Shown: piece after piece, positions 1-64,000 of the stretch | Layout: the number at the start of each line of letters is the position of its first letter | How positions within the stretch are numbered: position 1 is the first letter of the stretch | IMG/VR virus record: IMGVR_UViG_3300032227_001172 | Span: 32,001-96,000 of that record | DNA from: a virus | Taxonomy: Duplodnaviria; Caudoviricetes | Length of the DNA stretch: 64,000 nucleotides | Reading direction: 5' to 3' (one strand) | Position numbers and translations under genes: made by a program | The notes under the pieces: generated by a model | What the model was told of the DNA's origin: nothing | Databases searched by the model: none | The model's input: the letters and a program-made list of their open reading frames with translations, nothing else

Positions 1-1
1 T

Positions 2-220
2 AAAAAAGATTTTGCTCCTATGAATTGTAAATATGGTGAATTTATACAATGGGATGGTCCTAATTTATTGCATGGTAATTATATTAATCAAACAGGATCT
101 ACTAGAATCAGCGTGGATTTTAGAGTTATAGAATACAATAACTATATTCCTAGCGATAAAGGATCCATTAATGCGAACAAAAAATTTAAATTAGGAGAAT
201 ATTACGATCTATATGATTAG
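2..220 (+). CDS. C-terminal part of a 2OG-Fe(II) dioxygenase (StrG-like), 5'-truncated by the window edge
   Basis: Frame is open from nt 2 (KKDFAPMNCKYGEF...). Motif LHGNxxNxTGxTRISVDFRV matches the distal His and RxS of double-stranded beta-helix oxygenases. Confidence 0.65.
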   Translation, partial: KKDFAPMNCKYGEFIQWDGPNLLHGNYINQTGSTRISVDFRVIEYNNYIPSDKGSINANKKFKLGEYYDLYD

Positions 221-992
221 TGTTATTATTCCTACTCTTAATACTCCAAAAGCCCTAGATTTATGCTTACGATCAGCTATCGATGGACAACAACAAAACA
301 ATGAAATTATTGTTGTAATAGATGGTGATTTTGTCAGCAATAAGACTATACTAGAAAAATATAGTTTACATATTAAGCCTCTGATTTTAGAAAAAAATGT
401 AGGCACATGCAAAGCAACTAATCTTGGTGTTTATCATGCAAATCACAGCAATATATTGATTGTTAATGATGATAATGTGTTTCCTAAAGACTGGGATACT
501 ATACTGTCTGCTTTGGATATCAAAAATACTGTGGTTGCGCCTAATCAGATAGAACCATATAATAGTATGTTTCGACAATTCCAGATTCATGATCTCGGTC
601 GTGATCCTGCTACTTTTGATTTACAAGAATTTTGGAACTATGAACTTAAGACCAGAAAAAATTTGGTAGAATATACTGGATCAACCTTTCCAATTTTTAT
701 CGATAAAATTAACTATTTAAGATGTGGAGGATTCGATAGCGACTATCCTTCAGCCAGTGGCTTTGTTGCAGATTGGGAATTTTTTATGAAATGCGAATTG
801 AATGGATTAAAAATGTTAAGAACCTATCAATGTTTATTTTACCATTTTGTTTCCATTACTGCTAAAACGCCAGAAAAAATAGCAGCATCTCAAGAAGCAG
901 AAAAACAATGTCATTTATATTTTAAGCGTAAATGGGGATCATTGGCACAACATAATACGCAAAATAATTCAAAACTTTTAAGGAATATTTAA
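213..992 (+). CDS. Glycosyltransferase family 2
   Basis: MISVIIPTLN start, EIIVVIDG, NxG..A.NLG, ILIVNDD (DxD-like), GGFD..Y, ADWEF. Confidence 0.9.
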   Translation: MISVIIPTLNTPKALDLCLRSAIDGQQQNNEIIVVIDGDFVSNKTILEKYSLHIKPLILEKNVGTCKATNLGVYHANHSNILIVNDDNVFPKDWDTILSALDIKNTVVAPNQIEPYNSMFRQFQIHDLGRDPATFDLQEFWNYELKTRKNLVEYTGSTFPIFIDKINYLRCGGFDSDYPSASGFVADWEFFMKCELNGLKMLRTYQCLFYHFVSITAKTPEKIAASQEAEKQCHLYFKRKWGSLAQHNTQNNSKLLRNI

Positions 993-1999
993 TGTCAAAA
1001 TCTATTTTAGTTACTGGAGCAGCTGGTTTTTTAGGATCTCACTTTATTGAAGAAGTATTAGTTAATACTAATTGGAATATTAAGTGTCTGTGTAGATTAA
1101 CTTATGTAGGCGATTTGGATAGAATTATTAATAGTTTACACGTTAAAGAGCACGCTGATAGAGTTAAATTAATTTATCACGATTTAAAATTCGACATTCC
1201 AGAGCATACTCAAGAAAGTATAGGCGATGTAGATTATGTCGTACACATTGCAGCTAATAGTCATGTGGATCGTAGTATAACAACGCCAAAACAATTTTTT
1301 GAAGACAATGTAATGGGAACTGTGAATCTTTTAGAATGGTATAGAAAATATAATCCTAATGCTTTATTTGTTAATTATTTAACTGATGAGGTTTTTGGTC
1401 CAGCACCAGATAATTATGATTTTAAGGAAGATGATAGATGGAGACCAAGTAATCCATACAGTGCTAGTAAGGCTGGTCAGGGAGCAGCTGGCATAGCATA
1501 TGCCAATACATATAATTTACCAATTATTCATACATATACCATGAATCTTTATGGGGCAAGACAACATAAAGAAAAATTGGTGGCTAAGGCTATAGATAAA
1601 ATATCTAAAGATCAAATAGTACAAATTCATGCTAAACTAGATGAGCTTGGTCGTGTTCTTTATGTTGGACAAAGACATTGGCTACATGCCAGAAACGCTG
1701 CTAATGCTACATTATTTTTATTAAACCATGGAAAACCGGGAGAGCATTATAATGTAGTTGGAGACATTGAACTTAATAATGATGATTTAGTTAAAGAAAT
1801 AGCCAAATTAATGAATAAAGAAGCCAGAATACAATACGTGGATTGTGATAAGGCTAGACCTGGACATGATCGTAGATATAGTTTAGATGGATCCAAATTA
1901 AAAAATATGGGATGGCAACAACCAATAGATTTTGAAACGTCTTTAAAAACAACAATAGAATGGGTGCTTAATGATCAAAGTAAAAAATATTCTTTCTAA
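992..1999 (+). CDS. rmlB: dTDP-glucose 4,6-dehydratase (RmlB/RfbB-like)
   Basis: GAAGFLG Rossmann motif, HIAANSHVDRSI, TDEVFG, PYSASKA (YxxxK), RPGHDRRYSLD. Confidence 0.93.
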   Translation: MSKSILVTGAAGFLGSHFIEEVLVNTNWNIKCLCRLTYVGDLDRIINSLHVKEHADRVKLIYHDLKFDIPEHTQESIGDVDYVVHIAANSHVDRSITTPKQFFEDNVMGTVNLLEWYRKYNPNALFVNYLTDEVFGPAPDNYDFKEDDRWRPSNPYSASKAGQGAAGIAYANTYNLPIIHTYTMNLYGARQHKEKLVAKAIDKISKDQIVQIHAKLDELGRVLYVGQRHWLHARNAANATLFLLNHGKPGEHYNVVGDIELNNDDLVKEIAKLMNKEARIQYVDCDKARPGHDRRYSLDGSKLKNMGWQQPIDFETSLKTTIEWVLNDQSKKYSF

Positions 2000-2822
2000 T
2001 TCAGCCGCTGCTTTTGTCGGCACTATAGATAATATCAAGGATGCCTCTAGGCAACTAGAGTATATAAAATATAACAAAACTTGGTTAGATGATTTTGGTT
2101 TAATTGTTCTAAGCCTAAATGGAAATAAATCATTAATTGATTCTAATTTAGAAGAAATCAGCAATCTATTAAATCCTGAAATAGAACTACTGTATTCGGA
2201 TAATCTGGGAGTATGTTTCGGTGCTATGGATAATGATTTAAAAATTATTGATTATATAAGTAATAAACCAATCGAATATCTTTTTAAGTTTTCTCACGAC
2301 ATCATTGCCGATAATAGCTTATTAGATCTAGAACTAGATGAATCTTATGATTTTTTCTATATAAATAATATAGGTTATGCAGCGTTTAATGATCGCACCA
2401 AAGAGCAGCTGCTTAATGATATAAAATCTCAAACATATTTTTATCCTCAAACTAATTATTATATTATTAAAAATAAACTGAGTCGTTGGTTTCCAAACAA
2501 AAATGAGTTAATACAATATTATTCTTATTATCAGGATGCTATTAAAATAAATCCAGAATCTAGACCATGGGAAGTTTTGGGTGGCGCAACAGTCGGTTTG
2601 GAGGACGGACAAGGTTGTGATTGTGAACATATGTTAGCAAAAACAGTCAGGGCTAATAATCTTAAAAGTTATCATCTATTATCTGATTCTGATACAAACA
2701 AAATTATTGATTTGATCTATGATCATAAAATACATGATGGAAGTCATAAAAATATTACATATACCAATGTAGGTAATCTATGTCATTATCATGTTATAAA
2801 TCACCCCGTGGCCGCAATTTGA
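1971..2822 (+). CDS. Hypothetical protein, possible GT-A-fold glycosyltransferase
   Basis: 283-aa ORF inside the sugar cluster. NLG..FGA.D followed by YLFKFSHD resembles the GT-A segment before the DxD motif. Confidence 0.5.
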   Translation: MIKVKNILSNSAAAFVGTIDNIKDASRQLEYIKYNKTWLDDFGLIVLSLNGNKSLIDSNLEEISNLLNPEIELLYSDNLGVCFGAMDNDLKIIDYISNKPIEYLFKFSHDIIADNSLLDLELDESYDFFYINNIGYAAFNDRTKEQLLNDIKSQTYFYPQTNYYIIKNKLSRWFPNKNELIQYYSYYQDAIKINPESRPWEVLGGATVGLEDGQGCDCEHMLAKTVRANNLKSYHLLSDSDTNKIIDLIYDHKIHDGSHKNITYTNVGNLCHYHVINHPVAAI

Positions 2823-2832
2823 ATATTAAAGT

Positions 2833-3318
2833 ATGATTATAAATAATACCTATATAAGTGAATGTGTTTGGCTAAAACCTGAACAATATAAAGACAATAG
2901 GGGTATATTTTCAGAAATTTTTCAACAATCTAAAATTCCATATTTTAAACCATTGCAAAGTAACTATAGTTTTTCTCTATCTGGTGTGTTAAGAGGAATA
3001 CATAGAACACCATATGCCAAATTGGTAACATGCGTTAGTGGCAAAGTGTATGATGTTTGTGTAGATTTAAGAAAAGATAGTCCAACTTATCAGAACTATT
3101 TTGGTTTATTGTTAGATTCTCAAAATTTATATAGTTTATATATACCGCCATATTGTGGACATGGATTTTTAGCTATAGAAGACAGTACATTGATTTATCA
3201 ACAAGGAGATGAATATCAGTCATCATTAGACGAAACATATTGTTATAAACAATTTAATATCAATTGGCCATTTTTACCAAATATTATCTCATCTAAAGAT
3301 TCTAAAGCGTGTGACTAA
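2833..3318 (+). CDS. rmlC: dTDP-4-dehydrorhamnose 3,5-epimerase (RmlC/RfbC)
   Basis: DNRGIFSE, QSNYSFS..GVLRGIH, KLVTC..GKVYDVCVDLRKDSPTY, LYIPPYCGHGF, ISSKD. Confidence 0.93.
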   Translation: MIINNTYISECVWLKPEQYKDNRGIFSEIFQQSKIPYFKPLQSNYSFSLSGVLRGIHRTPYAKLVTCVSGKVYDVCVDLRKDSPTYQNYFGLLLDSQNLYSLYIPPYCGHGFLAIEDSTLIYQQGDEYQSSLDETYCYKQFNINWPFLPNIISSKDSKACD

Positions 3319-3321
3319 TTC

Positions 3322-5070
3322 ATGGATTTATCATCAAATATCCTGCCAATAGATTTTGATTGGCAATTTTATATAGAGAACCATGCTGATTTACAGCAGG
3401 CTGGGATCAACTCGGAAATATTAGCAATTCAACACTATATAAATCACGGAATAAATGAACAGAGAAGATATAAATCTAATAATCATTATGAGATTCAAAA
3501 TTATATTAATAACTCTAAAGCTCACTATGTTCCACCCAAAACTAAAATAGTATTATTTGTACAATGGTATACTGATTCTTCCACAGAAAGCAATAGATTA
3601 AAATGCTTATTCAATAATATAGAAAATAAGCATATTGATCATATTCATGTATTTTGTGAGATAAATAGTCACCAGCAACTAATGAATTATATAGGAAGTA
3701 ATAAAAAAATTTCGATTTCTTTTATTGATGATTGCCTATCCTATTCCGATTGGATGGAGTACGCTAATCAACACCATATAAATGATATTAAAATTTTAGC
3801 TAATTCAGATATTTATTTTGATGATTCTTTGCTTTTCATTAGACAACAAAAATTTAATTACCAAACTATATATGGTATAACCAGAAAAGATTTAAGTCAT
3901 GATGGAAAGATTGTGGATAGTAGCGATTTTTATGGAGATACTAAACACCCAACACATGCATCATATTCTCAAGATTGTTGGATTTATTTACAACCACTAC
4001 GCTTGCCAGATTTAAAATTAATTAACTATAAATTAGGATATAATAATTGTGATAGATTATTAAAAAAATATTTAGAACAAGAAAAATATAATTTTGTTAA
4101 TTTATATCCAAATATTAATGCTATTCATATAGATTATCGTACTACAAAAACACACAAATCTTATGATCTAAATTATAGCTGTGCTAATGATAGAATTATA
4201 GATATTAAAGAATATTTACAATTCAATAATTTACAATATTATCATAATAATCTTGAAGCAATAGTACTATTGATGACCGGAAAGGAGATAGAAGATGGAC
4301 AATGTTTGTATTTTATACAAAAACTTTTACAAAGCCTAAAAAATAACGAAGCGAACAAGCTCTTTGCTAAACTATTAGATTTCAAAATAATTATAACCAA
4401 ACATAATGACTTATTAATTAGATACAAAGAACAACTAGAACAATATTTTAAAAATATATCTATTATACGTATCGATATACCACAACAATATGATTTTTAT
4501 GACGACTATACGGAAACATCTGATTTGAGATACGGTTATAAATCAGGACCCAACTATTGTTTTTTTAAAGCTTTTGATCATTTAACTATGTATAATACAA
4601 CATTATTTTTAGAATGTGATTGTACTATCATAGATAATTGGCTAGAAAGACTTTATAACTATTGTAGGTTTAGTGGTCAGTTTTGGATCTCTGGTGCTTG
4701 GTATGACGGATTGAATATGGACCCATATCATAGTATTGTAAACCAACACATCAATGGTGGTAGTGGTATATATGCTACTGGTAATCCAGGTTTTATTAGT
4801 TTTATTAAATTTTGTTTTCATTTATTGACAGTATATGTCGATAAGTATTCTAAAAATCTACCATATGATTATTGTATTTATCAAATTATAGAAGATTATT
4901 TTAATTTTGATCACGACAATAGACAACTATGGCAATTTATTAAAAGAAATTATATACACAATAATATAATTGTGAATTATAGTAATCCTAAAGACATAGA
5001 TATAGATATTAAATACATAATAAATAAATATAATCCAGCTATTCTACATCAAAAACTGATATTAAATTAA
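3322..5070 (+). CDS. Multidomain glycosyltransferase-like protein (N-terminal FDWxFY...HY..HG module plus two GT-A-like domains)
   Basis: DFDWQFYIENHADL..AG...A.QHY..HG..E.R at the N-terminus; ILANSDIYFD and SQDCW in domain 1; LFLECDC and HINGG..IY in domain 2. Confidence 0.6.
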   Translation: MDLSSNILPIDFDWQFYIENHADLQQAGINSEILAIQHYINHGINEQRRYKSNNHYEIQNYINNSKAHYVPPKTKIVLFVQWYTDSSTESNRLKCLFNNIENKHIDHIHVFCEINSHQQLMNYIGSNKKISISFIDDCLSYSDWMEYANQHHINDIKILANSDIYFDDSLLFIRQQKFNYQTIYGITRKDLSHDGKIVDSSDFYGDTKHPTHASYSQDCWIYLQPLRLPDLKLINYKLGYNNCDRLLKKYLEQEKYNFVNLYPNINAIHIDYRTTKTHKSYDLNYSCANDRIIDIKEYLQFNNLQYYHNNLEAIVLLMTGKEIEDGQCLYFIQKLLQSLKNNEANKLFAKLLDFKIIITKHNDLLIRYKEQLEQYFKNISIIRIDIPQQYDFYDDYTETSDLRYGYKSGPNYCFFKAFDHLTMYNTTLFLECDCTIIDNWLERLYNYCRFSGQFWISGAWYDGLNMDPYHSIVNQHINGGSGIYATGNPGFISFIKFCFHLLTVYVDKYSKNLPYDYCIYQIIEDYFNFDHDNRQLWQFIKRNYIHNNIIVNYSNPKDIDIDIKYIINKYNPAILHQKLILN

Positions 5071-5094
5071 AGAAACAAGTGAACATTGGATGTG

Positions 5095-5122
5095 TTGCTA
5101 TTTTGCGATCACGACGTATAAT
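5095..5122 (+). promoter_or_regulatory. Sigma70-type promoter upstream of the dCMP deaminase gene
   Basis: TTGCTA (5095-5100), 16-nt spacer, TATAAT (5117-5122) in the intergenic gap. Confidence 0.6.
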
Positions 5123-5175
5123 AGCTTATTCGTCAGGTACGAGCTTTAGAAAAAAACCGAGATCAGAAACCAATA

Positions 5176-5637
5176 ATGAGACCGAATTGGATTGATTATT
5201 TTTTAGGATTAGCCAAAGTCGTATCTCAGCGTAGCCACGACATACATACTCAGCATGGATGTGTAATTACAGATATCAATAACAGAATTCTTGGAGTGGG
5301 CTATAATGGTTTTCCTAAAGGTATGAATGATAGCATACTACCAACTAGTCGCCCAGAGAAATATCACTGGATGATTCATGCCGAGAGGAATGCTTTATCG
5401 AATTGTGTGATTAGACCAGATAACGGAATAGCATACGTTACAGGTCAATCATGTAACGACTGTATTATGGCTCTGTGGCAAGAGGGAATTACTAAAGTGG
5501 TCATGTCGGAAAGTCATGGCACAAAATTATTTGATGCCGAAGCCAAAGCACGATTTGATTTATTTGTTAAAGAAACAGGTATAGAAATCGTTCGATATAC
5601 ACCAAACTTTGCATGGATTAAAAATTTAGATCTATAA
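5176..5637 (+). CDS. dCMP deaminase (ComEB-like)
   Basis: W..YFL.LA..VS.RS, GYNG.P, HAERNA and SCNDC zinc ligands. Confidence 0.92.
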   Translation: MRPNWIDYFLGLAKVVSQRSHDIHTQHGCVITDINNRILGVGYNGFPKGMNDSILPTSRPEKYHWMIHAERNALSNCVIRPDNGIAYVTGQSCNDCIMALWQEGITKVVMSESHGTKLFDAEAKARFDLFVKETGIEIVRYTPNFAWIKNLDL

Positions 5638-5790
5638 AAAAGATCTTACTACAATTATCGATGGTGTATTTAGGAGTTAACTAGATAATCCTCAGCCCTT
5701 GCTTTTTTACACAAAACGATTTATCATACGTATGACCAAAATCAATCTTATAGGGCTAGTCAATCTGATTTTTTTCTTTAAGGAGATAGT

Positions 5791-7989
5791 ATGTCCGGAT
5801 TAAATGAATTGCAAAATTATACTTTCGTTAGCAAATATGCTCGTTGGATAGAAAGTGAAAACCGCAGAGAAACATGGAAAGAAGCGGTTGATCGTGTTAA
5901 AAGCATGATGAACGCATATTATGCGGACAAAAATCTCGACGCAGAGATTGGTTGGGCCTACGATTTTATGTTCAAGAAAAAAGTATTAGGAAGCCAAAGA
6001 GCGTTACAGTTTGGTGGTGAGCCGATACTAAAACGCCACGCTAAAATATATAACTGTACTAGTTCGTATTGTGACAGATTAAGATTTTTTCAAGAATGTT
6101 TTTGGTTACTGTTGTGTGGTAGCGGTACTGGTTTTAGTGTTCAAAAACACCATGTAGCTAAATTACCAAACCTGTCGTTAGTTGCCAAAAATCATGATAA
6201 TGGTATGAAATATACTATAGACGATAGTATCGAAGGATGGGCTGATGCGTTAGGCGTATTGCTCAGTTCGTATTTTACCAAAGCCAGTGAAGATAAGTTT
6301 AAAATCTATAAAGATCAATATGTGGTTTTTGACTATTCGAATATTCGCCAAAAAGGTGCTACTTTATCGTCCGGAGTGGGCAAGGCTCCAGGATTTGAAC
6401 CTTTACAAAAAGGTTTAGAAAAAATTAGAACATTATTAGACAAATGTATTGCTAATGAACAAAAAAGATTACGTCCAATAGACGCATACGATATTATTAT
6501 GCATAGTAGTGACGCTGTGCTTTCCGGTGGCGTTCGTAGAAGCGCTTCATTAGCACTATTTAGTCATGACGATGAAGATATGGCCAAAGCCAAAACAGGC
6601 AATTGGTATATGGACAATCCTCAAAGAGCCAGAAGTAATAACTCCGCTTTATTGTTAAAAGACAATACTACTTTTGAAGAATTCCAAACATTAATGGAAA
6701 GTGTCAAAGAATTTGGAGAACCAGGATTTATTTGGAGTGACTCTACAGAGATGACATTTAATCCATGTGTTGAGGTCGGTATGTGGCCTGTAGACGAATC
6801 GACAGGAAAGAGCGGTTGGCAAGGATGCAATCTATCTACAATCAATTGCTCATCTGTCACTGATGAAGAAGATTTTTATGAAAGATGTAAGGCGGCTGCA
6901 ATCATTGGAACTTTACAGGCTGGTTTTACCAATCTAGATTATCTAGGAGATACTAGTAAAAGAATTTTTGATAGAGAAGCATTATTGGGAGTATCATTGA
7001 CCGGAATTATGGAAAAGCATGATCTTGTGTTAACTGAACAAGTTCTAAAACAAGGTGCTAAAATTGCAGTTGAGACTAATAAAGAAATGGCTAAAAAAAT
7101 TGGCATTAATCAAGCAGCTAGGGTTACCTGTCTAAAACCAGAAGGAACCTCAAGTTCTATGTTAGGCACATCATCGGGCATCCACCCTCACCATGCTAAA
7201 CGCTATATACGACACGTACAGGCCAATGTTTTAGAAGCACCATACCAATACTTCAAAAAATATAACCCTCAAGCGTGTGAGAAATCTTCATGGTCAGCCA
7301 ATGATACCGATGAGGTCATTAAATTCCCTATTGAAGTACCTGATGGTGCTAAATTAAAGAATCAATTACCAGCGGTAGAAATGTTGTCTATTGTGAAGGA
7401 TACCCAAAAAAATTGGGTTCATTCAGGTAAAAATAGGTCATTATGTACACAAGAATTCTTAAGTCATAATGTAAGCAATACCGTAACCGTCAAACCAGAT
7501 GAGTGGGATGATGTTACCAAATATATCTATGATAATAGAAAATATTTTGCTGGTATATCATTGATTCCTCAGAGTGGAGATAAAGATTATCCACAAGCAC
7601 CATTTACTACTGTATATACCAGTAGAGAAATTGCCAAAGAGTACGGAGACGCTGCTTTATGGTGTTCCGGTTTAATAGAGCTTGGTCTTAACGCTTTCAA
7701 CAATAATTTATGGGCAGCTTGTGACTATATAACATTAAATCAACAGCAAGAGAATGATACTGCTGACAAAAAGTTATTCTCATTGAAAATGTTAAGGTTT
7801 GCTAAAAAATATTTTAATAATGATTTTAGAAGACTAACATATTGTATGAAAGATGTATATAATTGGAAAATTTATACAGATTTATTTGATAGTTTTAGTA
7901 AAGTTGATTATACACAACTACTGGAAACAGAGGATAATACTGCTGGAATTGAGGAAATTAGTTGTGCGGGTGGTGCATGTCTAATTTAA
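5791..7989 (+). CDS. nrdJ: Class II (adenosylcobalamin-dependent) ribonucleotide reductase, monomeric RTPR-like
   Basis: YNC, GGVRRSA, NPCVE (thiyl Cys), GCNLS, TCLKPEGTSS, C-terminal CAGGAC redox pair; no adjacent nrdB; AGGAG RBS at 5781-5785. Confidence 0.88.
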   Translation: MSGLNELQNYTFVSKYARWIESENRRETWKEAVDRVKSMMNAYYADKNLDAEIGWAYDFMFKKKVLGSQRALQFGGEPILKRHAKIYNCTSSYCDRLRFFQECFWLLLCGSGTGFSVQKHHVAKLPNLSLVAKNHDNGMKYTIDDSIEGWADALGVLLSSYFTKASEDKFKIYKDQYVVFDYSNIRQKGATLSSGVGKAPGFEPLQKGLEKIRTLLDKCIANEQKRLRPIDAYDIIMHSSDAVLSGGVRRSASLALFSHDDEDMAKAKTGNWYMDNPQRARSNNSALLLKDNTTFEEFQTLMESVKEFGEPGFIWSDSTEMTFNPCVEVGMWPVDESTGKSGWQGCNLSTINCSSVTDEEDFYERCKAAAIIGTLQAGFTNLDYLGDTSKRIFDREALLGVSLTGIMEKHDLVLTEQVLKQGAKIAVETNKEMAKKIGINQAARVTCLKPEGTSSSMLGTSSGIHPHHAKRYIRHVQANVLEAPYQYFKKYNPQACEKSSWSANDTDEVIKFPIEVPDGAKLKNQLPAVEMLSIVKDTQKNWVHSGKNRSLCTQEFLSHNVSNTVTVKPDEWDDVTKYIYDNRKYFAGISLIPQSGDKDYPQAPFTTVYTSREIAKEYGDAALWCSGLIELGLNAFNNNLWAACDYITLNQQQENDTADKKLFSLKMLRFAKKYFNNDFRRLTYCMKDVYNWKIYTDLFDSFSKVDYTQLLETEDNTAGIEEISCAGGACLI

Positions 7990-8013
7990 ACTTAATTTCA
8001 GAAAGGTCTACAA

Positions 8014-8736
8014 TTGAGAAAAAAAAATAAGTATAAAGCCCCTAAAAAAGGTACCATATTATTAAATAACCGTAAGGATGGTTTTAATAAACCAGAAGAT
8101 ATAGTTGTTGGTTTTAAAAATAGATTAAAGCCAAGATCTATCAATCAAAAAGATTATATTAGAACCATAGCAGAAAATACTATTACTTTTTGTAAGGGTG
8201 TTCCCGGTAGCGGTAAAACACATATTGCTATAGGTATGGCCTTAGAATATTTATTGGATGGCAAAGTAGAAAAAATTGTTATTACAAGACCAGTTGTAGA
8301 AGCCGGTGAAAAACTGGGATTTTTACCAGGAACAGCAGAAGAAAAACTGCATCCATATTTATTACCACTATTTGATGAAATAGAATATTTTTTGCAAATG
8401 ATGCATTTTCATAAATTAAAATCTAGTCGTCAGATAGAAATTGTTCCATTGGGTCTTATGAGAGGTCGTAGTTTTCATAATGCATTTATAGTAGCTGATG
8501 AATGTCAAAACGCATCCTATGAACAGTTAAAAATGCTATTGACAAGAATCGGCATCGACAGTAAAATGGTATTAACTGGAGATTTGGAACAATCAGATTT
8601 ACAAGACTTTAAACAGGGTGGTTTTCAGTCTATCATAGATAAATTAAATGGCGTCAACAACATAGGTTTTTCTGAACTAGAAGTTGTTGATATAGTTAGA
8701 AATCCTATTATTGCAGACATAGTGTCTAGATTATGA
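8014..8736 (+). CDS. phoH: PhoH-family ATPase (TTG start)
   Basis: GVPGSGKT Walker A, ITRPVVEAGEKLGFLPG, MRGRSF, DECQN, GDLEQSD, VRNPII. Confidence 0.95.
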   Translation: MRKKNKYKAPKKGTILLNNRKDGFNKPEDIVVGFKNRLKPRSINQKDYIRTIAENTITFCKGVPGSGKTHIAIGMALEYLLDGKVEKIVITRPVVEAGEKLGFLPGTAEEKLHPYLLPLFDEIEYFLQMMHFHKLKSSRQIEIVPLGLMRGRSFHNAFIVADECQNASYEQLKMLLTRIGIDSKMVLTGDLEQSDLQDFKQGGFQSIIDKLNGVNNIGFSELEVVDIVRNPIIADIVSRL

Positions 8737-9311
8737 GATCGCATAAAGATTGTTTAGTCCTAAACGCCGACTATTCGCCTATTGGTATTATTGATTGGAA
8801 AAAAGCCATGGTATGGTCTTTTAGATATACTCATTCTCGTTATTCTGGTATAGAAATTATAGAATACTATTCAGATGATTATGTTATGGGGGCAAATTCT
8901 ACAGAAAAAATACCGGCGGTGATTAAAACTACTAAATTTTTCAAAATTAATCATCATACTGTTAATTTTTCTCGTAAAAATTTGTTCATTCGTGATAATT
9001 ATACTTGTCAATATTGTGGCGATCAATTACCTTCTAATCAATTAACTTATGATCATATTATTCCAAAGTCTAAATGGCAGTTCAAAAATCAGCCAGTAAC
9101 ATCTTGGACTAATATAGTTACGGCTTGTTTTAGATGTAATAGTCGTAAGGGAAATAAAAGTTTACAACAAGTTAATATGCAATTAATGACCAATCCATAT
9201 ATACCCAATAAAACAACTAAATACTTGCATGTCACCCATCAAATTCTTACTATAAGACATAGTATTCCCAAAGAATGGCAGTTGTATGTCGGAGCAATTA
9301 TAGCACAATAA
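8733..9311 (+). CDS. HNH endonuclease (McrA-like)
   Basis: LVLNADY.P start; RDNYTCQYCG, TYDHIIPKS, WTNIVTACFRCNSRKG. Confidence 0.9.
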   Translation: MRSHKDCLVLNADYSPIGIIDWKKAMVWSFRYTHSRYSGIEIIEYYSDDYVMGANSTEKIPAVIKTTKFFKINHHTVNFSRKNLFIRDNYTCQYCGDQLPSNQLTYDHIIPKSKWQFKNQPVTSWTNIVTACFRCNSRKGNKSLQQVNMQLMTNPYIPNKTTKYLHVTHQILTIRHSIPKEWQLYVGAIIAQ

Positions 9312-9652
9312 TGCCTACCTATTCCTATTTTTGTGAAAAATGTAAAAATACTTTTGAGCTATTTTTTAGTTTAAGAGAATATAAAGAAACAGTCAAATGT
9401 CAAAAATGTAAAAATACATGTTCTAGACATTATGAAGACCTATTAACTATCAATAGTTCTGTTAAGAAAAGTGATACAGAGTTGAAAACTATTGGAGATT
9501 TAGCTAATAGAAATAGAGACCGAATGAGTGAAGAACAAAGGCAAGAGCTAACTGAAAAACATAATTCTTATAAAGATAATGATTTGATTAAAGAACTACC
9601 AAAAGGTATGTCAAGGATTAAGAAATCTAAAACCAAAACAAAGTGGAGATAA
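9311..9652 (+). CDS. FmdB-family zinc-ribbon protein
   Basis: MPTYSYFCEKC...FE...CQKC signature. Start moved to the TAATG overlap at 9311. Confidence 0.8.
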   Translation: MPTYSYFCEKCKNTFELFFSLREYKETVKCQKCKNTCSRHYEDLLTINSSVKKSDTELKTIGDLANRNRDRMSEEQRQELTEKHNSYKDNDLIKELPKGMSRIKKSKTKTKWR

Positions 9653-9653
9653 T

Positions 9654-10046
9654 ATGGACTTTCACAGACCTAGTAACATATATAATACCGAAATTAATAT
9701 TAATGAGAATGAATTATCAAAAGAATTTTATACTGTTGTTGGACAAGAAGAATTTTTAGAAGGAGACAATCCACGCAGACATAACGACGATAGTCACGTA
9801 TATGCAAAAAAAATACAAAAAAAAGATGGTACTTATAAAACCATGATTAGAGTAGCAAATAATGGCAAACTATATAATCCTGTTGCCATCTATGGTGAAG
9901 AAAAATCTAACAATTTTTTGGAAAGAGTTTGTAGAGCTAATGATAAGTTTAGGCCAGTGAATAATAAAGCGTTTGAATGGTATATAAAATTTTTATCTAC
10001 TAAAAATATGGCTTGGTTTTATAATGCGGAAAGAGAGGTGGACTAA
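9654..10046 (+). CDS. Hypothetical protein
   Basis: 130-aa ORF tightly packed in the operon; GGAG upstream. Confidence 0.7.
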   Translation: MDFHRPSNIYNTEININENELSKEFYTVVGQEEFLEGDNPRRHNDDSHVYAKKIQKKDGTYKTMIRVANNGKLYNPVAIYGEEKSNNFLERVCRANDKFRPVNNKAFEWYIKFLSTKNMAWFYNAEREVD

Positions 10047-10399
10047 TGTCACGAATTAATAAAACACAAAAATATGCTATTTTATGGTTACATAGTCAAG
10101 GATGGGATAGGAATCAGATTATTTCTGAACTAGAATTAACGGATAGTCAAATCAAGAATGTGCTTAAAGCTAATCAATCTTCTGTTAATCGTCTTAATAA
10201 TAAGATAGAAACAGGATCCTCTGTAGTTGCAAAATTACCTAACTCAAAAAATTTAATGATAACCGAAAGTCAATCCGGTATGCATAAAGTATCAGTAATG
10301 ACTAAAGCGGCATCAGAAATCAACGACGAAAACAAAAAACAGATTGTATCAAGATCTACTAAGGACTTATCAAAATATATTCACAAACCAAATGGATAA
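10046..10399 (+). CDS. Hypothetical protein with possible N-terminal helix-turn-helix
   Basis: ILWLHSQGWDRNQIISELELTDSQIKNVL is HTH-like; TAATG coupling. Confidence 0.55.
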   Translation: MSRINKTQKYAILWLHSQGWDRNQIISELELTDSQIKNVLKANQSSVNRLNNKIETGSSVVAKLPNSKNLMITESQSGMHKVSVMTKAASEINDENKKQIVSRSTKDLSKYIHKPNG

Positions 10400-10799
10400 A
10401 AATTTTTTAGAGAATATAGATTTAACAGACCAAGAAAAATCTGTATTAAATGTAATAGAAAATAAGATACAAAAGTATTTAGAATTAACAAAACAAAATA
10501 ATCTCAACAATATAGAAGAGATTATGGAGAATCCGAGTACTCTTGGGGAAACACCATTTCATTCTAAACACATCACTACGTATGAACGAGAAATTTTTGT
10601 ACATTTAGAAATGGAAATATCTGCTATAAATGAAAATGGACAACTAACGGAGGTTGGACAAATTTTAGAAAATTTCTATCATATACCAGTACCGTCTGGA
10701 TCCAACTACATAGAAAAAATACAAAATTTTACAGAGAAGTTTGAAAAAGAATTAAATAATTGCGCTATTCAAATTCATAAACACAATGAATCCAAATAA
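10392..10799 (+). CDS. Hypothetical protein
   Basis: ORF in the operon; likely start at 10392 overlapping the upstream stop. Confidence 0.6.
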   Translation: MDKNFLENIDLTDQEKSVLNVIENKIQKYLELTKQNNLNNIEEIMENPSTLGETPFHSKHITTYEREIFVHLEMEISAINENGQLTEVGQILENFYHIPVPSGSNYIEKIQNFTEKFEKELNNCAIQIHKHNESK

Positions 10800-11202
10800 A
10801 TATATCTCGAAATATTCTAATAATAAAACAGTTTCTGCGGCTCAATATATTACAGAACTAATTTGTGAACGAAAAGCCGCAAAAGATAAAAAAGATCTTC
10901 ATTATAGATTTTGGTTATCTAAAGAATGGTCAATTTTTTTTAGGAATCAAATAGCAACGGCCAATAAGTTAGTAAAGCAGTATCCCGATAAAGCTATCGT
11001 AAATGCTTTGTTAACAGATCAAGGTAAAAAAATTTTTTCGTTGCGAGCACCCCATCTTCCTTCTATCATAGAACAAGAAGAGGCAAAGCTATCTCAGCAA
11101 AATCAAACAATGACTAAGCAGATAGATCGTAAAACAGATATTACATACAGTAAATCTAAATTAAATAAAGGTATAATCTCAAGACTTAAGGAACTAGAAT
11201 AA
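10786..11202 (+). CDS. Hypothetical protein preceding recA
   Basis: 138-aa ORF, translationally coupled (TAATG) to recA. Confidence 0.7.
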   Translation: MNPNKYISKYSNNKTVSAAQYITELICERKAAKDKKDLHYRFWLSKEWSIFFRNQIATANKLVKQYPDKAIVNALLTDQGKKIFSLRAPHLPSIIEQEEAKLSQQNQTMTKQIDRKTDITYSKSKLNKGIISRLKELE

Positions 11203-12227
11203 TGTCATTAAAAGAGGACGTAAAGAAAAAATTTGGTGACGAAATCATACGCTCTGCTACAGCAGTTGTGGATAGGGAGTGCGTAGTGATACCTGTTAGC
11301 CCAGCTCTTGATATTGTTTTAAACGGAGGTATTCCAGAAGGAAGTTTTGTTATTTTTACTGGACAACCCAAATGTGGCAAAACAACAACATCACTAGATT
11401 TTGCTGCTACAGCACAAAAAGAAGAATATAAAGGGGATCTAAAGAAACCAAGACATGTGTATTACCTAAATATAGAAGGTAGACTGAAAAAAAGAGATTT
11501 GGAGGGTATACCACATCTTAATTTAGATAGATTCGACATTATAGGTTCTCAACAAGGAAAAATTCTACACGCAGAAGAATATCTACAAATCGCTGAACGC
11601 ATTATTAATGAAGAACCAGGATCAGTTATAATCATAGACTCGTATTCTGCATTGTGTACAGAGGCTGAAATTACCAGCGATATGGATAAAATGCAACGTG
11701 CAGATGGGGCTAAGCTTTTAGCCAAGTTTTGTCGTAAAGTTGCTAATGTAATACCAGTAAATAAAAATATTGTTATAGGCATTACTCATTTAATGGGTAA
11801 TCCAGGTTATGGTAATGTTGAATGGAAAGAAAAGAGTGGACAAGCTATTGCATATCAAACAGACGTTAAACTAAGAGCAAAAATGTTTAGAGCATGGACC
11901 AGTAGTGCGGAAGGTCCGCAGATAGGTCAAGAGGTTGATTGGCAAGTGCTATGTTCTGCTCTTGGTCCTCCGGGTGGTAATATTAAGAGTTTTTTAAGAT
12001 ATGGGGAAGGTATAGACAAAGCTATGGAGCTTATTACTCTATGTATCGATTTAGGTATTATTGGTAAGGGTGGTGCTTGGTATACTCTAACTTCATTAGA
12101 GGATCAACCAAAATTCCAAGGCACTGAAAAATTAAGACAGTACGTTGTTGACAACCCTGAAGTTTATGATAAATTGATGTCTGAGTTGAGTAGTACTATG
12201 GGGTTGTCATGCAAGTCAAAGATCTAG
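11202..12227 (+). CDS. recA: RecA/UvsX-like recombinase
   Basis: SPALDIVLNGGIPEG, GQPKCGKTT Walker A, IIIDS Walker B, YGEGID, GAWY. Confidence 0.9.
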   Translation: MSLKEDVKKKFGDEIIRSATAVVDRECVVIPVSPALDIVLNGGIPEGSFVIFTGQPKCGKTTTSLDFAATAQKEEYKGDLKKPRHVYYLNIEGRLKKRDLEGIPHLNLDRFDIIGSQQGKILHAEEYLQIAERIINEEPGSVIIIDSYSALCTEAEITSDMDKMQRADGAKLLAKFCRKVANVIPVNKNIVIGITHLMGNPGYGNVEWKEKSGQAIAYQTDVKLRAKMFRAWTSSAEGPQIGQEVDWQVLCSALGPPGGNIKSFLRYGEGIDKAMELITLCIDLGIIGKGGAWYTLTSLEDQPKFQGTEKLRQYVVDNPEVYDKLMSELSSTMGLSCKSKI

Positions 12228-12625
12228 ATGGTAATTATCATTATTGGAAATTAATTGGTAATATAGCACATGCATCTTATGAGAAAAAATCTCATTTACA
12301 CTTACAGGCTAGACAATTAATAAAAGAATGTTTTCCTACATTGCAAATTTTAGAGGAAGTAGTAATACCCTTGCGTAGATCAGAGAGTCTGGTTTTGGAT
12401 TTTTATTTACCTCTTAATAAAAGGTGCATTGAGGTACATGGAGAACAACACTATAAGTTTACTAGATTTTATCACAAAGATATGATGGGATTTATTAGAC
12501 ATAAAAAACGAGATAAAGAAAAACAAGAATGGTGTGCTTTAAATGGTATAACTTATATAGAATTGCCATATGATGAAGATATCACAGCATGGAGACATAG
12601 GATTAGCAATAATGAAAACAGCTAA
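12209..12625 (+). CDS. PD-(D/E)XK endonuclease (DUF559/Vsr-like)
   Basis: LVLDFYLP...CIEVHGEQHY...RD..K..WC..NGI..IELPY. Confidence 0.75.
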   Translation: MQVKDLDGNYHYWKLIGNIAHASYEKKSHLHLQARQLIKECFPTLQILEEVVIPLRRSESLVLDFYLPLNKRCIEVHGEQHYKFTRFYHKDMMGFIRHKKRDKEKQEWCALNGITYIELPYDEDITAWRHRISNNENS

Positions 12626-13097
12626 AGAAGAACTAGAGACTTGGGACGGTGTTTTAGATGAATATGAAACTCGTTTAGGTCTGCCAACCTATTCAGAAAA
12701 TATTTTACCAGAAGCTGAATTACAGAATTATCTCACAATGAGCAGAGACGTATTGGAAAAAACTACAGCGGAAGACTGTGGTCAAATAGCTTATAGGTTA
12801 GCACAATTCAGTTTCCATATTCAAAGAACACTAAATAGAGAAAATGCCAGATATAATTGGGCAGAAGAAACTATTAAAGAAGTAATAGCTGATGATATTA
12901 ATACTTATAAAGGTTATGGCTATTTAGAAAAATCCACACAAGCCATTAAACATAATGACAGAGCATCCAATCTGAATAAAATTAAAAAATATGCAAAACA
13001 GAGGTGCGATAGACTAACGTACCTAGCCACATCTGTAAAAAATTTGTCTGATATTCTATTATCTATACAAAAAACAAAGGGTTTAAGAAATGCATGA
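12612..13097 (+). CDS. Hypothetical alpha-helical protein (position suggests a UvsY-like recombination mediator)
   Basis: Coiled-coil-like ORF two genes after recA; function inferred only from context. Confidence 0.45.
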   Translation: MKTAKEELETWDGVLDEYETRLGLPTYSENILPEAELQNYLTMSRDVLEKTTAEDCGQIAYRLAQFSFHIQRTLNRENARYNWAEETIKEVIADDINTYKGYGYLEKSTQAIKHNDRASNLNKIKKYAKQRCDRLTYLATSVKNLSDILLSIQKTKGLRNA

Positions 13098-13473
13098 TTT
13101 AACTCCAGAACAAATTAAACAAATGATAACAATGCTACAGAGTATGTTGCCACAAGAGGCTACTACTACAAATGTGGATACAGTTGACAATAAGGACGCG
13201 CCACACAATAATAATATCAAGACATCCAAGAGAAGACCTCAGCCGTCATCAGTAAATAAATTTGATGCTATGGCAGAAGCCAGGATGCATAAAGATGATA
13301 TTGCTATTGATAAAAAATTAAATAAATACGGACCAACACCACGCACCAGAAAATTTGAATTTATCAATGTTAAGTGCAGGGTTTGCGGGAAAAATGAAAC
13401 TATCAATCCAGTTCTATTATATGAAACACCAGACAGATACAAGTGCAATAAATGTTCGGGGAGCGCAGGCTAA
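13090..13473 (+). CDS. Hypothetical protein with C-terminal zinc ribbon
   Basis: CRVCG...YKCNKC. Confidence 0.65.
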   Translation: MHDLTPEQIKQMITMLQSMLPQEATTTNVDTVDNKDAPHNNNIKTSKRRPQPSSVNKFDAMAEARMHKDDIAIDKKLNKYGPTPRTRKFEFINVKCRVCGKNETINPVLLYETPDRYKCNKCSGSAG

Positions 13474-14936
13474 TGATTTTATGTGATACATCTGCTGAAC
13501 GTGCTGTTTTATCTGGTATGTGTAAATATGGAGAAGATGCATATTTTGATGTAGCCGATATCTTACAAGAAACATCTTTTACTGTAGACAGTAATAAGAT
13601 TATTTATCAATGTCTCAAAAATATTTTTGATCGACACTCTAATGCTTCAATCGATGTTGCTATCATTTTTTCTTCTGCTTCCGAGATAGGCTTATCGCAT
13701 ATCTTTGACAAAAAGGAAGAAGTACAACATCTTAAAGCAATACTAGATTTTCCCGTTAATCTGGATAATATTCGTAAATTTGCTTCTAAGATACGCAAGT
13801 TAGAAATTGCTCGTTTACTCAGGGAGCAATTACAAAAGGCTCAAGATAAAATCTTAGATGTAAACGGTAATGAATCTATAGGAGCTATTCTAGGTATTGC
13901 CGAAGATTCGATTTTTGATTTTACTAATGTTCTGAACGATGCAGATAATAATCCTGTTGCTATTAGTGACGACATTGAAGCCTATATAGACGATTTGATT
14001 AATCATAAAATAGATCAGGTTGGTATTCCGACTGGCTTCCCTGTATATGATCAAGCTATTGGTGGAGGATTGCGAAAAAGCACAGTCAATGTTATTGCTG
14101 CTCGACCAAAAACAGGTAAAACATTATTATCAGATAATATGGGGTTTTACATAGCTAATAAATTACAAATTCCGGTATTGAATATGGATACCGAAATGAC
14201 GAAAGAGGATCATTTAAATAGAGTTTTGGCAATGATGAGCGAAATTGAAATTAATCAAATCGAAACTGGAAAATTTGCTGAAACCCCAAATAAGGCAGTC
14301 AAAATAAAACAGGCTGTTACAGACCTAAAACAAACCAAACTATACTATAAGTCTATTGCTGGTAAATCTTTTGAAGATCAATTATCCATTATGAGAAGAT
14401 GGATTATTAAAGAAGTTGGACTGAATGAAGATGGAACCGCTAAAGACTGCGTTGTTTTTTATGACTACTTAAAACTTATGGATACCCAAGGCATGAGTCA
14501 AGACTTAAAGGAATATCAGGTCTTGGGTTTTATGATGACTCAATTACATAATTTTGCAACGAAATATAAGGTTCCTATAGTTGCTTTTGTACAATTAAAT
14601 AGAGACGGCATTACTAAAGAATCAACTGATACCGCTAGTGGTTCAGATCGTATTATTTGGCTATGTAGTAATTTTAGTATTTTCAAACGCAAAACACCAG
14701 AAGAAATCGCTGAAGATGGTCCAGATAATGGTAATCGTAAACTAGTTCCTTTAATTAGTAGACACGGAGGAGGATTAGATGACAACGATTATATCAATTG
14801 TCACATGAAAGGCTGGTGTGCTAAAATTACAGAAGGTAAAACTCGATTGGAACTTATCAAAAATAATAAAAATACGAATGATGGCTTTTTAGTAGAGGAT
14901 ACCAATGACAATGACGAAGACATCCCGTTTGAATGA
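13473..14936 (+). CDS. dnaB: Replicative DNA helicase DnaB
   Basis: AERAVL N-terminal domain, GIPTGF, AARPKTGKT, TEM, FYDYLKLM, QLNR, SR.GG. Start at the TAATG overlap. Confidence 0.92.
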   Translation: MILCDTSAERAVLSGMCKYGEDAYFDVADILQETSFTVDSNKIIYQCLKNIFDRHSNASIDVAIIFSSASEIGLSHIFDKKEEVQHLKAILDFPVNLDNIRKFASKIRKLEIARLLREQLQKAQDKILDVNGNESIGAILGIAEDSIFDFTNVLNDADNNPVAISDDIEAYIDDLINHKIDQVGIPTGFPVYDQAIGGGLRKSTVNVIAARPKTGKTLLSDNMGFYIANKLQIPVLNMDTEMTKEDHLNRVLAMMSEIEINQIETGKFAETPNKAVKIKQAVTDLKQTKLYYKSIAGKSFEDQLSIMRRWIIKEVGLNEDGTAKDCVVFYDYLKLMDTQGMSQDLKEYQVLGFMMTQLHNFATKYKVPIVAFVQLNRDGITKESTDTASGSDRIIWLCSNFSIFKRKTPEEIAEDGPDNGNRKLVPLISRHGGGLDDNDYINCHMKGWCAKITEGKTRLELIKNNKNTNDGFLVEDTNDNDEDIPFE

Positions 14937-16059
14937 TCAGGCTAAATTAAAAGTTTTGTGTGATGATTTATGCGATAATATCGATCAATTATTTGACTAT
15001 TTTAATTTGGACTATAAGGATCATGGTAAAATGATTTCAATGGCTTGTCCTATCCATGAGGGAGACAACATTAGTGCATTAAATCTTTATGTTCAGGGAG
15101 ATAATTATAGAGGCAATTGGAAATGTCGTACTCATCAGTGTGAAAAAATATTTAAAGGTTCCATTATAGGATTTGTTAGAGGCTTACTGTCTAATAAAAA
15201 GCACCAATGGTCCAAGAACGGAGATGATACGTGTTCTTTTAAAGAAACCATAGAGTTCATTACGTCTTTTTTAAAGAAGGATTTAAAAGATATTAAGGTT
15301 TCTAGGGTAGCTAGAAATAAAAACCAGTTTACCAGCACCATTAATCATATCAATAATGTATCGTCTATAAATACTAAAGGTTGCTTAAAAAGAAATGATA
15401 TCAGACCTCTATTAGATATACCAGCACAATACTATGTTGATAGAGGATTTTCTAAAGAAGTCTTAAATAAGTATGATGTGGGTCTTTGTAATAATCCAGC
15501 CAAAGAAATGCACAATAGGATTGTCGTTCCAATCTATGATATAAATTATGAATACATGATAGGATGTTCAGGTAGAAGTATTTTTGAAAAATGTCATTCG
15601 TGTTCTACTTTTCATAATCCGTCATTAGAATGCCCCGCAGATAATAAAAAATATCTATATTCTAAATGGAAACATAGTACTAATTTTAAAAGTCAAAATT
15701 GTCTATATAATTTTTGGTTTGCTAAAGAACATATAAAGAATAGTGGTATAGCAATCATAGTAGAAAGTCCAGGAAACGTATGGAAATTAGAAGAAAATGG
15801 TATTCATAACAGTGTTGCAGTTTTTGGTGCAAATCTAAGTGATCGTCAAAAAATATTGCTAGATGCTTCCGGGGCAATGAATCTTATTGTTCTCATGGAC
15901 AATGATGAAGCTGGACAAAAAGCTACATTGGCTATTATAGATAAATGCAAAAACACTTATCGTATACATGTTCCTACTATATCAAAAGCTGACGTTGGAG
16001 AAATGAATACCGAAGAAATCGAACAACATATTAAACCATTTATTAAGAGGATACTATGA
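14905..16059 (+). CDS. dnaG: DNA primase DnaG-like (CHC2 zinc finger plus TOPRIM)
   Basis: CPIH...WKC..HQC; RIVVPIYD; GCSGR; IIVES; LMDNDEAG. Extra CxxC..H..C insertion. Confidence 0.88.
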   Translation: MTMTKTSRLNDQAKLKVLCDDLCDNIDQLFDYFNLDYKDHGKMISMACPIHEGDNISALNLYVQGDNYRGNWKCRTHQCEKIFKGSIIGFVRGLLSNKKHQWSKNGDDTCSFKETIEFITSFLKKDLKDIKVSRVARNKNQFTSTINHINNVSSINTKGCLKRNDIRPLLDIPAQYYVDRGFSKEVLNKYDVGLCNNPAKEMHNRIVVPIYDINYEYMIGCSGRSIFEKCHSCSTFHNPSLECPADNKKYLYSKWKHSTNFKSQNCLYNFWFAKEHIKNSGIAIIVESPGNVWKLEENGIHNSVAVFGANLSDRQKILLDASGAMNLIVLMDNDEAGQKATLAIIDKCKNTYRIHVPTISKADVGEMNTEEIEQHIKPFIKRIL

Positions 16060-16637
16060 TTATAGCATTTGCTGGTAGAAAACAATCCGGTAAAACAAGT
16101 GCGTGTGAATTTGTTTCCAATGTTTGTTATGGAAATGGCTTAAATAGAATCCAAATATATAATTTTGCTGATCCACTAAAAGAAATGTGCATTAATATTC
16201 TGGGCTTAGAACATTATCAATGTTATGGATCAGATCATGAAAAAAACGAATTAGTCGATTGCTACTGGGACAATAAACAATTAACAGCTAGAGAAGTAAT
16301 GCAATTAGTTGGTACTAATATGTTCCGTGCCTTACAGCACAACGTTTGGTCTGAAGCCACAATACGCAGAATTCAAAAGGATAAATTTGATCTAGCTTTG
16401 ATTGCAGATTGTCGTTTTCCTAATGAGGTAGAAGCCATAAAAAAAGCCGGTGGATTGGTCATCAAATTAAATAGAAATTTATATAACTCTACCCATGAAA
16501 GTGAAAAAGCTTTAGATCCAGATCAATACGACAGTAGTAATTTTGATTTGGTTATAAATAACCAAGATATCTCAACAGCAACAAAAAATAATCTAATATA
16601 TAATTTCCTATTACAAAAAGGGGTGCTATTATCATAA
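16056..16637 (+). CDS. Deoxynucleoside monophosphate kinase
   Basis: IIAFAGRKQSGKT, FADPLK, REVMQLVGT, IADCRFPNE, HESE. Confidence 0.88.
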   Translation: MIIAFAGRKQSGKTSACEFVSNVCYGNGLNRIQIYNFADPLKEMCINILGLEHYQCYGSDHEKNELVDCYWDNKQLTAREVMQLVGTNMFRALQHNVWSEATIRRIQKDKFDLALIADCRFPNEVEAIKKAGGLVIKLNRNLYNSTHESEKALDPDQYDSSNFDLVINNQDISTATKNNLIYNFLLQKGVLLS

Positions 16638-17674
16638 TTACTTACTTAAGAAGTAGTTCATATGGAACACACTCTATGTGTCCGATGCAATATTTTATAG
16701 AATATAATTTAGGTATGAAGTCTCCGTCCAATAAAAAAGCAGATAAAGGCACTATATGCCATAAGGTTTTTGAAATTTTAGCTTTCATTAAGTTAAATAA
16801 GCAAAATAACAGCAAATATTTTGAAGACGATATTGTAGGAAATATTGATATTACAAATTATAGTTTATCTGAACTGATAGAACAAGTATATAACTATTAT
16901 ACATCTCGTTTTACTCATCATGAGTGGACACCTAAAGACTTTAAAGACTGCACTAATTGGATTCATAAGGCTTTAGATTATGGAAACGGAATGTTCGATC
17001 CACGCAATAGAGATATTATATGTCCAGAACAACATTTTGATATACCCATTACTAAAGACTGGGCAAAATATGACTATCCTACCAAAGAAGGTCGATTAAA
17101 AGGAACACTGGGTATAAAAGGGACTATTGATCTTATTACAAAAGTTAACGACGAGACCTACGAAATCATAGACTGGAAAACAGGTAGGAGGCTTGATTGG
17201 GCTACTGGTGAAGAAAAAACATTAAATAAGTTACATTCTGATCCACAATTAATGTTATATTATTATGCTATTCATCAATTATATCCTCATATAAAATATA
17301 TTATTGTTTCTATTAATTTTATTAATGATGGAGGCATGTTCTCGGTGTGTTTCAATCAGTCACATCTTTATCAGGTTGAAATGATGCTAAAACAAAAATT
17401 TGAGACCATAAAAAATACTAATAATCCACCATTAAATAAAAGCTGGAAATGTAGTAAATTATGTCATTTTGGTAAAAATAGTTTCGCCAATACAAATCAT
17501 GCACCACTTATAGAATATAGAAAAAATCAAACTATTCCTATAGGTAACACAATGACTATTTGTGAACAAATCAAACACGACATTGGTATCAAGGGTATGA
17601 ACAATGTGATTGACGAGTATCAGACACCAGGATATAATATAGGACAGTACAAAGCCCCTGGAAGTGCAGAATAA
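16634..17674 (+). CDS. Cas4/AddB-like PD-(D/E)XK exonuclease with probable Fe-S cysteines; likely non-ATG start at 16628-16634 (first ATG at 16676)
   Basis: TYLRSSSY....MCP N-terminal motif, KGTICH, IKGTIDL, IIDWKTG, QLMLY, CSKLC...C. Confidence 0.82.
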   Translation: MITYLRSSSYGTHSMCPMQYFIEYNLGMKSPSNKKADKGTICHKVFEILAFIKLNKQNNSKYFEDDIVGNIDITNYSLSELIEQVYNYYTSRFTHHEWTPKDFKDCTNWIHKALDYGNGMFDPRNRDIICPEQHFDIPITKDWAKYDYPTKEGRLKGTLGIKGTIDLITKVNDETYEIIDWKTGRRLDWATGEEKTLNKLHSDPQLMLYYYAIHQLYPHIKYIIVSINFINDGGMFSVCFNQSHLYQVEMMLKQKFETIKNTNNPPLNKSWKCSKLCHFGKNSFANTNHAPLIEYRKNQTIPIGNTMTICEQIKHDIGIKGMNNVIDEYQTPGYNIGQYKAPGSAE

Positions 17675-17709
17675 ATCAAATTACTTATGATTGGTGAGTC
17701 ATTCATTTT

Positions 17710-19584
17710 ATGAAGAAATATATCCCTTTGCACGTACATTCTATGTACAGCTTATTGGACGGTTTGTCTAAACCAGATCAAATTGCTGATAGATGTATAG
17801 AAATAGACGCTAAATCATGTGCTTTAACAGATCATGGTAATATCGCCGGTGCTGTTAAATTTTATACTCAGATGAAAAAAAGAGGTATAAAACCAATACT
17901 GGGTTGTGAACTATACATTAGCGACAATGATGCTTCTATACAAGATAAAAATAATAAAAAATTGAGCCATTTTATAGTATTGGCTAAAAACTATCATGGA
18001 TGGCAAACCTTAATTAAAATTGTATCCGAATCAAATAAACCTGAATTTTATTATCATAAACCAAGACTAGATCTTAATCGTCTAGGAGAATTACTGGATG
18101 GTAATTTGATAGGTTTTTGTGGACATCTAGGATCAACCCTCGCAGATAAGTTGGTTATCGGAGATACTATATCTAATGACTGGAGAAACATTGGTCTAGA
18201 ATATATTGGTAAATTTAAAGATATATTTGGTAAAGAAAATTTTTTCTTAGAATCTCAATTAATGGATAAAGATAATTTATCCGTACAATCTCCTTTGACT
18301 GATTGTATTAGAGAATTAGCCAAATTAACTAATACGAAAGTTATTTGTACTCCAGACGCACATTATTGCAGACGTTCTGATGCTGTTGATCAAAGAGTAT
18401 TGCTATGCAATAATCTAAAGACTACATTGCCAGAGATCAATAGAAAATTAAATAATAATGAAGAGATAGGACTAAGTGCATTTTTCCATTCAGAAAATTT
18501 TCATATTTTATCTCAAGAAGAAATTCATACTCTCCATACCCAAGAAGAAATCAATAATACAAATATTGTTGATGACATGTGTGAAGAATATGATATTTTA
18601 AGTAAGCCAAACCTACCTCCATTTGATTGTCCGGATGGCTATGATGACGCTGAATATCTGAGACAGTTATGTAGAAACGGATGGAAAACCAAAATAGCCA
18701 ACACCGTTCCTGCTGAAGACCAACAAGCTTATATAGATAGAATCAAATATGAACTAGACGTATTACAGGGGGCTAACTTGTCTAGTTATTTTTTGATCGT
18801 TCAAGATATAGTTAATTATGTTAGAGGTAATAATTGGTTGCCTGGACCCGGTAGAGGTTCTGCTGCTGGTTGTTTAGTTTCATATTTAATAGGTATTACT
18901 AATATAGATCCCATTAAATATAATCTTATGTTTGATAGGTTCTATAATGCTGGCCGTAATACTAAAGAACACATATCAATGCCAGATATAGATGTGGATG
19001 TTCCGATTAATAAACGAGAAGATATTATTCAGTATATTAAAAATAGATATGGTATTGACAAAGTATCTCAAATGATTACATTCAATACTATTAAAGGCAG
19101 AGGCGCTTTAAAAGATGTATTGAGAGTATATGGTAATATTTCTTTCGAAGAAATGAATAGAATTACCAAAAATATACCAGATGAAGCTAAAATTGCAGAC
19201 GAATTGCAAGTCATGAAAGACGAAACAGGAGAGGCATCCATTATTAGATGGGCCTTAGAAAATAATGCTGATAAGCTCAAAGAATGGTGTTTCATAGACC
19301 AACAAGGAGAATTGCAAGGACCGCTTGCCAAAAGGTTTGAACAGGCTATAAGATTAGAAGGCGTGAAGTCAAACCAATCTAAACACGCAGCGGGTATTGC
19401 TATTAGTTCTCAAACATTAAGCGATATTTGTCCGATGGTATATGATTCCAAAAACGATCAGATGATTGCTGGTATGGAAATGCAAGATCTAGAAGCAATT
19501 GGCATTATTAAGTTTGATATTCTCGGAGTAGCGATGTTAGACAAAATTATGACTATTCAAGATTTATTAAAAGAAGGAGACTAA
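17710..19584 (+). CDS. dnaE: DNA polymerase III alpha subunit, N-terminal half (PHP, palm, thumb)
   Basis: LHVHSMYSLLDG, TDHGN, DAHY, GPGRGSAAGCLV, MPDIDVD, KHAAG, IKFDILG; ends shortly after the third catalytic Asp. Confidence 0.93.
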   Translation: MKKYIPLHVHSMYSLLDGLSKPDQIADRCIEIDAKSCALTDHGNIAGAVKFYTQMKKRGIKPILGCELYISDNDASIQDKNNKKLSHFIVLAKNYHGWQTLIKIVSESNKPEFYYHKPRLDLNRLGELLDGNLIGFCGHLGSTLADKLVIGDTISNDWRNIGLEYIGKFKDIFGKENFFLESQLMDKDNLSVQSPLTDCIRELAKLTNTKVICTPDAHYCRRSDAVDQRVLLCNNLKTTLPEINRKLNNNEEIGLSAFFHSENFHILSQEEIHTLHTQEEINNTNIVDDMCEEYDILSKPNLPPFDCPDGYDDAEYLRQLCRNGWKTKIANTVPAEDQQAYIDRIKYELDVLQGANLSSYFLIVQDIVNYVRGNNWLPGPGRGSAAGCLVSYLIGITNIDPIKYNLMFDRFYNAGRNTKEHISMPDIDVDVPINKREDIIQYIKNRYGIDKVSQMITFNTIKGRGALKDVLRVYGNISFEEMNRITKNIPDEAKIADELQVMKDETGEASIIRWALENNADKLKEWCFIDQQGELQGPLAKRFEQAIRLEGVKSNQSKHAAGIAISSQTLSDICPMVYDSKNDQMIAGMEMQDLEAIGIIKFDILGVAMLDKIMTIQDLLKEGD

Positions 19585-19585
19585 A

Positions 19586-19771
19586 ATGTCCACAACACAG
19601 AAATTTGTAGATATTGCTATTGGCACTAAATTTAAGTTTGACAATAAAGAATATGTAAAGATTAAAGATCAAAGAGTAACATGTTGTAAAGTTTTTAATG
19701 CTACATTACCCGATGACCCCAATCAAAAGTTTTTTATTGTTCCAATTAGCGAGGTAGAAATTATCAACTAA
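19586..19771 (+). CDS. Small hypothetical protein between the dnaE halves
   Basis: 61 aa, AGGAG RBS upstream, TAATG-coupled to the exonuclease. Confidence 0.65.
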   Translation: MSTTQKFVDIAIGTKFKFDNKEYVKIKDQRVTCCKVFNATLPDDPNQKFFIVPISEVEIIN

Positions 19772-20457
19772 TGATTAATTATAACAAAATTTGCGTATTT
19801 GATTTTGAAACAGACGGTACTGATACTAGTTCATGTAGCCCAGTGCAGTTAGCCGCTGTCATTATTGATCCTCTTAAATTAGAAGTGATTGCCAATTCCG
19901 AATTTAACATCTATTTTAAACCAGAAGTGTTAGAGAAGGATCCAAAATATGAGTATACGACAGATGTTGTAGATTTTCATGCAAAAGTTCAGGGCTGTTC
20001 AAAAGCAGATATCATGGATAGATGGCTACAATATCCATCACAAGAGCATTCTTGGAAAATGTTTGTAGATTATTTAGATAAATATCATACCCGAACATCA
20101 AAGAAAAGTCAGTTTTCTGCACCAATAGCAGCTGGATATAATATATATAGATTTGATCTTCCTATAGTTGATAGACTAAGCAAAAAATATGGGAATACTA
20201 ATAAAGAAAATAGATCAGACATATTTTATCCTAGAGACGTAATAGATATTATTAATTTAGTATTTTATTGGTTTGAACATAATAGTGAATTGAAAAGCTA
20301 TACATTGGATTCTTTAAGAGATTACCTCGGTATTTCTAAAGAAGGGGCACACGATGCTGTCAAGGATATTAGAGATAGTGCAGAAGTCTTGATCAGATTT
20401 ATGAAACTGCATAGGCGTTTATCTAACAGTATAAAGTTTAAGGATTCGTTTAAATGA
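19771..20457 (+). CDS. DEDDh 3'-5' exonuclease (DnaQ/epsilon-like proofreader)
   Basis: VFDFETDG (ExoI), AGYNI..FDL (ExoII), AHDAVKDI (ExoIII). Confidence 0.9.
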   Translation: MINYNKICVFDFETDGTDTSSCSPVQLAAVIIDPLKLEVIANSEFNIYFKPEVLEKDPKYEYTTDVVDFHAKVQGCSKADIMDRWLQYPSQEHSWKMFVDYLDKYHTRTSKKSQFSAPIAAGYNIYRFDLPIVDRLSKKYGNTNKENRSDIFYPRDVIDIINLVFYWFEHNSELKSYTLDSLRDYLGISKEGAHDAVKDIRDSAEVLIRFMKLHRRLSNSIKFKDSFK

Positions 20458-22067
20458 AACATTTTGCTTACTCTTGTGGTTGTAGTTTTGATGTTATAGA
20501 TGATAGCAATCTTAAGATAAATTTTGATCCTGTTCATCACCCAATAAACTTTGATTGCAAAAAAACATGGGATTTGATATCTGATGGGAATACTAAGGGG
20601 TGTTTCCAATTAGAATCTAGGCTTGGTAAATCAATGGCGAAAAAGCTCAAGCCAGAGAATATAGAACAATTATCCGCTTTAATTTCTATATTACGTCCGG
20701 GTTGTTTAGAGGCGATTAGAGATGGTAAAAGCGTAAGTAACCATTATATAGATAAAAAAAATGGACAAGAGTCGGTCGATTACTATCATCCGTCATTAAA
20801 AAATGTACTACATGCCACATTCGGCGAAATGATTTATCAAGAACAGGCCATGGAAATAGCCAAACATATTGCTGGATTCGATTTGCAAGAAGCAGACAAC
20901 CTAAGAAAAGCTATTGGCAAAAAGAAACCAGAAGAAATGGCAAAACTGAAATTAAAATTTATGCTTGGAACTAAAGCACTCAAAATTGTAAATGATAATG
21001 AGGCTGAAGAAATTTTCGGATGGATTGAAAAAAGCCAAAGATATAGCTTTAATAAGAGTCATGCCGTAAGTTATGCCGTCAACGCATATTTATCTGCTTA
21101 TACTAAAGCACATTTTCCTCGTATTTTTTTTGCATCTTATTTGAGATTTGCTAAAGATAAAATTGATCCTAAAGCTGAGATCAAAGCTCTGGTACAAAAT
21201 GCCACAGAAATGGACATCTTAGTCTGTGTGCCAGATATTAGAAATTTAAATGAATTATTCATAATGAAGAATAAAAAAATATATTTTGGTTTAACAGATA
21301 TTAAGGGTTTTGGTCAGTCTGTATATAAGAAACTGATTGCTTTGGTTAAAGATCAGTCAATTAATTTTGATAATATAAGCTGGTCAGAGTTTGTTGTTAA
21401 GATATTAGTTAATCTAAACTCCATTGCAGCTAAATCTTTAATAGAAAGTGGTGCTTTGGATTATTTCAAAATGACCAGAACATCTATGCTGTTAGAGTTA
21501 AGTTTGGTTTCAGAATTAACAAAAAAAGAAGTAGAGTTTGTAAATCATAATTTAGTGGGATGCAGATCGATTTATGAGTGCTTATATAAATTATGTCATA
21601 ATGCTAAATTAACATCTCGTAGAAAAACTATTATTGAAGGATTATTAAATACATTATCTAATCCACCATATTCATTGGAAGATAGTCCTGAATGGATTTC
21701 TGATACCGAAGAAGAAGCATTGGGTTGTAGTATTACTTGTTCTAAAGTAGACATGTATGATATTGGAATGACAAATTGTAATTGTAAAGATTTTAAAAAT
21801 ACTCTATTAAATGATATCATTTTATGTGGAGAAATTTCTACTATTAGTGTTACTAAAACTAAGACAGGAAAAAACCCCGGATCAGAAATGGCCTTTGTAT
21901 CATTATCAGATAGTTATGGTCTAATAGATAGTGTAATATTTTTTCCAGAAGCATATAAAGAATGTCGTAATATTTTATTCGATAATAATGTAATTATTGT
22001 TAAAGGTAAAAAAAGTAAAAATGGCGATTCATTAATTGTCGAAAAGGCATTTATTCCGAAAACTTGA
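20454..22067 (+). CDS. dnaE: DNA polymerase III alpha subunit, C-terminal half (fingers, HhH, OB fold)
   Basis: GCFQLES, ILRPG, MIYQEQAM, ADNLRKAIGKKK, YSFNKSHAVSY, IYFGL..IKGFG, MAFVSLSD. Confidence 0.92.
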   Translation: MKHFAYSCGCSFDVIDDSNLKINFDPVHHPINFDCKKTWDLISDGNTKGCFQLESRLGKSMAKKLKPENIEQLSALISILRPGCLEAIRDGKSVSNHYIDKKNGQESVDYYHPSLKNVLHATFGEMIYQEQAMEIAKHIAGFDLQEADNLRKAIGKKKPEEMAKLKLKFMLGTKALKIVNDNEAEEIFGWIEKSQRYSFNKSHAVSYAVNAYLSAYTKAHFPRIFFASYLRFAKDKIDPKAEIKALVQNATEMDILVCVPDIRNLNELFIMKNKKIYFGLTDIKGFGQSVYKKLIALVKDQSINFDNISWSEFVVKILVNLNSIAAKSLIESGALDYFKMTRTSMLLELSLVSELTKKEVEFVNHNLVGCRSIYECLYKLCHNAKLTSRRKTIIEGLLNTLSNPPYSLEDSPEWISDTEEEALGCSITCSKVDMYDIGMTNCNCKDFKNTLLNDIILCGEISTISVTKTKTGKNPGSEMAFVSLSDSYGLIDSVIFFPEAYKECRNILFDNNVIIVKGKKSKNGDSLIVEKAFIPKT

Positions 22068-22092
22068 CATCGTTGCGTTGGCGATGTATAAT
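22064..22092 (+). promoter_or_regulatory. Perfect consensus sigma70 promoter for ssb
   Basis: TTGACA (22064-22069), 17 nt, TATAAT (22087-22092); AGGAG RBS at 22122-22126. Confidence 0.85.
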
Positions 22093-22132
22093 ATGGTGTA
22101 GTTTGGTCAATTTTTCAATTTAGGAGAATTCG

Positions 22133-22501
22133 ATGAATATTAATCTTCTTCGTGGTAATTTAGCTCGTGATCCAGAAGTGCGAACTGTTAGTACTGGTAA
22201 TGGTAAACAAACATCTGTAGTTAATTTTACTATTGCTGTGTCTAGGGAATATGTAAAGGCTAGTGGTGAGAAGGATAAGATTACCACATTTGTGCCTTGC
22301 GAAGCGTGGGATACTGGCGCCGAAATTATAGGTGAGTCATTTAAGAAGGGCGATCTAGTAATGGTAGAAGGATCGTTACGCAATGATTCATGGGAAAAGG
22401 ATGGAGTTAAGCATAATTCTCTAAAAGTTAGAGTAAATAATTTCTCCAAGATTACAAAGCTTTCACGACAAAGCAAGGATAAAGAAGAAGTCGCGTTCTA
22501 A
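22133..22501 (+). CDS. ssb: Single-stranded DNA-binding protein
   Basis: MNINLLRGNLARDPEVR, FTIAVSR, CEAW, KKGDLVMVEGSL; short acidic tip EEVAF. Confidence 0.95.
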   Translation: MNINLLRGNLARDPEVRTVSTGNGKQTSVVNFTIAVSREYVKASGEKDKITTFVPCEAWDTGAEIIGESFKKGDLVMVEGSLRNDSWEKDGVKHNSLKVRVNNFSKITKLSRQSKDKEEVAF

Positions 22502-22526
22502 TTGTCAGAATATCACTAAGTGGATT

Positions 22527-22559
22527 GGGCGTATAAATTTCTATACGCCCTTTCTCCTT
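22527..22559 (+). terminator. Rho-independent terminator after ssb
   Basis: GGGCGTATA-aatttc-TATACGCCC 9-bp stem followed by TTTCTCCTT. Confidence 0.75.
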
Positions 22560-22578
22560 AATAAGGACCAATATCAGT

Positions 22579-24240
22579 ATGTCTAATAAAAAACTCAGAG
22601 TGTTGATGGTTTCCGAAGCTAGTTTTTTGAGTTCGGGATTCGGTACTTACGCCAAAGAAATCCTCTCAAGATTGCATAATACTGGAAAGTATGAGATTGC
22701 AGAATTAGCCTGTTATGGTAAAGTTAACGATCCTAAAGACGTAGGTATACATTGGAGATATTACGCTAATGCCGTAAATGCCAATGACCCAAGACATGAA
22801 CAGTATAGTCCTTTAGAGAATCAATTTGGCAAGTGGAGATTTGAGAGAACACTATTAGATTTTCGTCCAGACATAGTGATCGATGTTAGAGACTATTGGA
22901 TGAATTCTTATCAACAGTTTTCTCCCCTAAGACCATTCTTTCACTGGATACTGATGCCAACAGTAGACTCTGCTCCACAACAAGAAGAATGGATAGATAC
23001 ATTTTTACATGCTGATGCGGTTTTTACATATTCTGATTTTGGTCGAGACACCCTGGCTAATCAAAGTTTTAATAAGATTAATTATATCGATACCACATCT
23101 CCAGGTGTAAGTTTAGATGTATTTCAACCATTACCGAATCGTTCGGAAATTAAAAAGGCTCTGGGCTTAGAAGATAAGTTTATTATAGGATCAGTTATGC
23201 GTAATCAAAAACGTAAACTGATTCCGGAACTTTTTACAGCGTTCAAAAAACTGTTAAAAGATCTACAAGAATCCAATAATCCAGCTGGTGAAAACATATA
23301 TTTATATTTACATACCAGCTATCCAGATGCCGGATGGGATATTCCTCAATTATTAAAGGAATATGAAGTTGGCAATCGTGTCCTATTCACATATTCATGC
23401 AAAAATTGTTCATTCTTTAGACCCTGTCTATACAATCATCCTTTGACATTTTGTCCAAAGTGTGGCACTAAGTCATTTTCTATGCCAAACGTTAGTGCTG
23501 GTATTACTCAACAAGATCTTAATATTTTAATGAATACTTTTGATCTTTATGTTCAGTATGCTATATGCGAAGGTTTTGGCATGCCACAAGTTGAAGCAGC
23601 ATCAGCTGGGGTACCAATAGCTTCTGTAGACTATAGCGCAATGAACGACGTGGTTTATAAACTTAAAGGCTATCCTATAAAAGTTAATCAATATTTCAAA
23701 GAACTAGAAACTAAAGCTATCAGAGTTTATCCTGACAATGAAGATCTTGTTAGAATTATTAAAGACTATATTAGTATGCCTAATATTTTACGAGAACAAA
23801 AAAGACACGAAACCAGAAAATTAACAGAACAACATTATAACTGGGATAATATTGCTAAAAAATGGGAACATTATTTAGATAATATAAAATTAACTGGTCT
23901 ACAGGGTCAATGGTCAAGCCATCTCAAGCATATTCAACCGGTAACTAATATGAATAAGGATGGGAATCCATATGATACAATTATAGATTGGGTTTCTCAA
24001 AACATGACAGGCCATCAGCTATTAACTTCTAAGTTATTACTTAATATGATTAGAGATCTTGATTATGGTTTTACTATTAATGGTATGAGTACTCAAAACT
24101 ATAGTATTGATAATGTTAAGAAGAGCTTGGAGGTAATGATCAATAATCATAATACCGCCATGGTTGCAAAAGACAATCCACAATTGTTACCAACAGAAGA
24201 TTATATAGACTATGCTAATATGAAGGATGCTACTAAATGA
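22579..24240 (+). CDS. GT4-family (GT-B) glycosyltransferase with an inserted zinc finger
   Basis: SGFG N-terminal motif, RNQKRK, EGFGMPQVEAASAGVP; CKNC...CPKC insertion. Confidence 0.88.
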   Translation: MSNKKLRVLMVSEASFLSSGFGTYAKEILSRLHNTGKYEIAELACYGKVNDPKDVGIHWRYYANAVNANDPRHEQYSPLENQFGKWRFERTLLDFRPDIVIDVRDYWMNSYQQFSPLRPFFHWILMPTVDSAPQQEEWIDTFLHADAVFTYSDFGRDTLANQSFNKINYIDTTSPGVSLDVFQPLPNRSEIKKALGLEDKFIIGSVMRNQKRKLIPELFTAFKKLLKDLQESNNPAGENIYLYLHTSYPDAGWDIPQLLKEYEVGNRVLFTYSCKNCSFFRPCLYNHPLTFCPKCGTKSFSMPNVSAGITQQDLNILMNTFDLYVQYAICEGFGMPQVEAASAGVPIASVDYSAMNDVVYKLKGYPIKVNQYFKELETKAIRVYPDNEDLVRIIKDYISMPNILREQKRHETRKLTEQHYNWDNIAKKWEHYLDNIKLTGLQGQWSSHLKHIQPVTNMNKDGNPYDTIIDWVSQNMTGHQLLTSKLLLNMIRDLDYGFTINGMSTQNYSIDNVKKSLEVMINNHNTAMVAKDNPQLLPTEDYIDYANMKDATK

Positions 24241-25358
24241 ACGGACTATTTATAGGACCATATCGTCAAAATGATGGCTGGGGTATGGCTAGTAGAGATT
24301 ATATTAAAGCTATATCAACTCAAATCCCAAACTTAACAACTAGACCTATATATTTTACTAATAATACTATAGATATAGAGTCTGATATTTCTAAACATGA
24401 AAAAATACTATCTAAAAACTATGATATTGTTTTCCAAAAAACGCTTCCTCACTGTTTAGCTATTAATAAAAGTATTAAAAAGAATGTGGCTCTTTTTGTT
24501 TTAGAAACTAATGACATCTCCAATTCTAGTTGTATTAATAATCTTAATCAGATAGACGAGATTTGTGTTCCGTCTTCTCAAGAAGAAAAGTGTCTTAAAT
24601 TATCTGGAGTAACAACACCTATCAAGGTGGTTTCAGAACCCATTAATACAGACTTTTATAATACTAATCGTAATCATAAAATAGATTTACCTAAAAATAT
24701 AGAAAAAAGCTTTAAGTTTTATACTATTGGAGAGTTTGTAGAACGTAAAAATTTCTTAGATTTAATTACTGCTTTTCATTTAGCCTTTGAGCCAACAGAC
24801 AATGTTTCATTAGTAATTAAGACACATAGACCAGGATCATCTTCGGCTGACTCATTAAAATATATTCAACAGGTAATATATAATCATAAACGTAAGCTTA
24901 ATATTAGACAGATTTATCAACAGGAAATATTGATTTGTGATAGATTATCTGATTTAGATATGATAGGATTGCATAATGCGTGTGATTGTTTTGTGATGCC
25001 TTCATGCGGAGAAGCATTTTGCAGACCAGCTGCTGAAGCATTAGTTCTAGGTAAAACTCCTATTGTTACAGACAACACCGGTATGATAGATTTTATCAAT
25101 AATACCAATGGTTTTGTTGTTAATAGTCGTAAGCAGCCGGTCATCCTAGAAGAAAGAACACTATCGAATGATTTTGATATCTATAATGCTTATGAATACT
25201 GGTATAAGCCGAATATCTATAGCCTTATAGAATCTATGCAAAAAATTTACCAAATGTCTAAAAAAGACAAAGAAACATATAAAGCCAAGCAACAACACGG
25301 TATAAATTCTATTCAACAATTTAGTTATGAGACTATAGGACAAAAAATATGCATCTAA
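24237..25358 (+). CDS. GT4-family glycosyltransferase
   Basis: DGWG, ERKN, DCFVMPSCGEAFCRPAAEA..LGKTPIVT. Confidence 0.88.
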   Translation: MNGLFIGPYRQNDGWGMASRDYIKAISTQIPNLTTRPIYFTNNTIDIESDISKHEKILSKNYDIVFQKTLPHCLAINKSIKKNVALFVLETNDISNSSCINNLNQIDEICVPSSQEEKCLKLSGVTTPIKVVSEPINTDFYNTNRNHKIDLPKNIEKSFKFYTIGEFVERKNFLDLITAFHLAFEPTDNVSLVIKTHRPGSSSADSLKYIQQVIYNHKRKLNIRQIYQQEILICDRLSDLDMIGLHNACDCFVMPSCGEAFCRPAAEALVLGKTPIVTDNTGMIDFINNTNGFVVNSRKQPVILEERTLSNDFDIYNAYEYWYKPNIYSLIESMQKIYQMSKKDKETYKAKQQHGINSIQQFSYETIGQKICI

Positions 25359-26248
25359 GTTTTATCAATGCTAATATTTTACATCAGGTATTAGAGGATG
25401 ATACTAATATAGTATATAATCCTACTAATAAACTATTCGATAATATACTATATTTAATAGATTTTCGATTTTTTGTGTTTGGGGATTATGTACCAAAAAC
25501 AGATAACTGTACCGCACTATCTCCTGATTATATTGATTTATATAATTATGATATAGCTATTTTTAATGGTATTGTTAATGCATCACAACAAACAGTAAGT
25601 AAAACATTGCATGTTAATACTCTAATTTTTGAACATGATTCAAAAAATAATAGTCTAAAAAAAGAAGATTTGTTGATCTTAAACAATAAAACAAAAGGCA
25701 TTAAAAAGATTTTTTTCGATCAAACCATTTTAAATAGTTGGAATCAATCTGATTCTATTTATCTACCATATGGTATACCAACAAATGTCTTCAAAAATAA
25801 TCTAGAGTATAATGATCGTAAAGATATTTTAATCTACGGCAATCCTATGCTATCACAGCAACTCTATAGTCATTTGCATAATATGCAAAAAAGTTGCTCA
25901 ATCTTAGATTGCTCTCAATTAACTATAGAAGAATTAAATAAAAAGTTTAATAATTATAAGATTGTTATTAATCTTTATAATGATAACTTATTAAGTTTAG
26001 CGGCCCTGGCAGCTGGTTGTCATGTTATTACTTTAGGCAATGCTAATAGTTCGCCTGTTGGTATTTATTCTAAACAATCTATAGAACAAATAGTACAAAC
26101 TCTTAATGATCTGTTAACCAATCAACAAGGCCCAAATAATGAATTGATACAAAAATATTTAGAAGACAATCATAACTTTGACCTGTTTAAAATGAAATTA
26201 TCAGACCTAATCCGTACAACTGCAAAAAGAGAGGCTTTTATATTATGA
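25349..26248 (+). CDS. Divergent GT-B-fold protein
   Basis: LPYGIP..VF, EELNKKFNNYKIVIN, LAALAAGCHVIT resemble a GT-B C-terminal domain lacking the canonical Glu motif. Confidence 0.55.
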   Translation: MHLSFINANILHQVLEDDTNIVYNPTNKLFDNILYLIDFRFFVFGDYVPKTDNCTALSPDYIDLYNYDIAIFNGIVNASQQTVSKTLHVNTLIFEHDSKNNSLKKEDLLILNNKTKGIKKIFFDQTILNSWNQSDSIYLPYGIPTNVFKNNLEYNDRKDILIYGNPMLSQQLYSHLHNMQKSCSILDCSQLTIEELNKKFNNYKIVINLYNDNLLSLAALAAGCHVITLGNANSSPVGIYSKQSIEQIVQTLNDLLTNQQGPNNELIQKYLEDNHNFDLFKMKLSDLIRTTAKREAFIL

Positions 26249-26658
26249 TTAAGAATATTAATTTGGTTAAAGAAATCAATGATACCAATCCAAAAGGCAT
26301 GAATAATGTTAGTCTGGAAACACTAGCTCAAGTAACCAATAATTTTGTTGAGCATATTGATTGTGTCTGTTTAGACGAATTAGCAATACAGCCTAGGAAT
26401 CAGGTTTTCCCTATAATCTTATCCAAGCTTTGTATTGGTGGTAGCTTATCTCTAAAAATGATCAATACTGGCTTACTCGCCAACAAGATTAAAAAATCTG
26501 AATTAACCGGAGACAAGCTATCCACTATACTACCGCATGTAAATTCTGTTTGGTCCGACAATGAGATTAGTGATTATATTAATAAATATTCTTTATTAAT
26601 CAAAGGAATGTATTACGATAATATATATACTATTTATCAACTAGAAAAAACAGCATGA
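26245..26658 (+). CDS. Hypothetical protein (possible degenerate class I methyltransferase-like fold)
   Basis: CLDEL...ILSKLCIGGSLSL resembles the 'LKPGG.L' region of SAM methyltransferases; weak. Confidence 0.4.
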   Translation: MIKNINLVKEINDTNPKGMNNVSLETLAQVTNNFVEHIDCVCLDELAIQPRNQVFPIILSKLCIGGSLSLKMINTGLLANKIKKSELTGDKLSTILPHVNSVWSDNEISDYINKYSLLIKGMYYDNIYTIYQLEKTA

Positions 26659-27353
26659 AAATAGCTTGTTGTATCTTATCATATAACATAACAAAAGGAA
26701 TGAAGTCTTTCGGCCCTATTGGACTACTTAAAAAAAATAACAGCGATAAAGAATTAATACTCTATCAAATCGAATATTTGCGTAAAATCTTTGGTTCTGT
26801 TGATATTTACATAGTTACTGGTTTTGGTAAAGAAAAACTAGATAAAAAAATATTACAAAAAAAATATGTTAATATCATACACAATGATGAGTTTAACCAT
26901 AAGAACTATAGTTATGCTTTTAAGTTATTTCTAAAACACATCGAATCTAAACTCGATACCTATCAAGGTATTTTATTTTTAGATTCTAATATTCTAATTA
27001 AATCACTGAAACAAAAGAAACGTACACAATCATGGATTGTAGCCAAACAATATAAAGATATGCCAGGAGCAGAAGATTTTCTGGGTATTAATATTAATGC
27101 ATCTAATATTGTAGAATATTTATTCTATAACATCGGACATCTAAGCTGGTGTAAAAGCTTCTATTTGACTCAGAGAGATACCCATGCTATAATAAAAAAC
27201 ATGGGCCTCTACCACGATAATATGTTTTTGTTCGAAGTTATTAATGAATCGATAGAGCGTCTGGGACTAAAGCTATCTGTAAATCAGGTAGCCTCAAACA
27301 ATAAAGAGATTATAGAAATTAATGGCTTAAAGGATAAATATAAAGTTAAATGA
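26655..27353 (+). CDS. Divergent nucleotidyltransferase (LicC/MobA-like NTP transferase fold)
   Basis: GMKSFGP.GLL, LI.YQI..L, DIYIVTGF..EK, II.N.EF...N..Y.F; the Gly-rich LAAG.G.R motif is degenerate. Confidence 0.65.
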   Translation: MKIACCILSYNITKGMKSFGPIGLLKKNNSDKELILYQIEYLRKIFGSVDIYIVTGFGKEKLDKKILQKKYVNIIHNDEFNHKNYSYAFKLFLKHIESKLDTYQGILFLDSNILIKSLKQKKRTQSWIVAKQYKDMPGAEDFLGININASNIVEYLFYNIGHLSWCKSFYLTQRDTHAIIKNMGLYHDNMFLFEVINESIERLGLKLSVNQVASNNKEIIEINGLKDKYKVK

Positions 27354-28129
27354 AAAAAATATTACTACATAATGGCAATAATAATATTATTAAAGCTATT
27401 AATAAGTATCTAGTTAAAAATCTAGATACTGATAAAACACAAATACTATTCAATAGCTGGCATGGTCAACTATGCTCTGTTTACCAGACCTATAAACCAG
27501 AAATGGTATTTTGGTGTGCTTCAGAATATTCTCAAGAATTTCAAGATTTTATAACAGAATATCATAATAGTACTAAGATTTTTTTGATTGTAGATGTTGA
27601 GATAATGCAGGAGTCCTTGAATAATTTCTTAAACACAATAGATAATGTTAAAATTATTAAAAATGCTAAATTTAATACACACTATAAAAATACTATAGCA
27701 GAATACTCTGATCTGTATGATCATGAAATTTTCTTTGATAAAAATTTATCACGTAATGATAAAACAGTAGTTATACTATCTCCCAACAATGAACGAAACC
27801 ATATGTTGTTGGATGATGTCCTATATCCAAAAAACAAACATCCTATTGTTGTAGTGAATAATCCTGATTTTGATTCCGTAGTTAATTTGGGACTAATAAA
27901 CTATAATGATCTGTCTTTTATTATGAATACTTATAGTAGGGTTATAGATTTAGATAATTTGTTCACATTGGAAGCATCAGCATGTAATATAGACTCTATA
28001 GATATTACCGATAAGGATATCAATGCTGCCTTAGATAACAATATAACTCATTCTAAAATCAATGATTTGAATAACCATACTTATGAAGTTTTTGTTCAAC
28101 AAAAAATATTACCACATATCGGATTATAA
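27350..28129 (+). CDS. Hypothetical protein, possibly degenerate GT-B
   Basis: NLGLI..NDL..IMN.Y and LEASACN resemble a GT-B C-terminal domain. Confidence 0.45.
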   Translation: MKKILLHNGNNNIIKAINKYLVKNLDTDKTQILFNSWHGQLCSVYQTYKPEMVFWCASEYSQEFQDFITEYHNSTKIFLIVDVEIMQESLNNFLNTIDNVKIIKNAKFNTHYKNTIAEYSDLYDHEIFFDKNLSRNDKTVVILSPNNERNHMLLDDVLYPKNKHPIVVVNNPDFDSVVNLGLINYNDLSFIMNTYSRVIDLDNLFTLEASACNIDSIDITDKDINAALDNNITHSKINDLNNHTYEVFVQQKILPHIGL

Positions 28130-28132
28130 ACA

Positions 28133-28600
28133 ATGAATATAGGTTTTTATCTTTTAGATATTACTAATCAAAATCCTAAGCATCAACAGATATTATCTGC
28201 TATTAATACTTTATGTAAAAATAGACCATACGATAATATTGTATTATTCAACAATCAATTTAATACGGTTGATCTTGATCATAGATATTACACATTACAT
28301 ATGAGCGAGGCTAAATATTTCAAAGGCATTTTGTTTGTTTTTGATATTAAAAGTGCCATGCTAACACGAACGTTTCCAGCACCAAGTAAACAAATTCTTT
28401 TTGTAGATCAAGTCGAATGGCACGAGAAAAAGAATATGCCATATAGATTTTGGCATGATATCTATATGAACGATAGTTTTGAATTAGTAACAGAAAATAA
28501 GGATATGTTTAATCTGTGTGAATTGTGTTGGAAAAAACCCATAGGCAATATTTTCAATTTTCAAGCTAGCGATATAGACCATGTCATACAAAAACTATGA
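28133..28600 (+). CDS. Hypothetical protein
   Basis: 155-aa ORF in the cluster. Confidence 0.65.
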   Translation: MNIGFYLLDITNQNPKHQQILSAINTLCKNRPYDNIVLFNNQFNTVDLDHRYYTLHMSEAKYFKGILFVFDIKSAMLTRTFPAPSKQILFVDQVEWHEKKNMPYRFWHDIYMNDSFELVTENKDMFNLCELCWKKPIGNIFNFQASDIDHVIQKL

Positions 28601-29372
28601 TCATTATTCTGATCACGATAAACAGCAAATTATCAAAGACTTATATGTTAAGCAGGGACTAAGCTTTGGTTTGATTGCTGAACAATTAAATACTTATGCT
28701 AATAAAATTAGACGAGATGCTATAAAGTATAAAATTACTATTAGGGATAAAAGCGAAGCCCAGAGTAATGCATTAAAACAAGGAGTACATAAGCATCCAA
28801 CAAAAGGCACTAAACGCCCAGATAGCACAAAAGAAAAAATAGGTAAGTCTGTTATGACAGCATGGGATGGTTTAACTACTAAAGAGCTAAATGATAGAAA
28901 AGAAAAAGCTCAACAACTTTGGAATAATTTATCAGAAGACGAGAAACAAAACAGATTAACTTTAGCCAATAAGGCTGTTAGAGAAAGTAGTAAATTAGGT
29001 TCTAAACTAGAACACTTTCTATTAAATTCTTTGATAGCTGATGGATATAAAGTAGAATTTCATAAAGAACAACTTTTGTCTAATACCAAGTTGCAAATTG
29101 ACCTCTTTCTTCCTACTATGAATATAGCTATAGAGGTCGATGGGCCATCACACTTTTTACCGGTATGGGGCAAAGACACGCTAGCTAAAAATAAAAAATA
29201 TGACGAAAAGAAGAGCGGTTTAATTGTCGGAAAAGGACTTAAATTAATAAGAATAAAACAACTTCATGATTTTTCCAAATCTAGAGGATTAATTGTTTAT
29301 CAGAATTTGATAAACGCAATTAAGGATCTTGATATATCTACTAGTATACGATCTATAGAAATAGAGGACTAA
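28581..29372 (+). CDS. Free-standing endonuclease (HTH, NUMOD3-like repeat, DUF559/Vsr-like nuclease); putative homing endonuclease
   Basis: LY..QGLS...IAEQL HTH; KG.KR..STKEKIG; QIDLFLP.MNIAIEVDGPSHF. Confidence 0.72.
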   Translation: MSYKNYDHYSDHDKQQIIKDLYVKQGLSFGLIAEQLNTYANKIRRDAIKYKITIRDKSEAQSNALKQGVHKHPTKGTKRPDSTKEKIGKSVMTAWDGLTTKELNDRKEKAQQLWNNLSEDEKQNRLTLANKAVRESSKLGSKLEHFLLNSLIADGYKVEFHKEQLLSNTKLQIDLFLPTMNIAIEVDGPSHFLPVWGKDTLAKNKKYDEKKSGLIVGKGLKLIRIKQLHDFSKSRGLIVYQNLINAIKDLDISTSIRSIEIED

Positions 29373-29375
29373 ATA

Positions 29376-30083
29376 ATGGTTAAGAAATCTGCAGAATCAA
29401 ATACGCCACCAGAAACTATTGTTACACCTAATGATTTAGGATGGACAGATTATGTTTTGAGTTTATTGTCTGATGATGAAAAAATAGCTGGTAATCCCAC
29501 CACAGACGGATTAAGAAGAGTATTTGAAATAGCAATGAATTGTGTGGTAATAGATTCTTCATCAAATGTTGTACAAACTCCAGATCCACAAAACGAGAAA
29601 AGAGCCACGGTTGTTCACAGTATCTCGTATGTATTAAAAAACATTGATCCGAACCTAGAAGAATTAAAATATAGGTCTGTGAGCGGCTCTGCGGATGTTT
29701 ATTGGGGAAACTGCGACAAAGCATTTCGTAATCATCCTGTCGCTGTAGCAGAAACCAGAGCAGAAGGAAGAGCACTCAGAAGAGGGCTAAAACTCAGAAA
29801 AGTGGTAGCAGCTGAAGAAATAGCAGCAGTTTTGGAAGATGATCCTGATGGTAATAATGTTTCCAAAATTAGTTCTAATCAGATTAATTTTATTGATGTA
29901 TTAGCACAAAGACTTAATATTAATGTGTTAAAGCTTGTAAATACACTTGACATTTCATTTGATACTGTATATAATATTACGCATGAAGATGCTATTAAGG
30001 TTATACGACATCTTAACGTATATCAGCAAGACACATCTTCTATCGCAGAAAATATTATGGGGTATCAACCAGAATGGAAATAA
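29376..30083 (+). CDS. Rad52/Sak-like single-strand annealing protein
   Basis: DGLRR, VAVAETRAEGRALRRGL motif, helical C-terminal tail (ISSNQINFI..L...A.KVI..LN). Confidence 0.6.
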   Translation: MVKKSAESNTPPETIVTPNDLGWTDYVLSLLSDDEKIAGNPTTDGLRRVFEIAMNCVVIDSSSNVVQTPDPQNEKRATVVHSISYVLKNIDPNLEELKYRSVSGSADVYWGNCDKAFRNHPVAVAETRAEGRALRRGLKLRKVVAAEEIAAVLEDDPDGNNVSKISSNQINFIDVLAQRLNINVLKLVNTLDISFDTVYNITHEDAIKVIRHLNVYQQDTSSIAENIMGYQPEWK

Positions 30084-30086
30084 ATT

Positions 30087-30419
30087 ATGAAAGTTAAATA
30101 CAAGCCAAATTCACGTTTAGAGTTTGAATTAGAAGGTGCTGGTCAAAAAGAAATATTTAAGGAATTAGCCACAGTACAAGAGATCTTCTCTGAAGATAAA
30201 TGTGGAGTATGTAAAAAGGACAATATTAAGTTTGTTGTTAGAAGTGTTGACGGCAACGACTACTATGAGATGAGATGCTTGTCTTGTGGTGCTGCTTTAG
30301 CATTTGGACAACATAAAAAAGGTGGCACTTTATTTCCAAAGCGTAGAGACGAAAACAATAATTGGTTAGACAATAACGGTTGGTACAAATGGAACAAAAA
30401 TCAAGAATCTTCAGACTGA
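30087..30419 (+). CDS. Zinc-ribbon hypothetical protein
   Basis: CGVC...YYEMRCLSCGA. Confidence 0.7.
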   Translation: MKVKYKPNSRLEFELEGAGQKEIFKELATVQEIFSEDKCGVCKKDNIKFVVRSVDGNDYYEMRCLSCGAALAFGQHKKGGTLFPKRRDENNNWLDNNGWYKWNKNQESSD

Positions 30420-31432
30420 TAGAAAATATTGTTATTATTGGCTATGATAATGGTTGTTGGCATAGCTTAATTTTTCATACCATATTATTACTAGTAATGG
30501 CTTTGATAGTGGAAATCCCTCCACCAATACATAAGCCTATTGTTTTAACAATCACATCTCATAATACCGAGGATGCATTAAGTATGGATCCTCCTTCTAT
30601 GTCCGTAGCATTTGATGACACTATAGATCAATCCGATGACGGTGCTTCTATGTTGGATCAAGTAGCTTATATTGATACGGCACCAGATATAGTTGACAAT
30701 ATAGATCTTCCAATTTTAGAAGAATATACTTCTTCTCAAACACAGGAGACTATAAATACAAAAGATCTAATGGAAAAGATTGGGAGAAATACAGACACAG
30801 AGCAATATGAACAAGACATTAAAAAGCCTTCATCTATTCCTATTCCGACAACACCAAAGATTAAAGTCAAAACAAATACTGGTGCTATAGCAAAACGTAG
30901 CCAACAGACCACCAATTCAACCAACACCGATAACCCACTGCGTCAACTAATAGCAGATGGTACATCAATAGGCGATGGTATACCACGAGAGGTTCTAAGT
31001 AATGGAGATGGACAAAATACCGGTGATATAGATGGTCGCCTTAAAATGTATGGAGCCAAAACAGGAGATATTCAAATATCTTTAATATGGAATACTGTTG
31101 ATGATATAGACTTACATGTTAATTATTCTAATAGATCAAGCAACGAAACTATTTTTTGGAGATATAGATTAGGCCGTAGTGGTGGGATGCTCGATATTGA
31201 TATGAATGGTAGTGGTCCACAGTCCAATAAGCCCATAGAAAATATTTTTTGGCCCAATAATGCAGCACCATCTGGACAATACACAATTGGGGTACATTTT
31301 TTTAGGTCATGGTCACAAAATAAGACTGTGCCAGTAATAATAAGAGTGCAGACTCTTAAGGGTGTTACTTTCCATAATGCTATAGTTAGATTGGGTAGTC
31401 CTTTAACTATAGTAACAACTTTTTCTAATTAA
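30380..31432 (+). CDS. Membrane-anchored protein with C-terminal YfaP/DUF2135-like domain
   Basis: TM segment SLIFHTILLLVMALIV, acidic/Pro/Thr linker, GDIQISLIWN..DDIDLHV, GGMLDIDMN, ENIFWP..APSGQY.IGVHFF. Confidence 0.7.
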   Translation: MVQMEQKSRIFRLIENIVIIGYDNGCWHSLIFHTILLLVMALIVEIPPPIHKPIVLTITSHNTEDALSMDPPSMSVAFDDTIDQSDDGASMLDQVAYIDTAPDIVDNIDLPILEEYTSSQTQETINTKDLMEKIGRNTDTEQYEQDIKKPSSIPIPTTPKIKVKTNTGAIAKRSQQTTNSTNTDNPLRQLIADGTSIGDGIPREVLSNGDGQNTGDIDGRLKMYGAKTGDIQISLIWNTVDDIDLHVNYSNRSSNETIFWRYRLGRSGGMLDIDMNGSGPQSNKPIENIFWPNNAAPSGQYTIGVHFFRSWSQNKTVPVIIRVQTLKGVTFHNAIVRLGSPLTIVTTFSN

Positions 31433-31877
31433 TAGGTCCCCATCTGCCATCAGGACAATTAGCATGTTTATTTGCTAATTTATTCTTGTAGTTTTTTTCT
31501 CTAACAATATGACATCCACACAACATACAAGCGTCGTCTTTATAGTAGTTACATTGTTTACAAATGCTTAATCTTTTTTCTATATCTTGTTGTGAACACA
31601 AACCATCGAGATGATCGTCTGCTTTAGGCTTATGAGACTCATCAATAACATTACTCATAATCTTAGTAATATCATTATTATTATTTACTATCTGTGCATT
31701 TTTTAAAACTTCTGGCTTGCCATTAGAAACTTCTTGTGTAAAAAGACTAGTCGCATATGGAAAACATAGAATTTTAGCTTCTGGATTTTCCAAAGATAGA
31801 ATTAATCCACAATTATTACACTTATAAATCTTTTTATTTTTAAAGATTTCGCCTGTTTCTTGGAATTCACAATACAT
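31425..31877 (-). CDS. Cys-rich small protein (DUF6171-like C-terminus)
   Basis: RLSICKQC...CMLCGC...KL....ANCP..RW; N-terminal CNNC. Confidence 0.7.
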   Translation of the reverse strand: MYCEFQETGEIFKNKKIYKCNNCGLILSLENPEAKILCFPYATSLFTQEVSNGKPEVLKNAQIVNNNNDITKIMSNVIDESHKPKADDHLDGLCSQQDIEKRLSICKQCNYYKDDACMLCGCHIVREKNYKNKLANKHANCPDGRWGPIN

Positions 31878-34800
31878 TATTGCCAGATCTCATTATTTAA
31901 ACGACTTAAAAAGTTATAACTATTTCTTATATCTTGAGCACTCCAACATATCCAATCTCTGCTATCACAAATTGTTTGCTTGTCTGCTGTTCCAGCCACA
32001 GTATTATAACAACCTATAGATGATTCGCAAGCTCCTTTATTATAAAATGGAGATGTTCTGATATATGTATTTGGTAATCCTATAAAAGAAAAATAACCAA
32101 AATAACTAGTAACTCCTACTTTATAACTATCTGGGAAAGGATTAAATGTACAAGGAGCGATAGAGTTATTAGTTTTAACAGTTGGACTTACAAATGGTGT
32201 TGGAGCAATTTCTATAACAGTATCACTAGTAGATGGATCAAAGGTTCCTGTCTGAGAACTTTGTGTGGTTGCCGTAGTTCTATACTTATATTTGATATAA
32301 TGAACATCATAATATATAGTCATATTCTCAAAAGCGACACCACCATCAGCACGAGCTTGTGCTTTAGTAACATCTCTACTACTAGAATATTTATGTAAAG
32401 TACAACTTCCTGGGATAACCCCTTCAAAAATATCATCATCGGCTATTTCAGGTTGTACTTGACATTCGTGCATTGGTCCACTATATGCCGATATAGAGGA
32501 ATTGGTAGCATATGTTCTATCAAACATTCGCTTAATATTGTTTTCAAAAACTTTAGCTTGGGCTTCTGCTGTTGGTCCATGAGCAGATAAGCTAAAATCG
32601 AACGGATCACACTCTACAACAGTAACCTTTCCACCATAATTATTACCCCAATAATAGTGGTGGTTACCCCCCCAAACTAATACAACGGGATTTTGACAAA
32701 CTTTCCACGGAGCACCACTTCCATCACATAAGCTACTCAAATAACCATTATTGGCATAACAAGGAGGTAAACCTCTACCAAAATCATCACAACAGTCTCC
32801 TTGTCTAACTCCTGTAGTAACAATATATTTATTGCCACCATTTACATTAGCATAGCTGAAAGTTCCCACAACACAAACTGCAGTAAAATCTTGCGTGGTA
32901 TAATTGACTCTCTGAGAATCTATTAATATATCAGCATCATTCTGACAATTTGCATTACACGAAGAATTAATATTTTCTGATACAGAGTATTTTTGATTAC
33001 TGAAACTAACAAAAATTTCTGGACAATTATTTCCTATATCTAGAGGGACGCAATAACTTTTAGTTGTGACAGACTGTATTATCTGACCATTTTGGCTCAT
33101 AATCGCCTTAGAAGATGATACATATAAAGTTATTTGACCATTATTATAAGAGACCGATAGTATATCTACTGGGCATGGAGACGGAGTATAGGGAGCCACA
33201 TCTTTAGTAATAGTTCTTACATAAACTTTGCGTATTACTTGACGACCAGACTGTATAGAAACACCATCGCATCCCGGCGGCATTGTCGCCGAAAAACACA
33301 TTGTTGGCATACATCCAGATACAACATTTAGTGGTTCTGATAAAGGACAACTTTCTCCAGGAGCAGGATAGGTCACAGGATTACCATAACGGTCTCTTCT
33401 AGGATCATCTCCATGTAGACCACCACTATCTGGCGGAGGTTGATCAGGATTACTAATAATTGGAGTATTATCAGTAATAACATAACGATATCTATAGGAA
33501 TGACCATACAGAGTAAATTTATAAGAACAATCTTCGAATTCATATGTGAAATTTGGTGAACCAAAAGCATAATCAACACCCTCAAATTTATCACAAGTCT
33601 CACAACCTTCTTGAGTATCGTCCACTCTACAATAACCAAATGTAAAAGGATCATTAGGTTGTGTTCCTGGATGACATGGAGGATTCGAGATAACTGGTCG
33701 TACTACTCTAAACCAATCCATACCTACTCCAACCGTGCGAGTAGTAGTATCTGGATTAGTATTAACTGGCGTAGTTATAATGCCGTCGTCGGTTTTTCCT
33801 GTTGTTGTTGCAACAAGTTCTATAGTTTCTTGATCATTACTTGACTCAGGAGGGTCCGGAATATCATCATCAGTAAAATACTGTTGAGAAATTAAACTTT
33901 TTTGTTTATAAATACCTTGATATAAAATTGTACTAACTGTCTTATTTCCAATATTACCTTCTAACAATAAGCTATTAGTGGTGGTATCAAAAGCCATAGA
34001 TAAAGTAATATTTACATTACCAATAGTCATTACAATACCATCGCCTATTTCTTTAGTACCTCTAACATTTAAAGAACCAGCAACAGTCAGATTTGTATTG
34101 GCGTTTTTATCATAATTATATAGGATTTCATCGTAAATATTTCTCGGCTTTACTTCTGGATCAGAATAATTTAATAAATCATTTTTACTTAATGCTTTTT
34201 TATCTATAAATAATTGTTGTTTATTAATTACTTGTTTTTCACCATATAATATTCTAAACAACATTTCATTTGCATGTATGTCCATATTCTGAACATTAAT
34301 ACTGTGTGTTGTTGTGTTTCGATTTTCTTCTATAAAATCTTGATAAGAAGATAAAAATATTCTACTTTTGTGAGAAGGAATTGGAGTTGAAGAAGAACAG
34401 TCAATACTATTATTAATTGGATTATTAGCAGGTAGTTCGGTTCTAGTTATTGTAATATAATTATTATTTCCTAAAGTATTATATAATCCAGCATCATAGC
34501 TTAAATATCCTTCCACACTATCGTTTAGATCATCGAAAGTAATAGTTTTTGGTTTGCCTATAGCAAATTGAGATACTAAATCAATAGATCCAGCAGACCT
34601 AAAAATACATGAAGCTTTGACATTTTCTCTACTATATTGTGGTTGTTGACCACATTTATCCGGATTATCCATATCCGCATATACGGCTTGTCTATAAAAA
34701 GCATTAGATCTTTTTATTTTTTGAGTTATAAAATGTGAATCTGGAGTAATAGTATTAATATATGGATTCATATTATTTGGTTTAAATAATACTCTAGCAT

Positions 34801-37800
34801 TATCTATTGAACTACTCTTATCCTCTTTAATAGTTCTATCTAACCAAAAAATAGGATCGTCTAATCGTAAAGTTTCTGTATAAAAGTTTTTCGTTGAATC
34901 AGGAACAAAAGCACTTTCTAATTCATTTAGATCATTAACAATAAGCAGATCGTTCGTATCAGGATTAATACCAGAAATATCTATTGGATTATCATAAATA
35001 TTAACTAAAGCACTAGAATAAAAATCCCAATGAGTCTCATAATTATTATACCACGGAGGATCCAAATTCATACTGAAAAATCTGTCAAAGTCAAACTCAA
35101 AATTACCAGTAATATCTTGATTAAAAAATAAAATAGGTATATAATTTTCAAATTTATCAAGCGGTATACTCCATAAATCTTCAGTAATAAAATTATATTT
35201 TTGTAATAAAAAGAAGATAGGATTATTAATAGTGTATACGTCAATGGGATTTTCTTCTGCTAATGAATATTTAATTCCAAAAAGGAATTTTGAATAACCA
35301 TCATTTACTATTTGTTTATATAATAAATTTTCATATGGTGTAGGCGGCAGCTTACGACTTTGATAGTTGGAGATGTAAGGATTATTTAATAAAAAACCAT
35401 CATATTTAACTAAATCTCCCCATTTTGTGCTATATGCTTTGTTAGACAGCAGTACATCTTTATCAGTAGATTTTAATTGATCCCATATATAATTTATATT
35501 TCCAAAGTCTACATATATAGAGTTTCCTATTTCATCCTTGATAACAGTTTGAGTGGTCAGTTCTGTAAATAATTTAATTTTTTTAGTACCTGCATAGTCA
35601 CCATTGACTGTTTCATTTTTATCATTATAAATTTTAGCTATAAGTTTTTTACCAATAATCGTTACTGATATTGCAGGCTCTAACGAAATTTCACTACGGA
35701 AAATTGGACGAACACGAAATTGTTTTAGAAAATATGATAAATTGCTTGCGCATTTTTTATATGTATCATAAATATAGCCATTAGCTGATAGATTGTCATA
35801 ATCAATTTCTAGATTTGAGTGAGAGTCTAAAATGTTGGGATCATTTCCAATGAAAATATAATTTTTAAGATTGCTGCTAGAAATCCCTATATATAGAAAA
35901 TAATCTTTCTTGTTTCCATTATTTTGAATAGCTACTAAATTATTTGGTTCTATAGACGAACTAGAACTATTAGCTACATGAGTAATAATATCTGAGTATT
36001 GACTATCAATAATAGTACGTTTTTCTGGAATCATTGTATATGCTAACGATCCTTCTATACGAATAGTATTTGAATTTATGACGGTAGCTTTTTGAAAATA
36101 AGGATAATTATCAAGTTTTAAAGATATTGGTTTTTTTGGTACTGCAGGAATAACACAACCGATTTTTTTAGAATATAGTGGATTACGCACATATTCAAAT
36201 AGTTTTGGGCTACCAATATATTTCTTATCATCCCTAATAAATCCTCCACGATTACTAAATTTAGCAGTATACCATTTGTTCTCGTGTTTTATATAAAGTC
36301 GTGGTTTTCTATGTATAGAGAAAGAATCTATACTATTTAATATATTAATAGAATCGTCATTAAGTTGACCATACATAAGATTCTGGTTTGCCCAAGAGAG
36401 ATTATCAGAGTCATTAATAGTATATAAGATATTATCATATTTTATGATACCGTTAGTGTCTATAGCTTCTAGCGGCGACCGGCCTTCTAAATTTCCTCCA
36501 ATAAGGTCATCTATAGATGAGTATAGACCTTTATGAGGAATAAAATGTCCTTTAGTAAGAGTTATGGGTTCTACAATGGTCGTGCCGGTGCCGTTTTCTG
36601 GACTATTTAATGTAAAAGTTAATAGTTGTTGCCTAGGCTTTTGTAAAAAAGTCAAATTGACAGTCGATAGTTCGTCTCCTCTAACGCCATCTATAATTAA
36701 GTTAGCACCAGCTGATACGCTACACTGATCGCCGGTGGGTATAGCTAATTCTTGTTGACCAATAATTTTTTCTAAAAATGGATTAGTGACTTTGATAGAT
36801 ACAGACGATATACTAGTATTAGCTTCATATAGTATTTTTTTTTGTTTATTGTATAATACTAAGTCATTTACACGCACCCTATTTAAAAATCGTTTCCAAT
36901 TGTAATTAACGGTACTACTTTCTCCGTCCGACGAAAAAGAAACGGCCCTACCTAGGTAGTCAATATTCTCATTGACCGTCACATAAATATCTGCATGATC
37001 CGTTGAAAAATTTTGCAAATTAAGGCTATAACTACGATTAGTATAATTTAATATACTAATAGAATACGATTTATCGCATGAGTATGGGTCTTCTGGGTTT
37101 AATTTAAGCTGTATTTTGGGTAAATTCCCTGCCATAGAAGGCACAGTAATCCCAAATAATTCTTTTACTTCTTCTTCGGTATATCCTCCATAATATTTTA
37201 TATCTGGACTATTATTAGTAGATAAACTAGGAACATACAAGCTAGAAGATCGATAAGTAGAGTTGTCACTATTACATAACAAACTTCTAGCTCCATATTG
37301 AGATAAATTTAGTCCATAGCATTTACAAATATTATTCAAATCAGTTGGGAATCTCTTACAAAGATACGAATCTGAATCACTAGATTGTAATTTTTCTATA
37401 TACAAACTATAAAGTTTGATACCAACATCGTTAGTATTAAAATTAATACTAATCTTTGATGCATTATTATTAGTAATATTTCTGTCGAACACAACAGCAT
37501 TAGTTGCACCAAAAGTGGCAGAATTAAAATATACGCCTCCGTGCTCATGAAATGCCACTAAATCTAAATGAGGATTAAATGCTAGGGCCTTATATCTTCT
37601 ATAATCATAGAATGTTCCATCAACCATAGTTCTCAAAGGTCTTTTTCCATCTGGTCTGGGCCTACCCGTTGCTGGATCTGTACCTTCGCTATTATTTAGA
37701 AAATTAGCCAATAAACTATAGCAAAAGGTTTTGCTGTCATCCCTTACTCCGCCTATAATAGGAGGGGTACAGAGAGATTCAGCATCATCAGCTAAATAAA

Positions 37801-39772
37801 ATGAAGAATTTGCTCCACAACTAGTACAAGAAGCCGAGAACCCAGCAGAAGAAGATGTTGTAATTCTAGGATAAATATCAGTTAAAATGTAGGCACCGCT
37901 ATACGCCGGCACGCTGCTAAAGACCTTATTATTTAATAACAAATTACCATATATCGCAAAATCAAAACTTTCTAGGTCTCCATTGGTACAAGATTGTTGA
38001 TGCCTATAATTATCCGATAGTTTGGTAGAAACTATTGCGTCGCCAGCGGTAATACTTTGTTCATAACTAAAATTTTTAGATGTAGTACCAGCCAAAGTAT
38101 TACAGCTATTGATTTCTGATACTACATTTGAATTCTTAACAAGTTTGGTTCTGAATTTTTTTAATATATCTTGCTTGCGAATATTCATATCAAAATCTAA
38201 ATCAATATACATAGATTTTGCAGTTTCATTAAGATTTAATGATATAGATGCAGACTGGGTATTTGGTGGTATCCAAAGATAGCCACCATATTTATGGTAT
38301 AAGGTATTTACTAAATCATTTGTTGTTTGAATATAGTTTAAACCACGACTAGATCCATAAGTAGTACCTATCAACATGTCCCTATTAAGTTGTTGAATTT
38401 GTTTGTAGTTATTAAATTGAGTATATAGTTCTTGGCCGTCTGGATGCAGCAAATCAACTGTGTATCCATCATACAGCGGAGCGGTTGACATAATAGCTGC
38501 TAATCGTAAAGCTTCATTATGAGTTTCGCCAAGTATAATATATTTTTCATAAAAAGAATAAAATGTTGGATATATATTATTAGAAATATATAAACATTCT
38601 GAACCAGTAGGAACGATGCCTTTGAATGTAGCTCCGTCTACTACCTTTAAACCAGATGGACATTCTTTGATTGTGGAACCTGTAGAATCAAAAGTTCGAC
38701 TAAAATAATCTGTATTAGTAACTTCTGGTCCGTCTGTTTTAGCCCAAAAAACATCTCCATCTGAAATATATAAATCAATTCCGGCAATAGGTCTCTTGTC
38801 GTCTCTTCTGTCTTTATCGTAATATCTATACCATCCTAAAATTCCACTATTGTAATTCCATTTCCAGTGAGATGCTATTTTTTCACCACCAATAAATAAA
38901 TTATTATATGTGTTATTATTAAAACCATATGGTATAGTAAAATCTCCTGTTGATGGAATATCGTTAGAAGTGCCTACTCCAGAAAATATGGTATTATATG
39001 CATTTTTATATCCACTATTACTAACTGATAGTAGTAAAAAATTACCACATGTCCTACTAACTAAACCATCTTTTAATTTAGATTTAATGTGTGTATATTC
39101 ATTTAGATGATAAGATGTAAATGAATCATAGTCGATTTCTCCTATTTTTTCTTTTAATTTCCAATCTATACAAAATTGTGCATTAGAGATCGTTAAATCT
39201 GAAAATTCATTAAAAGATATAAATTGTTCAACACCTAATCCCGGATTAGAACAAGCAGGAAATTTTTCTTCTAGATGTTTAAAATCATAAAAACCAGATA
39301 GATATGTTTGGTTTAATAATGGTAGTTTGGGTAAGAAATCATCATTTTTGAATCTTACATCGCAAGCCCCTCCACAACAGTTAGCACTAAAAATACCATT
39401 TGGCCCTAATACCTGTTCTGAATTATTGTCTGTGGTATCGTATAGTTTCCATGTAGCAGTATAGTTTCCACAATATTCACAACTCAAATTAGCTGTTTTA
39501 GTATCATTATAAAAACCAACACCTTGTGACGTCACTTGATTACTATTACAATTACAAGGATCAAACTTATCAATTTTAGAAAGACCAGCCTGAACCAATG
39601 GCTCACAATATTCTGCTTTATTATTTTCCGATTTAATAACTATAGGTTGCCATAGTCCAGAATCTTGAGTAGAAAATGGTTCTAACAGACTTTGAATAAA
39701 ATTTAATTTAATAGTAGGACTATTTTTTGTATCTTGTTGAATAGATTTATTGAATAATGTACAACTATTCAT
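31877..39772 (-). CDS. Giant Cys-rich virion/tail-associated protein (2631 aa)
   Basis: Uninterrupted ORF in the structural block; beta-rich N/S/T composition; Cys clusters at both ends. Confidence 0.6.
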   Translation of the reverse strand: MNSCTLFNKSIQQDTKNSPTIKLNFIQSLLEPFSTQDSGLWQPIVIKSENNKAEYCEPLVQAGLSKIDKFDPCNCNSNQVTSQGVGFYNDTKTANLSCEYCGNYTATWKLYDTTDNNSEQVLGPNGIFSANCCGGACDVRFKNDDFLPKLPLLNQTYLSGFYDFKHLEEKFPACSNPGLGVEQFISFNEFSDLTISNAQFCIDWKLKEKIGEIDYDSFTSYHLNEYTHIKSKLKDGLVSRTCGNFLLLSVSNSGYKNAYNTIFSGVGTSNDIPSTGDFTIPYGFNNNTYNNLFIGGEKIASHWKWNYNSGILGWYRYYDKDRRDDKRPIAGIDLYISDGDVFWAKTDGPEVTNTDYFSRTFDSTGSTIKECPSGLKVVDGATFKGIVPTGSECLYISNNIYPTFYSFYEKYIILGETHNEALRLAAIMSTAPLYDGYTVDLLHPDGQELYTQFNNYKQIQQLNRDMLIGTTYGSSRGLNYIQTTNDLVNTLYHKYGGYLWIPPNTQSASISLNLNETAKSMYIDLDFDMNIRKQDILKKFRTKLVKNSNVVSEINSCNTLAGTTSKNFSYEQSITAGDAIVSTKLSDNYRHQQSCTNGDLESFDFAIYGNLLLNNKVFSSVPAYSGAYILTDIYPRITTSSSAGFSASCTSCGANSSFYLADDAESLCTPPIIGGVRDDSKTFCYSLLANFLNNSEGTDPATGRPRPDGKRPLRTMVDGTFYDYRRYKALAFNPHLDLVAFHEHGGVYFNSATFGATNAVVFDRNITNNNASKISINFNTNDVGIKLYSLYIEKLQSSDSDSYLCKRFPTDLNNICKCYGLNLSQYGARSLLCNSDNSTYRSSSLYVPSLSTNNSPDIKYYGGYTEEEVKELFGITVPSMAGNLPKIQLKLNPEDPYSCDKSYSISILNYTNRSYSLNLQNFSTDHADIYVTVNENIDYLGRAVSFSSDGESSTVNYNWKRFLNRVRVNDLVLYNKQKKILYEANTSISSVSIKVTNPFLEKIIGQQELAIPTGDQCSVSAGANLIIDGVRGDELSTVNLTFLQKPRQQLLTFTLNSPENGTGTTIVEPITLTKGHFIPHKGLYSSIDDLIGGNLEGRSPLEAIDTNGIIKYDNILYTINDSDNLSWANQNLMYGQLNDDSINILNSIDSFSIHRKPRLYIKHENKWYTAKFSNRGGFIRDDKKYIGSPKLFEYVRNPLYSKKIGCVIPAVPKKPISLKLDNYPYFQKATVINSNTIRIEGSLAYTMIPEKRTIIDSQYSDIITHVANSSSSSIEPNNLVAIQNNGNKKDYFLYIGISSSNLKNYIFIGNDPNILDSHSNLEIDYDNLSANGYIYDTYKKCASNLSYFLKQFRVRPIFRSEISLEPAISVTIIGKKLIAKIYNDKNETVNGDYAGTKKIKLFTELTTQTVIKDEIGNSIYVDFGNINYIWDQLKSTDKDVLLSNKAYSTKWGDLVKYDGFLLNNPYISNYQSRKLPPTPYENLLYKQIVNDGYSKFLFGIKYSLAEENPIDVYTINNPIFFLLQKYNFITEDLWSIPLDKFENYIPILFFNQDITGNFEFDFDRFFSMNLDPPWYNNYETHWDFYSSALVNIYDNPIDISGINPDTNDLLIVNDLNELESAFVPDSTKNFYTETLRLDDPIFWLDRTIKEDKSSSIDNARVLFKPNNMNPYINTITPDSHFITQKIKRSNAFYRQAVYADMDNPDKCGQQPQYSRENVKASCIFRSAGSIDLVSQFAIGKPKTITFDDLNDSVEGYLSYDAGLYNTLGNNNYITITRTELPANNPINNSIDCSSSTPIPSHKSRIFLSSYQDFIEENRNTTTHSINVQNMDIHANEMLFRILYGEKQVINKQQLFIDKKALSKNDLLNYSDPEVKPRNIYDEILYNYDKNANTNLTVAGSLNVRGTKEIGDGIVMTIGNVNITLSMAFDTTTNSLLLEGNIGNKTVSTILYQGIYKQKSLISQQYFTDDDIPDPPESSNDQETIELVATTTGKTDDGIITTPVNTNPDTTTRTVGVGMDWFRVVRPVISNPPCHPGTQPNDPFTFGYCRVDDTQEGCETCDKFEGVDYAFGSPNFTYEFEDCSYKFTLYGHSYRYRYVITDNTPIISNPDQPPPDSGGLHGDDPRRDRYGNPVTYPAPGESCPLSEPLNVVSGCMPTMCFSATMPPGCDGVSIQSGRQVIRKVYVRTITKDVAPYTPSPCPVDILSVSYNNGQITLYVSSSKAIMSQNGQIIQSVTTKSYCVPLDIGNNCPEIFVSFSNQKYSVSENINSSCNANCQNDADILIDSQRVNYTTQDFTAVCVVGTFSYANVNGGNKYIVTTGVRQGDCCDDFGRGLPPCYANNGYLSSLCDGSGAPWKVCQNPVVLVWGGNHHYYWGNNYGGKVTVVECDPFDFSLSAHGPTAEAQAKVFENNIKRMFDRTYATNSSISAYSGPMHECQVQPEIADDDIFEGVIPGSCTLHKYSSSRDVTKAQARADGGVAFENMTIYYDVHYIKYKYRTTATTQSSQTGTFDPSTSDTVIEIAPTPFVSPTVKTNNSIAPCTFNPFPDSYKVGVTSYFGYFSFIGLPNTYIRTSPFYNKGACESSIGCYNTVAGTADKQTICDSRDWICWSAQDIRNSYNFLSRLNNEIWQ

Positions 39773-39775
39773 AGT

Positions 39776-41377
39776 TTATGCCACATTAGTTAAATTCCAT
39801 TTACCGCCTATAAAACTAAAAATACCTTTTTTTCCATTAATCGCCGGTAAACTTAAAGGATTAGCGAATATTTGACCCTCAAATACTTCTACAATATTAT
39901 ATTTACTATATTTAATAGTATAAGCATTATCTATATCAGCAACATTACTATTTTTAATAGTTCCAGTAGTAATAAATGGCTGATTATAAATAGGTTCATA
40001 AAAACCATTATCTGCATTGTATTTACAATATAAAGCTGCTCCTCGTGGAGCCTTAAATAAGCCTGTGGGATCTTTTACAAAAACTAGTCTGCGTTTTCCG
40101 TCAGGTAATGGAGTAGCATCAGAAACAGCATCTTCTATAATAGCCCGAACAGGAGTATCATTAAACATAGAATTTTCAATAGTTATCCATACCGGTTTAT
40201 AGTTAGATCCTACTGTCCAAACACCAGCATCTTCATCCCATCTAAGATCTAAAGGTCCAACAGGCCATGTAGCTGGTAATGATGCCCATCCTTTACGAAA
40301 AGTTCTTTCTTTATATGGTTTAGAATATGTTCCATCGCTTTGTAGTGTTTGATTTTTATATAATAAATTTCCTCTAGTATCCGTTATTGGTTCACTATCA
40401 TTAGTTAATAATAGTTCTCCAGAAGAATTGGGTACAGGATAGCCTTCTTTGTCGTATCCCCAAGCATGAATCATAATGGGGCCACGTAATGCAAAAAATC
40501 TTTGATTATTTTGATATCGTCCATTATCAAAGTCTAGGTCTTGTTCAGTAAAGTTTTTATTACTTTGGGACGAGACTATGGATCTGAGATTGCCTCCATA
40601 TTCAGGAGGATTCATACCAAAACCAACCACATCTATATTATGAACACAATTATCATTTGGTTGTTTTGAGCCAGAACAAGAAAATTCACCATTAGATAAA
40701 ACAATAGGATTTAATGTAAAATTGTTAATTCTGGTGGGTGATCCTTCTAATGATCGATCTCTGGTATCAATAATTTGATTATCTGGTCCTGAAGCTATAA
40801 GATATGGAGGAAATACTTCTCCTGGACTAACACTTTTTTCTAATGCTTTCTTTTTAACATCGTCTGCCACACAAAAATAACACGTAGATCTATAATTCAT
40901 AAATGAATTATTCTGAAAAGTAGAAAACGGCTGATTCAAAACTTCTGATACTAAAATGCTGGATAGTGCTCGTGGATTCGGTACCCTAGTATCTATAGTG
41001 CCAGCTCCTTTGCACCACGGACATTTACTTCTAGTATATTTAGTAATACTAAAAGTACTATTATATGGTGTTGGATAAAAAGAGATTGGAGATAAAAGAC
41101 CATCAAGACTCATAATAGACGCTCTCTTGTAAGAGAGTGGAGACATAAGAGAAGACATTTCTTGTGATTCTTCTGATACCAAATCAACACTTGTATGATT
41201 TCTTAAACTATTAAAAGAAAAACTAGTATCAGATCCAATATTAGGATTGAACATACCTTGAGGATCGATAATACCAGATGGAATTTCAGATAAATTAGTA
41301 AGACCATAAGATAATGGTACTAAATTATTATTTCTTCCTACTAAAACAAAACTATAATCAGAAAATCTTAATCCCAT
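39776..41377 (-). CDS. Putative tail tip/baseplate protein with zinc finger
   Basis: Structural block; CPWCKG.G...CYFC; own AAGGA RBS. Confidence 0.5.
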   Translation of the reverse strand: MGLRFSDYSFVLVGRNNNLVPLSYGLTNLSEIPSGIIDPQGMFNPNIGSDTSFSFNSLRNHTSVDLVSEESQEMSSLMSPLSYKRASIMSLDGLLSPISFYPTPYNSTFSITKYTRSKCPWCKGAGTIDTRVPNPRALSSILVSEVLNQPFSTFQNNSFMNYRSTCYFCVADDVKKKALEKSVSPGEVFPPYLIASGPDNQIIDTRDRSLEGSPTRINNFTLNPIVLSNGEFSCSGSKQPNDNCVHNIDVVGFGMNPPEYGGNLRSIVSSQSNKNFTEQDLDFDNGRYQNNQRFFALRGPIMIHAWGYDKEGYPVPNSSGELLLTNDSEPITDTRGNLLYKNQTLQSDGTYSKPYKERTFRKGWASLPATWPVGPLDLRWDEDAGVWTVGSNYKPVWITIENSMFNDTPVRAIIEDAVSDATPLPDGKRRLVFVKDPTGLFKAPRGAALYCKYNADNGFYEPIYNQPFITTGTIKNSNVADIDNAYTIKYSKYNIVEVFEGQIFANPLSLPAINGKKGIFSFIGGKWNLTNVA

Positions 41378-41396
41378 AATAAATAATCCTTAGATA

Positions 41397-44300
41397 CTAA
41401 GAAAATGTAAAAAGTTTAGTGCTTGGTTTACTATACATCAAAACCCTATTAAGTAATTTAGCTGAATTTTGATATGCTCTTTGATAATTTTTAATAAATT
41501 CACGACTTGTTTTCTGTATATTATCTGCTTGTTCTTTATTAAAGAAACCAAGTTTTCTACTAAATGCTCTCATCTCATATCTGGTTGTTATGCCGTTAGC
41601 CCCAATAGAAACATTAATACTAGTTACAATAGGAGAATAGTCTCCAGCAAATAATCTATAGCCTAATCTTGTATTACTTAATTGAATACCAGCCAAAGTT
41701 AAACTGCCATATTCTAAAACCTGTTGAAAATTATTATTCTCTGCCACTTTTTTAAGTGCGGCAGCATCTAGAGCCAACATTCCTCCATACTCCCATGGTA
41801 CTAAGCTATCATCAATTTGTACGTCAACACCACCAGCTAAATTATTAACCATAGCTATATCTAAATTATTTTCCCTTAATCCTGGAAAAACAATATTTTT
41901 AATAATTCCTGGATGAGATACCCATGGACCATAACACATTAAATTATTTTTAATAGGAATAGCAGCAAATACAGGCATAGCAGCTCTATTAGCTATAGAA
42001 GATGATGTTCCTAGATCTAAACGACTAGAATTCACTAAGTTCATATATAAATCTAATAATATTTGATTGGATCTACCACTAGAAGCTCTAGCAGAACCCA
42101 TTGTTCCTCCTAGTGGACTAACAACACTATCAAGTTCTGCAGGGCTTTCGTCTCCAAATAAAGCCCAACAAACTATTTCTTCTATATTAGCATTAAGATG
42201 TTGTTTAATTTGAACGGGGGATGGGGTTTTTAGTACTACTCTGGGCGTTCCTTCTACTAATAAAAGATGTGGATTATCTATATTGTCTGGATTTTCATTA
42301 GCTATAGAACTTTTAACATATAATTTATATTTTTGATCACTATTTGGAGAAAAGCCGTGGGCAGTTACACCAGCAGGAAATGGAGAAAAAACAATCTGTG
42401 ACATACCTTGAGGCATTGGAGATTGAAAAGAGGCATATGGAATCATAGCAAAGCTGTTTTCCGGCAGTTGATGCACTAGTGGGAAATACCAGTTATTTCT
42501 GCCAGCTGCAGTATCTAAGTTAGCTTGTATAGCCATATAGGATCTTTGTAAATTACTCAAGTCATTAAATTTTTGATAACCTACAGGTAAGTCTGTAAAT
42601 GGTTTAAAATATTCTGCCATATTATCAAAAGCCAACATTGGTCCAAATTTACCTTGTTCGTCAGCAAAAGATGTTGCTATCTGTGAACCGACTTGTACAG
42701 TATCATCTATGGTGTTACCGGCTTCCTCCCAAGCTCCATCACAAACTTCATAATTAAATCTTGTTTTACCAGTATTGTCTACATACCAATTAATTGATGG
42801 CATTCTAACAGCATATGCTTTTCCATAATATTGATCTCCCAAACTTTTAACAAATCCATGAATACTACGTAATAGTTTTTGACAATCACTATGTGCTTCA
42901 TAATATTGTTGAGATGTTAAATTATGGATTAACTGACCAGATGGATCGTCCCAACGACGATTGGGAAAAATCACACCCATATAACGCATAGTATTTACAA
43001 AACCAGCATAGTTTGCATATTTATCATACGCTAAACCTGTTTTAAAAATAGCTGCAGCAAAAGGAGGAAAAAAGGCGCGCGCCCAATAATCATAAATAAT
43101 TCTAGATAATGCTGTTGGATAATTATACGAAGCTCTAACAAGATGGTAATTCCACCATGTACTAAAAGGATCATCTCCTACTCCATCATCGGATCCCATA
43201 GCGTGTCTGATTTCACTCTCAGTAATAACAAATTTACCATATCCAACATCCCCTCCTGTTGGCGTACCAAGTAGATTCCATGGAGAAAAACTAATTTGCC
43301 CAGGATAATACATTTGAACCGATTGACCCGCAGAAGACCAATTTCCATTATTTATATCATATGATGTTGGAAATAGAGATTGTATATCTCTAAAATCTAT
43401 AACTAGTTGCATCTCTCTAGTTTTATTATCAAAATAAACCCTCCTTACTTCTCCATTATTGCTTTTGCCAAAATATGGAGAAATAATATCTTTATATAAT
43501 GGATAACTATTATTAAGATTAATTGAAGAACCAGTATTTAAGATTGGTTTTTTGATCTTGAAATATGAACCCCTATTAATATTCATTTGACCATATGGAC
43601 TTTGTTCAGTATAAGTCCAAAAATCCGAATTGGTCTGTGCTGTAACACTACCACTATAATCTGATTTCCATGTGGCTCCGTCGAATGGGCGTTGATTATT
43701 ATGATCCGGCATCCTATATGTATTATTACTATTACCAGCCCTCTGATATGCTTCATTCATAACGGATGCAGTATCAACAAAATGATTCAACATAGGCTCG
43801 AAGATTTTGGCGTGTCTAAATCTACTATAGGTGTGAGATGTAAATTGATGTAATCTTTGTTGTGGACCACCTACTAAAATAGATCTAGTCTTCGTATCAT
43901 TGTACTCCTCACCAAAATTATAATCAACTACTTTATCTGCTGCTGTAAAATTTAAGATAAAATCTTTAATTGTATTTGGTAATGCTTGTATTCTGCGAGA
44001 TATTGTTCTAACAATAATACAACCAGAGTAATTACTAGAAACAAGATCTGGTTCAAAATCAAGAACAAATTCATAGCCAGCATTTTCACAACAAAAATCT
44101 ATAAAAGAAATCAAATCCATGGTGTCATTATTTAAATACATATTATTTGGTGGCCTTGGAACATTACTTAAATCTAATCTTAGTAATGATCTTGGCAATT
44201 CATCAACAGCTATTGGACACCTAATTAGTCCTAGGGCAGTAAACGCTATCGCAGGACTGGTGGGTCTAGGCATACCGTTTGGTCCGGTAGTTTCAGCATA

Positions 44301-45320
44301 TATTGTCTGATAGGGATCGATTAATAAGCCAGTATCTCTACGCAAGGGCGTTTTAGCTACAATAGCTCCGTATGGATTAAATTGATTTTGTTGTCTATTT
44401 ATACTATTTAATAGAGTTACAATAGCATCATAAACTAATCCGGCAGAAATACCTCGATCTGGCACATATCCACTATTACCAAAACCTTGGCTTTCTAGCC
44501 AACCAAAAATATTAAATACATTAGGAATATTACCCTGATAAATACTACCTTTATAACTATCAGGATTATATAAATTATATGTTCTATCAACTGGTATATC
44601 AGTATCTCCATATGGAACAGCTAATGGTTGTCCATTCTCTAAAGCATCCTCTGTATTACCTATGACAGTACTAATACTTCCATAGTATTTTTGTAAAATT
44701 AATACACAGCCCTTAAGCAACGAACTAAAGCCATTGATTTCTACTGTATATTTACCATTATTATATTTCCAATTTTTGATCATGCCACCGAACCAAACAT
44801 CTGCATAACGAAAAAACGTAGGACATCCAATAATATCGAAATCGGCATCTCCTAAATAATGATTTTTATTACCTAAGAATCCAGGATCATAGCTCAACCA
44901 ATCTAAAGCATTGGCTGAGATATCAAAAGTTTTCCAGCATTTTTTACCAGTATTTTTTAAATTAGTATTATTTTGAGTCAAAATATCATCGTATCCTGAA
45001 TTTTGCCATTTTTGATATTCTTTTGACACAATAGTTCTTTGTAGATTCTTTCTTGTGTCATTGGTGCCCATAAATGCTCTAGATTGAGTATCCTGAGTTG
45101 CTCCATCATTGTTGTGTAAACTAGTGATGGACGTGTCCATAGTGTTAAATACTGGATCAGAAGGATGAGCCGAATAATCTGTTGCTAAATTTACAGTACA
45201 ACTACTAGTCTCTCCTCCCCAACCCATATTCATACTAAAATCTACAACACTACACCCTAAATATAATGTTTGAGAAAATGGTCCTACTGCTTGATAAGCA
45301 TAATTACATGGTGTAGTCAT
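41397..45320 (-). CDS. Putative baseplate hub / tail-tip protein (1307 aa)
   Basis: N-terminal YLGCSV..FS..MGWG...S..TV.L and C-terminal VTSINVSIG.NGITTRYEM beta pattern typical of hub proteins; position downstream of the tape measure gene. Confidence 0.55.
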   Translation of the reverse strand: MTTPCNYAYQAVGPFSQTLYLGCSVVDFSMNMGWGGETSSCTVNLATDYSAHPSDPVFNTMDTSITSLHNNDGATQDTQSRAFMGTNDTRKNLQRTIVSKEYQKWQNSGYDDILTQNNTNLKNTGKKCWKTFDISANALDWLSYDPGFLGNKNHYLGDADFDIIGCPTFFRYADVWFGGMIKNWKYNNGKYTVEINGFSSLLKGCVLILQKYYGSISTVIGNTEDALENGQPLAVPYGDTDIPVDRTYNLYNPDSYKGSIYQGNIPNVFNIFGWLESQGFGNSGYVPDRGISAGLVYDAIVTLLNSINRQQNQFNPYGAIVAKTPLRRDTGLLIDPYQTIYAETTGPNGMPRPTSPAIAFTALGLIRCPIAVDELPRSLLRLDLSNVPRPPNNMYLNNDTMDLISFIDFCCENAGYEFVLDFEPDLVSSNYSGCIIVRTISRRIQALPNTIKDFILNFTAADKVVDYNFGEEYNDTKTRSILVGGPQQRLHQFTSHTYSRFRHAKIFEPMLNHFVDTASVMNEAYQRAGNSNNTYRMPDHNNQRPFDGATWKSDYSGSVTAQTNSDFWTYTEQSPYGQMNINRGSYFKIKKPILNTGSSINLNNSYPLYKDIISPYFGKSNNGEVRRVYFDNKTREMQLVIDFRDIQSLFPTSYDINNGNWSSAGQSVQMYYPGQISFSPWNLLGTPTGGDVGYGKFVITESEIRHAMGSDDGVGDDPFSTWWNYHLVRASYNYPTALSRIIYDYWARAFFPPFAAAIFKTGLAYDKYANYAGFVNTMRYMGVIFPNRRWDDPSGQLIHNLTSQQYYEAHSDCQKLLRSIHGFVKSLGDQYYGKAYAVRMPSINWYVDNTGKTRFNYEVCDGAWEEAGNTIDDTVQVGSQIATSFADEQGKFGPMLAFDNMAEYFKPFTDLPVGYQKFNDLSNLQRSYMAIQANLDTAAGRNNWYFPLVHQLPENSFAMIPYASFQSPMPQGMSQIVFSPFPAGVTAHGFSPNSDQKYKLYVKSSIANENPDNIDNPHLLLVEGTPRVVLKTPSPVQIKQHLNANIEEIVCWALFGDESPAELDSVVSPLGGTMGSARASSGRSNQILLDLYMNLVNSSRLDLGTSSSIANRAAMPVFAAIPIKNNLMCYGPWVSHPGIIKNIVFPGLRENNLDIAMVNNLAGGVDVQIDDSLVPWEYGGMLALDAAALKKVAENNNFQQVLEYGSLTLAGIQLSNTRLGYRLFAGDYSPIVTSINVSIGANGITTRYEMRAFSRKLGFFNKEQADNIQKTSREFIKNYQRAYQNSAKLLNRVLMYSKPSTKLFTFS

Positions 45321-45338
45321 AGTCTATCCTATAATATC

Positions 45339-46991
45339 TTAATAATCTGGACATTTAGTATAATTCCAACTTTTAGTACACACAATTTTATTCTCTGTTA
45401 AAAAAATTTGTTGACTATCTTCTTGAAGATTGCCAGTAAAAGGAGGTAATGGCTGATATGATAATAATGTATTATCTATAGCATTAATAATTCCTTGAGG
45501 AAAACTATAACCCTTTAAACCGGTTTCACGAGGAAAAACGGCCTCATAAGACACTGTCCTATTTCCTATACCACTGCTACCATAATATTCATACACTAAT
45601 GGACCCAATCTTCTGCCTAAAATTTGAATTTCTTGTACTCTTATAGACGGTAATTTTTCTGTAAAAGAAAACGTTTCTGATATTGCCCCTGTCATTATAG
45701 ATAATGGTCTAGAGTCGTATTCTGCTTGGTATGTGATTTTACCTTCAAATGGATATAAAGACTCTGTTAGAGATAATGGCAATGGATTTAATGGTCTAGT
45801 TTTATAATTACCGAAATAATTTTGTCCATCCCAATCAGAGGATATTAAATTAGTTGTGCTAGTATTATATGCTAATGCTCTATTAAATATATTAGAACGA
45901 ACTATATTATATCCACTAACAGCATTCATATATTTACTCTTTCCCATAGCCAGATTCGAACCCCCAATATTATAAGTAAATAAATTAGTTTTACCATTAT
46001 CTGCAGCATAACCATTTATTCCAGTAATTGCTGGATAAATATCTAATTTTCCACTAGTGCTATTAGGCACACCATTAGTAGTAGAAATATCAATATTTCT
46101 AGAATCATAAATACCAGTAGCCGGCTCTAAACCTTGTATAAAACCATTAATAGAAATTGTGCGATTAAATTGATAATCAATAGCAGTTGTAATAGAATAA
46201 TTATCTATCCACGGATATCCGCTTTTAGCAATAAAACTATCTGTAATAGTATAACTTCCTCCAGGTTCATCTACAGAAATTTCTCTTTCTTGGTTATACA
46301 ATAGGAAGTCGGACGTTCTAAACATACCAGTTAATGGTGCCGCTGCTTGTCTATCGATTACCCATTGTTTAGCATGATATAATGCTCCGCTAGTGGAAGT
46401 AATACGTTTTCCTACGGCGCCAATGGTTCTTGTTAATTTATAAACTGGAATATATTTATCTTGATATAAATATTTATCATTATCTATCAGCTGTAAATTA
46501 TATGTATCTGTAACACTAGTAACATAATGTCCACCATCTTTTGTTAAATAACTACCACTACCAGAAGAATAAACCTTTAAAACTATACTATAGTCTATAC
46601 TATTTCTCCAATTATTTTCATTTTCTTTAAAAGAAATAGAATCTATAATAGCAGTATCATTAATCAAATAATTATCAGATTGCCGGTTAATTAAATATAT
46701 TTTTAAACCACTATGATTATTTTGTAATATTTTGTCATGTAAACCACTAGCTAATAGAAATAATCCATTGACTGTAGTATCTTTTTGAGATGCTGTGGGC
46801 GCAGATGTTTGATTTTGCACCGTTTTTCTTGCAGCATAGCACATACCATCAAGAGTAATAGTCTTTTCAGACATTAAATAGTCGCCAGCTGGCGTGCGCA
46901 CCTGATTCGTGCTTACGGACAGATTAGGGGTGGGATAACCACTTGCCGATAAAAAGTCAAAATTGCCATAACTAATACGTATGTCTGCCAT
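45339..46991 (-). CDS. Putative tail/baseplate protein, paralog of 46993-48735
   Basis: Shares colinear motifs with the neighbouring gene (YGNFxF, TR.lGA.G, ITD.F, G.IQGL, LNP.P, RTV.Y.A.F, WNY). Confidence 0.55.
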   Translation of the reverse strand: MADIRISYGNFDFLSASGYPTPNLSVSTNQVRTPAGDYLMSEKTITLDGMCYAARKTVQNQTSAPTASQKDTTVNGLFLLASGLHDKILQNNHSGLKIYLINRQSDNYLINDTAIIDSISFKENENNWRNSIDYSIVLKVYSSGSGSYLTKDGGHYVTSVTDTYNLQLIDNDKYLYQDKYIPVYKLTRTIGAVGKRITSTSGALYHAKQWVIDRQAAAPLTGMFRTSDFLLYNQEREISVDEPGGSYTITDSFIAKSGYPWIDNYSITTAIDYQFNRTISINGFIQGLEPATGIYDSRNIDISTTNGVPNSTSGKLDIYPAITGINGYAADNGKTNLFTYNIGGSNLAMGKSKYMNAVSGYNIVRSNIFNRALAYNTSTTNLISSDWDGQNYFGNYKTRPLNPLPLSLTESLYPFEGKITYQAEYDSRPLSIMTGAISETFSFTEKLPSIRVQEIQILGRRLGPLVYEYYGSSGIGNRTVSYEAVFPRETGLKGYSFPQGIINAIDNTLLSYQPLPPFTGNLQEDSQQIFLTENKIVCTKSWNYTKCPDY

Positions 46992-46992
46992 T

Positions 46993-48735
46993 TTAAAGCC
47001 TTGTTCTATGCCAGTATCTTAATTCATAATTCCATGTTAAGTTTTTTGTAAAAGATCCTCTAAGAGGATCGAAATTTTCCGTTTGATCTCTTATCCAACT
47101 ATAATAGTAGTATCTGCCTCTTAAGGCTAAGGGAACAGATGCTGGATTTAATTTATTAGGATTAAACTCTTCTATAATATCATTAATTTTATTAATAATA
47201 TTGATATTTAAATAAGAAAAAGATCCTTGAGGTATAAATGTTGCAGAGTACGTTACAGTTCTGCTGGGTAATGAGTATGTTCCTAAATCTTGTAATAATG
47301 GCATTCGGCCAAAAACTACTTGTGATGCATATTGTCTGGTAGCAAAATCATCTTTAACATCTAAACTTTCATTAAAAGCTCCAGGTATTAAATTTAATGG
47401 TCTGGCATCAAACGTAAAAGTATAGTCTATAGCACCTTCTGGGATTTTATGATCTATATTAACATTTATAGGCGTTGGATTTAACCATCCGCTTAGATTT
47501 CGAAATAAAGGCTGAGTAGAATTTTCTAGACTTAATCGATAAGTATTGATAAAACCACCACTAGGAAATATACTAGATACACAACGATGGTATGGTATTT
47601 TTTGAACCATAAATTGATCTAAAAATCCACTAGCAGCTCTGTAAGCAGCTAAACTATCTGATGTATATGTTGAAAATAAATATTTAGATTTCATATTAGT
47701 GTTGTCAGCATTAAAAATATCCCAATATAAACCACTATTAGTAGTATCCACAGTTTTTAATCCTTGGATACTTCCTTGTATGGTTACTGTTCTAGCAAAA
47801 TTATTATCTACAGAATTTTGAATATTAAAAACTTCACTAAAAGGTTGGGGTGGTCTACCGCTATATGCTGTGAATGTATCAGTAATACCATAACGACCAT
47901 CTATATCACTAGCATCAATAACTGTTGATCTATCATATATAGTTAGATTATTTAAAATAGTATAAATACTATTATCATAAAATAATAATCCAGTAACGAA
48001 CGATTTAGCATTTTGTAAAGCTGTGCTTCGTGGATTTGAGGTATTGGGCTTGGTAGCCCTACCAGTAGCCCCTAATCTTCTGGTAATAGTATAGCCAGGA
48101 TATCTGTCTCCTGTAGCATATGGAAAATACGTGCCACTAAAAGAATTACTAAAATTAGCACCAACACTAGTTGGATCTGACATGTAGTAATTATTATCTG
48201 TTAATGGCGTAATAGTATAATTATTTTCAATAGTAGATACATAATATGGTTCTCTAGCCAGTTTAGGTATATAGCCTATAGCTCCTGTGGTATCTACTTC
48301 TAAATCAATAGTATAATCAATAACCTGTGACCAATTATTATCGGAACCATTACTAAATTCTATTCTATTAACTCTACTACTTTTAGGATTTATATTATTG
48401 CTATGAAAATTCCAAATATCATTATTATTACATTGTATTTTAAGTTCTTCATAATCAGAACTAAAACCACTTTCAATAATTTTTATTTGTTGAATTAATG
48501 TATTCCAAGACGTATCAATATTTAGAGTTTGTAATTGAGATCTACTATAATTTGTATTATCATTTAATGGCTTATCTCCGGTAGCAATAATTCTACCATT
48601 TAATGAGATATTCAATGTATTACCCAGTAACGCACCAGCATCTGTGGTGGCCAAATTAGTATTAATAGATATTGTGGGTATACTTAAATTATTTGCCTGG
48701 AAACTAAAATTTCCATACTTAATATCCGTAGCCAT
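46993..48735 (-). CDS. Putative tail/baseplate protein, paralog of 45339-46991
   Basis: Same shared motifs as the neighbour; AAGGA RBS. Confidence 0.55.
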   Translation of the reverse strand: MATDIKYGNFSFQANNLSIPTISINTNLATTDAGALLGNTLNISLNGRIIATGDKPLNDNTNYSRSQLQTLNIDTSWNTLIQQIKIIESGFSSDYEELKIQCNNNDIWNFHSNNINPKSSRVNRIEFSNGSDNNWSQVIDYTIDLEVDTTGAIGYIPKLAREPYYVSTIENNYTITPLTDNNYYMSDPTSVGANFSNSFSGTYFPYATGDRYPGYTITRRLGATGRATKPNTSNPRSTALQNAKSFVTGLLFYDNSIYTILNNLTIYDRSTVIDASDIDGRYGITDTFTAYSGRPPQPFSEVFNIQNSVDNNFARTVTIQGSIQGLKTVDTTNSGLYWDIFNADNTNMKSKYLFSTYTSDSLAAYRAASGFLDQFMVQKIPYHRCVSSIFPSGGFINTYRLSLENSTQPLFRNLSGWLNPTPINVNIDHKIPEGAIDYTFTFDARPLNLIPGAFNESLDVKDDFATRQYASQVVFGRMPLLQDLGTYSLPSRTVTYSATFIPQGSFSYLNINIINKINDIIEEFNPNKLNPASVPLALRGRYYYYSWIRDQTENFDPLRGSFTKNLTWNYELRYWHRTRL

Positions 48736-48748
48736 GTATATTCCTTAA

Positions 48749-51700
48749 TTATGTGTCAGAATTTCCAAAATTTACTCCAGAAGGCATAAACACTTGATTG
48801 ATATCAACTGTCACTGACCATAAGCCATTGTAAGAAGGTCTGCCGTTGGCGATAATGGCTAGTCTTTGAACATTAGCATTATCTCCAGCATTTTCTATCC
48901 TAACAGTAATAGGATCAGTAGAGCTATAATCTACCCCAGTATATCTCTTTTGTGGATGACTCTCAGAACCAAGCTTAGTAGTAGTACGACTACCATCACT
49001 ATTTCTATAGCTTAATACTGCTCCGTTTACTTCTCCAGCCACAGCACCAAAACCATTAGCGGTATTATTATTGAATATAGCACTATAATTAATAGTGTAA
49101 TTCCAAACCAAACTTCTATTATGATCAGTAGCCGCTCCACTATTGTCTTCTGTAGTATATTGCAAACTAATCGTATTATTAATAGCAGCAGTTGTTGATG
49201 TATCTTTATGCCAGTTAGATAATAATTCACTAGGATTATCTGCTAATGTTCTACCTCTAAGATAGAATTGATTCAATTGAGATGATCCTCTCATACGATC
49301 AAAATTAGCATTACCCGGACTAGCAAAACCGCCACCGCCAAATACATGATTATTGTAACACGAATTAAGACTAAGAGCATTTCCAAATTCTAAACCGGCA
49401 GTAGCATCGGTACTACCACCATCAGCTGGTTGTACTAAACGTACGCCTCTAGCCTGAACCCATTTAGAACCATCCCATGCTAGAATTAATCCATTATCAG
49501 TAGAACCTAAAGTAACCTGATTGGCATTCCTTGTATCCAAACGAACGGTAACTATTTCGTTTTGACTATCTGTTGTAACTCTGAGAGGATGAATACCACT
49601 AAATTGATATGACAAATCAATAGTGTCTAATCCAACATTACCAGCAGCATCTGTAATCTTTAAATATTTATTAACAGAATTATCACCAGCTAAATCTTTG
49701 CCTCCAGCCGATAATTGTAGCGAAGATATTCTGAGTTTACCATCCACCACTAATTTACCAGCTTCGTACCAATATTTTGTATCTGATGTAGAAGATACTT
49801 TCCAATTATTATCTACCGTATCTACATTAATACCGAATGACCCAGTATTAGCATCGTACTGCAAGCCCTTTTTTGTCCCAGCTTGTCCACTACTAACAAC
49901 AATAAATCGATTGCCTCCAATACCAGCATTATTAAATACAGTATTAACACCATTACTAGAACCAAGAATAATATTGTTGTATGTATTAGATGCGCCTTGC
50001 ACTAATGAAACATTGGCCTGTAATGGTGGTTCGCCAGTAGTGCCTATGGTAACGGCTTGAGAATCTGCATAATATCGTAAAGCATTATTTCCAGTAGAAG
50101 CATAATTACTGCTATTAAACAATAAAGAATGTCTATCAAAAGATTGACTCACTAAATTACCAATATTATTGACTCTTAATACTGTTCCTGTTAAATTCAC
50201 AGGTAAATTCACACCATCAACAATTTTCATCTGTTTGAAAATACCAGAAACACCAGTTACGTTATGAATACGAATAGCATTATCTTTAACTTCTGTCTTG
50301 ATCAAATAAATACTATTATCTCCATTTACTTCATCCTGAATACCACTTCCCTTTAATACAAACTGATACCCCCAATCACTAGCTACATTATTTAGATATA
50401 ATCCAGATTGATTGATAATTAAAGCTTTTTCTTCAACTGAGCCAGCAATCAAATTAAAATCATTCTGTAAATCTCTATCCGCTCTGAGATAAGAAAGTTC
50501 TTTTGTTCCAGTATTAAAGATTAATTCTCTAACACCGCTACCAACATCTTGATTCACCATAAACAACAAGCCACTATTTTGTCCAGACAGATTTACTGGT
50601 AAATCCCATGTGGCGTTACCATTAGCGTCAGCATGAAGTGTATAACCGGCAACTGTTCCAAGTCCAACTCTTAGATTACGTGTAGTTAATACTCCGCTAA
50701 CGTCTAATGTTGATCTTGGATTTGTAGTATTAATACCCACTTCATTATTAGATAAATCTAAATAAAGTACTCTACTATCATTACCATTACCAGGAGCAGC
50801 ACTATTGAAATATACATTTGTTTGATAAAGACCAGTATTAAAAATAATTGCATCATTATTAAATACTAATTTATTTCTGTTATTAGTACCAATTTGTACA
50901 GCGTTGTTAAAGTAACCACTGATATTATTGCCGATAACTAGATGATTAACGCCGGATATCGCGTTTCTATAACCAATGACCAACCCGCTACTATGAGTAT
51001 GCTTATTATTATCTCCTAAAATAATATTTGTATTACCATATCTAGGATTATTTACTAAATCGTCTTCGTCATTTCCATTTTGATATGCTAAAACATAACC
51101 TGATGAATATCCAGCAAACAAATTAGCAAAACATTCTGAACATGGATTTTGACCATGAATAATATCATCAAAAGTATTTTTAACATAATATTCAATAGTA
51201 TTAGTAGAAGATATTGTGCTATCTACTATTAGTGTAGTTGTAAAATTAGAACCTAAATTTTCTTTAATAACACCTAGTGGCTCTTCTGTAAGAGGATCTG
51301 TACCATCTAAAATAGATCTTATAAATACTGGCGTATCTTGTGAAGCAGGAGAGTATAGGCCTACTAAAACTCTATCTCCTCCATTAAAAGCTGTGATATC
51401 TCCTATTATTACAACATTAGTTCCAGACACCATACAAGGATATCTTACTAAACCAACAGTATTATTTTTACCATAAATTAAGTTATTAACACCATAAATT
51501 TCATTATCGAAACCTATACTCAAACCACTTACAACCACTTCATTATTACCTATAACAATATTGTTATTGCCAAAAATTTGATTGCGCTTAGTAGTAGAAG
51601 TATTAAAAGATATCGAAGAATTACCTAATATATCATTTTTAGCACCTATAGCGGTGTTGCTATCTCCAACAACAAAATTACTATTACCAAAATTTTGAAT

Positions 51701-53332
51701 ATCGTCTCCATTAAGGTTATTATAGGATCCTAAATTATTATTATCTAAACCTGATACTCTTATTTTATTACCAAAGACTAATGATCCACTAGCATTAGAA
51801 ACCCAGTTATTAATACCAAAAACTGTGGTATTAGCCATAGCAGTACCAGCAGTTTTTTGATCAGTACCGACAATGGTGCCATCTGTACTTATAACAATTC
51901 CGCTTGTATTGTTTAATACGCCTACTATAAGATTATTATTGCTGTTGGTTGGTACTCTATTTCTTGGGCCGATAACAATATTATTAGCTATAGTACCAGA
52001 TAGATTATTATCATTGCCTACAATTAAAGATTCTGTAATTTGCGATACGGTGTTATTTTGTCCAACAAGAACTAAACTATCTGGTGCAGCATTAAGGGTT
52101 GAATTATTAATACCAATTAGTATACTGTCGTTAAGTCCGCTTGTGGTTTTAACCCCTAAGCCAAGAATCATAGAATTTTTACTACCGGTTAAACTAATAG
52201 CATTACCAATATAAATACCAGTATTAATACTCTGTGGGTTATTATCTCTACCAATACTAATAACGCTGTTGCCACTCACATCAGAATTATTACCATATAC
52301 AATATTTTGTGAACCAGAAAGATTAATATTGGAACCTATGGCTATATCATTAGCTCCACTAATATTGATATTACTACCAATATATATATTATCACTTCCA
52401 ATAACAGATGCTCCAACACCGAAACCGATAACAGATTCGCCAGAAATATTAGCATCTGATGTTAAGCCAACAAAATTATTACCTTTAACTTTAGTATCTT
52501 GACCTATAATGATATTACGACTACCTGTTGTAGATATATCTGTACCAAATCCTATGTTGTATAAACCAGATATTTTAGAATCTAGTGCGAAAATAATATT
52601 ACGCATCCCAGACACTGTGGTACTATTAGCGAAAACTAAAATTTTGTCACCACTAGCTACAATATCATTACCAACAATAATTCCGGTATTATGAATAGTA
52701 TTATTACTATTGCCTAATATAATATAAGATAAACCGCTACTAGTATTATTGAATCCTAAAATATCATAAAAATGTCCGGTTGGACTATTTAAACCTCCCA
52801 ATACAGTATTAACTAAGCTAGACCTAAAAACTTCCTTATTAACACCAGTATGATCAACAGTAAAAATTAATTCGCCGCTAGTTTGTTGAGATGCTGGATT
52901 TAAAATTCTGCTTTTAATTTGTCCATAAGTAATTGTGCTATAATTAGTATCTCTTCCAGCTAAGTCTATAGTAACAGGATAACTACCAGTTTCTGGTGGA
53001 GTTTGTGAATTATGAACAAATAGAATTCTAACACCAGTAGCGCAATTACTTTCATTTTCAACTTTTAGTCCATCATATGCACAATCTGTAACAACATGCA
53101 GAGTAGCATCTGGATTGGTAACATTAATGCCTAGTCTGCCTTTGGAAGCATCAAAGTACATAACATCCCCAGCAACCATTCCAGATACAGCAAAGTCTAT
53201 ATTGGAACGATTTTGATTAAATATTGTAGGAGATCCAGAAGTATCTGATAGAATAATATCATATATATTTCCTGATCCTATATTTAGTGTTCCAGATACA
53301 ATATTATTGTTGTTATCAAATGTTGCTGACAT
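48749..53332 (-). CDS. Tail fibre/adhesin with YadA-head-like beta-roll repeats (1527 aa)
   Basis: Long run of ~14-aa (I/V)(I/V)GxxN repeats; RLGINVTNPDATLHV and VGINTTNPRSTLDV fibre motifs; GGAG RBS. Confidence 0.75.
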   Translation of the reverse strand: MSATFDNNNNIVSGTLNIGSGNIYDIILSDTSGSPTIFNQNRSNIDFAVSGMVAGDVMYFDASKGRLGINVTNPDATLHVVTDCAYDGLKVENESNCATGVRILFVHNSQTPPETGSYPVTIDLAGRDTNYSTITYGQIKSRILNPASQQTSGELIFTVDHTGVNKEVFRSSLVNTVLGGLNSPTGHFYDILGFNNTSSGLSYIILGNSNNTIHNTGIIVGNDIVASGDKILVFANSTTVSGMRNIIFALDSKISGLYNIGFGTDISTTGSRNIIIGQDTKVKGNNFVGLTSDANISGESVIGFGVGASVIGSDNIYIGSNINISGANDIAIGSNINLSGSQNIVYGNNSDVSGNSVISIGRDNNPQSINTGIYIGNAISLTGSKNSMILGLGVKTTSGLNDSILIGINNSTLNAAPDSLVLVGQNNTVSQITESLIVGNDNNLSGTIANNIVIGPRNRVPTNSNNNLIVGVLNNTSGIVISTDGTIVGTDQKTAGTAMANTTVFGINNWVSNASGSLVFGNKIRVSGLDNNNLGSYNNLNGDDIQNFGNSNFVVGDSNTAIGAKNDILGNSSISFNTSTTKRNQIFGNNNIVIGNNEVVVSGLSIGFDNEIYGVNNLIYGKNNTVGLVRYPCMVSGTNVVIIGDITAFNGGDRVLVGLYSPASQDTPVFIRSILDGTDPLTEEPLGVIKENLGSNFTTTLIVDSTISSTNTIEYYVKNTFDDIIHGQNPCSECFANLFAGYSSGYVLAYQNGNDEDDLVNNPRYGNTNIILGDNNKHTHSSGLVIGYRNAISGVNHLVIGNNISGYFNNAVQIGTNNRNKLVFNNDAIIFNTGLYQTNVYFNSAAPGNGNDSRVLYLDLSNNEVGINTTNPRSTLDVSGVLTTRNLRVGLGTVAGYTLHADANGNATWDLPVNLSGQNSGLLFMVNQDVGSGVRELIFNTGTKELSYLRADRDLQNDFNLIAGSVEEKALIINQSGLYLNNVASDWGYQFVLKGSGIQDEVNGDNSIYLIKTEVKDNAIRIHNVTGVSGIFKQMKIVDGVNLPVNLTGTVLRVNNIGNLVSQSFDRHSLLFNSSNYASTGNNALRYYADSQAVTIGTTGEPPLQANVSLVQGASNTYNNIILGSSNGVNTVFNNAGIGGNRFIVVSSGQAGTKKGLQYDANTGSFGINVDTVDNNWKVSSTSDTKYWYEAGKLVVDGKLRISSLQLSAGGKDLAGDNSVNKYLKITDAAGNVGLDTIDLSYQFSGIHPLRVTTDSQNEIVTVRLDTRNANQVTLGSTDNGLILAWDGSKWVQARGVRLVQPADGGSTDATAGLEFGNALSLNSCYNNHVFGGGGFASPGNANFDRMRGSSQLNQFYLRGRTLADNPSELLSNWHKDTSTTAAINNTISLQYTTEDNSGAATDHNRSLVWNYTINYSAIFNNNTANGFGAVAGEVNGAVLSYRNSDGSRTTTKLGSESHPQKRYTGVDYSSTDPITVRIENAGDNANVQRLAIIANGRPSYNGLWSVTVDINQVFMPSGVNFGNSDT

Positions 53333-53359
53333 TTTAAAGAATCTCCATTAAGTTTTTAT

Positions 53360-56300
53360 TTAGATATCTATCGTACCGCCACCAAAATTAGGAGGTTCAA
53401 CACCTTCTAAATTATTAGCAACCCAATCCTTCATTGATGCATCAATATTCGCCATAATTACGCCTTGAATAGCTGGTTGTAGTGCTGCAAATAGCTGTGC
53501 TCCTGTAATATCTACTGTTATTCTAGCTGGTTGCATTGCCAAATTAATTTGTTGTGGTATATTAATACGCTGTAATTCTTTGATCAAATTACCAAATTGC
53601 AAGACAAAACCAGCTACTCCATTATTTACACCATTGGCATTATTACCTCCAGCTGCTGCAGGACCCATTGCTGGTTGCTGAAAGCCTTGTAATATAGTAC
53701 CAAATTGTACCAATGTTTGATTAACACCAGTAAGTAAAGTGCCAAATATTGTAAGTTGTTGATTAATATTGCCAAATGATTCAGGATTAAATGCTGCTTG
53801 GGATGCTTGGTTTACCCTATTGGCTAATACCATTTGTGCTTGTGGTTGCATTACAACAGGTCTTGGTGTCAGCATTTGCTGTTGTTGAGCTTGTTGAGCT
53901 TGTTGAGCTCGTTGAACTTCATCGATACGTCTTTCTCTGGGATTTCTATGTTGACCTCTCCTGACGAAAATACCATCGCTTGCATATACTATTCCTCCAT
54001 TTTGATAATAACCATCATTTATAGCGCGTAACACAGGAAGATGTCGTTGTGTAGCTTGACGATTAACAACAAATTCGCCGGGAGTTAGCATTGCGGGTAC
54101 TGTGTCGGTACCACGAGGCTGATAGTTTACTAATGTTCCTGTTGATGCATATATAGCTCCACCATGGCTTCTATAGTTTAACTTTGGTGGAGATGGAGGA
54201 AGTGGCGGTGGAGTCATTTTTACGCCTTCTCCACCCTTAGTTTCCATAAATCTTACTAAACTTTTAGATAGTTCTCTGGTTTGTTCATCTGTACCAGGGA
54301 AATCCTGGAAATTAGACGTAAGAAATTCTTGGCTCCCAGAATTTTCTGCAATATCTAAGTAGTTCTGAGAAGTAAAACCCCTATCCTTGCTAAGTCTTGT
54401 TATAGCATCCAAAACTCGATCATGAGCCGTTAAAGTTTTTGGACCCCTTACTCCAACCTCTGCCATGATATCAGGTTGTATAAGAGACGCATCTTCCCTT
54501 CCAAATGCTAGTCCTGCGTTTCCATAACTACCACCAGATCGACCACGAGTATAATTATCAGCCTCAGATCTTAATGTCGAATTGATCCTATCTTTATCGA
54601 TCACTACACCCATATTAATTAATGCATCATCTACTAGAGACATAAAACCATCTTCTCCCAACTCTGTTCTCATCTGTTCTATAGATCTCTTTTTATAATA
54701 GTCTGCGGTTCCTTCTAATATATCATTAACTCCATATCCCATATGGTTTCTTGGAGTTGCCATTTCATGATATTGAGAAGTTGTTCTTTTGAGGACTGAA
54801 TCGGCTACTTGATCTCTGTTGTTCTCCATCCAAACTTTTAATAGTTTTCCAGTAGGATCCTTCATTGTCTGATAATGATGAGCAGCCTCATGAGCCACTG
54901 TGCCAATCATCTGTTCTGGGGTAATCTTAGGAGATATTCTACTCAAACCTCCCTGATAATCGCCGAGAGCTCCAGGAACAGGTTCTGTAAATCTTGTTGT
55001 TAATGAATCAAATGTTTTAGGATCTGCTCCAGAATAATGAATACTTTCAGCCAAGTTGTCTCTGGCTTTATATACTAACTGATCAACACTTATTGGACCG
55101 TCAACATAGCGACCTCCAAATCCTTTCATTCCTACAAACGGAGTAATCGCTTCTGATATGGGTCTATTTAATGCTTTTTCAGCATATCTTATCTGTTTTG
55201 GTGTTAATCCTCCGGGACCAACCATTGAATCTCCAACCCTTGTTGGTGTGGGTATAGAAGGCAAAGCTAACGATAGTAACCCTCCTGTTGCAACATCTCC
55301 TGCTGTTGATCCTGCCATTGCTGATACGGGATTTTCATCCATTAGTTGATTAGCTATAGCGTTAGGCTTTGGAGCTCCCGTATTTAATGCTGTTTCTTGC
55401 ACCAACGATCCTACTCCAGCTCCAGTAATACCTCCAATCAAGCCTCCCGCAATAATTCCAGGAGGTCCTAATGGAGCAAGGGCAGCTGCCGCTATTATAG
55501 CACCAGAAGTAGCCCCCATTTGAGGAACAAAAGACTTAGCAGCTCCGGCAGCAAAAGCTGCTCTGCTACGCATGGCCGCATATTCTGGATGATTAAAAGA
55601 TGTTTCTGGTAAAAGTTTAAATTCATTTGCTGAAATTTCTCTGCCATTTTGATCCAAATAGGTTTTAGATCCACCACTCTGTGATATGTGCGGAATACCC
55701 ATTCGCTTTAAACTTCTAGAATACTCACTATCTCTTATAACAGAATTTTTATCGTGAACTCCTTCTTTAAAAGATCCTGATTGAACAGTTGGTGTTGGTA
55801 GTTTTGGTCTTGATGGATCAAATCCATCTTGAGCATAAACCACACCGCCCTTACTCAATACAATAGCTGCTCTAGCATAAAACTGATTATATAAACTATC
55901 TACATATTCTTGAGATAATAAACTTTTATTTTTTAAAGATTCTATAGTATCATAATAATGTTGTATTCCTGTTTGTATATCTAGGACACGCTCATTCTCA
56001 GGAACTGTTTTAACTCCACCTATAAATTCTGACCAGTTCGTTGGTGGTTTTACTTTTTTATTATCAATTAATGGTTTAAGTGTGCTACGCATAGCACCAA
56101 ACCTAACATCCATTTCTCTAGCTTTATAAAAATAATCAATCTCGTCTTCTGTTAAAGATCCGTCTTTTTGTAATGCATTATATAAAGGCTGCAGATATTG
56201 ATTTGTACTAATTGATGTTCTGTTATCTTTTGTTACAGCAGGGCTTGTGGTGTGTCTCTGTAAGTAATGTCTAAGTTCATGAGCTACTATAGCCCACCAT

Positions 56301-59300
56301 TCTTTATATTCTTGAGGATCCAATCTATTATTTTGGTTACCAACTCTGTTATCTTGATCAAAGGTTTGCCAAGGGGCGACAAAAACATTTTGTGGTCCAT
56401 TATCTTTTCCTATATTTTCTCCAAGTAAGCCTCCGCCAATAAGTTTGACATTAACAGGAACTTTTTTATCTAAAAGTTTATTTATAGGTGTTTTTTGACC
56501 ACCTAGTGATTGTAAGGCAGGAAATACTGATTCTGATTGCGGACCATTACCCATTTCTCTATTAGCCTGAATATTATCAGTATCCATATTTTGTCCAGAA
56601 CGCTCCATCGCATCTCTCAGCCTTGTTATTGTTCTATTGCCGATTTCCATTCCTTCTGTTGATATGTTTTGTTGTATTCTTTGTGCTTGTTGTGTTTGTT
56701 TTGTCGATCTTGACGCTGATTCGACTTGAACTCCATTTTGAGCATAAACTACACCGCCATTATTATAATAACCATCATTAATAGCATGGAGTAATGGTAA
56801 ATGTTTTTGTGTAGCCGCCCTATTAATTACAAATTCTCCTGGTGTTAACATGGCGGGAACAGTGTCTGTGCCTTTTGGTTGGTAATTAACCAGTGTGCCA
56901 TCGGCAGCATAAACCATACCCCCACGATACATTCCCATCGGTTGTCCAGGTTGTGGACCTTGGGGAGGTGCTGGTATTGGTTGTCCGGGCAATTGTGGTA
57001 TTACGCCACCTATTTGAGCAGCTATAGCTTGAATAGCATTATTCATCACAACACCAAAATCATCTAATACGTTCAAAATCTTGTCTGACGCTATAGCTTG
57101 AGCTTCACAGCATTGTTTTAGCATAGCAATAGTATAATCTAGTTTTTCTTGACTAGTAATATTATTTTGAGGAACTGCCTGAGTATTAGTTTGAATATTA
57201 TCTTTATTAATATATCCTAGTTTAGTACTTTCTTTAGCGTTCATCAAAACTTCATCGATACGTTTATCTGGAGCTGGTTCTATTTGTACTCCATCAACAT
57301 ATTTAGTTGGATCAGTAGTCATACTTGCGCCTCCGACACCACCATCCGCTAGATACTCTATTTTACCACCCCTGCTGCGATTGATACTTTGTAATAATGG
57401 TAAATGTTTTTGTGTTGCTGCTCTATTAACAACAAACTCTCCTGGCGTTAACATTGCTGGCACAGTATCTGTTCCTTGTGGCTGATATGGAACCAACATA
57501 CCAGTACTAGCATATATAATTCCGCCCCTACTCTTTGTTGCTACTTTATTAGATACTCTAATAGCTTCATTTTGTGTTTGTTGGGCAGGATATAAAAAGC
57601 CAGCTACATTTCCACCTCCCAGAGCATTCAGTCTTGCGATATTAAAGTCATTATTAGCTCGTGGATCAATAAGTCCTTGTTTTGCTGCTCTAGTATATAA
57701 ATTAGCTTGTGCCATTTTTTTCTGGCCAGGATTCAGCTTATCAAATCTTGATACTAATTTTTCGAATACTCCAATTTGTTTGGATGATCTAACGAAGGTG
57801 CTTTCAAACTGTTTGGTAATTTCTTTACGTTCTGCTGGAGAGGCCGAACTAATAATCTGTTGTAGTCTAGGATCATTCTCAACATTTTTGGATAAATTAT
57901 TTTGTTGTACTCTTAATGCTGCTACCACTTGAGAAGCTTTTGGACTTAGTGGCGCATTTTGAAGCATAGAGCTATATATTGATACTAATTCTTGTGAATT
58001 AAAAGGATTATATACGGCATCTATCATGTCTGGTGGTATACCAAGAGTTCCTAGAGCTTCTGGAGTTCTAGCACCGAATGGGAAATCTTTTTGTAGTTTT
58101 TTCTGTAGATTTTTTCTCCATGTTAAAAATACGCCAGGATTAGAAAATTTATCTGGAATAGGCATATTCATATACTTAGCAGTAGCACGTATCTGATCTC
58201 CTTGCTGTTTAGCTAATTTATCATTAGCTTTCTTTTCTTCTCTTTGCTGTGCTTTAGCTTGTACTAGTTGTCCAGATTTATATTGATCCCAAAGTTTTTG
58301 ACGACCCTCGGTATCTAGTTGATCATATTTTTTATCTTTATATTCTTGATTTATATTTTGATTGACTGTATTTAATTGACCATATAATGTATCTAGTCTA
58401 GCATTTTTTTCTTTTTCCCATTTGAGTTCATCACCAGCAAATGAATTATTTGGATCATATCTAGAAGCTTTTTCTTCTTGGATTTGCCTATATAATTCTT
58501 CACGGTCTGTGACAGACTTTTGGAATTCTGGACTAAACGCATTTGGTGGTAAACGCTTTATCCATGGAATAACACGGTTAGTGCTTTCGCTGGTTTCACG
58601 ATAAGACCCAAACTTTTGTTGTAAAAGTCTTTGTTCTGGAGTTAATGGCTTATCTAAACCAAAACCATCTAAAGACATTCTATTAGGATCAGTTGCATAA
58701 ATAGCATCGTCAATTCTACCTCTTTCTGCATCTATATTAGCTTGTCTTTGCATCTTAGCGTTTTGAGCAGCCTCAGCTTTCTCAAGATCTTCATTTGTGG
58801 CCCATTCCCTTAAACCAACAGCTTTTTTACGTTCAGTAAGTTTTGTTCTTTCACTCCATTGTTTATCAAAAAGAGCATCTGCATCTGCTTGTTCTCTAGC
58901 TTGTTGGTCAGCTTTTTGCACGGCGGCATCTTTATCCTCTGCTGCCATCTGACTTCTAGCCTCACTAGTTCGTCTTTGATAAGATGCTTCTTTTTGAATT
59001 TCTTCATTCAAAGTAGCATCATCAAATGTAGAACTGTTGAAGAATGATCCGGTTCTAACGAATAACTGTTCTTCATTTCTTGTGGCGCTAGCTCTTTTTT
59101 GATCTTGGTAAGCTTGAGCTTTACGAGCTTCTAAATCTGCAACTAGTCTATCTCCTGCTTGAGTACGAGGTTTTGCTTTTAAATCCTCAATTTTATTCTG
59201 CAATTTAGCTTGTTGTTCAATAAATAAAATCTCAGCAACAGATCGTCCTTCATAAGTTTCTCTTCCTCCGGCTCTTCTGGCAACTTCGGCTTCTCTGCTA

Positions 59301-62300
59301 TCTTCTAGATTAGATCTACCAGCATTTTCCATTCTGCGAGTAGTTTCTCTGCTAGTAGATAAGTTTTGTCTATCATTATAAAGACCAGTAGTTTCTCTTC
59401 CTACTGAACCTACAATTTGTGCACCTCCAGCGATCGAAGCCCCGATTAAAGCTCCAGGAGGACCAAAAACTCGTCCAGCTATTGCTCCTTCGCCTATGGC
59501 AAAACCGAACTCTGTTAAATTACCAGCAGCAAGGTCTGTATAGCCACCCCGCTCAACACCTAAAGCACCACCAATCATACTCCTTTCTGCTCCAACATCT
59601 CCTCCACCACTAACACTTCCAGTTAAAGCTCCTGTAATACCTCCTCCTTCATAAGCAACATACGCTCTTTGTGCTAATGTTAATATTGGACCTAGTACAC
59701 TAAAAGTCTTTCCTAAAAATTCTCTAGTAGCAGGACTAGTGGCGAGTTTAAATAAATCTAACTTTAATAAATTTGGTATATTCATTCCTTTAAGTTTTGG
59801 AATTTTTTCACCGATATAACTTAACAAATTTGAAAGACTTTGAAAATATTTCTCAGCAATAAAACCTTTAGCTGCATTTCCACCGGTTTGTACCGCAGAC
59901 CCACCCTTTTTACCGGCATTAAATAATACCTGAGTTTGAGCATCTATATCTGCTAATAAAGCCGTCGGATCAAGACCACCAGCAGCATAAACCACACCGC
60001 CACGACTAAATGTTTTACTATTTCCAGCACTACCATTAATAGCACTTAATAATCCTAAATTATTTTTAGTAGCTTGAGCATTAACTACAAATTCTCCAGG
60101 ACTTAACATAGCAGGGATAGTATCAGTACCTCGTGGCTGGTAATTTACATATGTTCCATCACTAGCATATACGATACCTCCACCAGATAATCTTTGAGTA
60201 TTAGTAGCTTGACCCGGAGTTCCTACTCCAAAACCAGCACCACGTAATTGTTCGGTGTCAAATTTTACTCTAACTTCACTTAATGCTTTTATAAATGTTT
60301 GATTAGCACTATCTAATATGTCTTTTTGTTTAGCTAATATTCCTTCATTTAGTGCTTGTGTGCTTGTAGCAAGTTCTGCTTGTTGTGCTTTTAACATTCC
60401 TTGTAAAGCTTGGATTTCTGGACTTTGTTCTGGAGGCTGTCTTAGTAACTCAATCATTTTTTGGAACATAGGATTATTCTGAAGTCCCATTCCTTGAGCT
60501 TTAGCAAAATTCTCTAATAAATCAGCTCTCATATTATTAATTTGTGGTCCCTCTAGACCACTCATTTGAGATAACTGATTAAACAACCCTAAAGCGCTCT
60601 TAGTTTGTCCAGCAAAAGCCTGTTGAGCAGCGGCGTATGCTTCTTGTTGTGTTGATCCATTTTGTAGCGCCTGAAAATAAGCTTGTTGAGCAGCTTGAGA
60701 CTGATTGATGGTTGTAATTTGACCATTCAATGTATTATTAAGTAAATTAAATGTGGAATTTAATTCTCCTAATTCTTGCGGGGTGCTTCCTACTAGTTGT
60801 TCGGCAAATGATCCTGCTGCTTGTTGGCGACCACTTAATTCTTGTTGTATTCTACCAATTTCGCCGATAATATCATTAATATTTCCTTCGATAGCTCCGG
60901 GTAAACTTTCTAATCCTTGTTCTGTTGCTTTTAGGGCGCTCTCAGTTTCTGCTAATTTTTTAGTCAGCGCTGTGAATCTAGCGTCTGCTTTAGGAATAGT
61001 AGAATCAAAAGTATTAGCAGTATTTTGTAAAGCTGATCTGATAGCATTTACTTCTTTTTGTAATGTATCTTTACGAGAAGCTAAATCTGTAGCATTTAAT
61101 TGTTCGGGAGCTACGCCAGCTCTAGTAGCGGCGACATTTCTTCTAGATTGAAGTCTTTCTCCTATGCCGACTCTTTGACCCAAAGCTTCTTTTAATGCTA
61201 TATTAGATTGTGTTAGGGTGTTTTGATAATTTGCTTGATTTTCTCTTAGATTTTGTTGTAGTTTACCATATTCATTAGCAGCATTGGCCGCAAAATTCAT
61301 AGCCTCTTGTACAAGCTTTAAACTATTCTGTAAAGCTTCAAAAGCTTGCTTGCTTGCTTGTAATTGATTGCTTAAGCCAGATTCTTCCAATAGTTTTTGA
61401 ATATCTATTTCCTCGCCACGTTTTAAAGATTCTTCAATTTTATCTTTAAATTCATTTCTCAATCTATCCCCAAGATCATTTCTGCCAAATACAGCATCTA
61501 TTTTTTGTGTTAATTGATTTATAATATTTGTTGCTACTACGGCCTGATTAGCTCCTGTTTGTTGTGCTCTAGCGGCTCCACCAGCCACGATATCTTCTGC
61601 GTCTAAACTGAATCTAGCTAATTGTTCAATAAATCCTCGATCTCTACCAGCAAATTGAGATGCTTGACCGATAGCAGTATTTTGTTGTTCTCTACCAAAT
61701 GCTCTTGGATTTTGTAAAACATTTAAAGCATCAAGATTCGCAGTAAATCCAGTTGCTCCAGATACTATTTTTTGCAAATCATCACTGGCCTGTTTTAAAC
61801 TTGCTGATGACGCATTGATGGCCTGATTAAGATTATCAAAAGTTCTTGTCATACTAGCAGATACTACATTTATTTTTTGCGTAAGCTTTTGTGCAGCTTT
61901 AGCTCTAGCAGAATCGGCAAATTCAGCATTAGCTAATGTTCTGGCTTGATCAACATATTTTCGTTTAACTCCTTGAATAGCTCTTTCCTTTAGTTGCTCT
62001 GCCATATTAGATTTTTGTATGGTAGTTACTTCTGCTTGGTATTCAGGATTAGCTTCTGCGATAGCCGTATATAAATCCGATAAAGCAACTCCTTGTTGTT
62101 GTAAAATATTAGTTACTTGATCGTAACTTTTACCCGCAGCAATCATACTACTAATTAAAGCTTGAGCCTCTTGCGCTGCTGCTTGTTGCTCCGCTGTTCT
62201 TGCTCCAGAAATTTCCGCTGATGATCTTTTATCTCCTCCTAAGTAACCAAAAGTAGCTGTGCTCAATGCTCTACTAACCATTCCTGGTTGTTCAGCCTTA

Positions 62301-64000
62301 AGATTGGAAGCCATCCGTTTTTCTTCTAAGGCTTGAATTTTTTGAAAATTAGTAACTAATGTTCCAGCATCTTCGGATCGTCCAGTTTTAACAAATCTTT
62401 CTCTCACTTGGGCAGATTGTTCTACTGCTTTATCTAGTTGTATGGTGGCTAGTTCAGATTCTTTTTGGGCTACAGCGGATGCGAATCCATCCACAGCAGC
62501 AACAGCGCCGACTAATGCTCCCGCAATAGCCCCAATGCCACCAAACTGAGCACCTATAGATGTGTATGTTGAAAAAGCAGTGGCTCCTCCAGCAATACCA
62601 GCACCCGTAGTTCCTCCGATACTGTCTCCAATTTGTTGTGCCAGCATTGGACCAGTGAAAGCTAAAGCCGTACCTAAATTAGATAAATTTAAACCTCCTG
62701 TTCTTCCGCCTCCACCAGCCATGTCTCCGTCATCCTGTGCTTGAGCAGAATTATTCTGTGCTGTAGTTAGTTGTTGTGTAGATGTATTAAGTTGCTGTTG
62801 TGATTGAGCGGTTTGCTTTACCTTTTGTATCAGTCCACCCCAAGCCTGTGACACTCTTTGTTCCGCAGCTGCTCTTGCATCTGCAACAGAAACACTATTG
62901 TTAGTAGCTCGAATTTGTCTTGTTAATGCATTAACTTGCTGCCTTTGCTGTTGATACACGAGTTCTGCGGCTCTCTGGTCTCCTGTCTCTGCTGCTTGTT
63001 TAGCACCAAACAACACTTGAGATTCAGGCAAAACCCTACCAGATGCTTCAGCATATGCATCATCAAAAGACATAGTAGGATTAGCTTTTGCTATTTGGCT
63101 TACCACTTTTGCCATCATGTTTTCAACTGCTTGTTCTAATGCTTTAGCTGCGTCTTCTCCAACTCTAGATGCAGTAGACGAGAATTCAAAAACATCTCCA
63201 CCATTATTAAATTTCTGTACTCCAACTCTTCCTCCTCTATTGAAACCAAGAGCTTTTGTTGCCTTGGCACGTAGGATAAAACTGCCTTCTGGCAAGCTGG
63301 TGCGAATACTATCGCTCGTACCGCTACCTGGACCTTTAAATACGCTAATACCACCCTTACTAAACCGTCCCATACCATTACGATCAGCCTGATTCATACG
63401 TTTTAAGTTACCATAGCCAATGCTCTTAGCTGTTTTGGGTGGCACATAGGCTTCGCCATTACTAACTAGAGCAGGTACAGATCCTCCGTCAGCAAACTGC
63501 TGAACATCAGCCCATAGGTTATGTCTACCCATCAAGTCTACATATTTAGCTTTATCTACTCTGAATCTAGAACGAGGAGAAAGGATAAATTCATTTTCTT
63601 CACTAGGCTGTTTCATGAAGAATGTTTCCATCTGGCCTGTTCTTGGATTGATATCTTTTTTAGTTACATTAATTTTACGATCTTTAAATTGTTCAGCGAC
63701 ATCTACTCCTTGACCATTTTTCTTAGTCCTAACAGTAAGCATAGCTGCCCAATTATCTTCAGATCTTGGGGCGTTATCTAAAAAAGATTTAGCAACTGCA
63801 TAATTTTTACTCGTAGAAACAAAACCTGGAAGACTAAAGGCTTTACCAACAATTTTAGCTACTTCTTGAGCATAGTAGGTTTGTCTATTATTATATTTTG
63901 TATCTTTTGGAATATCTGGACTTTTATTTAAACCAGTATCCATAGCAAATTTATCAAAGGCATTACGAGATAATGAACTATATAGTTCCTCTGGTGCTGG
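53360..64000 (-). CDS. Tape-measure-like polyvalent protein (>3,540 aa, 5'-truncated) carrying ADP-ribosyltransferase, two HExxH metallopeptidase domains, glycine-zipper TM hairpins and repeated GG-flanked spacers
   Basis: Frame is open to nt 64000 (PAPEELYSSLSRNAFDKFAMDTG...). About 1000-aa Ala/Gln-rich helical region; GPGSGTSDSI and PAML.PGEFVVN motifs typical of tape-measure proteins; lies upstream of the tail-tip genes. Confidence 0.8.
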   Translation of the reverse strand, partial: PAPEELYSSLSRNAFDKFAMDTGLNKSPDIPKDTKYNNRQTYYAQEVAKIVGKAFSLPGFVSTSKNYAVAKSFLDNAPRSEDNWAAMLTVRTKKNGQGVDVAEQFKDRKINVTKKDINPRTGQMETFFMKQPSEENEFILSPRSRFRVDKAKYVDLMGRHNLWADVQQFADGGSVPALVSNGEAYVPPKTAKSIGYGNLKRMNQADRNGMGRFSKGGISVFKGPGSGTSDSIRTSLPEGSFILRAKATKALGFNRGGRVGVQKFNNGGDVFEFSSTASRVGEDAAKALEQAVENMMAKVVSQIAKANPTMSFDDAYAEASGRVLPESQVLFGAKQAAETGDQRAAELVYQQQRQQVNALTRQIRATNNSVSVADARAAAEQRVSQAWGGLIQKVKQTAQSQQQLNTSTQQLTTAQNNSAQAQDDGDMAGGGGRTGGLNLSNLGTALAFTGPMLAQQIGDSIGGTTGAGIAGGATAFSTYTSIGAQFGGIGAIAGALVGAVAAVDGFASAVAQKESELATIQLDKAVEQSAQVRERFVKTGRSEDAGTLVTNFQKIQALEEKRMASNLKAEQPGMVSRALSTATFGYLGGDKRSSAEISGARTAEQQAAAQEAQALISSMIAAGKSYDQVTNILQQQGVALSDLYTAIAEANPEYQAEVTTIQKSNMAEQLKERAIQGVKRKYVDQARTLANAEFADSARAKAAQKLTQKINVVSASMTRTFDNLNQAINASSASLKQASDDLQKIVSGATGFTANLDALNVLQNPRAFGREQQNTAIGQASQFAGRDRGFIEQLARFSLDAEDIVAGGAARAQQTGANQAVVATNIINQLTQKIDAVFGRNDLGDRLRNEFKDKIEESLKRGEEIDIQKLLEESGLSNQLQASKQAFEALQNSLKLVQEAMNFAANAANEYGKLQQNLRENQANYQNTLTQSNIALKEALGQRVGIGERLQSRRNVAATRAGVAPEQLNATDLASRKDTLQKEVNAIRSALQNTANTFDSTIPKADARFTALTKKLAETESALKATEQGLESLPGAIEGNINDIIGEIGRIQQELSGRQQAAGSFAEQLVGSTPQELGELNSTFNLLNNTLNGQITTINQSQAAQQAYFQALQNGSTQQEAYAAAQQAFAGQTKSALGLFNQLSQMSGLEGPQINNMRADLLENFAKAQGMGLQNNPMFQKMIELLRQPPEQSPEIQALQGMLKAQQAELATSTQALNEGILAKQKDILDSANQTFIKALSEVRVKFDTEQLRGAGFGVGTPGQATNTQRLSGGGIVYASDGTYVNYQPRGTDTIPAMLSPGEFVVNAQATKNNLGLLSAINGSAGNSKTFSRGGVVYAAGGLDPTALLADIDAQTQVLFNAGKKGGSAVQTGGNAAKGFIAEKYFQSLSNLLSYIGEKIPKLKGMNIPNLLKLDLFKLATSPATREFLGKTFSVLGPILTLAQRAYVAYEGGGITGALTGSVSGGGDVGAERSMIGGALGVERGGYTDLAAGNLTEFGFAIGEGAIAGRVFGPPGALIGASIAGGAQIVGSVGRETTGLYNDRQNLSTSRETTRRMENAGRSNLEDSREAEVARRAGGRETYEGRSVAEILFIEQQAKLQNKIEDLKAKPRTQAGDRLVADLEARKAQAYQDQKRASATRNEEQLFVRTGSFFNSSTFDDATLNEEIQKEASYQRRTSEARSQMAAEDKDAAVQKADQQAREQADADALFDKQWSERTKLTERKKAVGLREWATNEDLEKAEAAQNAKMQRQANIDAERGRIDDAIYATDPNRMSLDGFGLDKPLTPEQRLLQQKFGSYRETSESTNRVIPWIKRLPPNAFSPEFQKSVTDREELYRQIQEEKASRYDPNNSFAGDELKWEKEKNARLDTLYGQLNTVNQNINQEYKDKKYDQLDTEGRQKLWDQYKSGQLVQAKAQQREEKKANDKLAKQQGDQIRATAKYMNMPIPDKFSNPGVFLTWRKNLQKKLQKDFPFGARTPEALGTLGIPPDMIDAVYNPFNSQELVSIYSSMLQNAPLSPKASQVVAALRVQQNNLSKNVENDPRLQQIISSASPAERKEITKQFESTFVRSSKQIGVFEKLVSRFDKLNPGQKKMAQANLYTRAAKQGLIDPRANNDFNIARLNALGGGNVAGFLYPAQQTQNEAIRVSNKVATKSRGGIIYASTGMLVPYQPQGTDTVPAMLTPGEFVVNRAATQKHLPLLQSINRSRGGKIEYLADGGVGGASMTTDPTKYVDGVQIEPAPDKRIDEVLMNAKESTKLGYINKDNIQTNTQAVPQNNITSQEKLDYTIAMLKQCCEAQAIASDKILNVLDDFGVVMNNAIQAIAAQIGGVIPQLPGQPIPAPPQGPQPGQPMGMYRGGMVYAADGTLVNYQPKGTDTVPAMLTPGEFVINRAATQKHLPLLHAINDGYYNNGGVVYAQNGVQVESASRSTKQTQQAQRIQQNISTEGMEIGNRTITRLRDAMERSGQNMDTDNIQANREMGNGPQSESVFPALQSLGGQKTPINKLLDKKVPVNVKLIGGGLLGENIGKDNGPQNVFVAPWQTFDQDNRVGNQNNRLDPQEYKEWWAIVAHELRHYLQRHTTSPAVTKDNRTSISTNQYLQPLYNALQKDGSLTEDEIDYFYKAREMDVRFGAMRSTLKPLIDNKKVKPPTNWSEFIGGVKTVPENERVLDIQTGIQHYYDTIESLKNKSLLSQEYVDSLYNQFYARAAIVLSKGGVVYAQDGFDPSRPKLPTPTVQSGSFKEGVHDKNSVIRDSEYSRSLKRMGIPHISQSGGSKTYLDQNGREISANEFKLLPETSFNHPEYAAMRSRAAFAAGAAKSFVPQMGATSGAIIAAAALAPLGPPGIIAGGLIGGITGAGVGSLVQETALNTGAPKPNAIANQLMDENPVSAMAGSTAGDVATGGLLSLALPSIPTPTRVGDSMVGPGGLTPKQIRYAEKALNRPISEAITPFVGMKGFGGRYVDGPISVDQLVYKARDNLAESIHYSGADPKTFDSLTTRFTEPVPGALGDYQGGLSRISPKITPEQMIGTVAHEAAHHYQTMKDPTGKLLKVWMENNRDQVADSVLKRTTSQYHEMATPRNHMGYGVNDILEGTADYYKKRSIEQMRTELGEDGFMSLVDDALINMGVVIDKDRINSTLRSEADNYTRGRSGGSYGNAGLAFGREDASLIQPDIMAEVGVRGPKTLTAHDRVLDAITRLSKDRGFTSQNYLDIAENSGSQEFLTSNFQDFPGTDEQTRELSKSLVRFMETKGGEGVKMTPPPLPPSPPKLNYRSHGGAIYASTGTLVNYQPRGTDTVPAMLTPGEFVVNRQATQRHLPVLRAINDGYYQNGGIVYASDGIFVRRGQHRNPRERRIDEVQRAQQAQQAQQQQMLTPRPVVMQPQAQMVLANRVNQASQAAFNPESFGNINQQLTIFGTLLTGVNQTLVQFGTILQGFQQPAMGPAAAGGNNANGVNNGVAGFVLQFGNLIKELQRINIPQQINLAMQPARITVDITGAQLFAALQPAIQGVIMANIDASMKDWVANNLEGVEPPNFGGGTIDI
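53882..53908. repeat. 9-bp tandem repeat x3 (TTGTTGAGC), encoding AQQ AQQ AQQ
   Basis: Seen directly in the sequence. Confidence 0.8.
53972..54175 (-). repeat. Intragenic spacer repeat, copy 5
   Basis: YRSHGGAIYASTGTLVNYQPRGTDTVPAMLTPGEFVVNRQATQRHLPVLRAINDGYYQNGGIVYASDG. Confidence 0.9.
55823..55858 (-). repeat. Partial spacer repeat (GG-VYAxxG end only)
   Basis: LSKGGVVYAQDG. Confidence 0.75.
56732..56932 (-). repeat. Intragenic spacer repeat, copy 4
   Basis: MYRGGMVYAADGTLVNYQPKGTDTVPAMLTPGEFVINRAATQKHLPLLHAINDGYYNNGGVVYAQNG. Confidence 0.9.
57338..57535 (-). repeat. Intragenic spacer repeat, copy 3
   Basis: KSRGGIIYASTGMLVPYQPQGTDTVPAMLTPGEFVVNRAATQKHLPLLQSINRSRGGKIEYLADGG. Confidence 0.9.
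59975..60190 (-). repeat. Intragenic spacer repeat, copy 2
   Basis: LSGGGIVYASDGTYVNYQPRGTDTIPAMLSPGEFVVNAQATKNNLGLLSAING...FSRGGVVYAAGG. Confidence 0.9.
63197..63496 (-). repeat. Intragenic spacer repeat, copy 1 (degenerate, doubled)
   Basis: FADGGSVPALVSNGEAYV...FSKGG...GPGSGTSDSIRTSLPEGSFILRAKAT...FNRGG...FNNGG. Confidence 0.75.

Follow-up and report, generated by a model that had tools for sequence, protein, structure and literature searches.

A 64,000-base stretch of phage DNA (the window) carries on its minus strand most of a gene for a 5,078-aa tape measure protein (TMP), in which a conserved paired-GG motif, with or without a longer spacer, separates fixed scaffold blocks from variable cassettes. 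In the best explanation, to which we give a probability of about 0.55, this siphophage-type TMP is a multi-cassette delivery vehicle whose chain is cut at the motif. That the protein delivers cargo appears very probable when considered separately; given delivery, release of the cargo by cutting is favoured with less assurance.

A tape measure protein of scaffold and cargo

The window holds the 3′ 70% of the gene at 53360..64000 (−), corresponding to aa 1533–5078 of 5,078; the reading frame continues past the window edge, with its start 4.6 kb beyond it, at G000:C1:100596. The full gene (G000:C1:85360–100596, minus strand) lies in a complete 230,691-base (230.7-kb) phage genome with terminal repeats. 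Beyond the window it adds a PhageMin_Tail domain, one full spacer (aa 521–594), end-only motifs near aa 836, 1029 and 1470, and three further cassettes. The initial annotation had called the protein tape-measure-like, and it is indeed a TMP: PF10145 matches aa 192–383 at 81.1 bits (cut-off 33.2), and hits to many TMP families of PHROG cover the N-terminus and the spacers, with E values down to 1e-22. Upstream, the same strand carries terminase, portal and fibre-like genes, and the TMP gene is followed 28 bases on by the gene for a 1,527-aa tail-type protein. Genes of 365 and 289 aa match tube and chaperone by size and place, neither with a family match. No sheath was matched in the phage genome, which fits a non-contractile tail.

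The whole gene is present, with zero differences, in a single contig of public run X1, which is possibly the source of the assembly rather than an independent observation. Misassembly was rejected on the basis of this contig (from what may be the source run) and of 46 other complete genes with the same layout. Searches found no cultured relative, and no RNA dataset was listed as containing the gene. Three matches lay in MAGs with unrelated labels; they are probably binned phage contigs and were left out of any host assignment.

To define the family, 80 related loci were completed by stitching, yielding 47 full genes; with cluster representatives added, these gave 147 proteins with an intact N-terminus, a few of which may be short at the C-terminus. 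The relatives span 1,565–7,872 aa and carry 2–10 spacer copies in a constant order: N-terminal domain, spacer, bay 1, spacer, helical segment F2, spacer, second segment, bay 2, spacer and cap. The N-terminal domain has a median length of 517 aa and is followed by a spacer in 146/147 proteins, the second segment measures ~970 aa, and bay 2 is present in 82/139. Bay 1 totals 136–3,353 aa and bay 2 87–3,116 aa. Cassettes inside the bays have a median length of ~290 aa and are often parted by the short motif alone, and some adjoin with no detectable motif between them.

This layout changes how the window is read (Table 1). The initial annotation had treated every block between spacers as an effector. 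Because F2 occurs in 139/147 relatives and the other two parts keep fixed slots, the ~1,000-aa and ~810-aa blocks and the cap are scaffold, and the true cargo in the window consists of the ART cassette and the 135-, 290- and 550-aa cassettes. When tabulated across homologs, the content between motifs was highly variable, the opposite of the invariant content that would have counted against the initial annotation. The family to which the second segment belongs, F6, occupies the same slot in 7/47 full genes, with F7 or F9 there in other lineages.

Table 1 Features of the TMP gene within the window
Feature	Position (strand)	Residues	Remarks
ART-fold cassette, bay 1 cargo	63506..64000 (−)	aa 1485–1697	Cut by window edge; PF03496, 29.3 bits (cut-off 23.4)
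Doubled degenerate spacer, closes bay 1	63197..63502 (−)	aa 1699–1800	Many relatives are likewise doubled at this slot
Helical scaffold F2, ~1,000 aa	60197..63196 (−)		Gly/Ala-rich hydrophobic hairpin 62459–62644; in 139/147 relatives
Full spacer	59972..60196 (−)	aa 2801–2875	
Second scaffold-like segment, ~810 aa	57542..59971 (−)		Family F6; fixed slot, fast-evolving; weak hydrophobic stretch 59393–59509
Full spacer, opens bay 2	57335..57541 (−)	aa 3686–3754	
135-aa bay 2 cassette	56939..57334 (−)		Pro-rich linker at end; one relative, P0019, 75% over 83 aa
Full spacer	56726..56938 (−)	aa 3887–3957	AlphaFold2 model made
HExxH zincin-like cassette 1, bay 2, ~290 aa	55865..56725 (−)		Peptidase call is the motif alone (56267–56281)
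End-only paired-GG boundary	55823..55864 (−)	aa 4245–4258	25 bits
550-aa bay 2 cassette	54179..55822 (−)		Hydrophobic hairpin 55394–55531, HExxH zincin-like domain 2 (54878–54892) and Pro-rich linker
Last full spacer	53969..54178 (−)	aa 4807–4876	Corresponds in position to the lone spacer of lambda gpH
C-terminal cap, ~200 aa	53363..53968 (−)		Last spacer to C-terminus: median 145 aa in relatives

The six spacer and motif coordinates of the initial annotation were right, as the lower (+ strand) ends of minus-strand features, and both HExxH motifs and both Pro-rich linkers lie where it had placed them. The hydrophobic stretches it reported are also present, although the hairpin of the 810-aa segment is weakly hydrophobic (Kyte–Doolittle 1.34). 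Hydropathy of the TMP peaks at aa 473–507, 2013–2046 and 4356–4401; across the family, a value of 1.6 is reached by 57% of F2 segments. Helicity was judged from composition alone. By comparison with lambda gpH, F2 is a candidate part of a membrane channel (PMC12617516), and the structures of T5, lambda and Douge suggest that the cap is likely to be a tail-tip plug.

The boundary is conserved as a protein element

A profile search of the whole TMP revealed seven spacer copies, including the one beyond the window. The protein also has four end-only paired-GG motifs, the last near aa 4245. The four intact spacers of the window are 57–60% identical to the first copy. The paired-GG pattern occurs 252 times in the 47 full TMPs versus 1.7 times in local shuffles (~150-fold) and, among the 211 ORFs of at least 100 aa in the genome, is confined to the TMP. 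A ~65-aa spacer had been proposed as the standard cassette boundary; its role as a boundary was confirmed, but 209 boundaries in relatives are end-only, versus 726 full ones, and the smallest unit that forms a boundary is the paired-GG motif. Regular spacing was ruled out by spacer-to-spacer distances that are irregular (58–2,264 aa, coefficient of variation (CV) 0.53).

Across 163 copies of the spacer core, second codon positions were 98% identical, whereas synonymous third positions were 51% identical versus 48% expected. Conservation was equal within and between genomes, with no homogenisation of the copies within genomes, and the saturated synonymous sites ruled out DNA-level homogenisation. 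As judged from these codon patterns, the spacer is kept as protein and not as DNA, and recombination exploits an element of protein function. The initial annotation had cast the motif as a homology anchor for cassette swapping. Swapping does occur there, but since synonymous sites are saturated, the anchor role is a by-product of protein-level conservation.

The spacer is an old and widespread element, with 30,202 clusters matching its profile. Lambda gpH matches at residues 730–786 with an E value of 8e-7 against all PDB sequences; the TMPs of Douge (two copies), JBD30 and, weakly, Chi also match, as does that of TM4, just ahead of muralytic motif 3. The core is mostly hydrophobic residues, Pro and Gly, and a Glu is the one polar residue common to lambda, JBD30, Douge and Chi. 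AlphaFold2 modelled the spacer from 130 sequences as a hairpin and two short helices with moderate confidence (pLDDT 72.6, pTM 0.42); a model from 39 sequences was poor (pLDDT 59). The model matched no solved fold and no active site was recognised in it, so that no function was assigned on the basis of fold; a search of BFVD returned weak TMP matches only. Because the spacer flanks unrelated folds and its motifs lie flush with domain ends, for example immediately behind the final strand of the ART, it does not belong to the folds of its neighbours.

Cassettes are exchanged at the motif

Two relatives (L003 and L067) are 93% identical over 1,148 aa of bay 1, whereas their N-terminal domains are 58% identical. 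Similarly, the window ART cassette is 81% identical to that of L049, versus 61% for the N-terminal scaffold, and in the alignments shown the similarity to the L049 ART starts and stops at FAxGG motifs. Across the 147 proteins we counted 41 such swap islands in 36 genomes, which are not independent of each other; 74% of island ends fell within 10 aa of a boundary, versus 21% when islands were placed at random (at most 34% in 500 placements). Cargo families are also scattered on the scaffold tree, with 21 changes among 30 carriers for one and 15 among 18 for another (FastTree, without a shuffle control).

A second public run, X2, from the same study as X1, contains a strain that is 98.2% identical over 8.4 kb among the contigs listed. 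Among these contigs, the strain departs from or returns to the gene at four points that each fall within a motif (aa 842, 1039, 4255 and 4816), and runs on for ~1 kb and 4.4 kb in other DNA past the exits. Two exits fall in the window, at 55832 (the end-only motif 55823–55864) and 54151 (the first motif of the last spacer), again among the contigs listed; within the same set, the 550-aa cassette seems to have given way to other sequence in the main X2 strain, whereas a shallower contig carries a ~90% identical version of it. X2 also holds an 84% identical variant of zincin-like cassette 1. The exchange at the motif that had been suspected is thus borne out by the 93% versus 58% islands, the clustering of island ends and the X2 exits, and these sequence comparisons show that cassettes move between phages by recombination at the motifs.

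Cargo is diverse and sorted by bay

Greedy clustering grouped 46% of 193,000 cargo residues into 32 recurring families. Bay 1 carries ARTs, a HAD and nuclease-like pair, a NadR-like module and SNase; bay 2 carries zincins and membrane hairpins. The sorting is strict for some types, with 22 STS-type ART and 36 HAD cassettes in bay 1 and 0 in bay 2, and a hydrophobic segment was present in 1% of bay 1 cassettes versus 10% of bay 2 cassettes. Database searches support ART (PF03496), ART-PolyVal (weakly), EF-hands and a PNK-like HAD (PHROG), as well as a P-loop plus HIGH nucleotidyltransferase that is NadR/NMNAT-like (E 2.4e-4) and an SNase (E 5e-4). PD-(D/E)xK-like nucleases, GNAT, H-Y-type ART, kinase and zincins were called by motif only, and the HAD, nuclease, GNAT, kinase and zincin cargo gave no significant profile match. 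Most cargo had no match in Pfam or PDB profile searches, and catalytic-type residues are invariant within cargo families. These more than 30 recurring families, mostly unfamiliar to Pfam, are candidates for host take-over or counter-defence.

The putative ART in the window, of the R-S-E clade, scores above the Pfam cut-off and keeps STS and ExE, but lacks the canonical first-strand Arg, which is Ser in the window ART and Ser or Thr in all 15 aligned family members that cover the strand. HExxH motifs are well above chance, with 60 found versus 0.75 in shuffles. For the two in the window, a BLAST search of the 147 TMPs found no relative of zincin-like cassette 1, whose look-alikes in the Atlas are unnamed viral proteins, and a homolog search with zincin-like domain 2 found none. 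The initial annotation had considered the zincin domains as a processing protease. HExxH is carried by 44/147 relatives, in diverse cassettes and in either bay, and is absent from 103/147, which excludes the zincins as the obligatory processing protease; they are optional cargo and not the processing enzyme.

Relation to tape measure cleavage in lambda and T5

Once the lambda tail is assembled, gpH sheds ~14 kDa from the Gly-rich region at its C-terminus, and both the exact cut site and the catalyst are still unknown (PMC12617516). The spacer homolog of gpH falls in this region of cleavage. Cutting at the first motif of the homolog would free ~12.5 kDa, slightly under the reported 14 kDa, and GG pairs 15–25 residues upstream of the spacer fit 14 kDa equally. 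In T5 pb2 the site is disputed, with one report placing the cut after R1127 (PMC10038345) and an older one at V1148 (PMC11937520). The R1127 site reads R followed by A-E-G-G, with G-E 14 residues later. Aligning the T5 site with the spacer by hhalign paired R-A-E-G-G with F-A-x-G-G at an E value of 0.34, from a shallow T5 profile for which the homolog search yielded only near-identical phages; by profile, the T5 link was thus not significant. Together, the lambda and T5 data are suggestive rather than conclusive, and would place the cut before A-x-G-G, not after GG.

The phage genome contains no match to PF14464 (JAB) or PF00877 (NlpC/P60) that would indicate a protease like lambda gpK. A 517-aa gene between the portal and capsid genes is a candidate head protease.

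A delivery model and its alternatives

A fixed scaffold (N-terminal TMP domain, two helical/hydrophobic segments and cap) carries two variable bays, with each cassette bounded at both ends by an [F/Y]-A-x-G-G type motif, with or without the 40-residue core. In the preferred reading, the chain would lie stretched out inside a tail of great length, ~760 nm if each residue adds 0.15 nm; in TM4, tail length includes the contribution of an enzyme motif (PMC1796659). The C-terminus would leave first, so that bay 2, with its zincins and hairpins, would meet the envelope, and the middle segments would build a channel. Bay 1 (ARTs, HAD, nuclease-like, NadR-like and GNAT-like cassettes, with almost no membrane segments) would arrive last, in the cytoplasm ahead of the DNA, where its enzymes may take over the host or blunt its defences. 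The least certain step is that the motif would be a conserved TMP maturation signal, multiplied in this protein, at which the chain is cut, most likely just after the aromatic residue. This would yield pieces of ~57, 33, 25, 108, 97, 16, 34, 65 and 22 kDa and two from aa 837–1472. Since copies occur along the whole chain, and the chain has to stay whole while it sets tail length, cutting would have to follow assembly, carried out either by the core of the spacer or in the course of ejection or later. A JAB or NlpC/P60 protease was not found in the genome, and for a protease bound at the tip, motifs hundreds of nanometres up the tube would be out of reach, which leaves self-processing or cutting at ejection. 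End-only motifs without a core would need to be cut in trans. It is conceivable, if doubtful, that the spacer core is itself the self-processing module, the catalyst responsible for the maturation of lambda gpH and of TMPs in tens of thousands of further families, and that this phage family multiplied it. If so, the tail lumen would be a magazine of separately released, swappable anti-host enzymes, at the price of tails of up to ~1.2 µm.

The main rival to cutting at the motif, which we hold to be possible at lower probability, is that the same cargo system works uncut. The spacer would then be a structural hinge or knot that shields domains from each other and serves to register the chain or to contact a chaperone inside the tail lumen, and the cargo would fold while tethered to the channel after ejection. 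All of the swap and layout evidence fits this arrangement equally; the mostly hydrophobic, Pro and Gly composition of the core and its modelled hairpin and two helices without a recognised active site are in keeping with it, and some polyvalent proteins are delivered uncut (PMC5512222). However, the single copy in lambda sits in the region that is cut, the motifs are flush with domain ends, their irregular spacing is unlike a periodic register mark, and a tether would not need a strict [F/Y]AxGG.

Two further explanations would move the cut or dispense with functional cargo. A phage or host protease might cut the chain early, before or during assembly, so that the scaffold pieces alone act as the ruler, the cargo is stored elsewhere, in the head, or works in the producing cell, and tails are much shorter than the gene predicts. 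Such a scheme would avoid the costly tails of 0.8–1.2 µm otherwise predicted for the longest members, which to our knowledge are at or above the longest known. The tail of Thermus phage P74-26 measures ~0.9 µm. The candidate head protease could supply the activity. Yet early cutting is unlikely: in lambda the cut follows tail assembly, in TM4 the enzyme motif adds to tail length, and here the cargo lies between scaffold blocks, so the ruler would be split; moreover, the motif is in no other protein of the genome, and the genome yielded no JAB or NlpC/P60 protease gene. It is more improbable still that the repeated units serve chiefly as anchors for DNA recombination, or arose by neutral duplication, and that the inserts are functionless passengers, as the clustering of breakpoints at the motif, the large share of cargo without assigned identity and the ART without its canonical residue might suggest. 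Saturated synonymous sites in the core, copies that are not homogenised within genomes, frames that stay open across up to 7,872 codons, invariant catalytic-type residues in cargo families and the sorting of cargo types by bay all argue against it.

Comparison with known systems

The nearest counterparts are the one-spacer siphophage TMPs (lambda gpH, JBD30, Chi and TM4 gp17, along with Douge gp16, which has two copies), which share the homologous spacer, an N-terminal TMP domain and a short cap after the last spacer. Lambda gpH is, in addition, cut in the spacer region and ejected to form a channel (PMC12617516), and in TM4 gp17 the spacer comes just before an enzyme motif. Whereas these proteins have 1–2 copies and their known cargo is muralytic, the TMPs described here have 2–10 copies plus end-only motifs and cargo that is ART, phosphatase-, nuclease-, NAD-metabolism- and peptidase-like. 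Their internal bays reach 3,300 aa and are exchanged from genome to genome. T5 pb2 is likewise a TMP cut near its C-terminus and has R then A-E-G-G at R1127, but it has a single, disputed site and no significant match to the spacer profile.

In polymorphic toxins (Rhs, CdiA and MuF), a conserved carrier bears a variable enzyme module that is swapped at a conserved boundary motif marking the cut. The exchange of variable modules at a conserved motif is common to both systems. Here, however, there are several internal cassettes rather than a single C-terminal toxin, a conserved cap forms the C-terminus, the TMP gene adjoins neither an immunity gene nor orphan cassettes, and the carrier is an essential part of the tail. 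Polyvalent proteins, as described by Iyer et al. 2017 (PMC5512222), are phage-encoded chains of unrelated enzyme domains (ART, ART-PolyVal, zincin, nuclease-like and GNAT-like) that are thought to be injected and for which processing has been proposed; the TMP here likewise joins several unrelated enzyme domains in one chain. According to that paper, polyvalent proteins are packaged in the capsid or transferred by a T4SS, whereas the carrier here is a TMP scaffold, and their processing is ascribed to zincins, which are absent from 70% of the TMPs studied here. The paper makes no mention of tape measure proteins, and its passages covered here describe no repeated boundary motif (PMC5512222).

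Our data suggest that, in addition to the capsid and the T4SS, mobile elements may have a third means of delivering many enzymes at entry: a tail ruler whose cargo is swapped between near-identical strains. The motif also provides a sequence handle on the old question of where, and by what, lambda gpH is cut (PMC12617516), and evolution has marked the functional unit many times, which offers point mutants for testing in lambda or TM4. For this uncultured family of large phages the model predicts tails that are very long and differ widely in length, ~290–1,180 nm across complete relatives, and the family offers a catalogue of more than 30 recurring putative cargo families from which to draw candidates for host take-over or counter-defence. 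A repeated-spacer cargo TMP was not found in the open literature searched; each ingredient has precedent, and it is their combination that this literature does not describe. In its workings the protein resembles both polyvalent proteins and polymorphic toxins, but by its carrier and layout it is a member of neither; it is a TMP.

Range of tape measure protein layouts

The simplest layout among the relatives is found in the tape measure proteins (TMPs) of three related loci, L018, L024 and L037 (from locus positions 9560, 8418 and 9581, respectively), which have only two spacers and carry bay 1 and the F2 scaffold segment with neither bay 2 nor a separate cap. At 1,958–2,647 aa, these minimal proteins are helpful as the simplest form of the TMP layout. 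The TMP of a further locus, L062, stops after 1,565 aa, and the next ORF resembles its continuation; this end may reflect a frameshift or an assembly error, making the lower limit of TMP length uncertain. Four very small ORFs (P0161, P0205, P0243 and P0263; 57–72 aa), all on contigs longer than 100 kb, consist of the spacer alone; they could be spacer genes in their own right or fragments left where a frameshift has broken up a TMP gene.

Genomic surroundings

The six large genes following the TMP gene constitute an uncharacterised tail tip, with no Pfam family above the cut-off in any of them, and the gene immediately after the TMP varies among relatives. No Pfam or PHROG match was obtained for the probable capsid and head protease or scaffold genes, and the paired-GG motif is absent from the second giant gene.

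Coordinates of features in the phage genome (contig G000:C1; L001 and L148 are stretches of it)
Feature	Position	Strand	Remarks
Three further bay 1 cassettes	G000:C1:96186-98830 = L001 12187-14831	minus	TMP aa 590-1471; beyond window
Unknown 250-aa domain	within G000:C1:96186-98830	minus	bay 1 cassette
ART-PolyVal-like domain	within G000:C1:96186-98830	minus	bay 1 cassette
HAD fused to PD-(D/E)xK-like domain	within G000:C1:96186-98830	minus	bay 1 cassette; HAD DFDET intact
Six large genes following TMP	window 31877-53332	minus	1,527, 580, 550, 1,307, 533, 2,631 aa
Probable capsid and head protease or scaffold	G000:C1:150249-153323 = L148 7250-10324		337 and 517 aa; adjoining portal and terminase
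Second giant gene	G000:C1:114835-128604		4,589 aa; tail region

Cargo of the two bays

The pairing of HAD and nuclease-like domains is the most frequent cargo (70 of 139). Single cassette families occur twice within one protein in three loci (F32 in L032, zincin F12 in L003 and ART F10 in L061), indicating that cassettes also duplicate inside a gene. The L061 protein (P0003), at 7,794 aa the longest of the TMPs considered in detail, carries an EF-hand cassette in bay 2, which fits an extracytoplasmic role for this bay.

Follow-up and report, generated by a model that had tools for sequence, protein, structure and literature searches.

What does a phage gene encode when one short peptide recurs along its product and the segments between the copies are unrelated to each other? 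This question is raised by an open reading frame at positions 53360..64000, on the minus strand, of the 64,000-nt stretch of viral DNA analysed here (the window). A sequence-only reading of the frame had described it as a tape-measure-like polyprotein, in which spacers of one type separate candidate effector cassettes that may be cleaved apart and injected.

Identity and extent of the gene

The frame runs out of the window. It represents the C-terminal 3,546 codons and the stop codon of a gene that passes the window edge by 4,596 nt; the complete gene (genome 100596..85360, minus strand) encodes a protein of 5,078 aa. The repeats described in the sequence-only reading are real, but they had been seen in a partial protein, whose remaining 1,532 N-terminal residues contain the tape-measure domain, a fifth intact spacer, three lone GG boxes and three cassettes. 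The Pfam matches reported below were obtained with segments cut out of the protein, the undivided 3,546-aa window product giving no match in this database.

The interpretation of the product as a tape measure is confirmed by the N-terminal part beyond the window, where the PhageMin_Tail domain (PF10145) was found at aa 192-383 (E 4.3e-22; 79 bits vs a cut-off of 33), and by the presence of a tail-tube gene upstream: a 365-aa ORF (genome 102984-104078, minus strand) is assigned to tail-tube clusters with a feature score of 0.97 and TM values of 0.76-0.91. Two ORFs of 97 and 182 aa, placed just upstream of the gene, occupy the position of the chaperone genes. The gene is therefore located in a tail module, 3' of the tail-tube and chaperone-position genes, and its relatives carry the annotation of TP901-family tape measure proteins (TMPs). 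On the evidence of its sequence, the protein is the TMP of a long-tailed phage with a genome of ~230-231 kb. Members of this phage family probably infect Bacteroidota. Phage_sheath_1 was not found in the genome, and both a siphovirus and a myovirus are still compatible with the data. Comparison with PHROGs gave only two matches for ten upstream ORFs, a fibre-like one and another without known function, and a single match, of unknown function, for seven downstream ORFs, with none for the downstream giant ORFs; when seven pieces of the downstream region and three ORFs upstream were searched against Pfam, a sub-threshold beta-roll match was the only result.

The spacer (~65 aa) consists of a GG box, a core (D-T-V-P-A-M-L-T-P-G-E-F-V-(I/V)-N...L..IN) and a second GG box. 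Besides its five intact spacers, the whole protein has one degenerate copy that is doubled and about five GG boxes that stand alone (Table 1), and no second spacer-bearing ORF is present in the 230-kb genome. All copy positions given previously check out, and both of the Pro-rich linkers were found; the estimate of about 20 GG motifs holds for the whole protein (22-23) but is too high for the part within the window (~14-15). The motif is far above chance level, since each intact copy scores 79-87 bits with the spacer HMM, and 18 GG boxes were observed at PSSM scores of at least 10 bits vs 0.37 expected in shuffles.

Table 1. Cores, cassettes, spacers and lone GG boxes of the giant TMP, in order from the N terminus
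Feature	Position in window (nt)	Residues (aa)	Strand	Remarks
Core c0, PhageMin_Tail		1-520	minus	PF10145; universal in relatives
Intact spacer		524-588	minus	beyond window
Lone GG boxes		839, 1034, 1475	minus	N-terminal part, beyond window
Cassette D, C3/VIP2-type ADP-ribosyltransferase	63518..64000	1492-1693	minus	Pfam ADPrib_exo_Tox
Doubled degenerate spacer	63191..63499	1700-1802	minus	spacer HMM
Core c1	60203..63169	1810-2798	minus	one of only two segments common to all relatives
Intact spacer	59990..60187	2804-2869	minus	HMM 80.6 bits
Cassette F	57554..59971	2876-3681	minus	hydrophobic Gly-rich stretch, then charged region
Intact spacer	57335..57535	3688-3754	minus	HMM 86.8 bits
Cassette G, function unknown	56948..57316	3761-3883	minus	between two spacers; Pro-rich linker at end
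Intact spacer	56747..56929	3890-3950	minus	HMM 81.4 bits
Cassette H, HELRH motif	55859..56728	3957-4246	minus	putative peptidase, motif only
Lone GG box LSKGGVVYAQDGF	~55811..55861	~4246-4262	minus	GG-box PSSM; end-only copy of the sequence-only reading
Cassette I+J	54188..55810	4263-4803	minus	Gly-zipper hairpin and HEAAH domain, Pro-rich end
Intact spacer, last	53987..54169	4810-4870	minus	spacer HMM
C-terminal cap	53363..53968	4877-5078	minus	after last spacer

Not all copies are equivalent. The second half of the doubled spacer carries GSF instead of GEF; in relatives, this spacer is conserved at 61-69% identity and immediately precedes the helical core. The last spacer has the same position as the lone spacer of lambda gpH and of other ordinary tape measures. 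The lone box LSKGGVVYAQDGF is a hybrid of the N-side and C-side boxes of spacers and thus represents a recombination scar. Between copies, synonymous codons of the invariant spacer core differ at 83 of 143 sites (71 expected), and the longest exact DNA match among spacer copies is 8-21 nt. Since synonymous sites are randomised while the residues are invariant, the spacer is conserved as a peptide and not as DNA; the idea that it provides a homology anchor within the gene is weak at the DNA level.

The element delimits independently folding, exchangeable cassettes

Accessory cassettes occupy two slots in the protein, one between c0 and c1 and the other after c1, and each of them is flanked by the ~65-aa element or by no more than its GG half-box. 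Core c1 itself, which is rich in Ala, Gln and Leu and includes a Gly-rich hydrophobic stretch at aa ~1990-2045, is presumably the helical ruler segment. Of the recognisable cassettes, two are ADP-ribosyltransferases, one of them ART-PolyVal-like and the other C3-like, and one is a HAD-family phosphatase; the others include hydrophobic hairpins (the Gly-zipper hairpin of cassette I+J spans aa 4356-4401), two HExxH-bearing domains and several unknowns. The predicted ART domain was borne out in cassette D (its first 41 residues lie beyond the window), where ADPrib_exo_Tox matches with 29.6 bits, above the cut-off of 23.4, and aligned relatives retain both its STS and its ExE motif. Another cassette shows a weak match to ART-PolyVal. 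The HAD cassette spans aa 1043-1471; a fold search with it retrieved HAD hydrolases, with AphA as the best match, and its DxDxT, K and DD residues are invariant.

The remaining cassettes are far less informative. Apart from EF-hand, two families of ARTs and a weak match to SHD1, nothing was detected by Pfam searches with 123 cassette representatives and the extra cassettes of a close relative (P0152). Cassette F has no family match, and weak homologs of it occur in 3 of 108 relative loci. The two cassettes that had been called HExxH peptidases possess the bare motif only: for both, matches in Pfam and among PDB sequences (phmmer) are absent, cassette H gave nothing in the ESM Atlas or in a search for near-length homologs, and homologs are present in 0 (cassette H) and 1 of the 108 relative loci, P0152 having a copy of cassette H with ~94% identity. 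The label "effector" is justified for no more than three or four cassettes, and most have no Pfam family; since most also have no recognisable function, applying the term to all of them is an extrapolation.

We identified 943 giant homologs of metagenomic origin, about 2,000-7,900 aa in length and with 2-12 spacers each. Among them, complete ORFs of 1,958-7,794 aa have 2-11 spacers, and protein length and spacer copy number are correlated (r = 0.74). The two cores are the only universal segments, and elsewhere in the 27 proteins used for this count we distinguished 102 sub-cassette families. The content between spacers is highly variable, and not invariant, in the relatives. HSP endpoints fall inside a boundary element in 38% of cases vs 10% at random, and spacers and GG boxes do mark real borders between modules, as the sequence-only reading had assumed.

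That cassettes are swapped, as also proposed there, is shown by several observations. Some cassettes are more similar than the cores of the same pair of proteins: identity to the relative L028 is 59% for the core and 76% for cassette I+J, and identity to L019 is 65% for the core and 75% for the HAD cassette. The ART-PolyVal cassette occupies a different slot in a third relative (L036). In P0152, the flanks are 98% and 94% identical, and whole cassettes are replaced or inserted, with the four junctions (located in the protein sequence) inside GG boxes; at the lone box LSKGGVVYAQDGF this relative has a full spacer and ~780 extra residues. Cassettes therefore move between slots and between phages, and comparison of the proteins shows that in-frame recombination at GG boxes adds, deletes and replaces them.

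Structure prediction agrees with this modular organisation. In the model of the HAD cassette, pLDDT exceeds 90 in the core and is below 50 in the GG-box flanks; the flanks of this modelled cassette are low-confidence linkers and do not belong to its fold. The AF2 model of an isolated spacer (pLDDT 60) has a predicted two-helix core, at a low confidence that makes it unfit for a fold search. Taken together, the comparisons and the model show that the element delimits independently folding, exchangeable cassettes.

The element in other phages and the cleavage of tape measures

A single motif of this type had been said to be common near the C-termini of tape measures, and a search with the spacer profile found it to be widespread, with matches in 30,167 cluster representatives. 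Among PDB sequences, profile A1 matched lambda gpH at residues 732-785 (E 9.9e-5). Gp16 of mycobacteriophage Douge has two spacer matches (E 5e-10), and gp17, the TMP of Gordonia phage Zirinka, has four spacers with an SLT lysin domain between two of them; both resemble the giant TMP in having several spacers per protein. In the actinobacteriophage TMPs there are 2-4 copies in ~1,700-2,150 aa and the cargo consists of wall hydrolases, whereas the giant relatives reach 12 copies and 7,872 aa, with a cargo that includes ARTs and the HAD phosphatase. As these profile matches show, the element is a peptide motif that is conserved across TMPs generally. The spacer is not represented in Pfam, and full-text literature searches retrieved no description of the motif, of TMP autoproteolysis, of TMP polyproteins or of polyvalent TMPs. 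T5 pb2 is matched by the GG-box PSSM only, and not by the spacer HMM; its sole GG box lies at G1130, the chance of a box within 1120-1150 being 6e-4.

To our knowledge, maturation cleavage of a TMP is known only for lambda gpH and T5 pb2. The cut that converts gpH into gpH* has been estimated, to within about 20 residues, at aa ~691-730, in a "glycine-rich region" (PMC12617516). The site in pb2 is disputed, having been placed after R1127 (PMC10038345) or alternatively at V1148 (PMC11937520), and both of these positions are within 20 aa of G1130. This suggests that the two cuts map to the N edge of the element, at a site that is approximate in lambda and disputed in T5. The order of parts is also the same in gpH, pb2 and the giant TMP, i.e. 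a hydrophobic Gly-rich stretch, a GG box or spacer, and a hub-plugging C-terminal cap; in the giant TMP the cap is presumed, from its position only, to be a hub-plug end like gpHC and pb2C. Lambda and T5 differ in having a single element and a single cut, whereas in the giant TMP unrelated cassettes are set between seven spacer copies and about five lone boxes.

Since the same motif is found at the lambda and T5 cuts, the giant TMP may be an effector-delivering polyprotein, and by analogy it is reasonable to infer cleavage at its multiplied spacers. On balance, we consider it somewhat more likely than not that a TMP has been expanded here into a modular carrier of cassettes, with the element as a putative maturation site that gives rise to a polyprotein. 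The element would act as it appears to do when gpH is converted into gpH* and gpHC, and pb2 into pb2* and pb2C, and its multiplication would turn the TMP into a polyprotein. The tail lumen would hold the pieces until their expulsion before the DNA, so that enzymes and membrane modules would be released into the envelope or the cytoplasm. More tentatively, the element may be a general determinant of TMP maturation cleavage in long-tailed phages, whose multiplication would have created a polyprotein with a lumen-stored payload that is fired ahead of the DNA and reassorted through GG boxes; such a payload would comprise ADP-ribosyltransferases, a nucleotidase-like HAD phosphatase, membrane hairpins and unknowns.

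Candidates for the catalyst would be self-processing, which the element may perform, a conserved assembly-linked protease or a host protease. Sites within the lumen would be out of reach of an external protease, and multi-site cleavage would therefore need either self-processing or cleavage before assembly; we know of no precedent for either. A further point against the polyprotein is that, according to our volume estimate, three chains of 5,078 aa would occupy most of an ordinary tail lumen. Processing by the protein's own "zincins", as suggested in the sequence-only reading, is not supported: these putative peptidase cassettes are nearly absent from the relative loci, and both lambda gpH and the Zirinka TMP have spacers without a recognised zincin domain. 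The HExxH cassettes are thus unlikely to be the general catalyst.

It is also possible, if rather doubtful, that the TMP stays uncut at its internal spacers, and that the spacers are short linear motifs through which the chain docks to a tail component present in all tails (the tube lumen, an assembly chaperone or the hub), or which keep the TMP chains in register between bulky cassettes, with cassettes acting in a tethered form, like uncleaved polyvalent proteins such as N4 vRNAP. Some polyvalent proteins are indeed delivered uncleaved (PMC5512222). The spacer peptide is strongly conserved yet predicted to be flexible, a combination often seen in binding motifs. Like the tube, chaperone and hub, the spacer ranges from lambda to actinophages, and the part of gpH that contains it could not be resolved in virions of lambda. 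Docking does not readily explain why both phages with known TMP processing appear to have the cut at the element, or why lone GG boxes, which have no core, also mark cassette borders.

Two further roles can be considered. The spacers flank the lysin domains of the Zirinka TMP and precede the muralytic pb2C, and the two-helix core of the low-confidence model would suit an envelope-interaction element, e.g. a LysM-like peptidoglycan binder that is repeated so as to fix the TMP, together with its enzymes, to the wall after ejection. This is improbable, since enzymes of a cytoplasmic type (ARTs) are also flanked by spacers; the resemblance to LysM, a weak profile match to one LysM chain, was rejected, E 0.33 being not significant and Pfam LysM matching no copy. 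The whole chain might instead be a ruler for tails of 0.3-1.2 micrometres that scale with the TMP, in which the spacers are functionless relics of serial duplication. TMP length does vary fourfold, and according to tape-measure deletion work on mycobacteriophage TM4, motifs embedded in a TMP reportedly count in tail length. We consider this very unlikely: randomised synonymous sites combined with invariant residues point to selection on the peptide, the modelled HAD cassette is globular, the ART cassette matches a family of globular enzymes, and near-identical phages would differ by ~220 nm in tail length.

Comparison with other modular proteins and significance

The giant TMP combines several unrelated enzymatic domains (a weak ART-PolyVal-like match, ADPrib_exo_Tox and a HAD fold) with a feature of the polyprotein type, i.e. 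a conserved junction motif between distinct cassettes. In the first respect it resembles the polyvalent proteins, in which unrelated enzymatic domains are strung together in very variable architectures (PMC5512222). Those proteins are described as packaged in the head or transferred by conjugation, with no mention of the tape measure (Iyer et al. 2017, PMC5512222). Unlike the giant TMP, they have no conserved delimiter motif. The MPTase-PolyVal zincin was not detected in the giant TMP with Pfam or PDB, which revealed bare HExxH motifs only.

In polymorphic toxin loci, a conserved junction motif (VENN in CdiA, PxxxxDPxGL in Rhs) precedes swappable C-terminal toxins. These loci share with the giant TMP a short conserved peptide at the border of unrelated cassettes exchanged by recombination. 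Polymorphic toxins are bacterial and have one variable tip, whereas the giant TMP carries serial cassettes inside a structural protein of the virion.

The element at the lambda and T5 cuts provides a concrete, mutable candidate for the determinant of TMP cleavage. The tail lumen may hold a diverse and quickly exchanged set of enzymes. If the proposed polyprotein does exist, it would represent a route of early effector delivery distinct from that of head-packaged ejection proteins, and a cassette with its delimiter would be a natural scaffold for loading proteins into phage tails.

The tape measure gene, its spacers and its neighbourhood

The reading frame of Q, the protein under study, is open on the minus strand at window positions 53360-64000, and its start codon is absent within the window. 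The window comes from a viral record of 230,691 bp that is bounded by direct terminal repeats; in it, the complete ORF spans genome positions 100596-85360, giving a product of 5,078 aa. Residues 192-383 match PhageMin_Tail (PF10145; E 4e-22). Tail-tube clusters are matched, in features and in structure, by an ORF of 365 aa that lies a few genes upstream, and two small ORFs near the gene occupy the chaperone position. Database relatives, one of them from a Sphingobacteriia MAG, carry the name 'TP901 family phage tail tape measure protein'. Q is therefore a tape measure protein (TMP); its phage is a long-tailed jumbo phage that probably infects Bacteroidota.

The other ORFs of the tail module are almost without PHROGs or Pfam matches, and a search of the genome for a sheath domain found none. 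The six large ORFs downstream of the TMP gave zero PHROGs matches and, in Pfam, a single sub-threshold match of the 1527-aa protein to the beta-roll LbR_Ice_bind (29.4 bits vs 30); presumably they form a tail-tip and fibre module that is unrecognisable by sequence. Upstream of the tail tube lies a 1,102-aa ORF whose PHROG matches are strong (best 2.8e-65) and belong to virion structural, baseplate-wedge and fibre families; near its N-terminus, a short segment resembles a fibre-attachment region. Genes lie on the plus strand up to window position ~31.4 kb and on the minus strand beyond, and this switch (~30000-31900) coincides with the maximum of cumulative GC skew.

The sequence-only reading described a polyprotein divided by a ~65-aa spacer, in which a D-T-V-P-A-M-L-T-P-G-E-F-V core is flanked at both ends by short GG motifs (GG boxes). 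All of the copies that it listed were found in place, and the pattern continues beyond the window, where the PF10145 core, a fifth intact spacer, more GG boxes and three further cassettes are encoded. With a position matrix, 18 GG boxes of at least 10 bits were observed in Q, against 0.37 expected in shuffles, while a spacer HMM found zero matches in the remaining ORFs of the genome. The doubled spacer differs in its second half, where Ser replaces the Glu that is invariant in other copies (GSF, not GEF); an S-type copy occurs at the equivalent place in relatives and is one of the most conserved regions, with 61-69% identity compared with 28-30% for the adjacent core.

Segments of Q (cut at spacers and GG boxes) and neighbouring ORFs
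Feature	Residues of Q	Position	Strand	Remark
Gene part beyond window	first 1,532	genome 96001-100596 (L002:11001-15596)	minus	
N core	1-517			
Fifth intact spacer	524-588			beyond window
Cassette A	595-835			no assigned function
Lone GG boxes	839, 1034, 1475			beyond window
Cassette B	848-1030			weak ART-PolyVal match
Cassette C	1043-1471			HAD-type by modelled fold
Cassette D	1492-1693			ADPrib_exo_Tox, above Pfam cut-off
Doubled degenerate spacer	1700-1802	window 63191-63499		
Core c1	1810-2798			preceded by doubled spacer
Intact spacers in window	2804-2869, 3688-3754, 3890-3950, 4810-4870			
Cassettes F, G, H, I+J, then C cap				after c1, in this order
Cassette H				HELRH motif
Cassette I+J				hydrophobic hairpin, HEAAH motif
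Lone GG box (end-only copy)	near 4250			
Six large ORFs downstream		window 31877-53332	minus	1527, 580, 550, 1307, 533, 2631 aa
ORF upstream of tail tube		L003:5272-8577 (genome 106272-109577)	minus	1,102 aa

A modular architecture with exchangeable cassettes

The N core as a query matched more than 100 IMG/VR contigs, and 943 giant homologs of it are present in a collection of 5.8 billion proteins. The 35 complete relative genes (27 distinct) encode 1,958 to 7,794 aa with 2 to 11 spacers each, and among the top library hits protein length correlates with spacer copy number (r = 0.74). In the minimal arrangement, a single cassette between two spacers separates the N core from c1. The N core and c1 alone are common to 27/27 distinct proteins; the remaining segments fall into 100 further families, mostly occurring once. 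Invariant content between spacers, which would have counted against the proposal of interchangeable cassettes, is thus clearly not what the relatives show. EF-hand calcium-binding domains were seen in cassettes of the giant TMPs of several relatives (3/123 representatives), with precomputed PF13202/PF00036 annotations on several proteins, and SHD1 (PF03983) recurs in other relatives; the relatives concerned include L099, L091, L106, P0174, P0207 and P0205.

The ART domain recognised earlier corresponds to cassette D, whose STS and ExE motifs are kept in relatives. Cassette C was modelled from an alignment of 14 relatives (core pLDDT >90); the best PDB matches of the model are HAD-superfamily enzymes, with the acid phosphatases AphA and e(P4) first, and the cassette shows invariant DxDxT, Lys and DD motifs. 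Since the GG boxes beside this cassette have pLDDT <50, they are linkers outside the fold rather than integral parts of it. The two HExxH cassettes, putative peptidases by motif, had no sequence match in Pfam or PDB; for the first, neither the Atlas nor a search for near-length homologs yielded a lead.

A phage whose N core is only 59% identical, and whose c1 is hardly alignable with that of Q (26% over 160 aa), has a cassette 76% identical to I+J; the block in common begins precisely at (L/M)SKGGVVYAQ(D/E)G and extends as far as a Pro-rich linker and GG box. The HAD cassette has a 75% identical counterpart in a phage with a 65% identical core, and the ART-PolyVal cassette is located after c1 in another phage. 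The most clear-cut example is P0152, a close relative that is 1,464 aa longer and 98% identical to Q over residues 1-841 and 94% over Q 1032-4265, with cassette B replaced and identity ending and restarting inside the GG boxes at 839 and 1034. In place of the lone box near residue 4250, P0152 carries a full spacer and ~780 extra residues, followed by a box matching the right half of the lone box; the end-only copy is therefore a scar left when the N-side box of one spacer recombined in frame with the C-side box of a different spacer. When all pairs are taken together, boundary elements contain 38% of homology breakpoints, compared with 10% at random. The architecture is thus modular, and its cassettes are exchanged.

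As a mere stretch of DNA, the suggested homology anchor is insufficient to account for the motif, even though the GG boxes act as junctions. Exact DNA identity between spacer copies within the gene extends over merely 8-21 nt, and in the invariant core 83/143 same-residue codon pairs differ, compared with 71 expected under random codon choice. The spacer motif is therefore kept by selection on the peptide.

The spacer motif in other tape measures and its possible role

A profile built from 47 spacer copies matched 30,167 cluster representatives among 1.84 billion proteins (E <= 1e-3), of which the best 150 are all 1,360-7,872 aa long with 3-12 copies. In cultured phages, every match listed falls under an annotated tape measure gene, labelled 'endolysin' in four RefSeq copies of these records. 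Pfam contains no family covering the motif, and full-text literature searches found no description of it. Among PDB sequences, the profile matched lambda gpH at residues 732-785 (E 1e-4) and mycobacteriophage Douge gp16 at two places (E 5e-10), all in regions that the structures do not resolve. Bambus, a cultured jumbo phage, shows the ordinary arrangement of one copy near the C-terminus. The 2,146-aa TMP gp17 of Gordonia phage Zirinka (L114) has four copies (aa 952, 1236, 1627 and 1975), two of which enclose an SLT transglycosylase that ends just ahead of the third copy; this cultured actinophage is a ready experimental model in which to examine whether spacers are cut.

Cleavage is documented for two TMPs only, lambda gpH and T5 pb2. 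In the former, a C-terminal piece of ~14 kDa is lost 'from the glycine-rich region', leaving gpH* of approximately residues 1-710, with the boundary modelled as 691-730 (PMC12617516). Since the hydrophobic Gly-rich stretch (aa ~685-725) directly precedes FHFATGG...RGEFVF...YATGGYVG, the cut, at its estimated position, would lie at the N edge of the spacer element. T5 pb2 is reported to be cut after R1127 (PMC10038345) or, as cited in PMC11937520, after V1148 (FVPR/AEGGMMYPGVSYQMGEHGTEV/V, slashes marking the reported cuts); G1130 belongs to the sole GG box of this 1,219-aa protein, and the probability of a chance box within 1120-1150 is ~6e-4. In the C-terminus of T5 pb2 (L113:17125-17502), the 'metallopeptidase motif' of pb2C, MGEHGTEVV, lies ~10 residues past the GG box and by position might correspond to the spacer core PGEFVV, in which case that core would be one and the same element as the muralytic motif already published; the spacer HMM did not support this alignment.

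By analogy, the lambda and T5 cut positions lend genuine, though indirect, backing to the polyprotein reading of Q, in which internal copies would also be cleaved, and make a processed, injected payload plausible. The main rival holds that the chain stays uncleaved and that its spacers are docking points for a conserved partner in the tail. For cutting to occur deep inside a closed tube, the sites would have to be self-processing or be cleaved before assembly. The HExxH domains of Q are unlikely to be the general protease, because the two cassettes occur in 0 and 1, respectively, of 108 fetched loci of relatives, and because spacers are present in lambda gpH and Zirinka, where no zincin domain is recognised. 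By our own estimate, a tail of 200-250 nm would have most of its lumen filled by three 5,078-aa chains (~2,000 nm3). Were tail length set by every residue, tails would be 0.3-1.2 micrometres long, and near-identical phages would differ in tail length by ~220 nm. Most likely, the conserved cores would measure length and form the channel, the cassettes would be carried in the tail lumen and expelled first, and the spacers would act as processing sites. Compared with known TMPs, which have a single cleavage element or contain a lysin, the Q family represents an extreme variant of that plan.

What the first reader, a model, noticed from the sequence alone, without database searches (positions are those of the whole stretch)
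53360..64000. Tape-measure-like protein built as a repeat-delimited polyprotein of effector cassettes (candidate processed, injected payload system)
Seen in the sequence: a ~65-aa spacer, xxGG-hh-YAxxG-x5-QPxGTDTVPAMLTPGEFVVNxxAT...L.AIN-...-xxGG-hh-YAxxG, occurs as four near-intact copies (53972, 56732, 57338, 59975), one degenerate doubled copy (63197) and one end-only copy (55823). Both ends of each spacer carry paired short motifs of the form [F/Y/L]xxGG or YAxxG, about 20 in total. The spacers separate unrelated cassettes: ART domain | ~1000-aa helical tape-measure-like segment with a TM hairpin | ~810-aa segment with a TM hairpin | ~135 aa | ~290-aa HExxH peptidase | ~550-aa TM hairpin plus second HExxH peptidase | ~200-aa C-terminal cap. 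Two spacers follow Pro-rich linkers (PGQPIPAPPQGPQPGQP; TPPPLPPSPP). Established: a single 'GTSDSIPAMLSxGEFV' motif is common near tape-measure C-termini, tape measures are often proteolytically matured and ejected into the cell, and phage polyvalent proteins combine zincins and ARTs. Inference: here the motif has been multiplied into a standard cassette boundary. It may be a cleavage, docking or packaging signal that releases separate effectors at infection, and a homology anchor for cassette swapping.
Basis: partly seen in the sequence, partly recalled or inferred. Interest (0 to 1): 0.88.

Follow-up and report, generated by a model that had tools for sequence, protein, structure and literature searches.

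The report
Giant tape measure with swappable cargo
This is the tail end of a 5,078-residue phage tape-measure protein in which a short conserved module, the same one that lies beside the cleavage point of phage lambda's tape measure, is repeated to separate enzyme cassettes that related phages have swapped; whether the protein is actually cut there is untested.

Summary
The repeats are real and sit at the stated coordinates. The ORF is cut by the window edge. It is a 5,078-aa gene of a 231-kb phage with terminal repeats, and its N-terminus (outside the window) is a canonical TP901-type tape-measure core. The protein has five intact ~70-aa spacers, a tandem degenerate pair and three orphan GG-h-h-[YF]A half-motifs (13 short motifs against 0.07 expected).

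At least 109 related viral contigs and hundreds of giant metagenomic proteins (up to 7,872 aa, 2-11 copies) use the same layout: core, spacer, variable cassettes, spacer, ~150-aa C-terminal cap. Cassette content varies widely. Ends of exchanged segments cluster at spacers (41% within 10 aa against 8% at random).

One cassette folds as a C3/VIP2-like ADP-ribosyltransferase without any spacer residues. Another carries all four HAD phosphatase motifs. The two "peptidases" rest on HExxH motifs alone.

The spacer is homologous to lambda gpH 732-786, just after the gpH*/gpHC cleavage region. T5 pb2 is cut three residues before its only GG-h-h-Y motif. The spacer does not fold alone.

The polyvalent tape-measure reading with spacers as exchange boundaries is supported. 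Cleavage into injected effectors is plausible but untested. I rate it a new variant of known kinds.

The parts
53360..64000 (-). C-terminal 3,546 codons plus stop of a 5,078-aa tape-measure ORF. The ORF continues past the window edge to genome position 100596 (window-equivalent 68596). Residues 1-1532 lie outside the window: TP901-type core 1-520, spacer 1 at 522-597, cassette A 598-1030, cassette B 1044-1472, and orphan half-motifs at 1034 and 1475.
63497..64000 (-). Cassette C, an R-S-E type ADP-ribosyltransferase fold (protein residues 1485-1700; the window holds 1533-1700). STS and ExE motifs are invariant in relatives.
63182..63499 (-). Tandem pair of divergent spacers (the 'doubled' copy, residues 1700-1805). 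It is of the classical GTSDSI...GE type and is one of the best conserved parts of the family, up to 85% identical.
60194..63181 (-). Segment D (residues 1806-2801): Q/A/L-rich segment with a Gly-zipper hydrophobic stretch at 2011-2045. It is a conserved scaffold part, found in most relatives at 22-82% identity.
59969..60193 (-). Spacer 2 (residues 2802-2876).
   Evidence: E 4.2e-41
57536..59968 (-). Cassette E (residues 2877-3687): Gly-rich hydrophobic stretch at 3038-3066 followed by a charged region. Rare in relatives; weak match to phrog_18476.
57311..57535 (-). Spacer 3 (residues 3688-3762).
   Evidence: E 1.6e-41
56933..57310 (-). Cassette F (residues 3763-3888): ~126 aa, hydrophobic stretch 3847-3867, ends in a Pro-rich linker. 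Found only in the nearest relative.
56726..56932 (-). Spacer 4 (residues 3889-3957).
   Evidence: E 1.5e-40
55856..56725 (-). Cassette G (residues 3958-4247): orphan domain with HELRH at 4106. The zincin assignment rests on this motif only.
55820..55855 (-). Orphan half-motif SKGGVVYAQDG (residues 4248-4259), the boundary between cassettes G and H. It is also the start of the segment shared at 79% identity with a distant relative.
54173..55819 (-). Cassette H (residues 4260-4808): Gly-zipper hydrophobic hairpin at 4355-4400 and HEAAH at 4569, ending in a Pro-rich linker. It is 79-86% identical to a cassette at a different position in a protein whose core is only 56% identical.
53969..54172 (-). 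Spacer 5 (residues 4809-4876).
   Evidence: E 1.8e-40
53363..53968 (-). C-terminal cap (residues 4877-5078). A tail after the last spacer is a family-wide feature, 137-176 aa in the middle half of proteins (median 154). By analogy with lambda gpHC, T5 pb2C and Douge gp16 it is inferred to dock in the tail-tip hub.
   Evidence: papers PMC12617516, PMC10038345, PMC13033339

Best explanation
The region is the C-terminal 70% of a 5,078-aa TP901-type tape-measure protein (TMP) of an uncultured 231-kb phage. It has been built out into a polyvalent cargo carrier.

An ordinary TMP ends with a hydrophobic stretch, one conserved ~70-aa junction module ([FY]AxGG ... GTD(T/S)VPAMLxxGEFV ... L..(I/M)N ... 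[FY]AxGG) and a short hub-binding tail. Here that junction module occurs seven times, plus three half-motifs. The copies bracket self-contained cassettes set between conserved scaffold parts (core, doubled spacer, segment D, cap).

Shown:
- TMP identity.
- The repeats and their conservation at the protein level.
- Homology of the module to lambda gpH 732-786.
- Cassette turnover between relatives, with breakpoints at the modules.
- One autonomous ADP-ribosyltransferase fold and one complete set of HAD phosphatase motifs.

Inferred:
- The TMP fills the tail lumen in a largely unfolded or metastable state and is expelled C-terminus first at infection.
- The hydrophobic hairpins enter the host envelope, and the enzyme cassettes reach the envelope or cytoplasm ahead of the DNA.
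- The junction modules are sites next to which the protein is cut during tail maturation, as in lambda and T5, so that cassettes become separate polypeptides, each beginning with a module.
- Because the modules are conserved and not part of the cassette folds, they are permissive in-frame junctions at which recombination can swap cargo.
For: TMP identity: PF10145 at 81 bits (cut-off 33.2) and TIGR01760 at 74.5 bits (cut-off 28.8) on residues 151-487. PHROG TMP families also match.

Repeats. Purifying selection on old copies.

Family layout:
- 109 IMG/VR contigs encode relatives, with 1-5 copies each in the parts seen.
- In the 1.84-billion-protein library, 16,112 representatives match the spacer profile and 758 do so at E<=1e-30. 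All of the top 150 have 2-11 copies, in proteins up to 7,872 aa.
- In 126 N-complete proteins the first spacer starts at about residue 521, the last is followed by a median 154-aa tail, and copy number tracks length (r=0.71).
- Spacers never occur outside the TMP ORF in 80 loci.

Cassette turnover:
- 1,813 inter-boundary segments fall into 325 clusters, 199 of them singletons.
- The nearest relative (core 87% identical) differs by wholesale cargo replacement, with all four breakpoints within 10 aa of a spacer.
- Cassette H is 79% identical to a protein whose core is 56% identical. The shared segment starts at the orphan half-motif and ends in spacer 5.
- Cassette order B then C is inverted in P0070.
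- Ends of 70 high-identity islands lie within 10 aa of a boundary in 41% of cases, against 8% at random.

Cassette identities:
- The ART model has pLDDT 84 and matches Certhrax, VIP2, C3 and iota Ia at probability 1.0, with invariant STS and ExE.
- HAD motifs I-IV are invariant in 18 homologues of cassette B.
- J-domains occur in relatives' cassettes.

Link to cleavage:
- The broad spacer profile hits lambda gpH 742-786 at E 2.6e-9 in a single-sequence test, and 732-785 at E 0.0057 against the whole PDB.
- That segment lies just after the Gly-rich region where gpH is cut into gpH* and gpHC. The site and the protease are unknown, and the region is unresolved in cryo-EM (PMC12617516).
- T5 pb2 is cut after R1127 (PMC10038345). 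This is three residues before its only GG-h-h-Y motif. That pattern is absent from 51,760 aa of other ORFs of this genome.

The spacer alone is not a folded domain (pLDDT 61).
Against: - No data here show cleavage, virion incorporation or injection of any cassette.
- The T5 resemblance is a short pattern chosen after the fact, and the spacer profile does not hit pb2.
- In lambda the exact cut site is unknown, so adjacency is known only to within about 20 residues.
- No candidate protease was found. HExxH cassettes are rare in the family although spacers are universal, and the genome has no JAB or NlpC/P60 domain.
- No relative has the gene naturally split at a spacer.
- A folded 24-kDa ART domain in three or six copies would not fit side by side in a tail lumen of about 4 nm (my estimate). 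The cargo would have to travel unfolded or staggered.
- Most cassettes have no recognisable function.
- The tail type is unknown. No sheath was detected, but the structural genes are too divergent to name.
Confidence: 0.55

Rival explanations
1. The layout is the same but the protein is never cut. The spacers are conserved linear motifs that bind something during assembly or ejection: the tail assembly chaperone, the inner wall of the tail tube, the hub, or a host envelope factor. They keep a very long, partly globular TMP in register or help it refold. The whole chain is ejected as one piece.
For: The spacer does not fold alone and looks like a strand-plus-helix motif that needs a partner. 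In lambda the homologous segment is disordered in the mature virion. No protease candidate and no naturally split genes were found. The invariant hydrophobic PAML..GEFV core fits a docking strand.
Against: It does not explain why both mapped TMP cleavage events lie next to this motif type. No partner has been identified. Ten boundary elements spaced irregularly, 10 to 1,000 aa apart, do not look like a periodic register.
Confidence: 0.33
2. The copies are ordinary internal TMP repeats that only add length to the tail ruler. The segments between them are divergent filler with no function of their own.
For: TMPs often contain repeats, and TMP length sets tail length (PMC5099701). Most cassettes match no family.
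Against: At least one cassette is a confident globular ART fold with catalytic motifs conserved across relatives, and another keeps all four HAD motifs. Cassettes move between distant relatives at 79-90% identity while the cores are 55-62% identical. TMP length ranges from 1,958 to 7,872 aa within one family, which would mean a fourfold range of tail lengths.
Confidence: 0.05
3. It is not a tail-lumen protein. It is a head-packaged polyvalent ejection protein that has merely acquired a TMP-like N-terminus.
For: The known polyvalent proteins are head-packaged (PMC5512222). Fitting folded cargo into a tail lumen is physically difficult. The flanking giant ORFs are unidentified.
Against: The N-terminal core passes both curated TMP models. 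The first 600 aa plus the cap reproduce a complete canonical TMP layout. The gene lies among fibre-like structural genes with Laminin_G_3, fn3, collagen-like and baseplate-wedge-like matches. No second TMP candidate was seen, though the genome was not searched exhaustively.
Confidence: 0.05

Closest known systems
Proteolytically matured tape measures: lambda gpH (gpH* + gpHC) and T5 pb2 (pb2* + pb2C)
   Same: Both share the order hydrophobic stretch, then cut, then C-terminal fragment that stays bound in the tail-tip hub. Lambda gpH carries one statistically supported copy of the same junction module (732-786) flanked by FATGG and YATGG. T5 is cut three residues before a GG-h-h-Y motif, which separates an enzymatic domain from the rest.
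   Different: Those proteins have one junction and at most one small enzymatic piece. This one has seven modules plus three half-motifs and at least eight cassettes. No cleavage has been shown here. The protease is unknown in all cases.
Tape measures with embedded cell-wall hydrolase domains (mycobacteriophage TM4, SPbeta YomI, staphylococcal phages, T5 pb2)
   Same: Enzymatic domains sit inside a TMP and are delivered through the tail (cited in PMC12617516). Mycobacteriophage Douge gp16 even has two copies of the spacer.
   Different: The known cargo is muralytic and acts in the envelope. Here the recognisable cargo (R-S-E ART, HAD phosphatase-like, and J-domains in relatives) points to cytoplasmic targets. 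SPbeta YomI lacks the spacer.
Polyvalent proteins of phages and conjugative elements (Iyer, Burroughs, Anand, de Souza and Aravind 2017, PMC5512222)
   Same: Many unrelated enzymatic domains, including ARTs and metallopeptidases, occur in one giant polypeptide of a mobile element. There is extensive domain shuffling, and the proposal is injection with the DNA and possible autoprocessing.
   Different: That paper never mentions tape measures (0 occurrences). The signature families are not detected here: MPTase-PolyVal and LPD23 give no hit, and ART-PolyVal is below its cut-off. A standard repeated boundary module is not described there.
Sle1-type TMP-related effectors of actinobacterial contractile injection systems (PMC13277306, 2026)
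   Same: A TMP-derived scaffold carries exchangeable functional domains that are loaded in a tail-like tube and ejected. It is modular and reconfigurable.
   Different: Those are cargo of a bacterial tail-like particle, have a single C-terminal functional domain, and no repeated junction module is reported.
MARTX-type multi-effector toxins (analogy from my own knowledge, not tested)
   Same: Arrays of interchangeable effector domains in one giant polypeptide, exchanged by recombination and released by processing between domains.
   Different: These are unrelated in sequence, secreted by a bacterial secretion system, and cut by a dedicated internal cysteine protease domain. No such domain was found here.

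Membership tests
TP901-family phage tail tape measure protein (TIGR01760 / PF10145) | Core domain matches the curated models above their cut-offs | tested here: met
   TIGR01760 at 74.5 bits (cut-off 28.8) on residues 151-487; PF10145 at 81 bits (cut-off 33.2) on 192-383
TP901-family phage tail tape measure protein (TIGR01760 / PF10145) | The gene lies in the tail module, between chaperone/tube genes and tail-tip genes | tested here: inconclusive
   Neighbours on the same strand include fibre-like and baseplate-wedge-like proteins with Laminin_G_3, fn3 and collagen-like matches. Tube, chaperone, Dit and Tal genes could not be named.
TP901-family phage tail tape measure protein (TIGR01760 / PF10145) | Sits in the tail lumen and sets tail length | not testable with these tools
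   There is no isolate and no virion data.
Lambda gpH-type C-terminal junction module | Sequence homology of the spacer to gpH 732-786, including the flanking [FY]AxGG motifs | tested here: met
   23.2 bits, E 2.6e-9 in a single-sequence test. E 0.0057 against all PDB sequences. FATGG at 733 and YATGG at 778 are the only such motifs in gpH.
Lambda gpH-type C-terminal junction module | Proteolytic cut next to the module during tail maturation | not testable with these tools
   Known for lambda only to within about 20 residues, and for T5 at R1127. Nothing is known for this phage.
Polyvalent proteins (Iyer et al. 2017) | Several unrelated enzymatic or effector domains in one polypeptide of a phage or plasmid | tested here: met
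   ART fold, HAD motifs, a weak second ART-like region and two HExxH regions
Polyvalent proteins (Iyer et al. 2017) | Presence of the signature Pfam families (ART-PolyVal, MPTase-PolyVal, LPD domains) | tested here: not met
   ART-PolyVal at 19.6 bits, below its cut-off of 31.2. PF18818 and PF18838 give no match in the genome. LPD23 appears only as a language-model look-alike at 0.84-0.89.
R-S-E (C3/VIP2/iota-like) ADP-ribosyltransferases | ART fold | tested here: met
   AF2 pLDDT 84, pTM 0.77. Foldseek probability 1.0 and E 4e-8 to 3e-6 against Certhrax, VIP2, Plx2a, C3larvin, Ia, CDTa and C3bot; TM-score 0.45-0.59.
R-S-E (C3/VIP2/iota-like) ADP-ribosyltransferases | Catalytic S-T-S and E-x-E motifs, and the Arg motif | tested here: met
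   STS and ExE are invariant in 9 homologues and align with those of Vis toxin. The Arg is present in 8 of the 9.
R-S-E (C3/VIP2/iota-like) ADP-ribosyltransferases | Sequence-family membership (PF03496 above its cut-off) | tested here: not met
   15.9 bits against a cut-off of 23.4. This is a divergent new subfamily.
Zincin metallopeptidases (cassettes G and H) | HExxH plus a third zinc ligand within a zincin fold | tested here: inconclusive
   HExxH is present twice. There is no family hit, no homologues for G, no significant G-H similarity and no structure model.
HAD-superfamily phosphatases (cassette B, outside the window) | Motifs I (DxDxT), II (S/T), III (K) and IV (DD) in order | tested here: met
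   D195-F-D197-x-T199, T259, K300 and D312-D313 are invariant or nearly so in 18 homologues. Weak match to phrog_415, polynucleotide kinase (E 2e-4). No PDB or Pfam hit.

The most novel reading that the evidence does not exclude
The conserved [FY]AxGG-GEFV-[FY]AxGG module is the general maturation and cleavage signal of long-tailed phage tape measures, which would explain the lambda gpH to gpH* cut whose site and protease remain unknown. In a large uncultured phage lineage it has been reiterated to turn the tape measure into a true polyprotein. The tail lumen is then loaded with a train of separately released, horizontally exchangeable enzymes that enter the host before the genome. This would be a natural plug-and-play payload format for phage tails.
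Probability: 0.3. Interest if true: 0.85.

Novelty: new variant of a known kind. Interest (0 to 1): 0.72.

Why it matters
- It ties a motif present in thousands of tape measures, about which the papers I could search say nothing, to a testable role. The module sits beside the only two mapped TMP processing events, and for lambda the site and the enzyme are still unknown (PMC12617516).
- It shows that tape measures, not only head-packaged proteins, can act as polyvalent carriers of cytoplasm-directed enzymes (ART, HAD phosphatase-like, J-domain). That widens the range of cargo phages may deliver at the moment of infection.
- The conserved layout (core, module, cassette, module, cap) with natural cassette exchange suggests how foreign protein domains might be placed into a tail lumen.
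- The hundreds of unnamed cassette families are a reservoir of candidate anti-host or anti-defence activities.

Tried and rejected
- Homotrimer prediction of the spacer (three copies, 115-row alignment) gave no verdict. It counts neither for nor against binding.
- I looked for a lambda gpK-like processing protease: no JAB (PF14464) or NlpC/P60 (PF00877) domain in the genome.
- I looked for natural gene fission at spacers. Six-frame scans of 80 loci found no spacer outside the TMP ORF. Called proteins that seem to start at a spacer are artefacts: P0062 sits at a contig end and P0187 follows a scaffold gap of N.
- MPTase-PolyVal (PF18818) and LPD23 (PF18838) HMMs gave no match.
- Cassette G has no homologue of 159-508 aa. 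Its language-model look-alikes are unnamed viral clusters.
- Cassette B gave no named look-alike and no PDB sequence hit.
- The narrow spacer profile hit nothing in the PDB. The broad one was needed.
- The spacer profile does not hit T5 pb2. The T5 link rests only on the short GG-h-h-Y pattern.
- SPbeta YomI has no spacer.
- Tail sheath PF04984 was not found. This is uninformative, because PHROGs and Pfam fail on nearly all structural genes here.
- Isolated phages share only 19-26% identity with the TMP core.
- No paper in the library holds both 'tape measure' and 'GEFV'.
- Recent duplication, or DNA-level homology, as the reason for the repeats is rejected. The copies are 63-79% identical at the DNA level with saturated synonymous sites.
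Full report
**1. What is in the window.** The minus strand from window 53360 to the window's upper edge is one uninterrupted reading frame. The window is positions 32001-96000 of a 230,691-bp virus record with direct terminal repeats, estimated complete. In that record the frame continues to position 100596. This gives a 5,078-codon ORF with an ATG preceded by GAGGA. The exact protein is in public collections without any name.

**2. The repeats are real.** A profile built from the copies recovers five full spacers, at residues 522-597, 2802-2876, 3688-3762, 3889-3957 and 4809-4876, with independent E-values of 1.7e-32 to 1.6e-41. It also finds a tandem pair of divergent copies (1705-1751 and 1760-1802) and an end-only copy (4247-4261).

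The short boundary motif GG-h-h-[YF/K][A/F/M]xxG occurs 13 times, against 0.07 expected from shuffles. Three of these stand alone, at 1034, 1475 and 4250, and also separate cassettes.

At the DNA level the copies are only 63-79% identical, with third codon positions close to random. Between copies dN is 0.18-0.29 and dS runs from 0.9 to saturation. They are old duplicates held by selection on the peptide, not recent duplications or DNA-level repeats.

**3. It is a tape measure.** Residues 151-487 pass the curated cut-offs of TIGR01760 (74.5 bits against 28.8) and PF10145 (81 against 33.2), and match several PHROG tape-measure families. The first 600 residues look like a complete small tape measure: core, a hydrophobic stretch at 466-504, then a junction module. 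The last module is followed by a 202-aa cap.

The neighbouring genes on the same strand are giant, mostly unidentifiable ORFs. Some have fibre-like domains: Laminin_G_3, fn3, collagen-like and baseplate-wedge-like matches. The other half of the window is a replication module. The closest isolated phages share only 19-26% identity in the core.

**4. A family-wide layout.** At least 109 IMG/VR contigs encode relatives of the core at 48-77% identity. Their tape measures range from 1,958 aa to over 4,200 aa where the fetched DNA ends, and each part seen carries 1-5 spacers at varying positions.

I searched the spacer profile against 1.84 billion representative proteins. It gave 16,112 matches at E<=1e-3 and 758 at E<=1e-30. 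All of the top 150 carry 2-11 copies, in proteins up to 7,872 aa. TP901-type tape measures of 1,700-2,000 aa also match, with scores too high for a single copy.

In 126 proteins with an intact N-terminus the first spacer starts at a median residue 521. The last is followed by a tail of 137-176 aa in the middle half of proteins (median 154). Copy number correlates with length (r=0.71). Spacers never occur in other ORFs of the 80 loci.

**5. Cassettes turn over, and the breakpoints lie at the spacers.** Of the query's segments, the core is found in 80 of 80 loci. The doubled spacer is found in 63 and segment D in 50. Cassette B is found in 46, C in 6, A in 3, and E to H in essentially none. In the wider set, 1,813 inter-boundary segments form 325 clusters, 199 of them singletons.

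The nearest relative, P0019, has a core 87% identical and segment D 78% identical. It differs by replacement of the whole first cargo region and of cassettes G plus H. The homology breaks at query residues 587, 1691, 3964 and 4810, each within 10 residues of a spacer edge.

Cassette H is 79% identical over 604 aa to a segment 2,000 residues further along P0145, whose core is only 56% identical. The shared segment starts at the orphan half-motif (4248) and ends in spacer 5. The order B then C is reversed in P0070.

Across the family I found 70 islands of 70% identity or more that exceed core identity by at least 15 points. Of their ends, 41% lie within 10 aa of a boundary element, against 8% for random placement. 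These pairs are not independent events, so this is an enrichment and not a calibrated probability.

**6. What the cassettes are.**
- **Cassette C** (1485-1700) has invariant S-T-S and E-x-E motifs in nine homologues. Its model has pLDDT 84 and pTM 0.77. Foldseek matches it to Certhrax, VIP2, Plx2a, C3larvin, iota Ia, CDTa and C3 at probability 1.0. It is an R-S-E type ADP-ribosyltransferase fold, too divergent for the Pfam cut-off. The fold is complete without any spacer residue.
- **Cassette B** (1044-1472, outside the window) keeps the four HAD phosphatase motifs invariant in 18 homologues and weakly matches the phage polynucleotide-kinase family.
- **Cassette A** has a sub-threshold ART-PolyVal match.
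- **Cassettes G and H** have HExxH motifs but nothing else to identify them.
- **The wider family.** Of 149 cassette representatives, only two match any Pfam family. Both are J-domains, which hints at a cytoplasmic target. Calling most cassettes "effectors" is therefore an inference.

**7. What the spacer is.** Alone, with a 115-sequence alignment, it does not fold: pLDDT is 61 and the only element is a short helix over ATQKHLPLLHAIN. A trimer prediction gave no verdict.

Its near-invariant positions are GG, G, D, P-A-M-L, G-E-F-V, L, N and GG. This is the profile of a linear motif, not of a domain.

A broadened profile hits lambda gpH at 742-786 (E 2.6e-9 in a single-sequence test). Against all PDB sequences it hits gpH 732-785 (E 0.0057) and two internal copies in mycobacteriophage Douge gp16 (E 1.7e-10). 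In both published structures only the extreme C-terminus is resolved, and the motif region is invisible. In gpH the module is bracketed by FATGG and YATGG, the only such motifs in the protein.

**8. [quoted passage not shown] The exact site and the catalyst are unknown, and residues ~690-817 are unresolved. The module begins about 10-20 residues after that glycine-rich stretch.

In T5, pb2 is cut after R1127, between a hydrophobic stretch and an enzymatic region (PMC10038345). The new N-terminus reads AEGGMMYPG... This is the only GG-h-h-Y motif in pb2, and the pattern is absent from 51,760 residues of other ORFs in this genome.

Both mapped tape-measure cuts therefore lie just upstream of this kind of motif. 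That evidence is circumstantial. The T5 pattern was defined after seeing it, and the profile itself does not hit pb2.

I found no candidate protease and no relative in which the gene is split at a spacer.

**9. How it most likely works.**

Shown: a tape measure whose canonical C-terminal junction module has been reiterated to bracket autonomous, exchangeable cassettes between conserved scaffold parts.

Inferred from established tape-measure biology:
- The protein occupies the tail lumen in a metastable state and leaves tip-first at infection.
- The Gly-zipper hydrophobic hairpins enter the envelope.
- The enzyme cassettes reach the periplasm or cytoplasm before the DNA.

Inferred with less confidence, about 0.35-0.4: the modules mark maturation cuts, so that each cassette becomes a separate polypeptide headed by a module.

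A physical caveat (my estimate): three chains total about 1.7 MDa. That needs at least about 160 nm of a 4-nm lumen at full packing. Folded ART domains could not sit side by side, so the cargo must be unfolded or staggered.

The main rival is that the modules are uncut docking or registration motifs. It explains the disorder and the missing protease equally well.

**10. Comparison and novelty.** The parts are known kinds: processed tape measures (lambda, T5), tape measures with muralytic domains, polyvalent proteins, and the TMP-derived Sle1 effectors reported in 2026. The papers I could search say nothing about three things. These are the repeated junction module as a standard cassette boundary, its homology to the lambda cleavage-adjacent segment, and a large lineage of tape measures carrying cytoplasm-type enzymes. 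I rate it a new variant of a known kind.

Noticed in passing
window 17710-22067 (+): A DnaE-type DNA polymerase III alpha is encoded as two ORFs. PHP plus the NTPase domain lie at 17710-19584, and finger, HhH and OB at 20454-22067. A 228-aa ORF at 19771-20457 sits between them. This could be a split gene or an inserted mobile element.
   Followed up: partly
window 31877-53332 (-): Directly downstream of the tape measure lies a run of giant ORFs of 1,527, 580, 550, 1,307, 533 and 2,631 aa. None matches a PHROG family. The only Pfam trace is a sub-threshold beta-roll repeat in the 1,527-aa protein. They are presumably tail-tip or fibre proteins of an undescribed kind.
   Followed up: partly
relatives' tape measures (alignment A3 members): Two cassettes in related giant tape measures are J-domains (DnaJ, E 2.7e-12). 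This suggests that some cargo targets the host Hsp70 system in the cytoplasm.
   Followed up: no
PDB 8zdo chain S (mycobacteriophage Douge gp16), residues 967-1029 and 1412-1460: A cultured, structurally solved siphophage has two internal copies of the same spacer in its 1,699-aa tape measure. Only residues 1658-1699 are resolved in the structure. The ~380-aa segment between the copies was not examined.
   Followed up: partly
window 54001-64000 against the rest: The tape-measure gene has higher G+C (0.36-0.41) than the rest of the window (0.27-0.36). The likely cause is its Gly/Ala-rich composition, but I did not test this against a foreign origin for some cassettes.
   Followed up: no
window 1-31432 (+) against 31425-64000 (-): The window holds two convergent blocks that meet near 31.4 kb. 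One is a replication and nucleotide module: class II ribonucleotide reductase, DnaB, Toprim primase, a PD-(D/E)XK nuclease, RecA and two glycosyltransferases. The other is the structural block. GC skew changes sign at the same point.
   Followed up: partly
window 31425-31877 (-): A 150-aa ORF at the end of the structural block has weak matches to phrog_13558 and to Cys-rich small families (DUF6171, CRIPT). Its function is unknown.
   Followed up: no
protein residues 1700-1805 (window 63182-63499): The 'degenerate' doubled spacer is among the most conserved parts of the family, up to 85% identical where cores are about 60%. It always lies between the first variable cargo region and segment D. 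It probably has a role of its own, distinct from the other spacers.
   Followed up: partly
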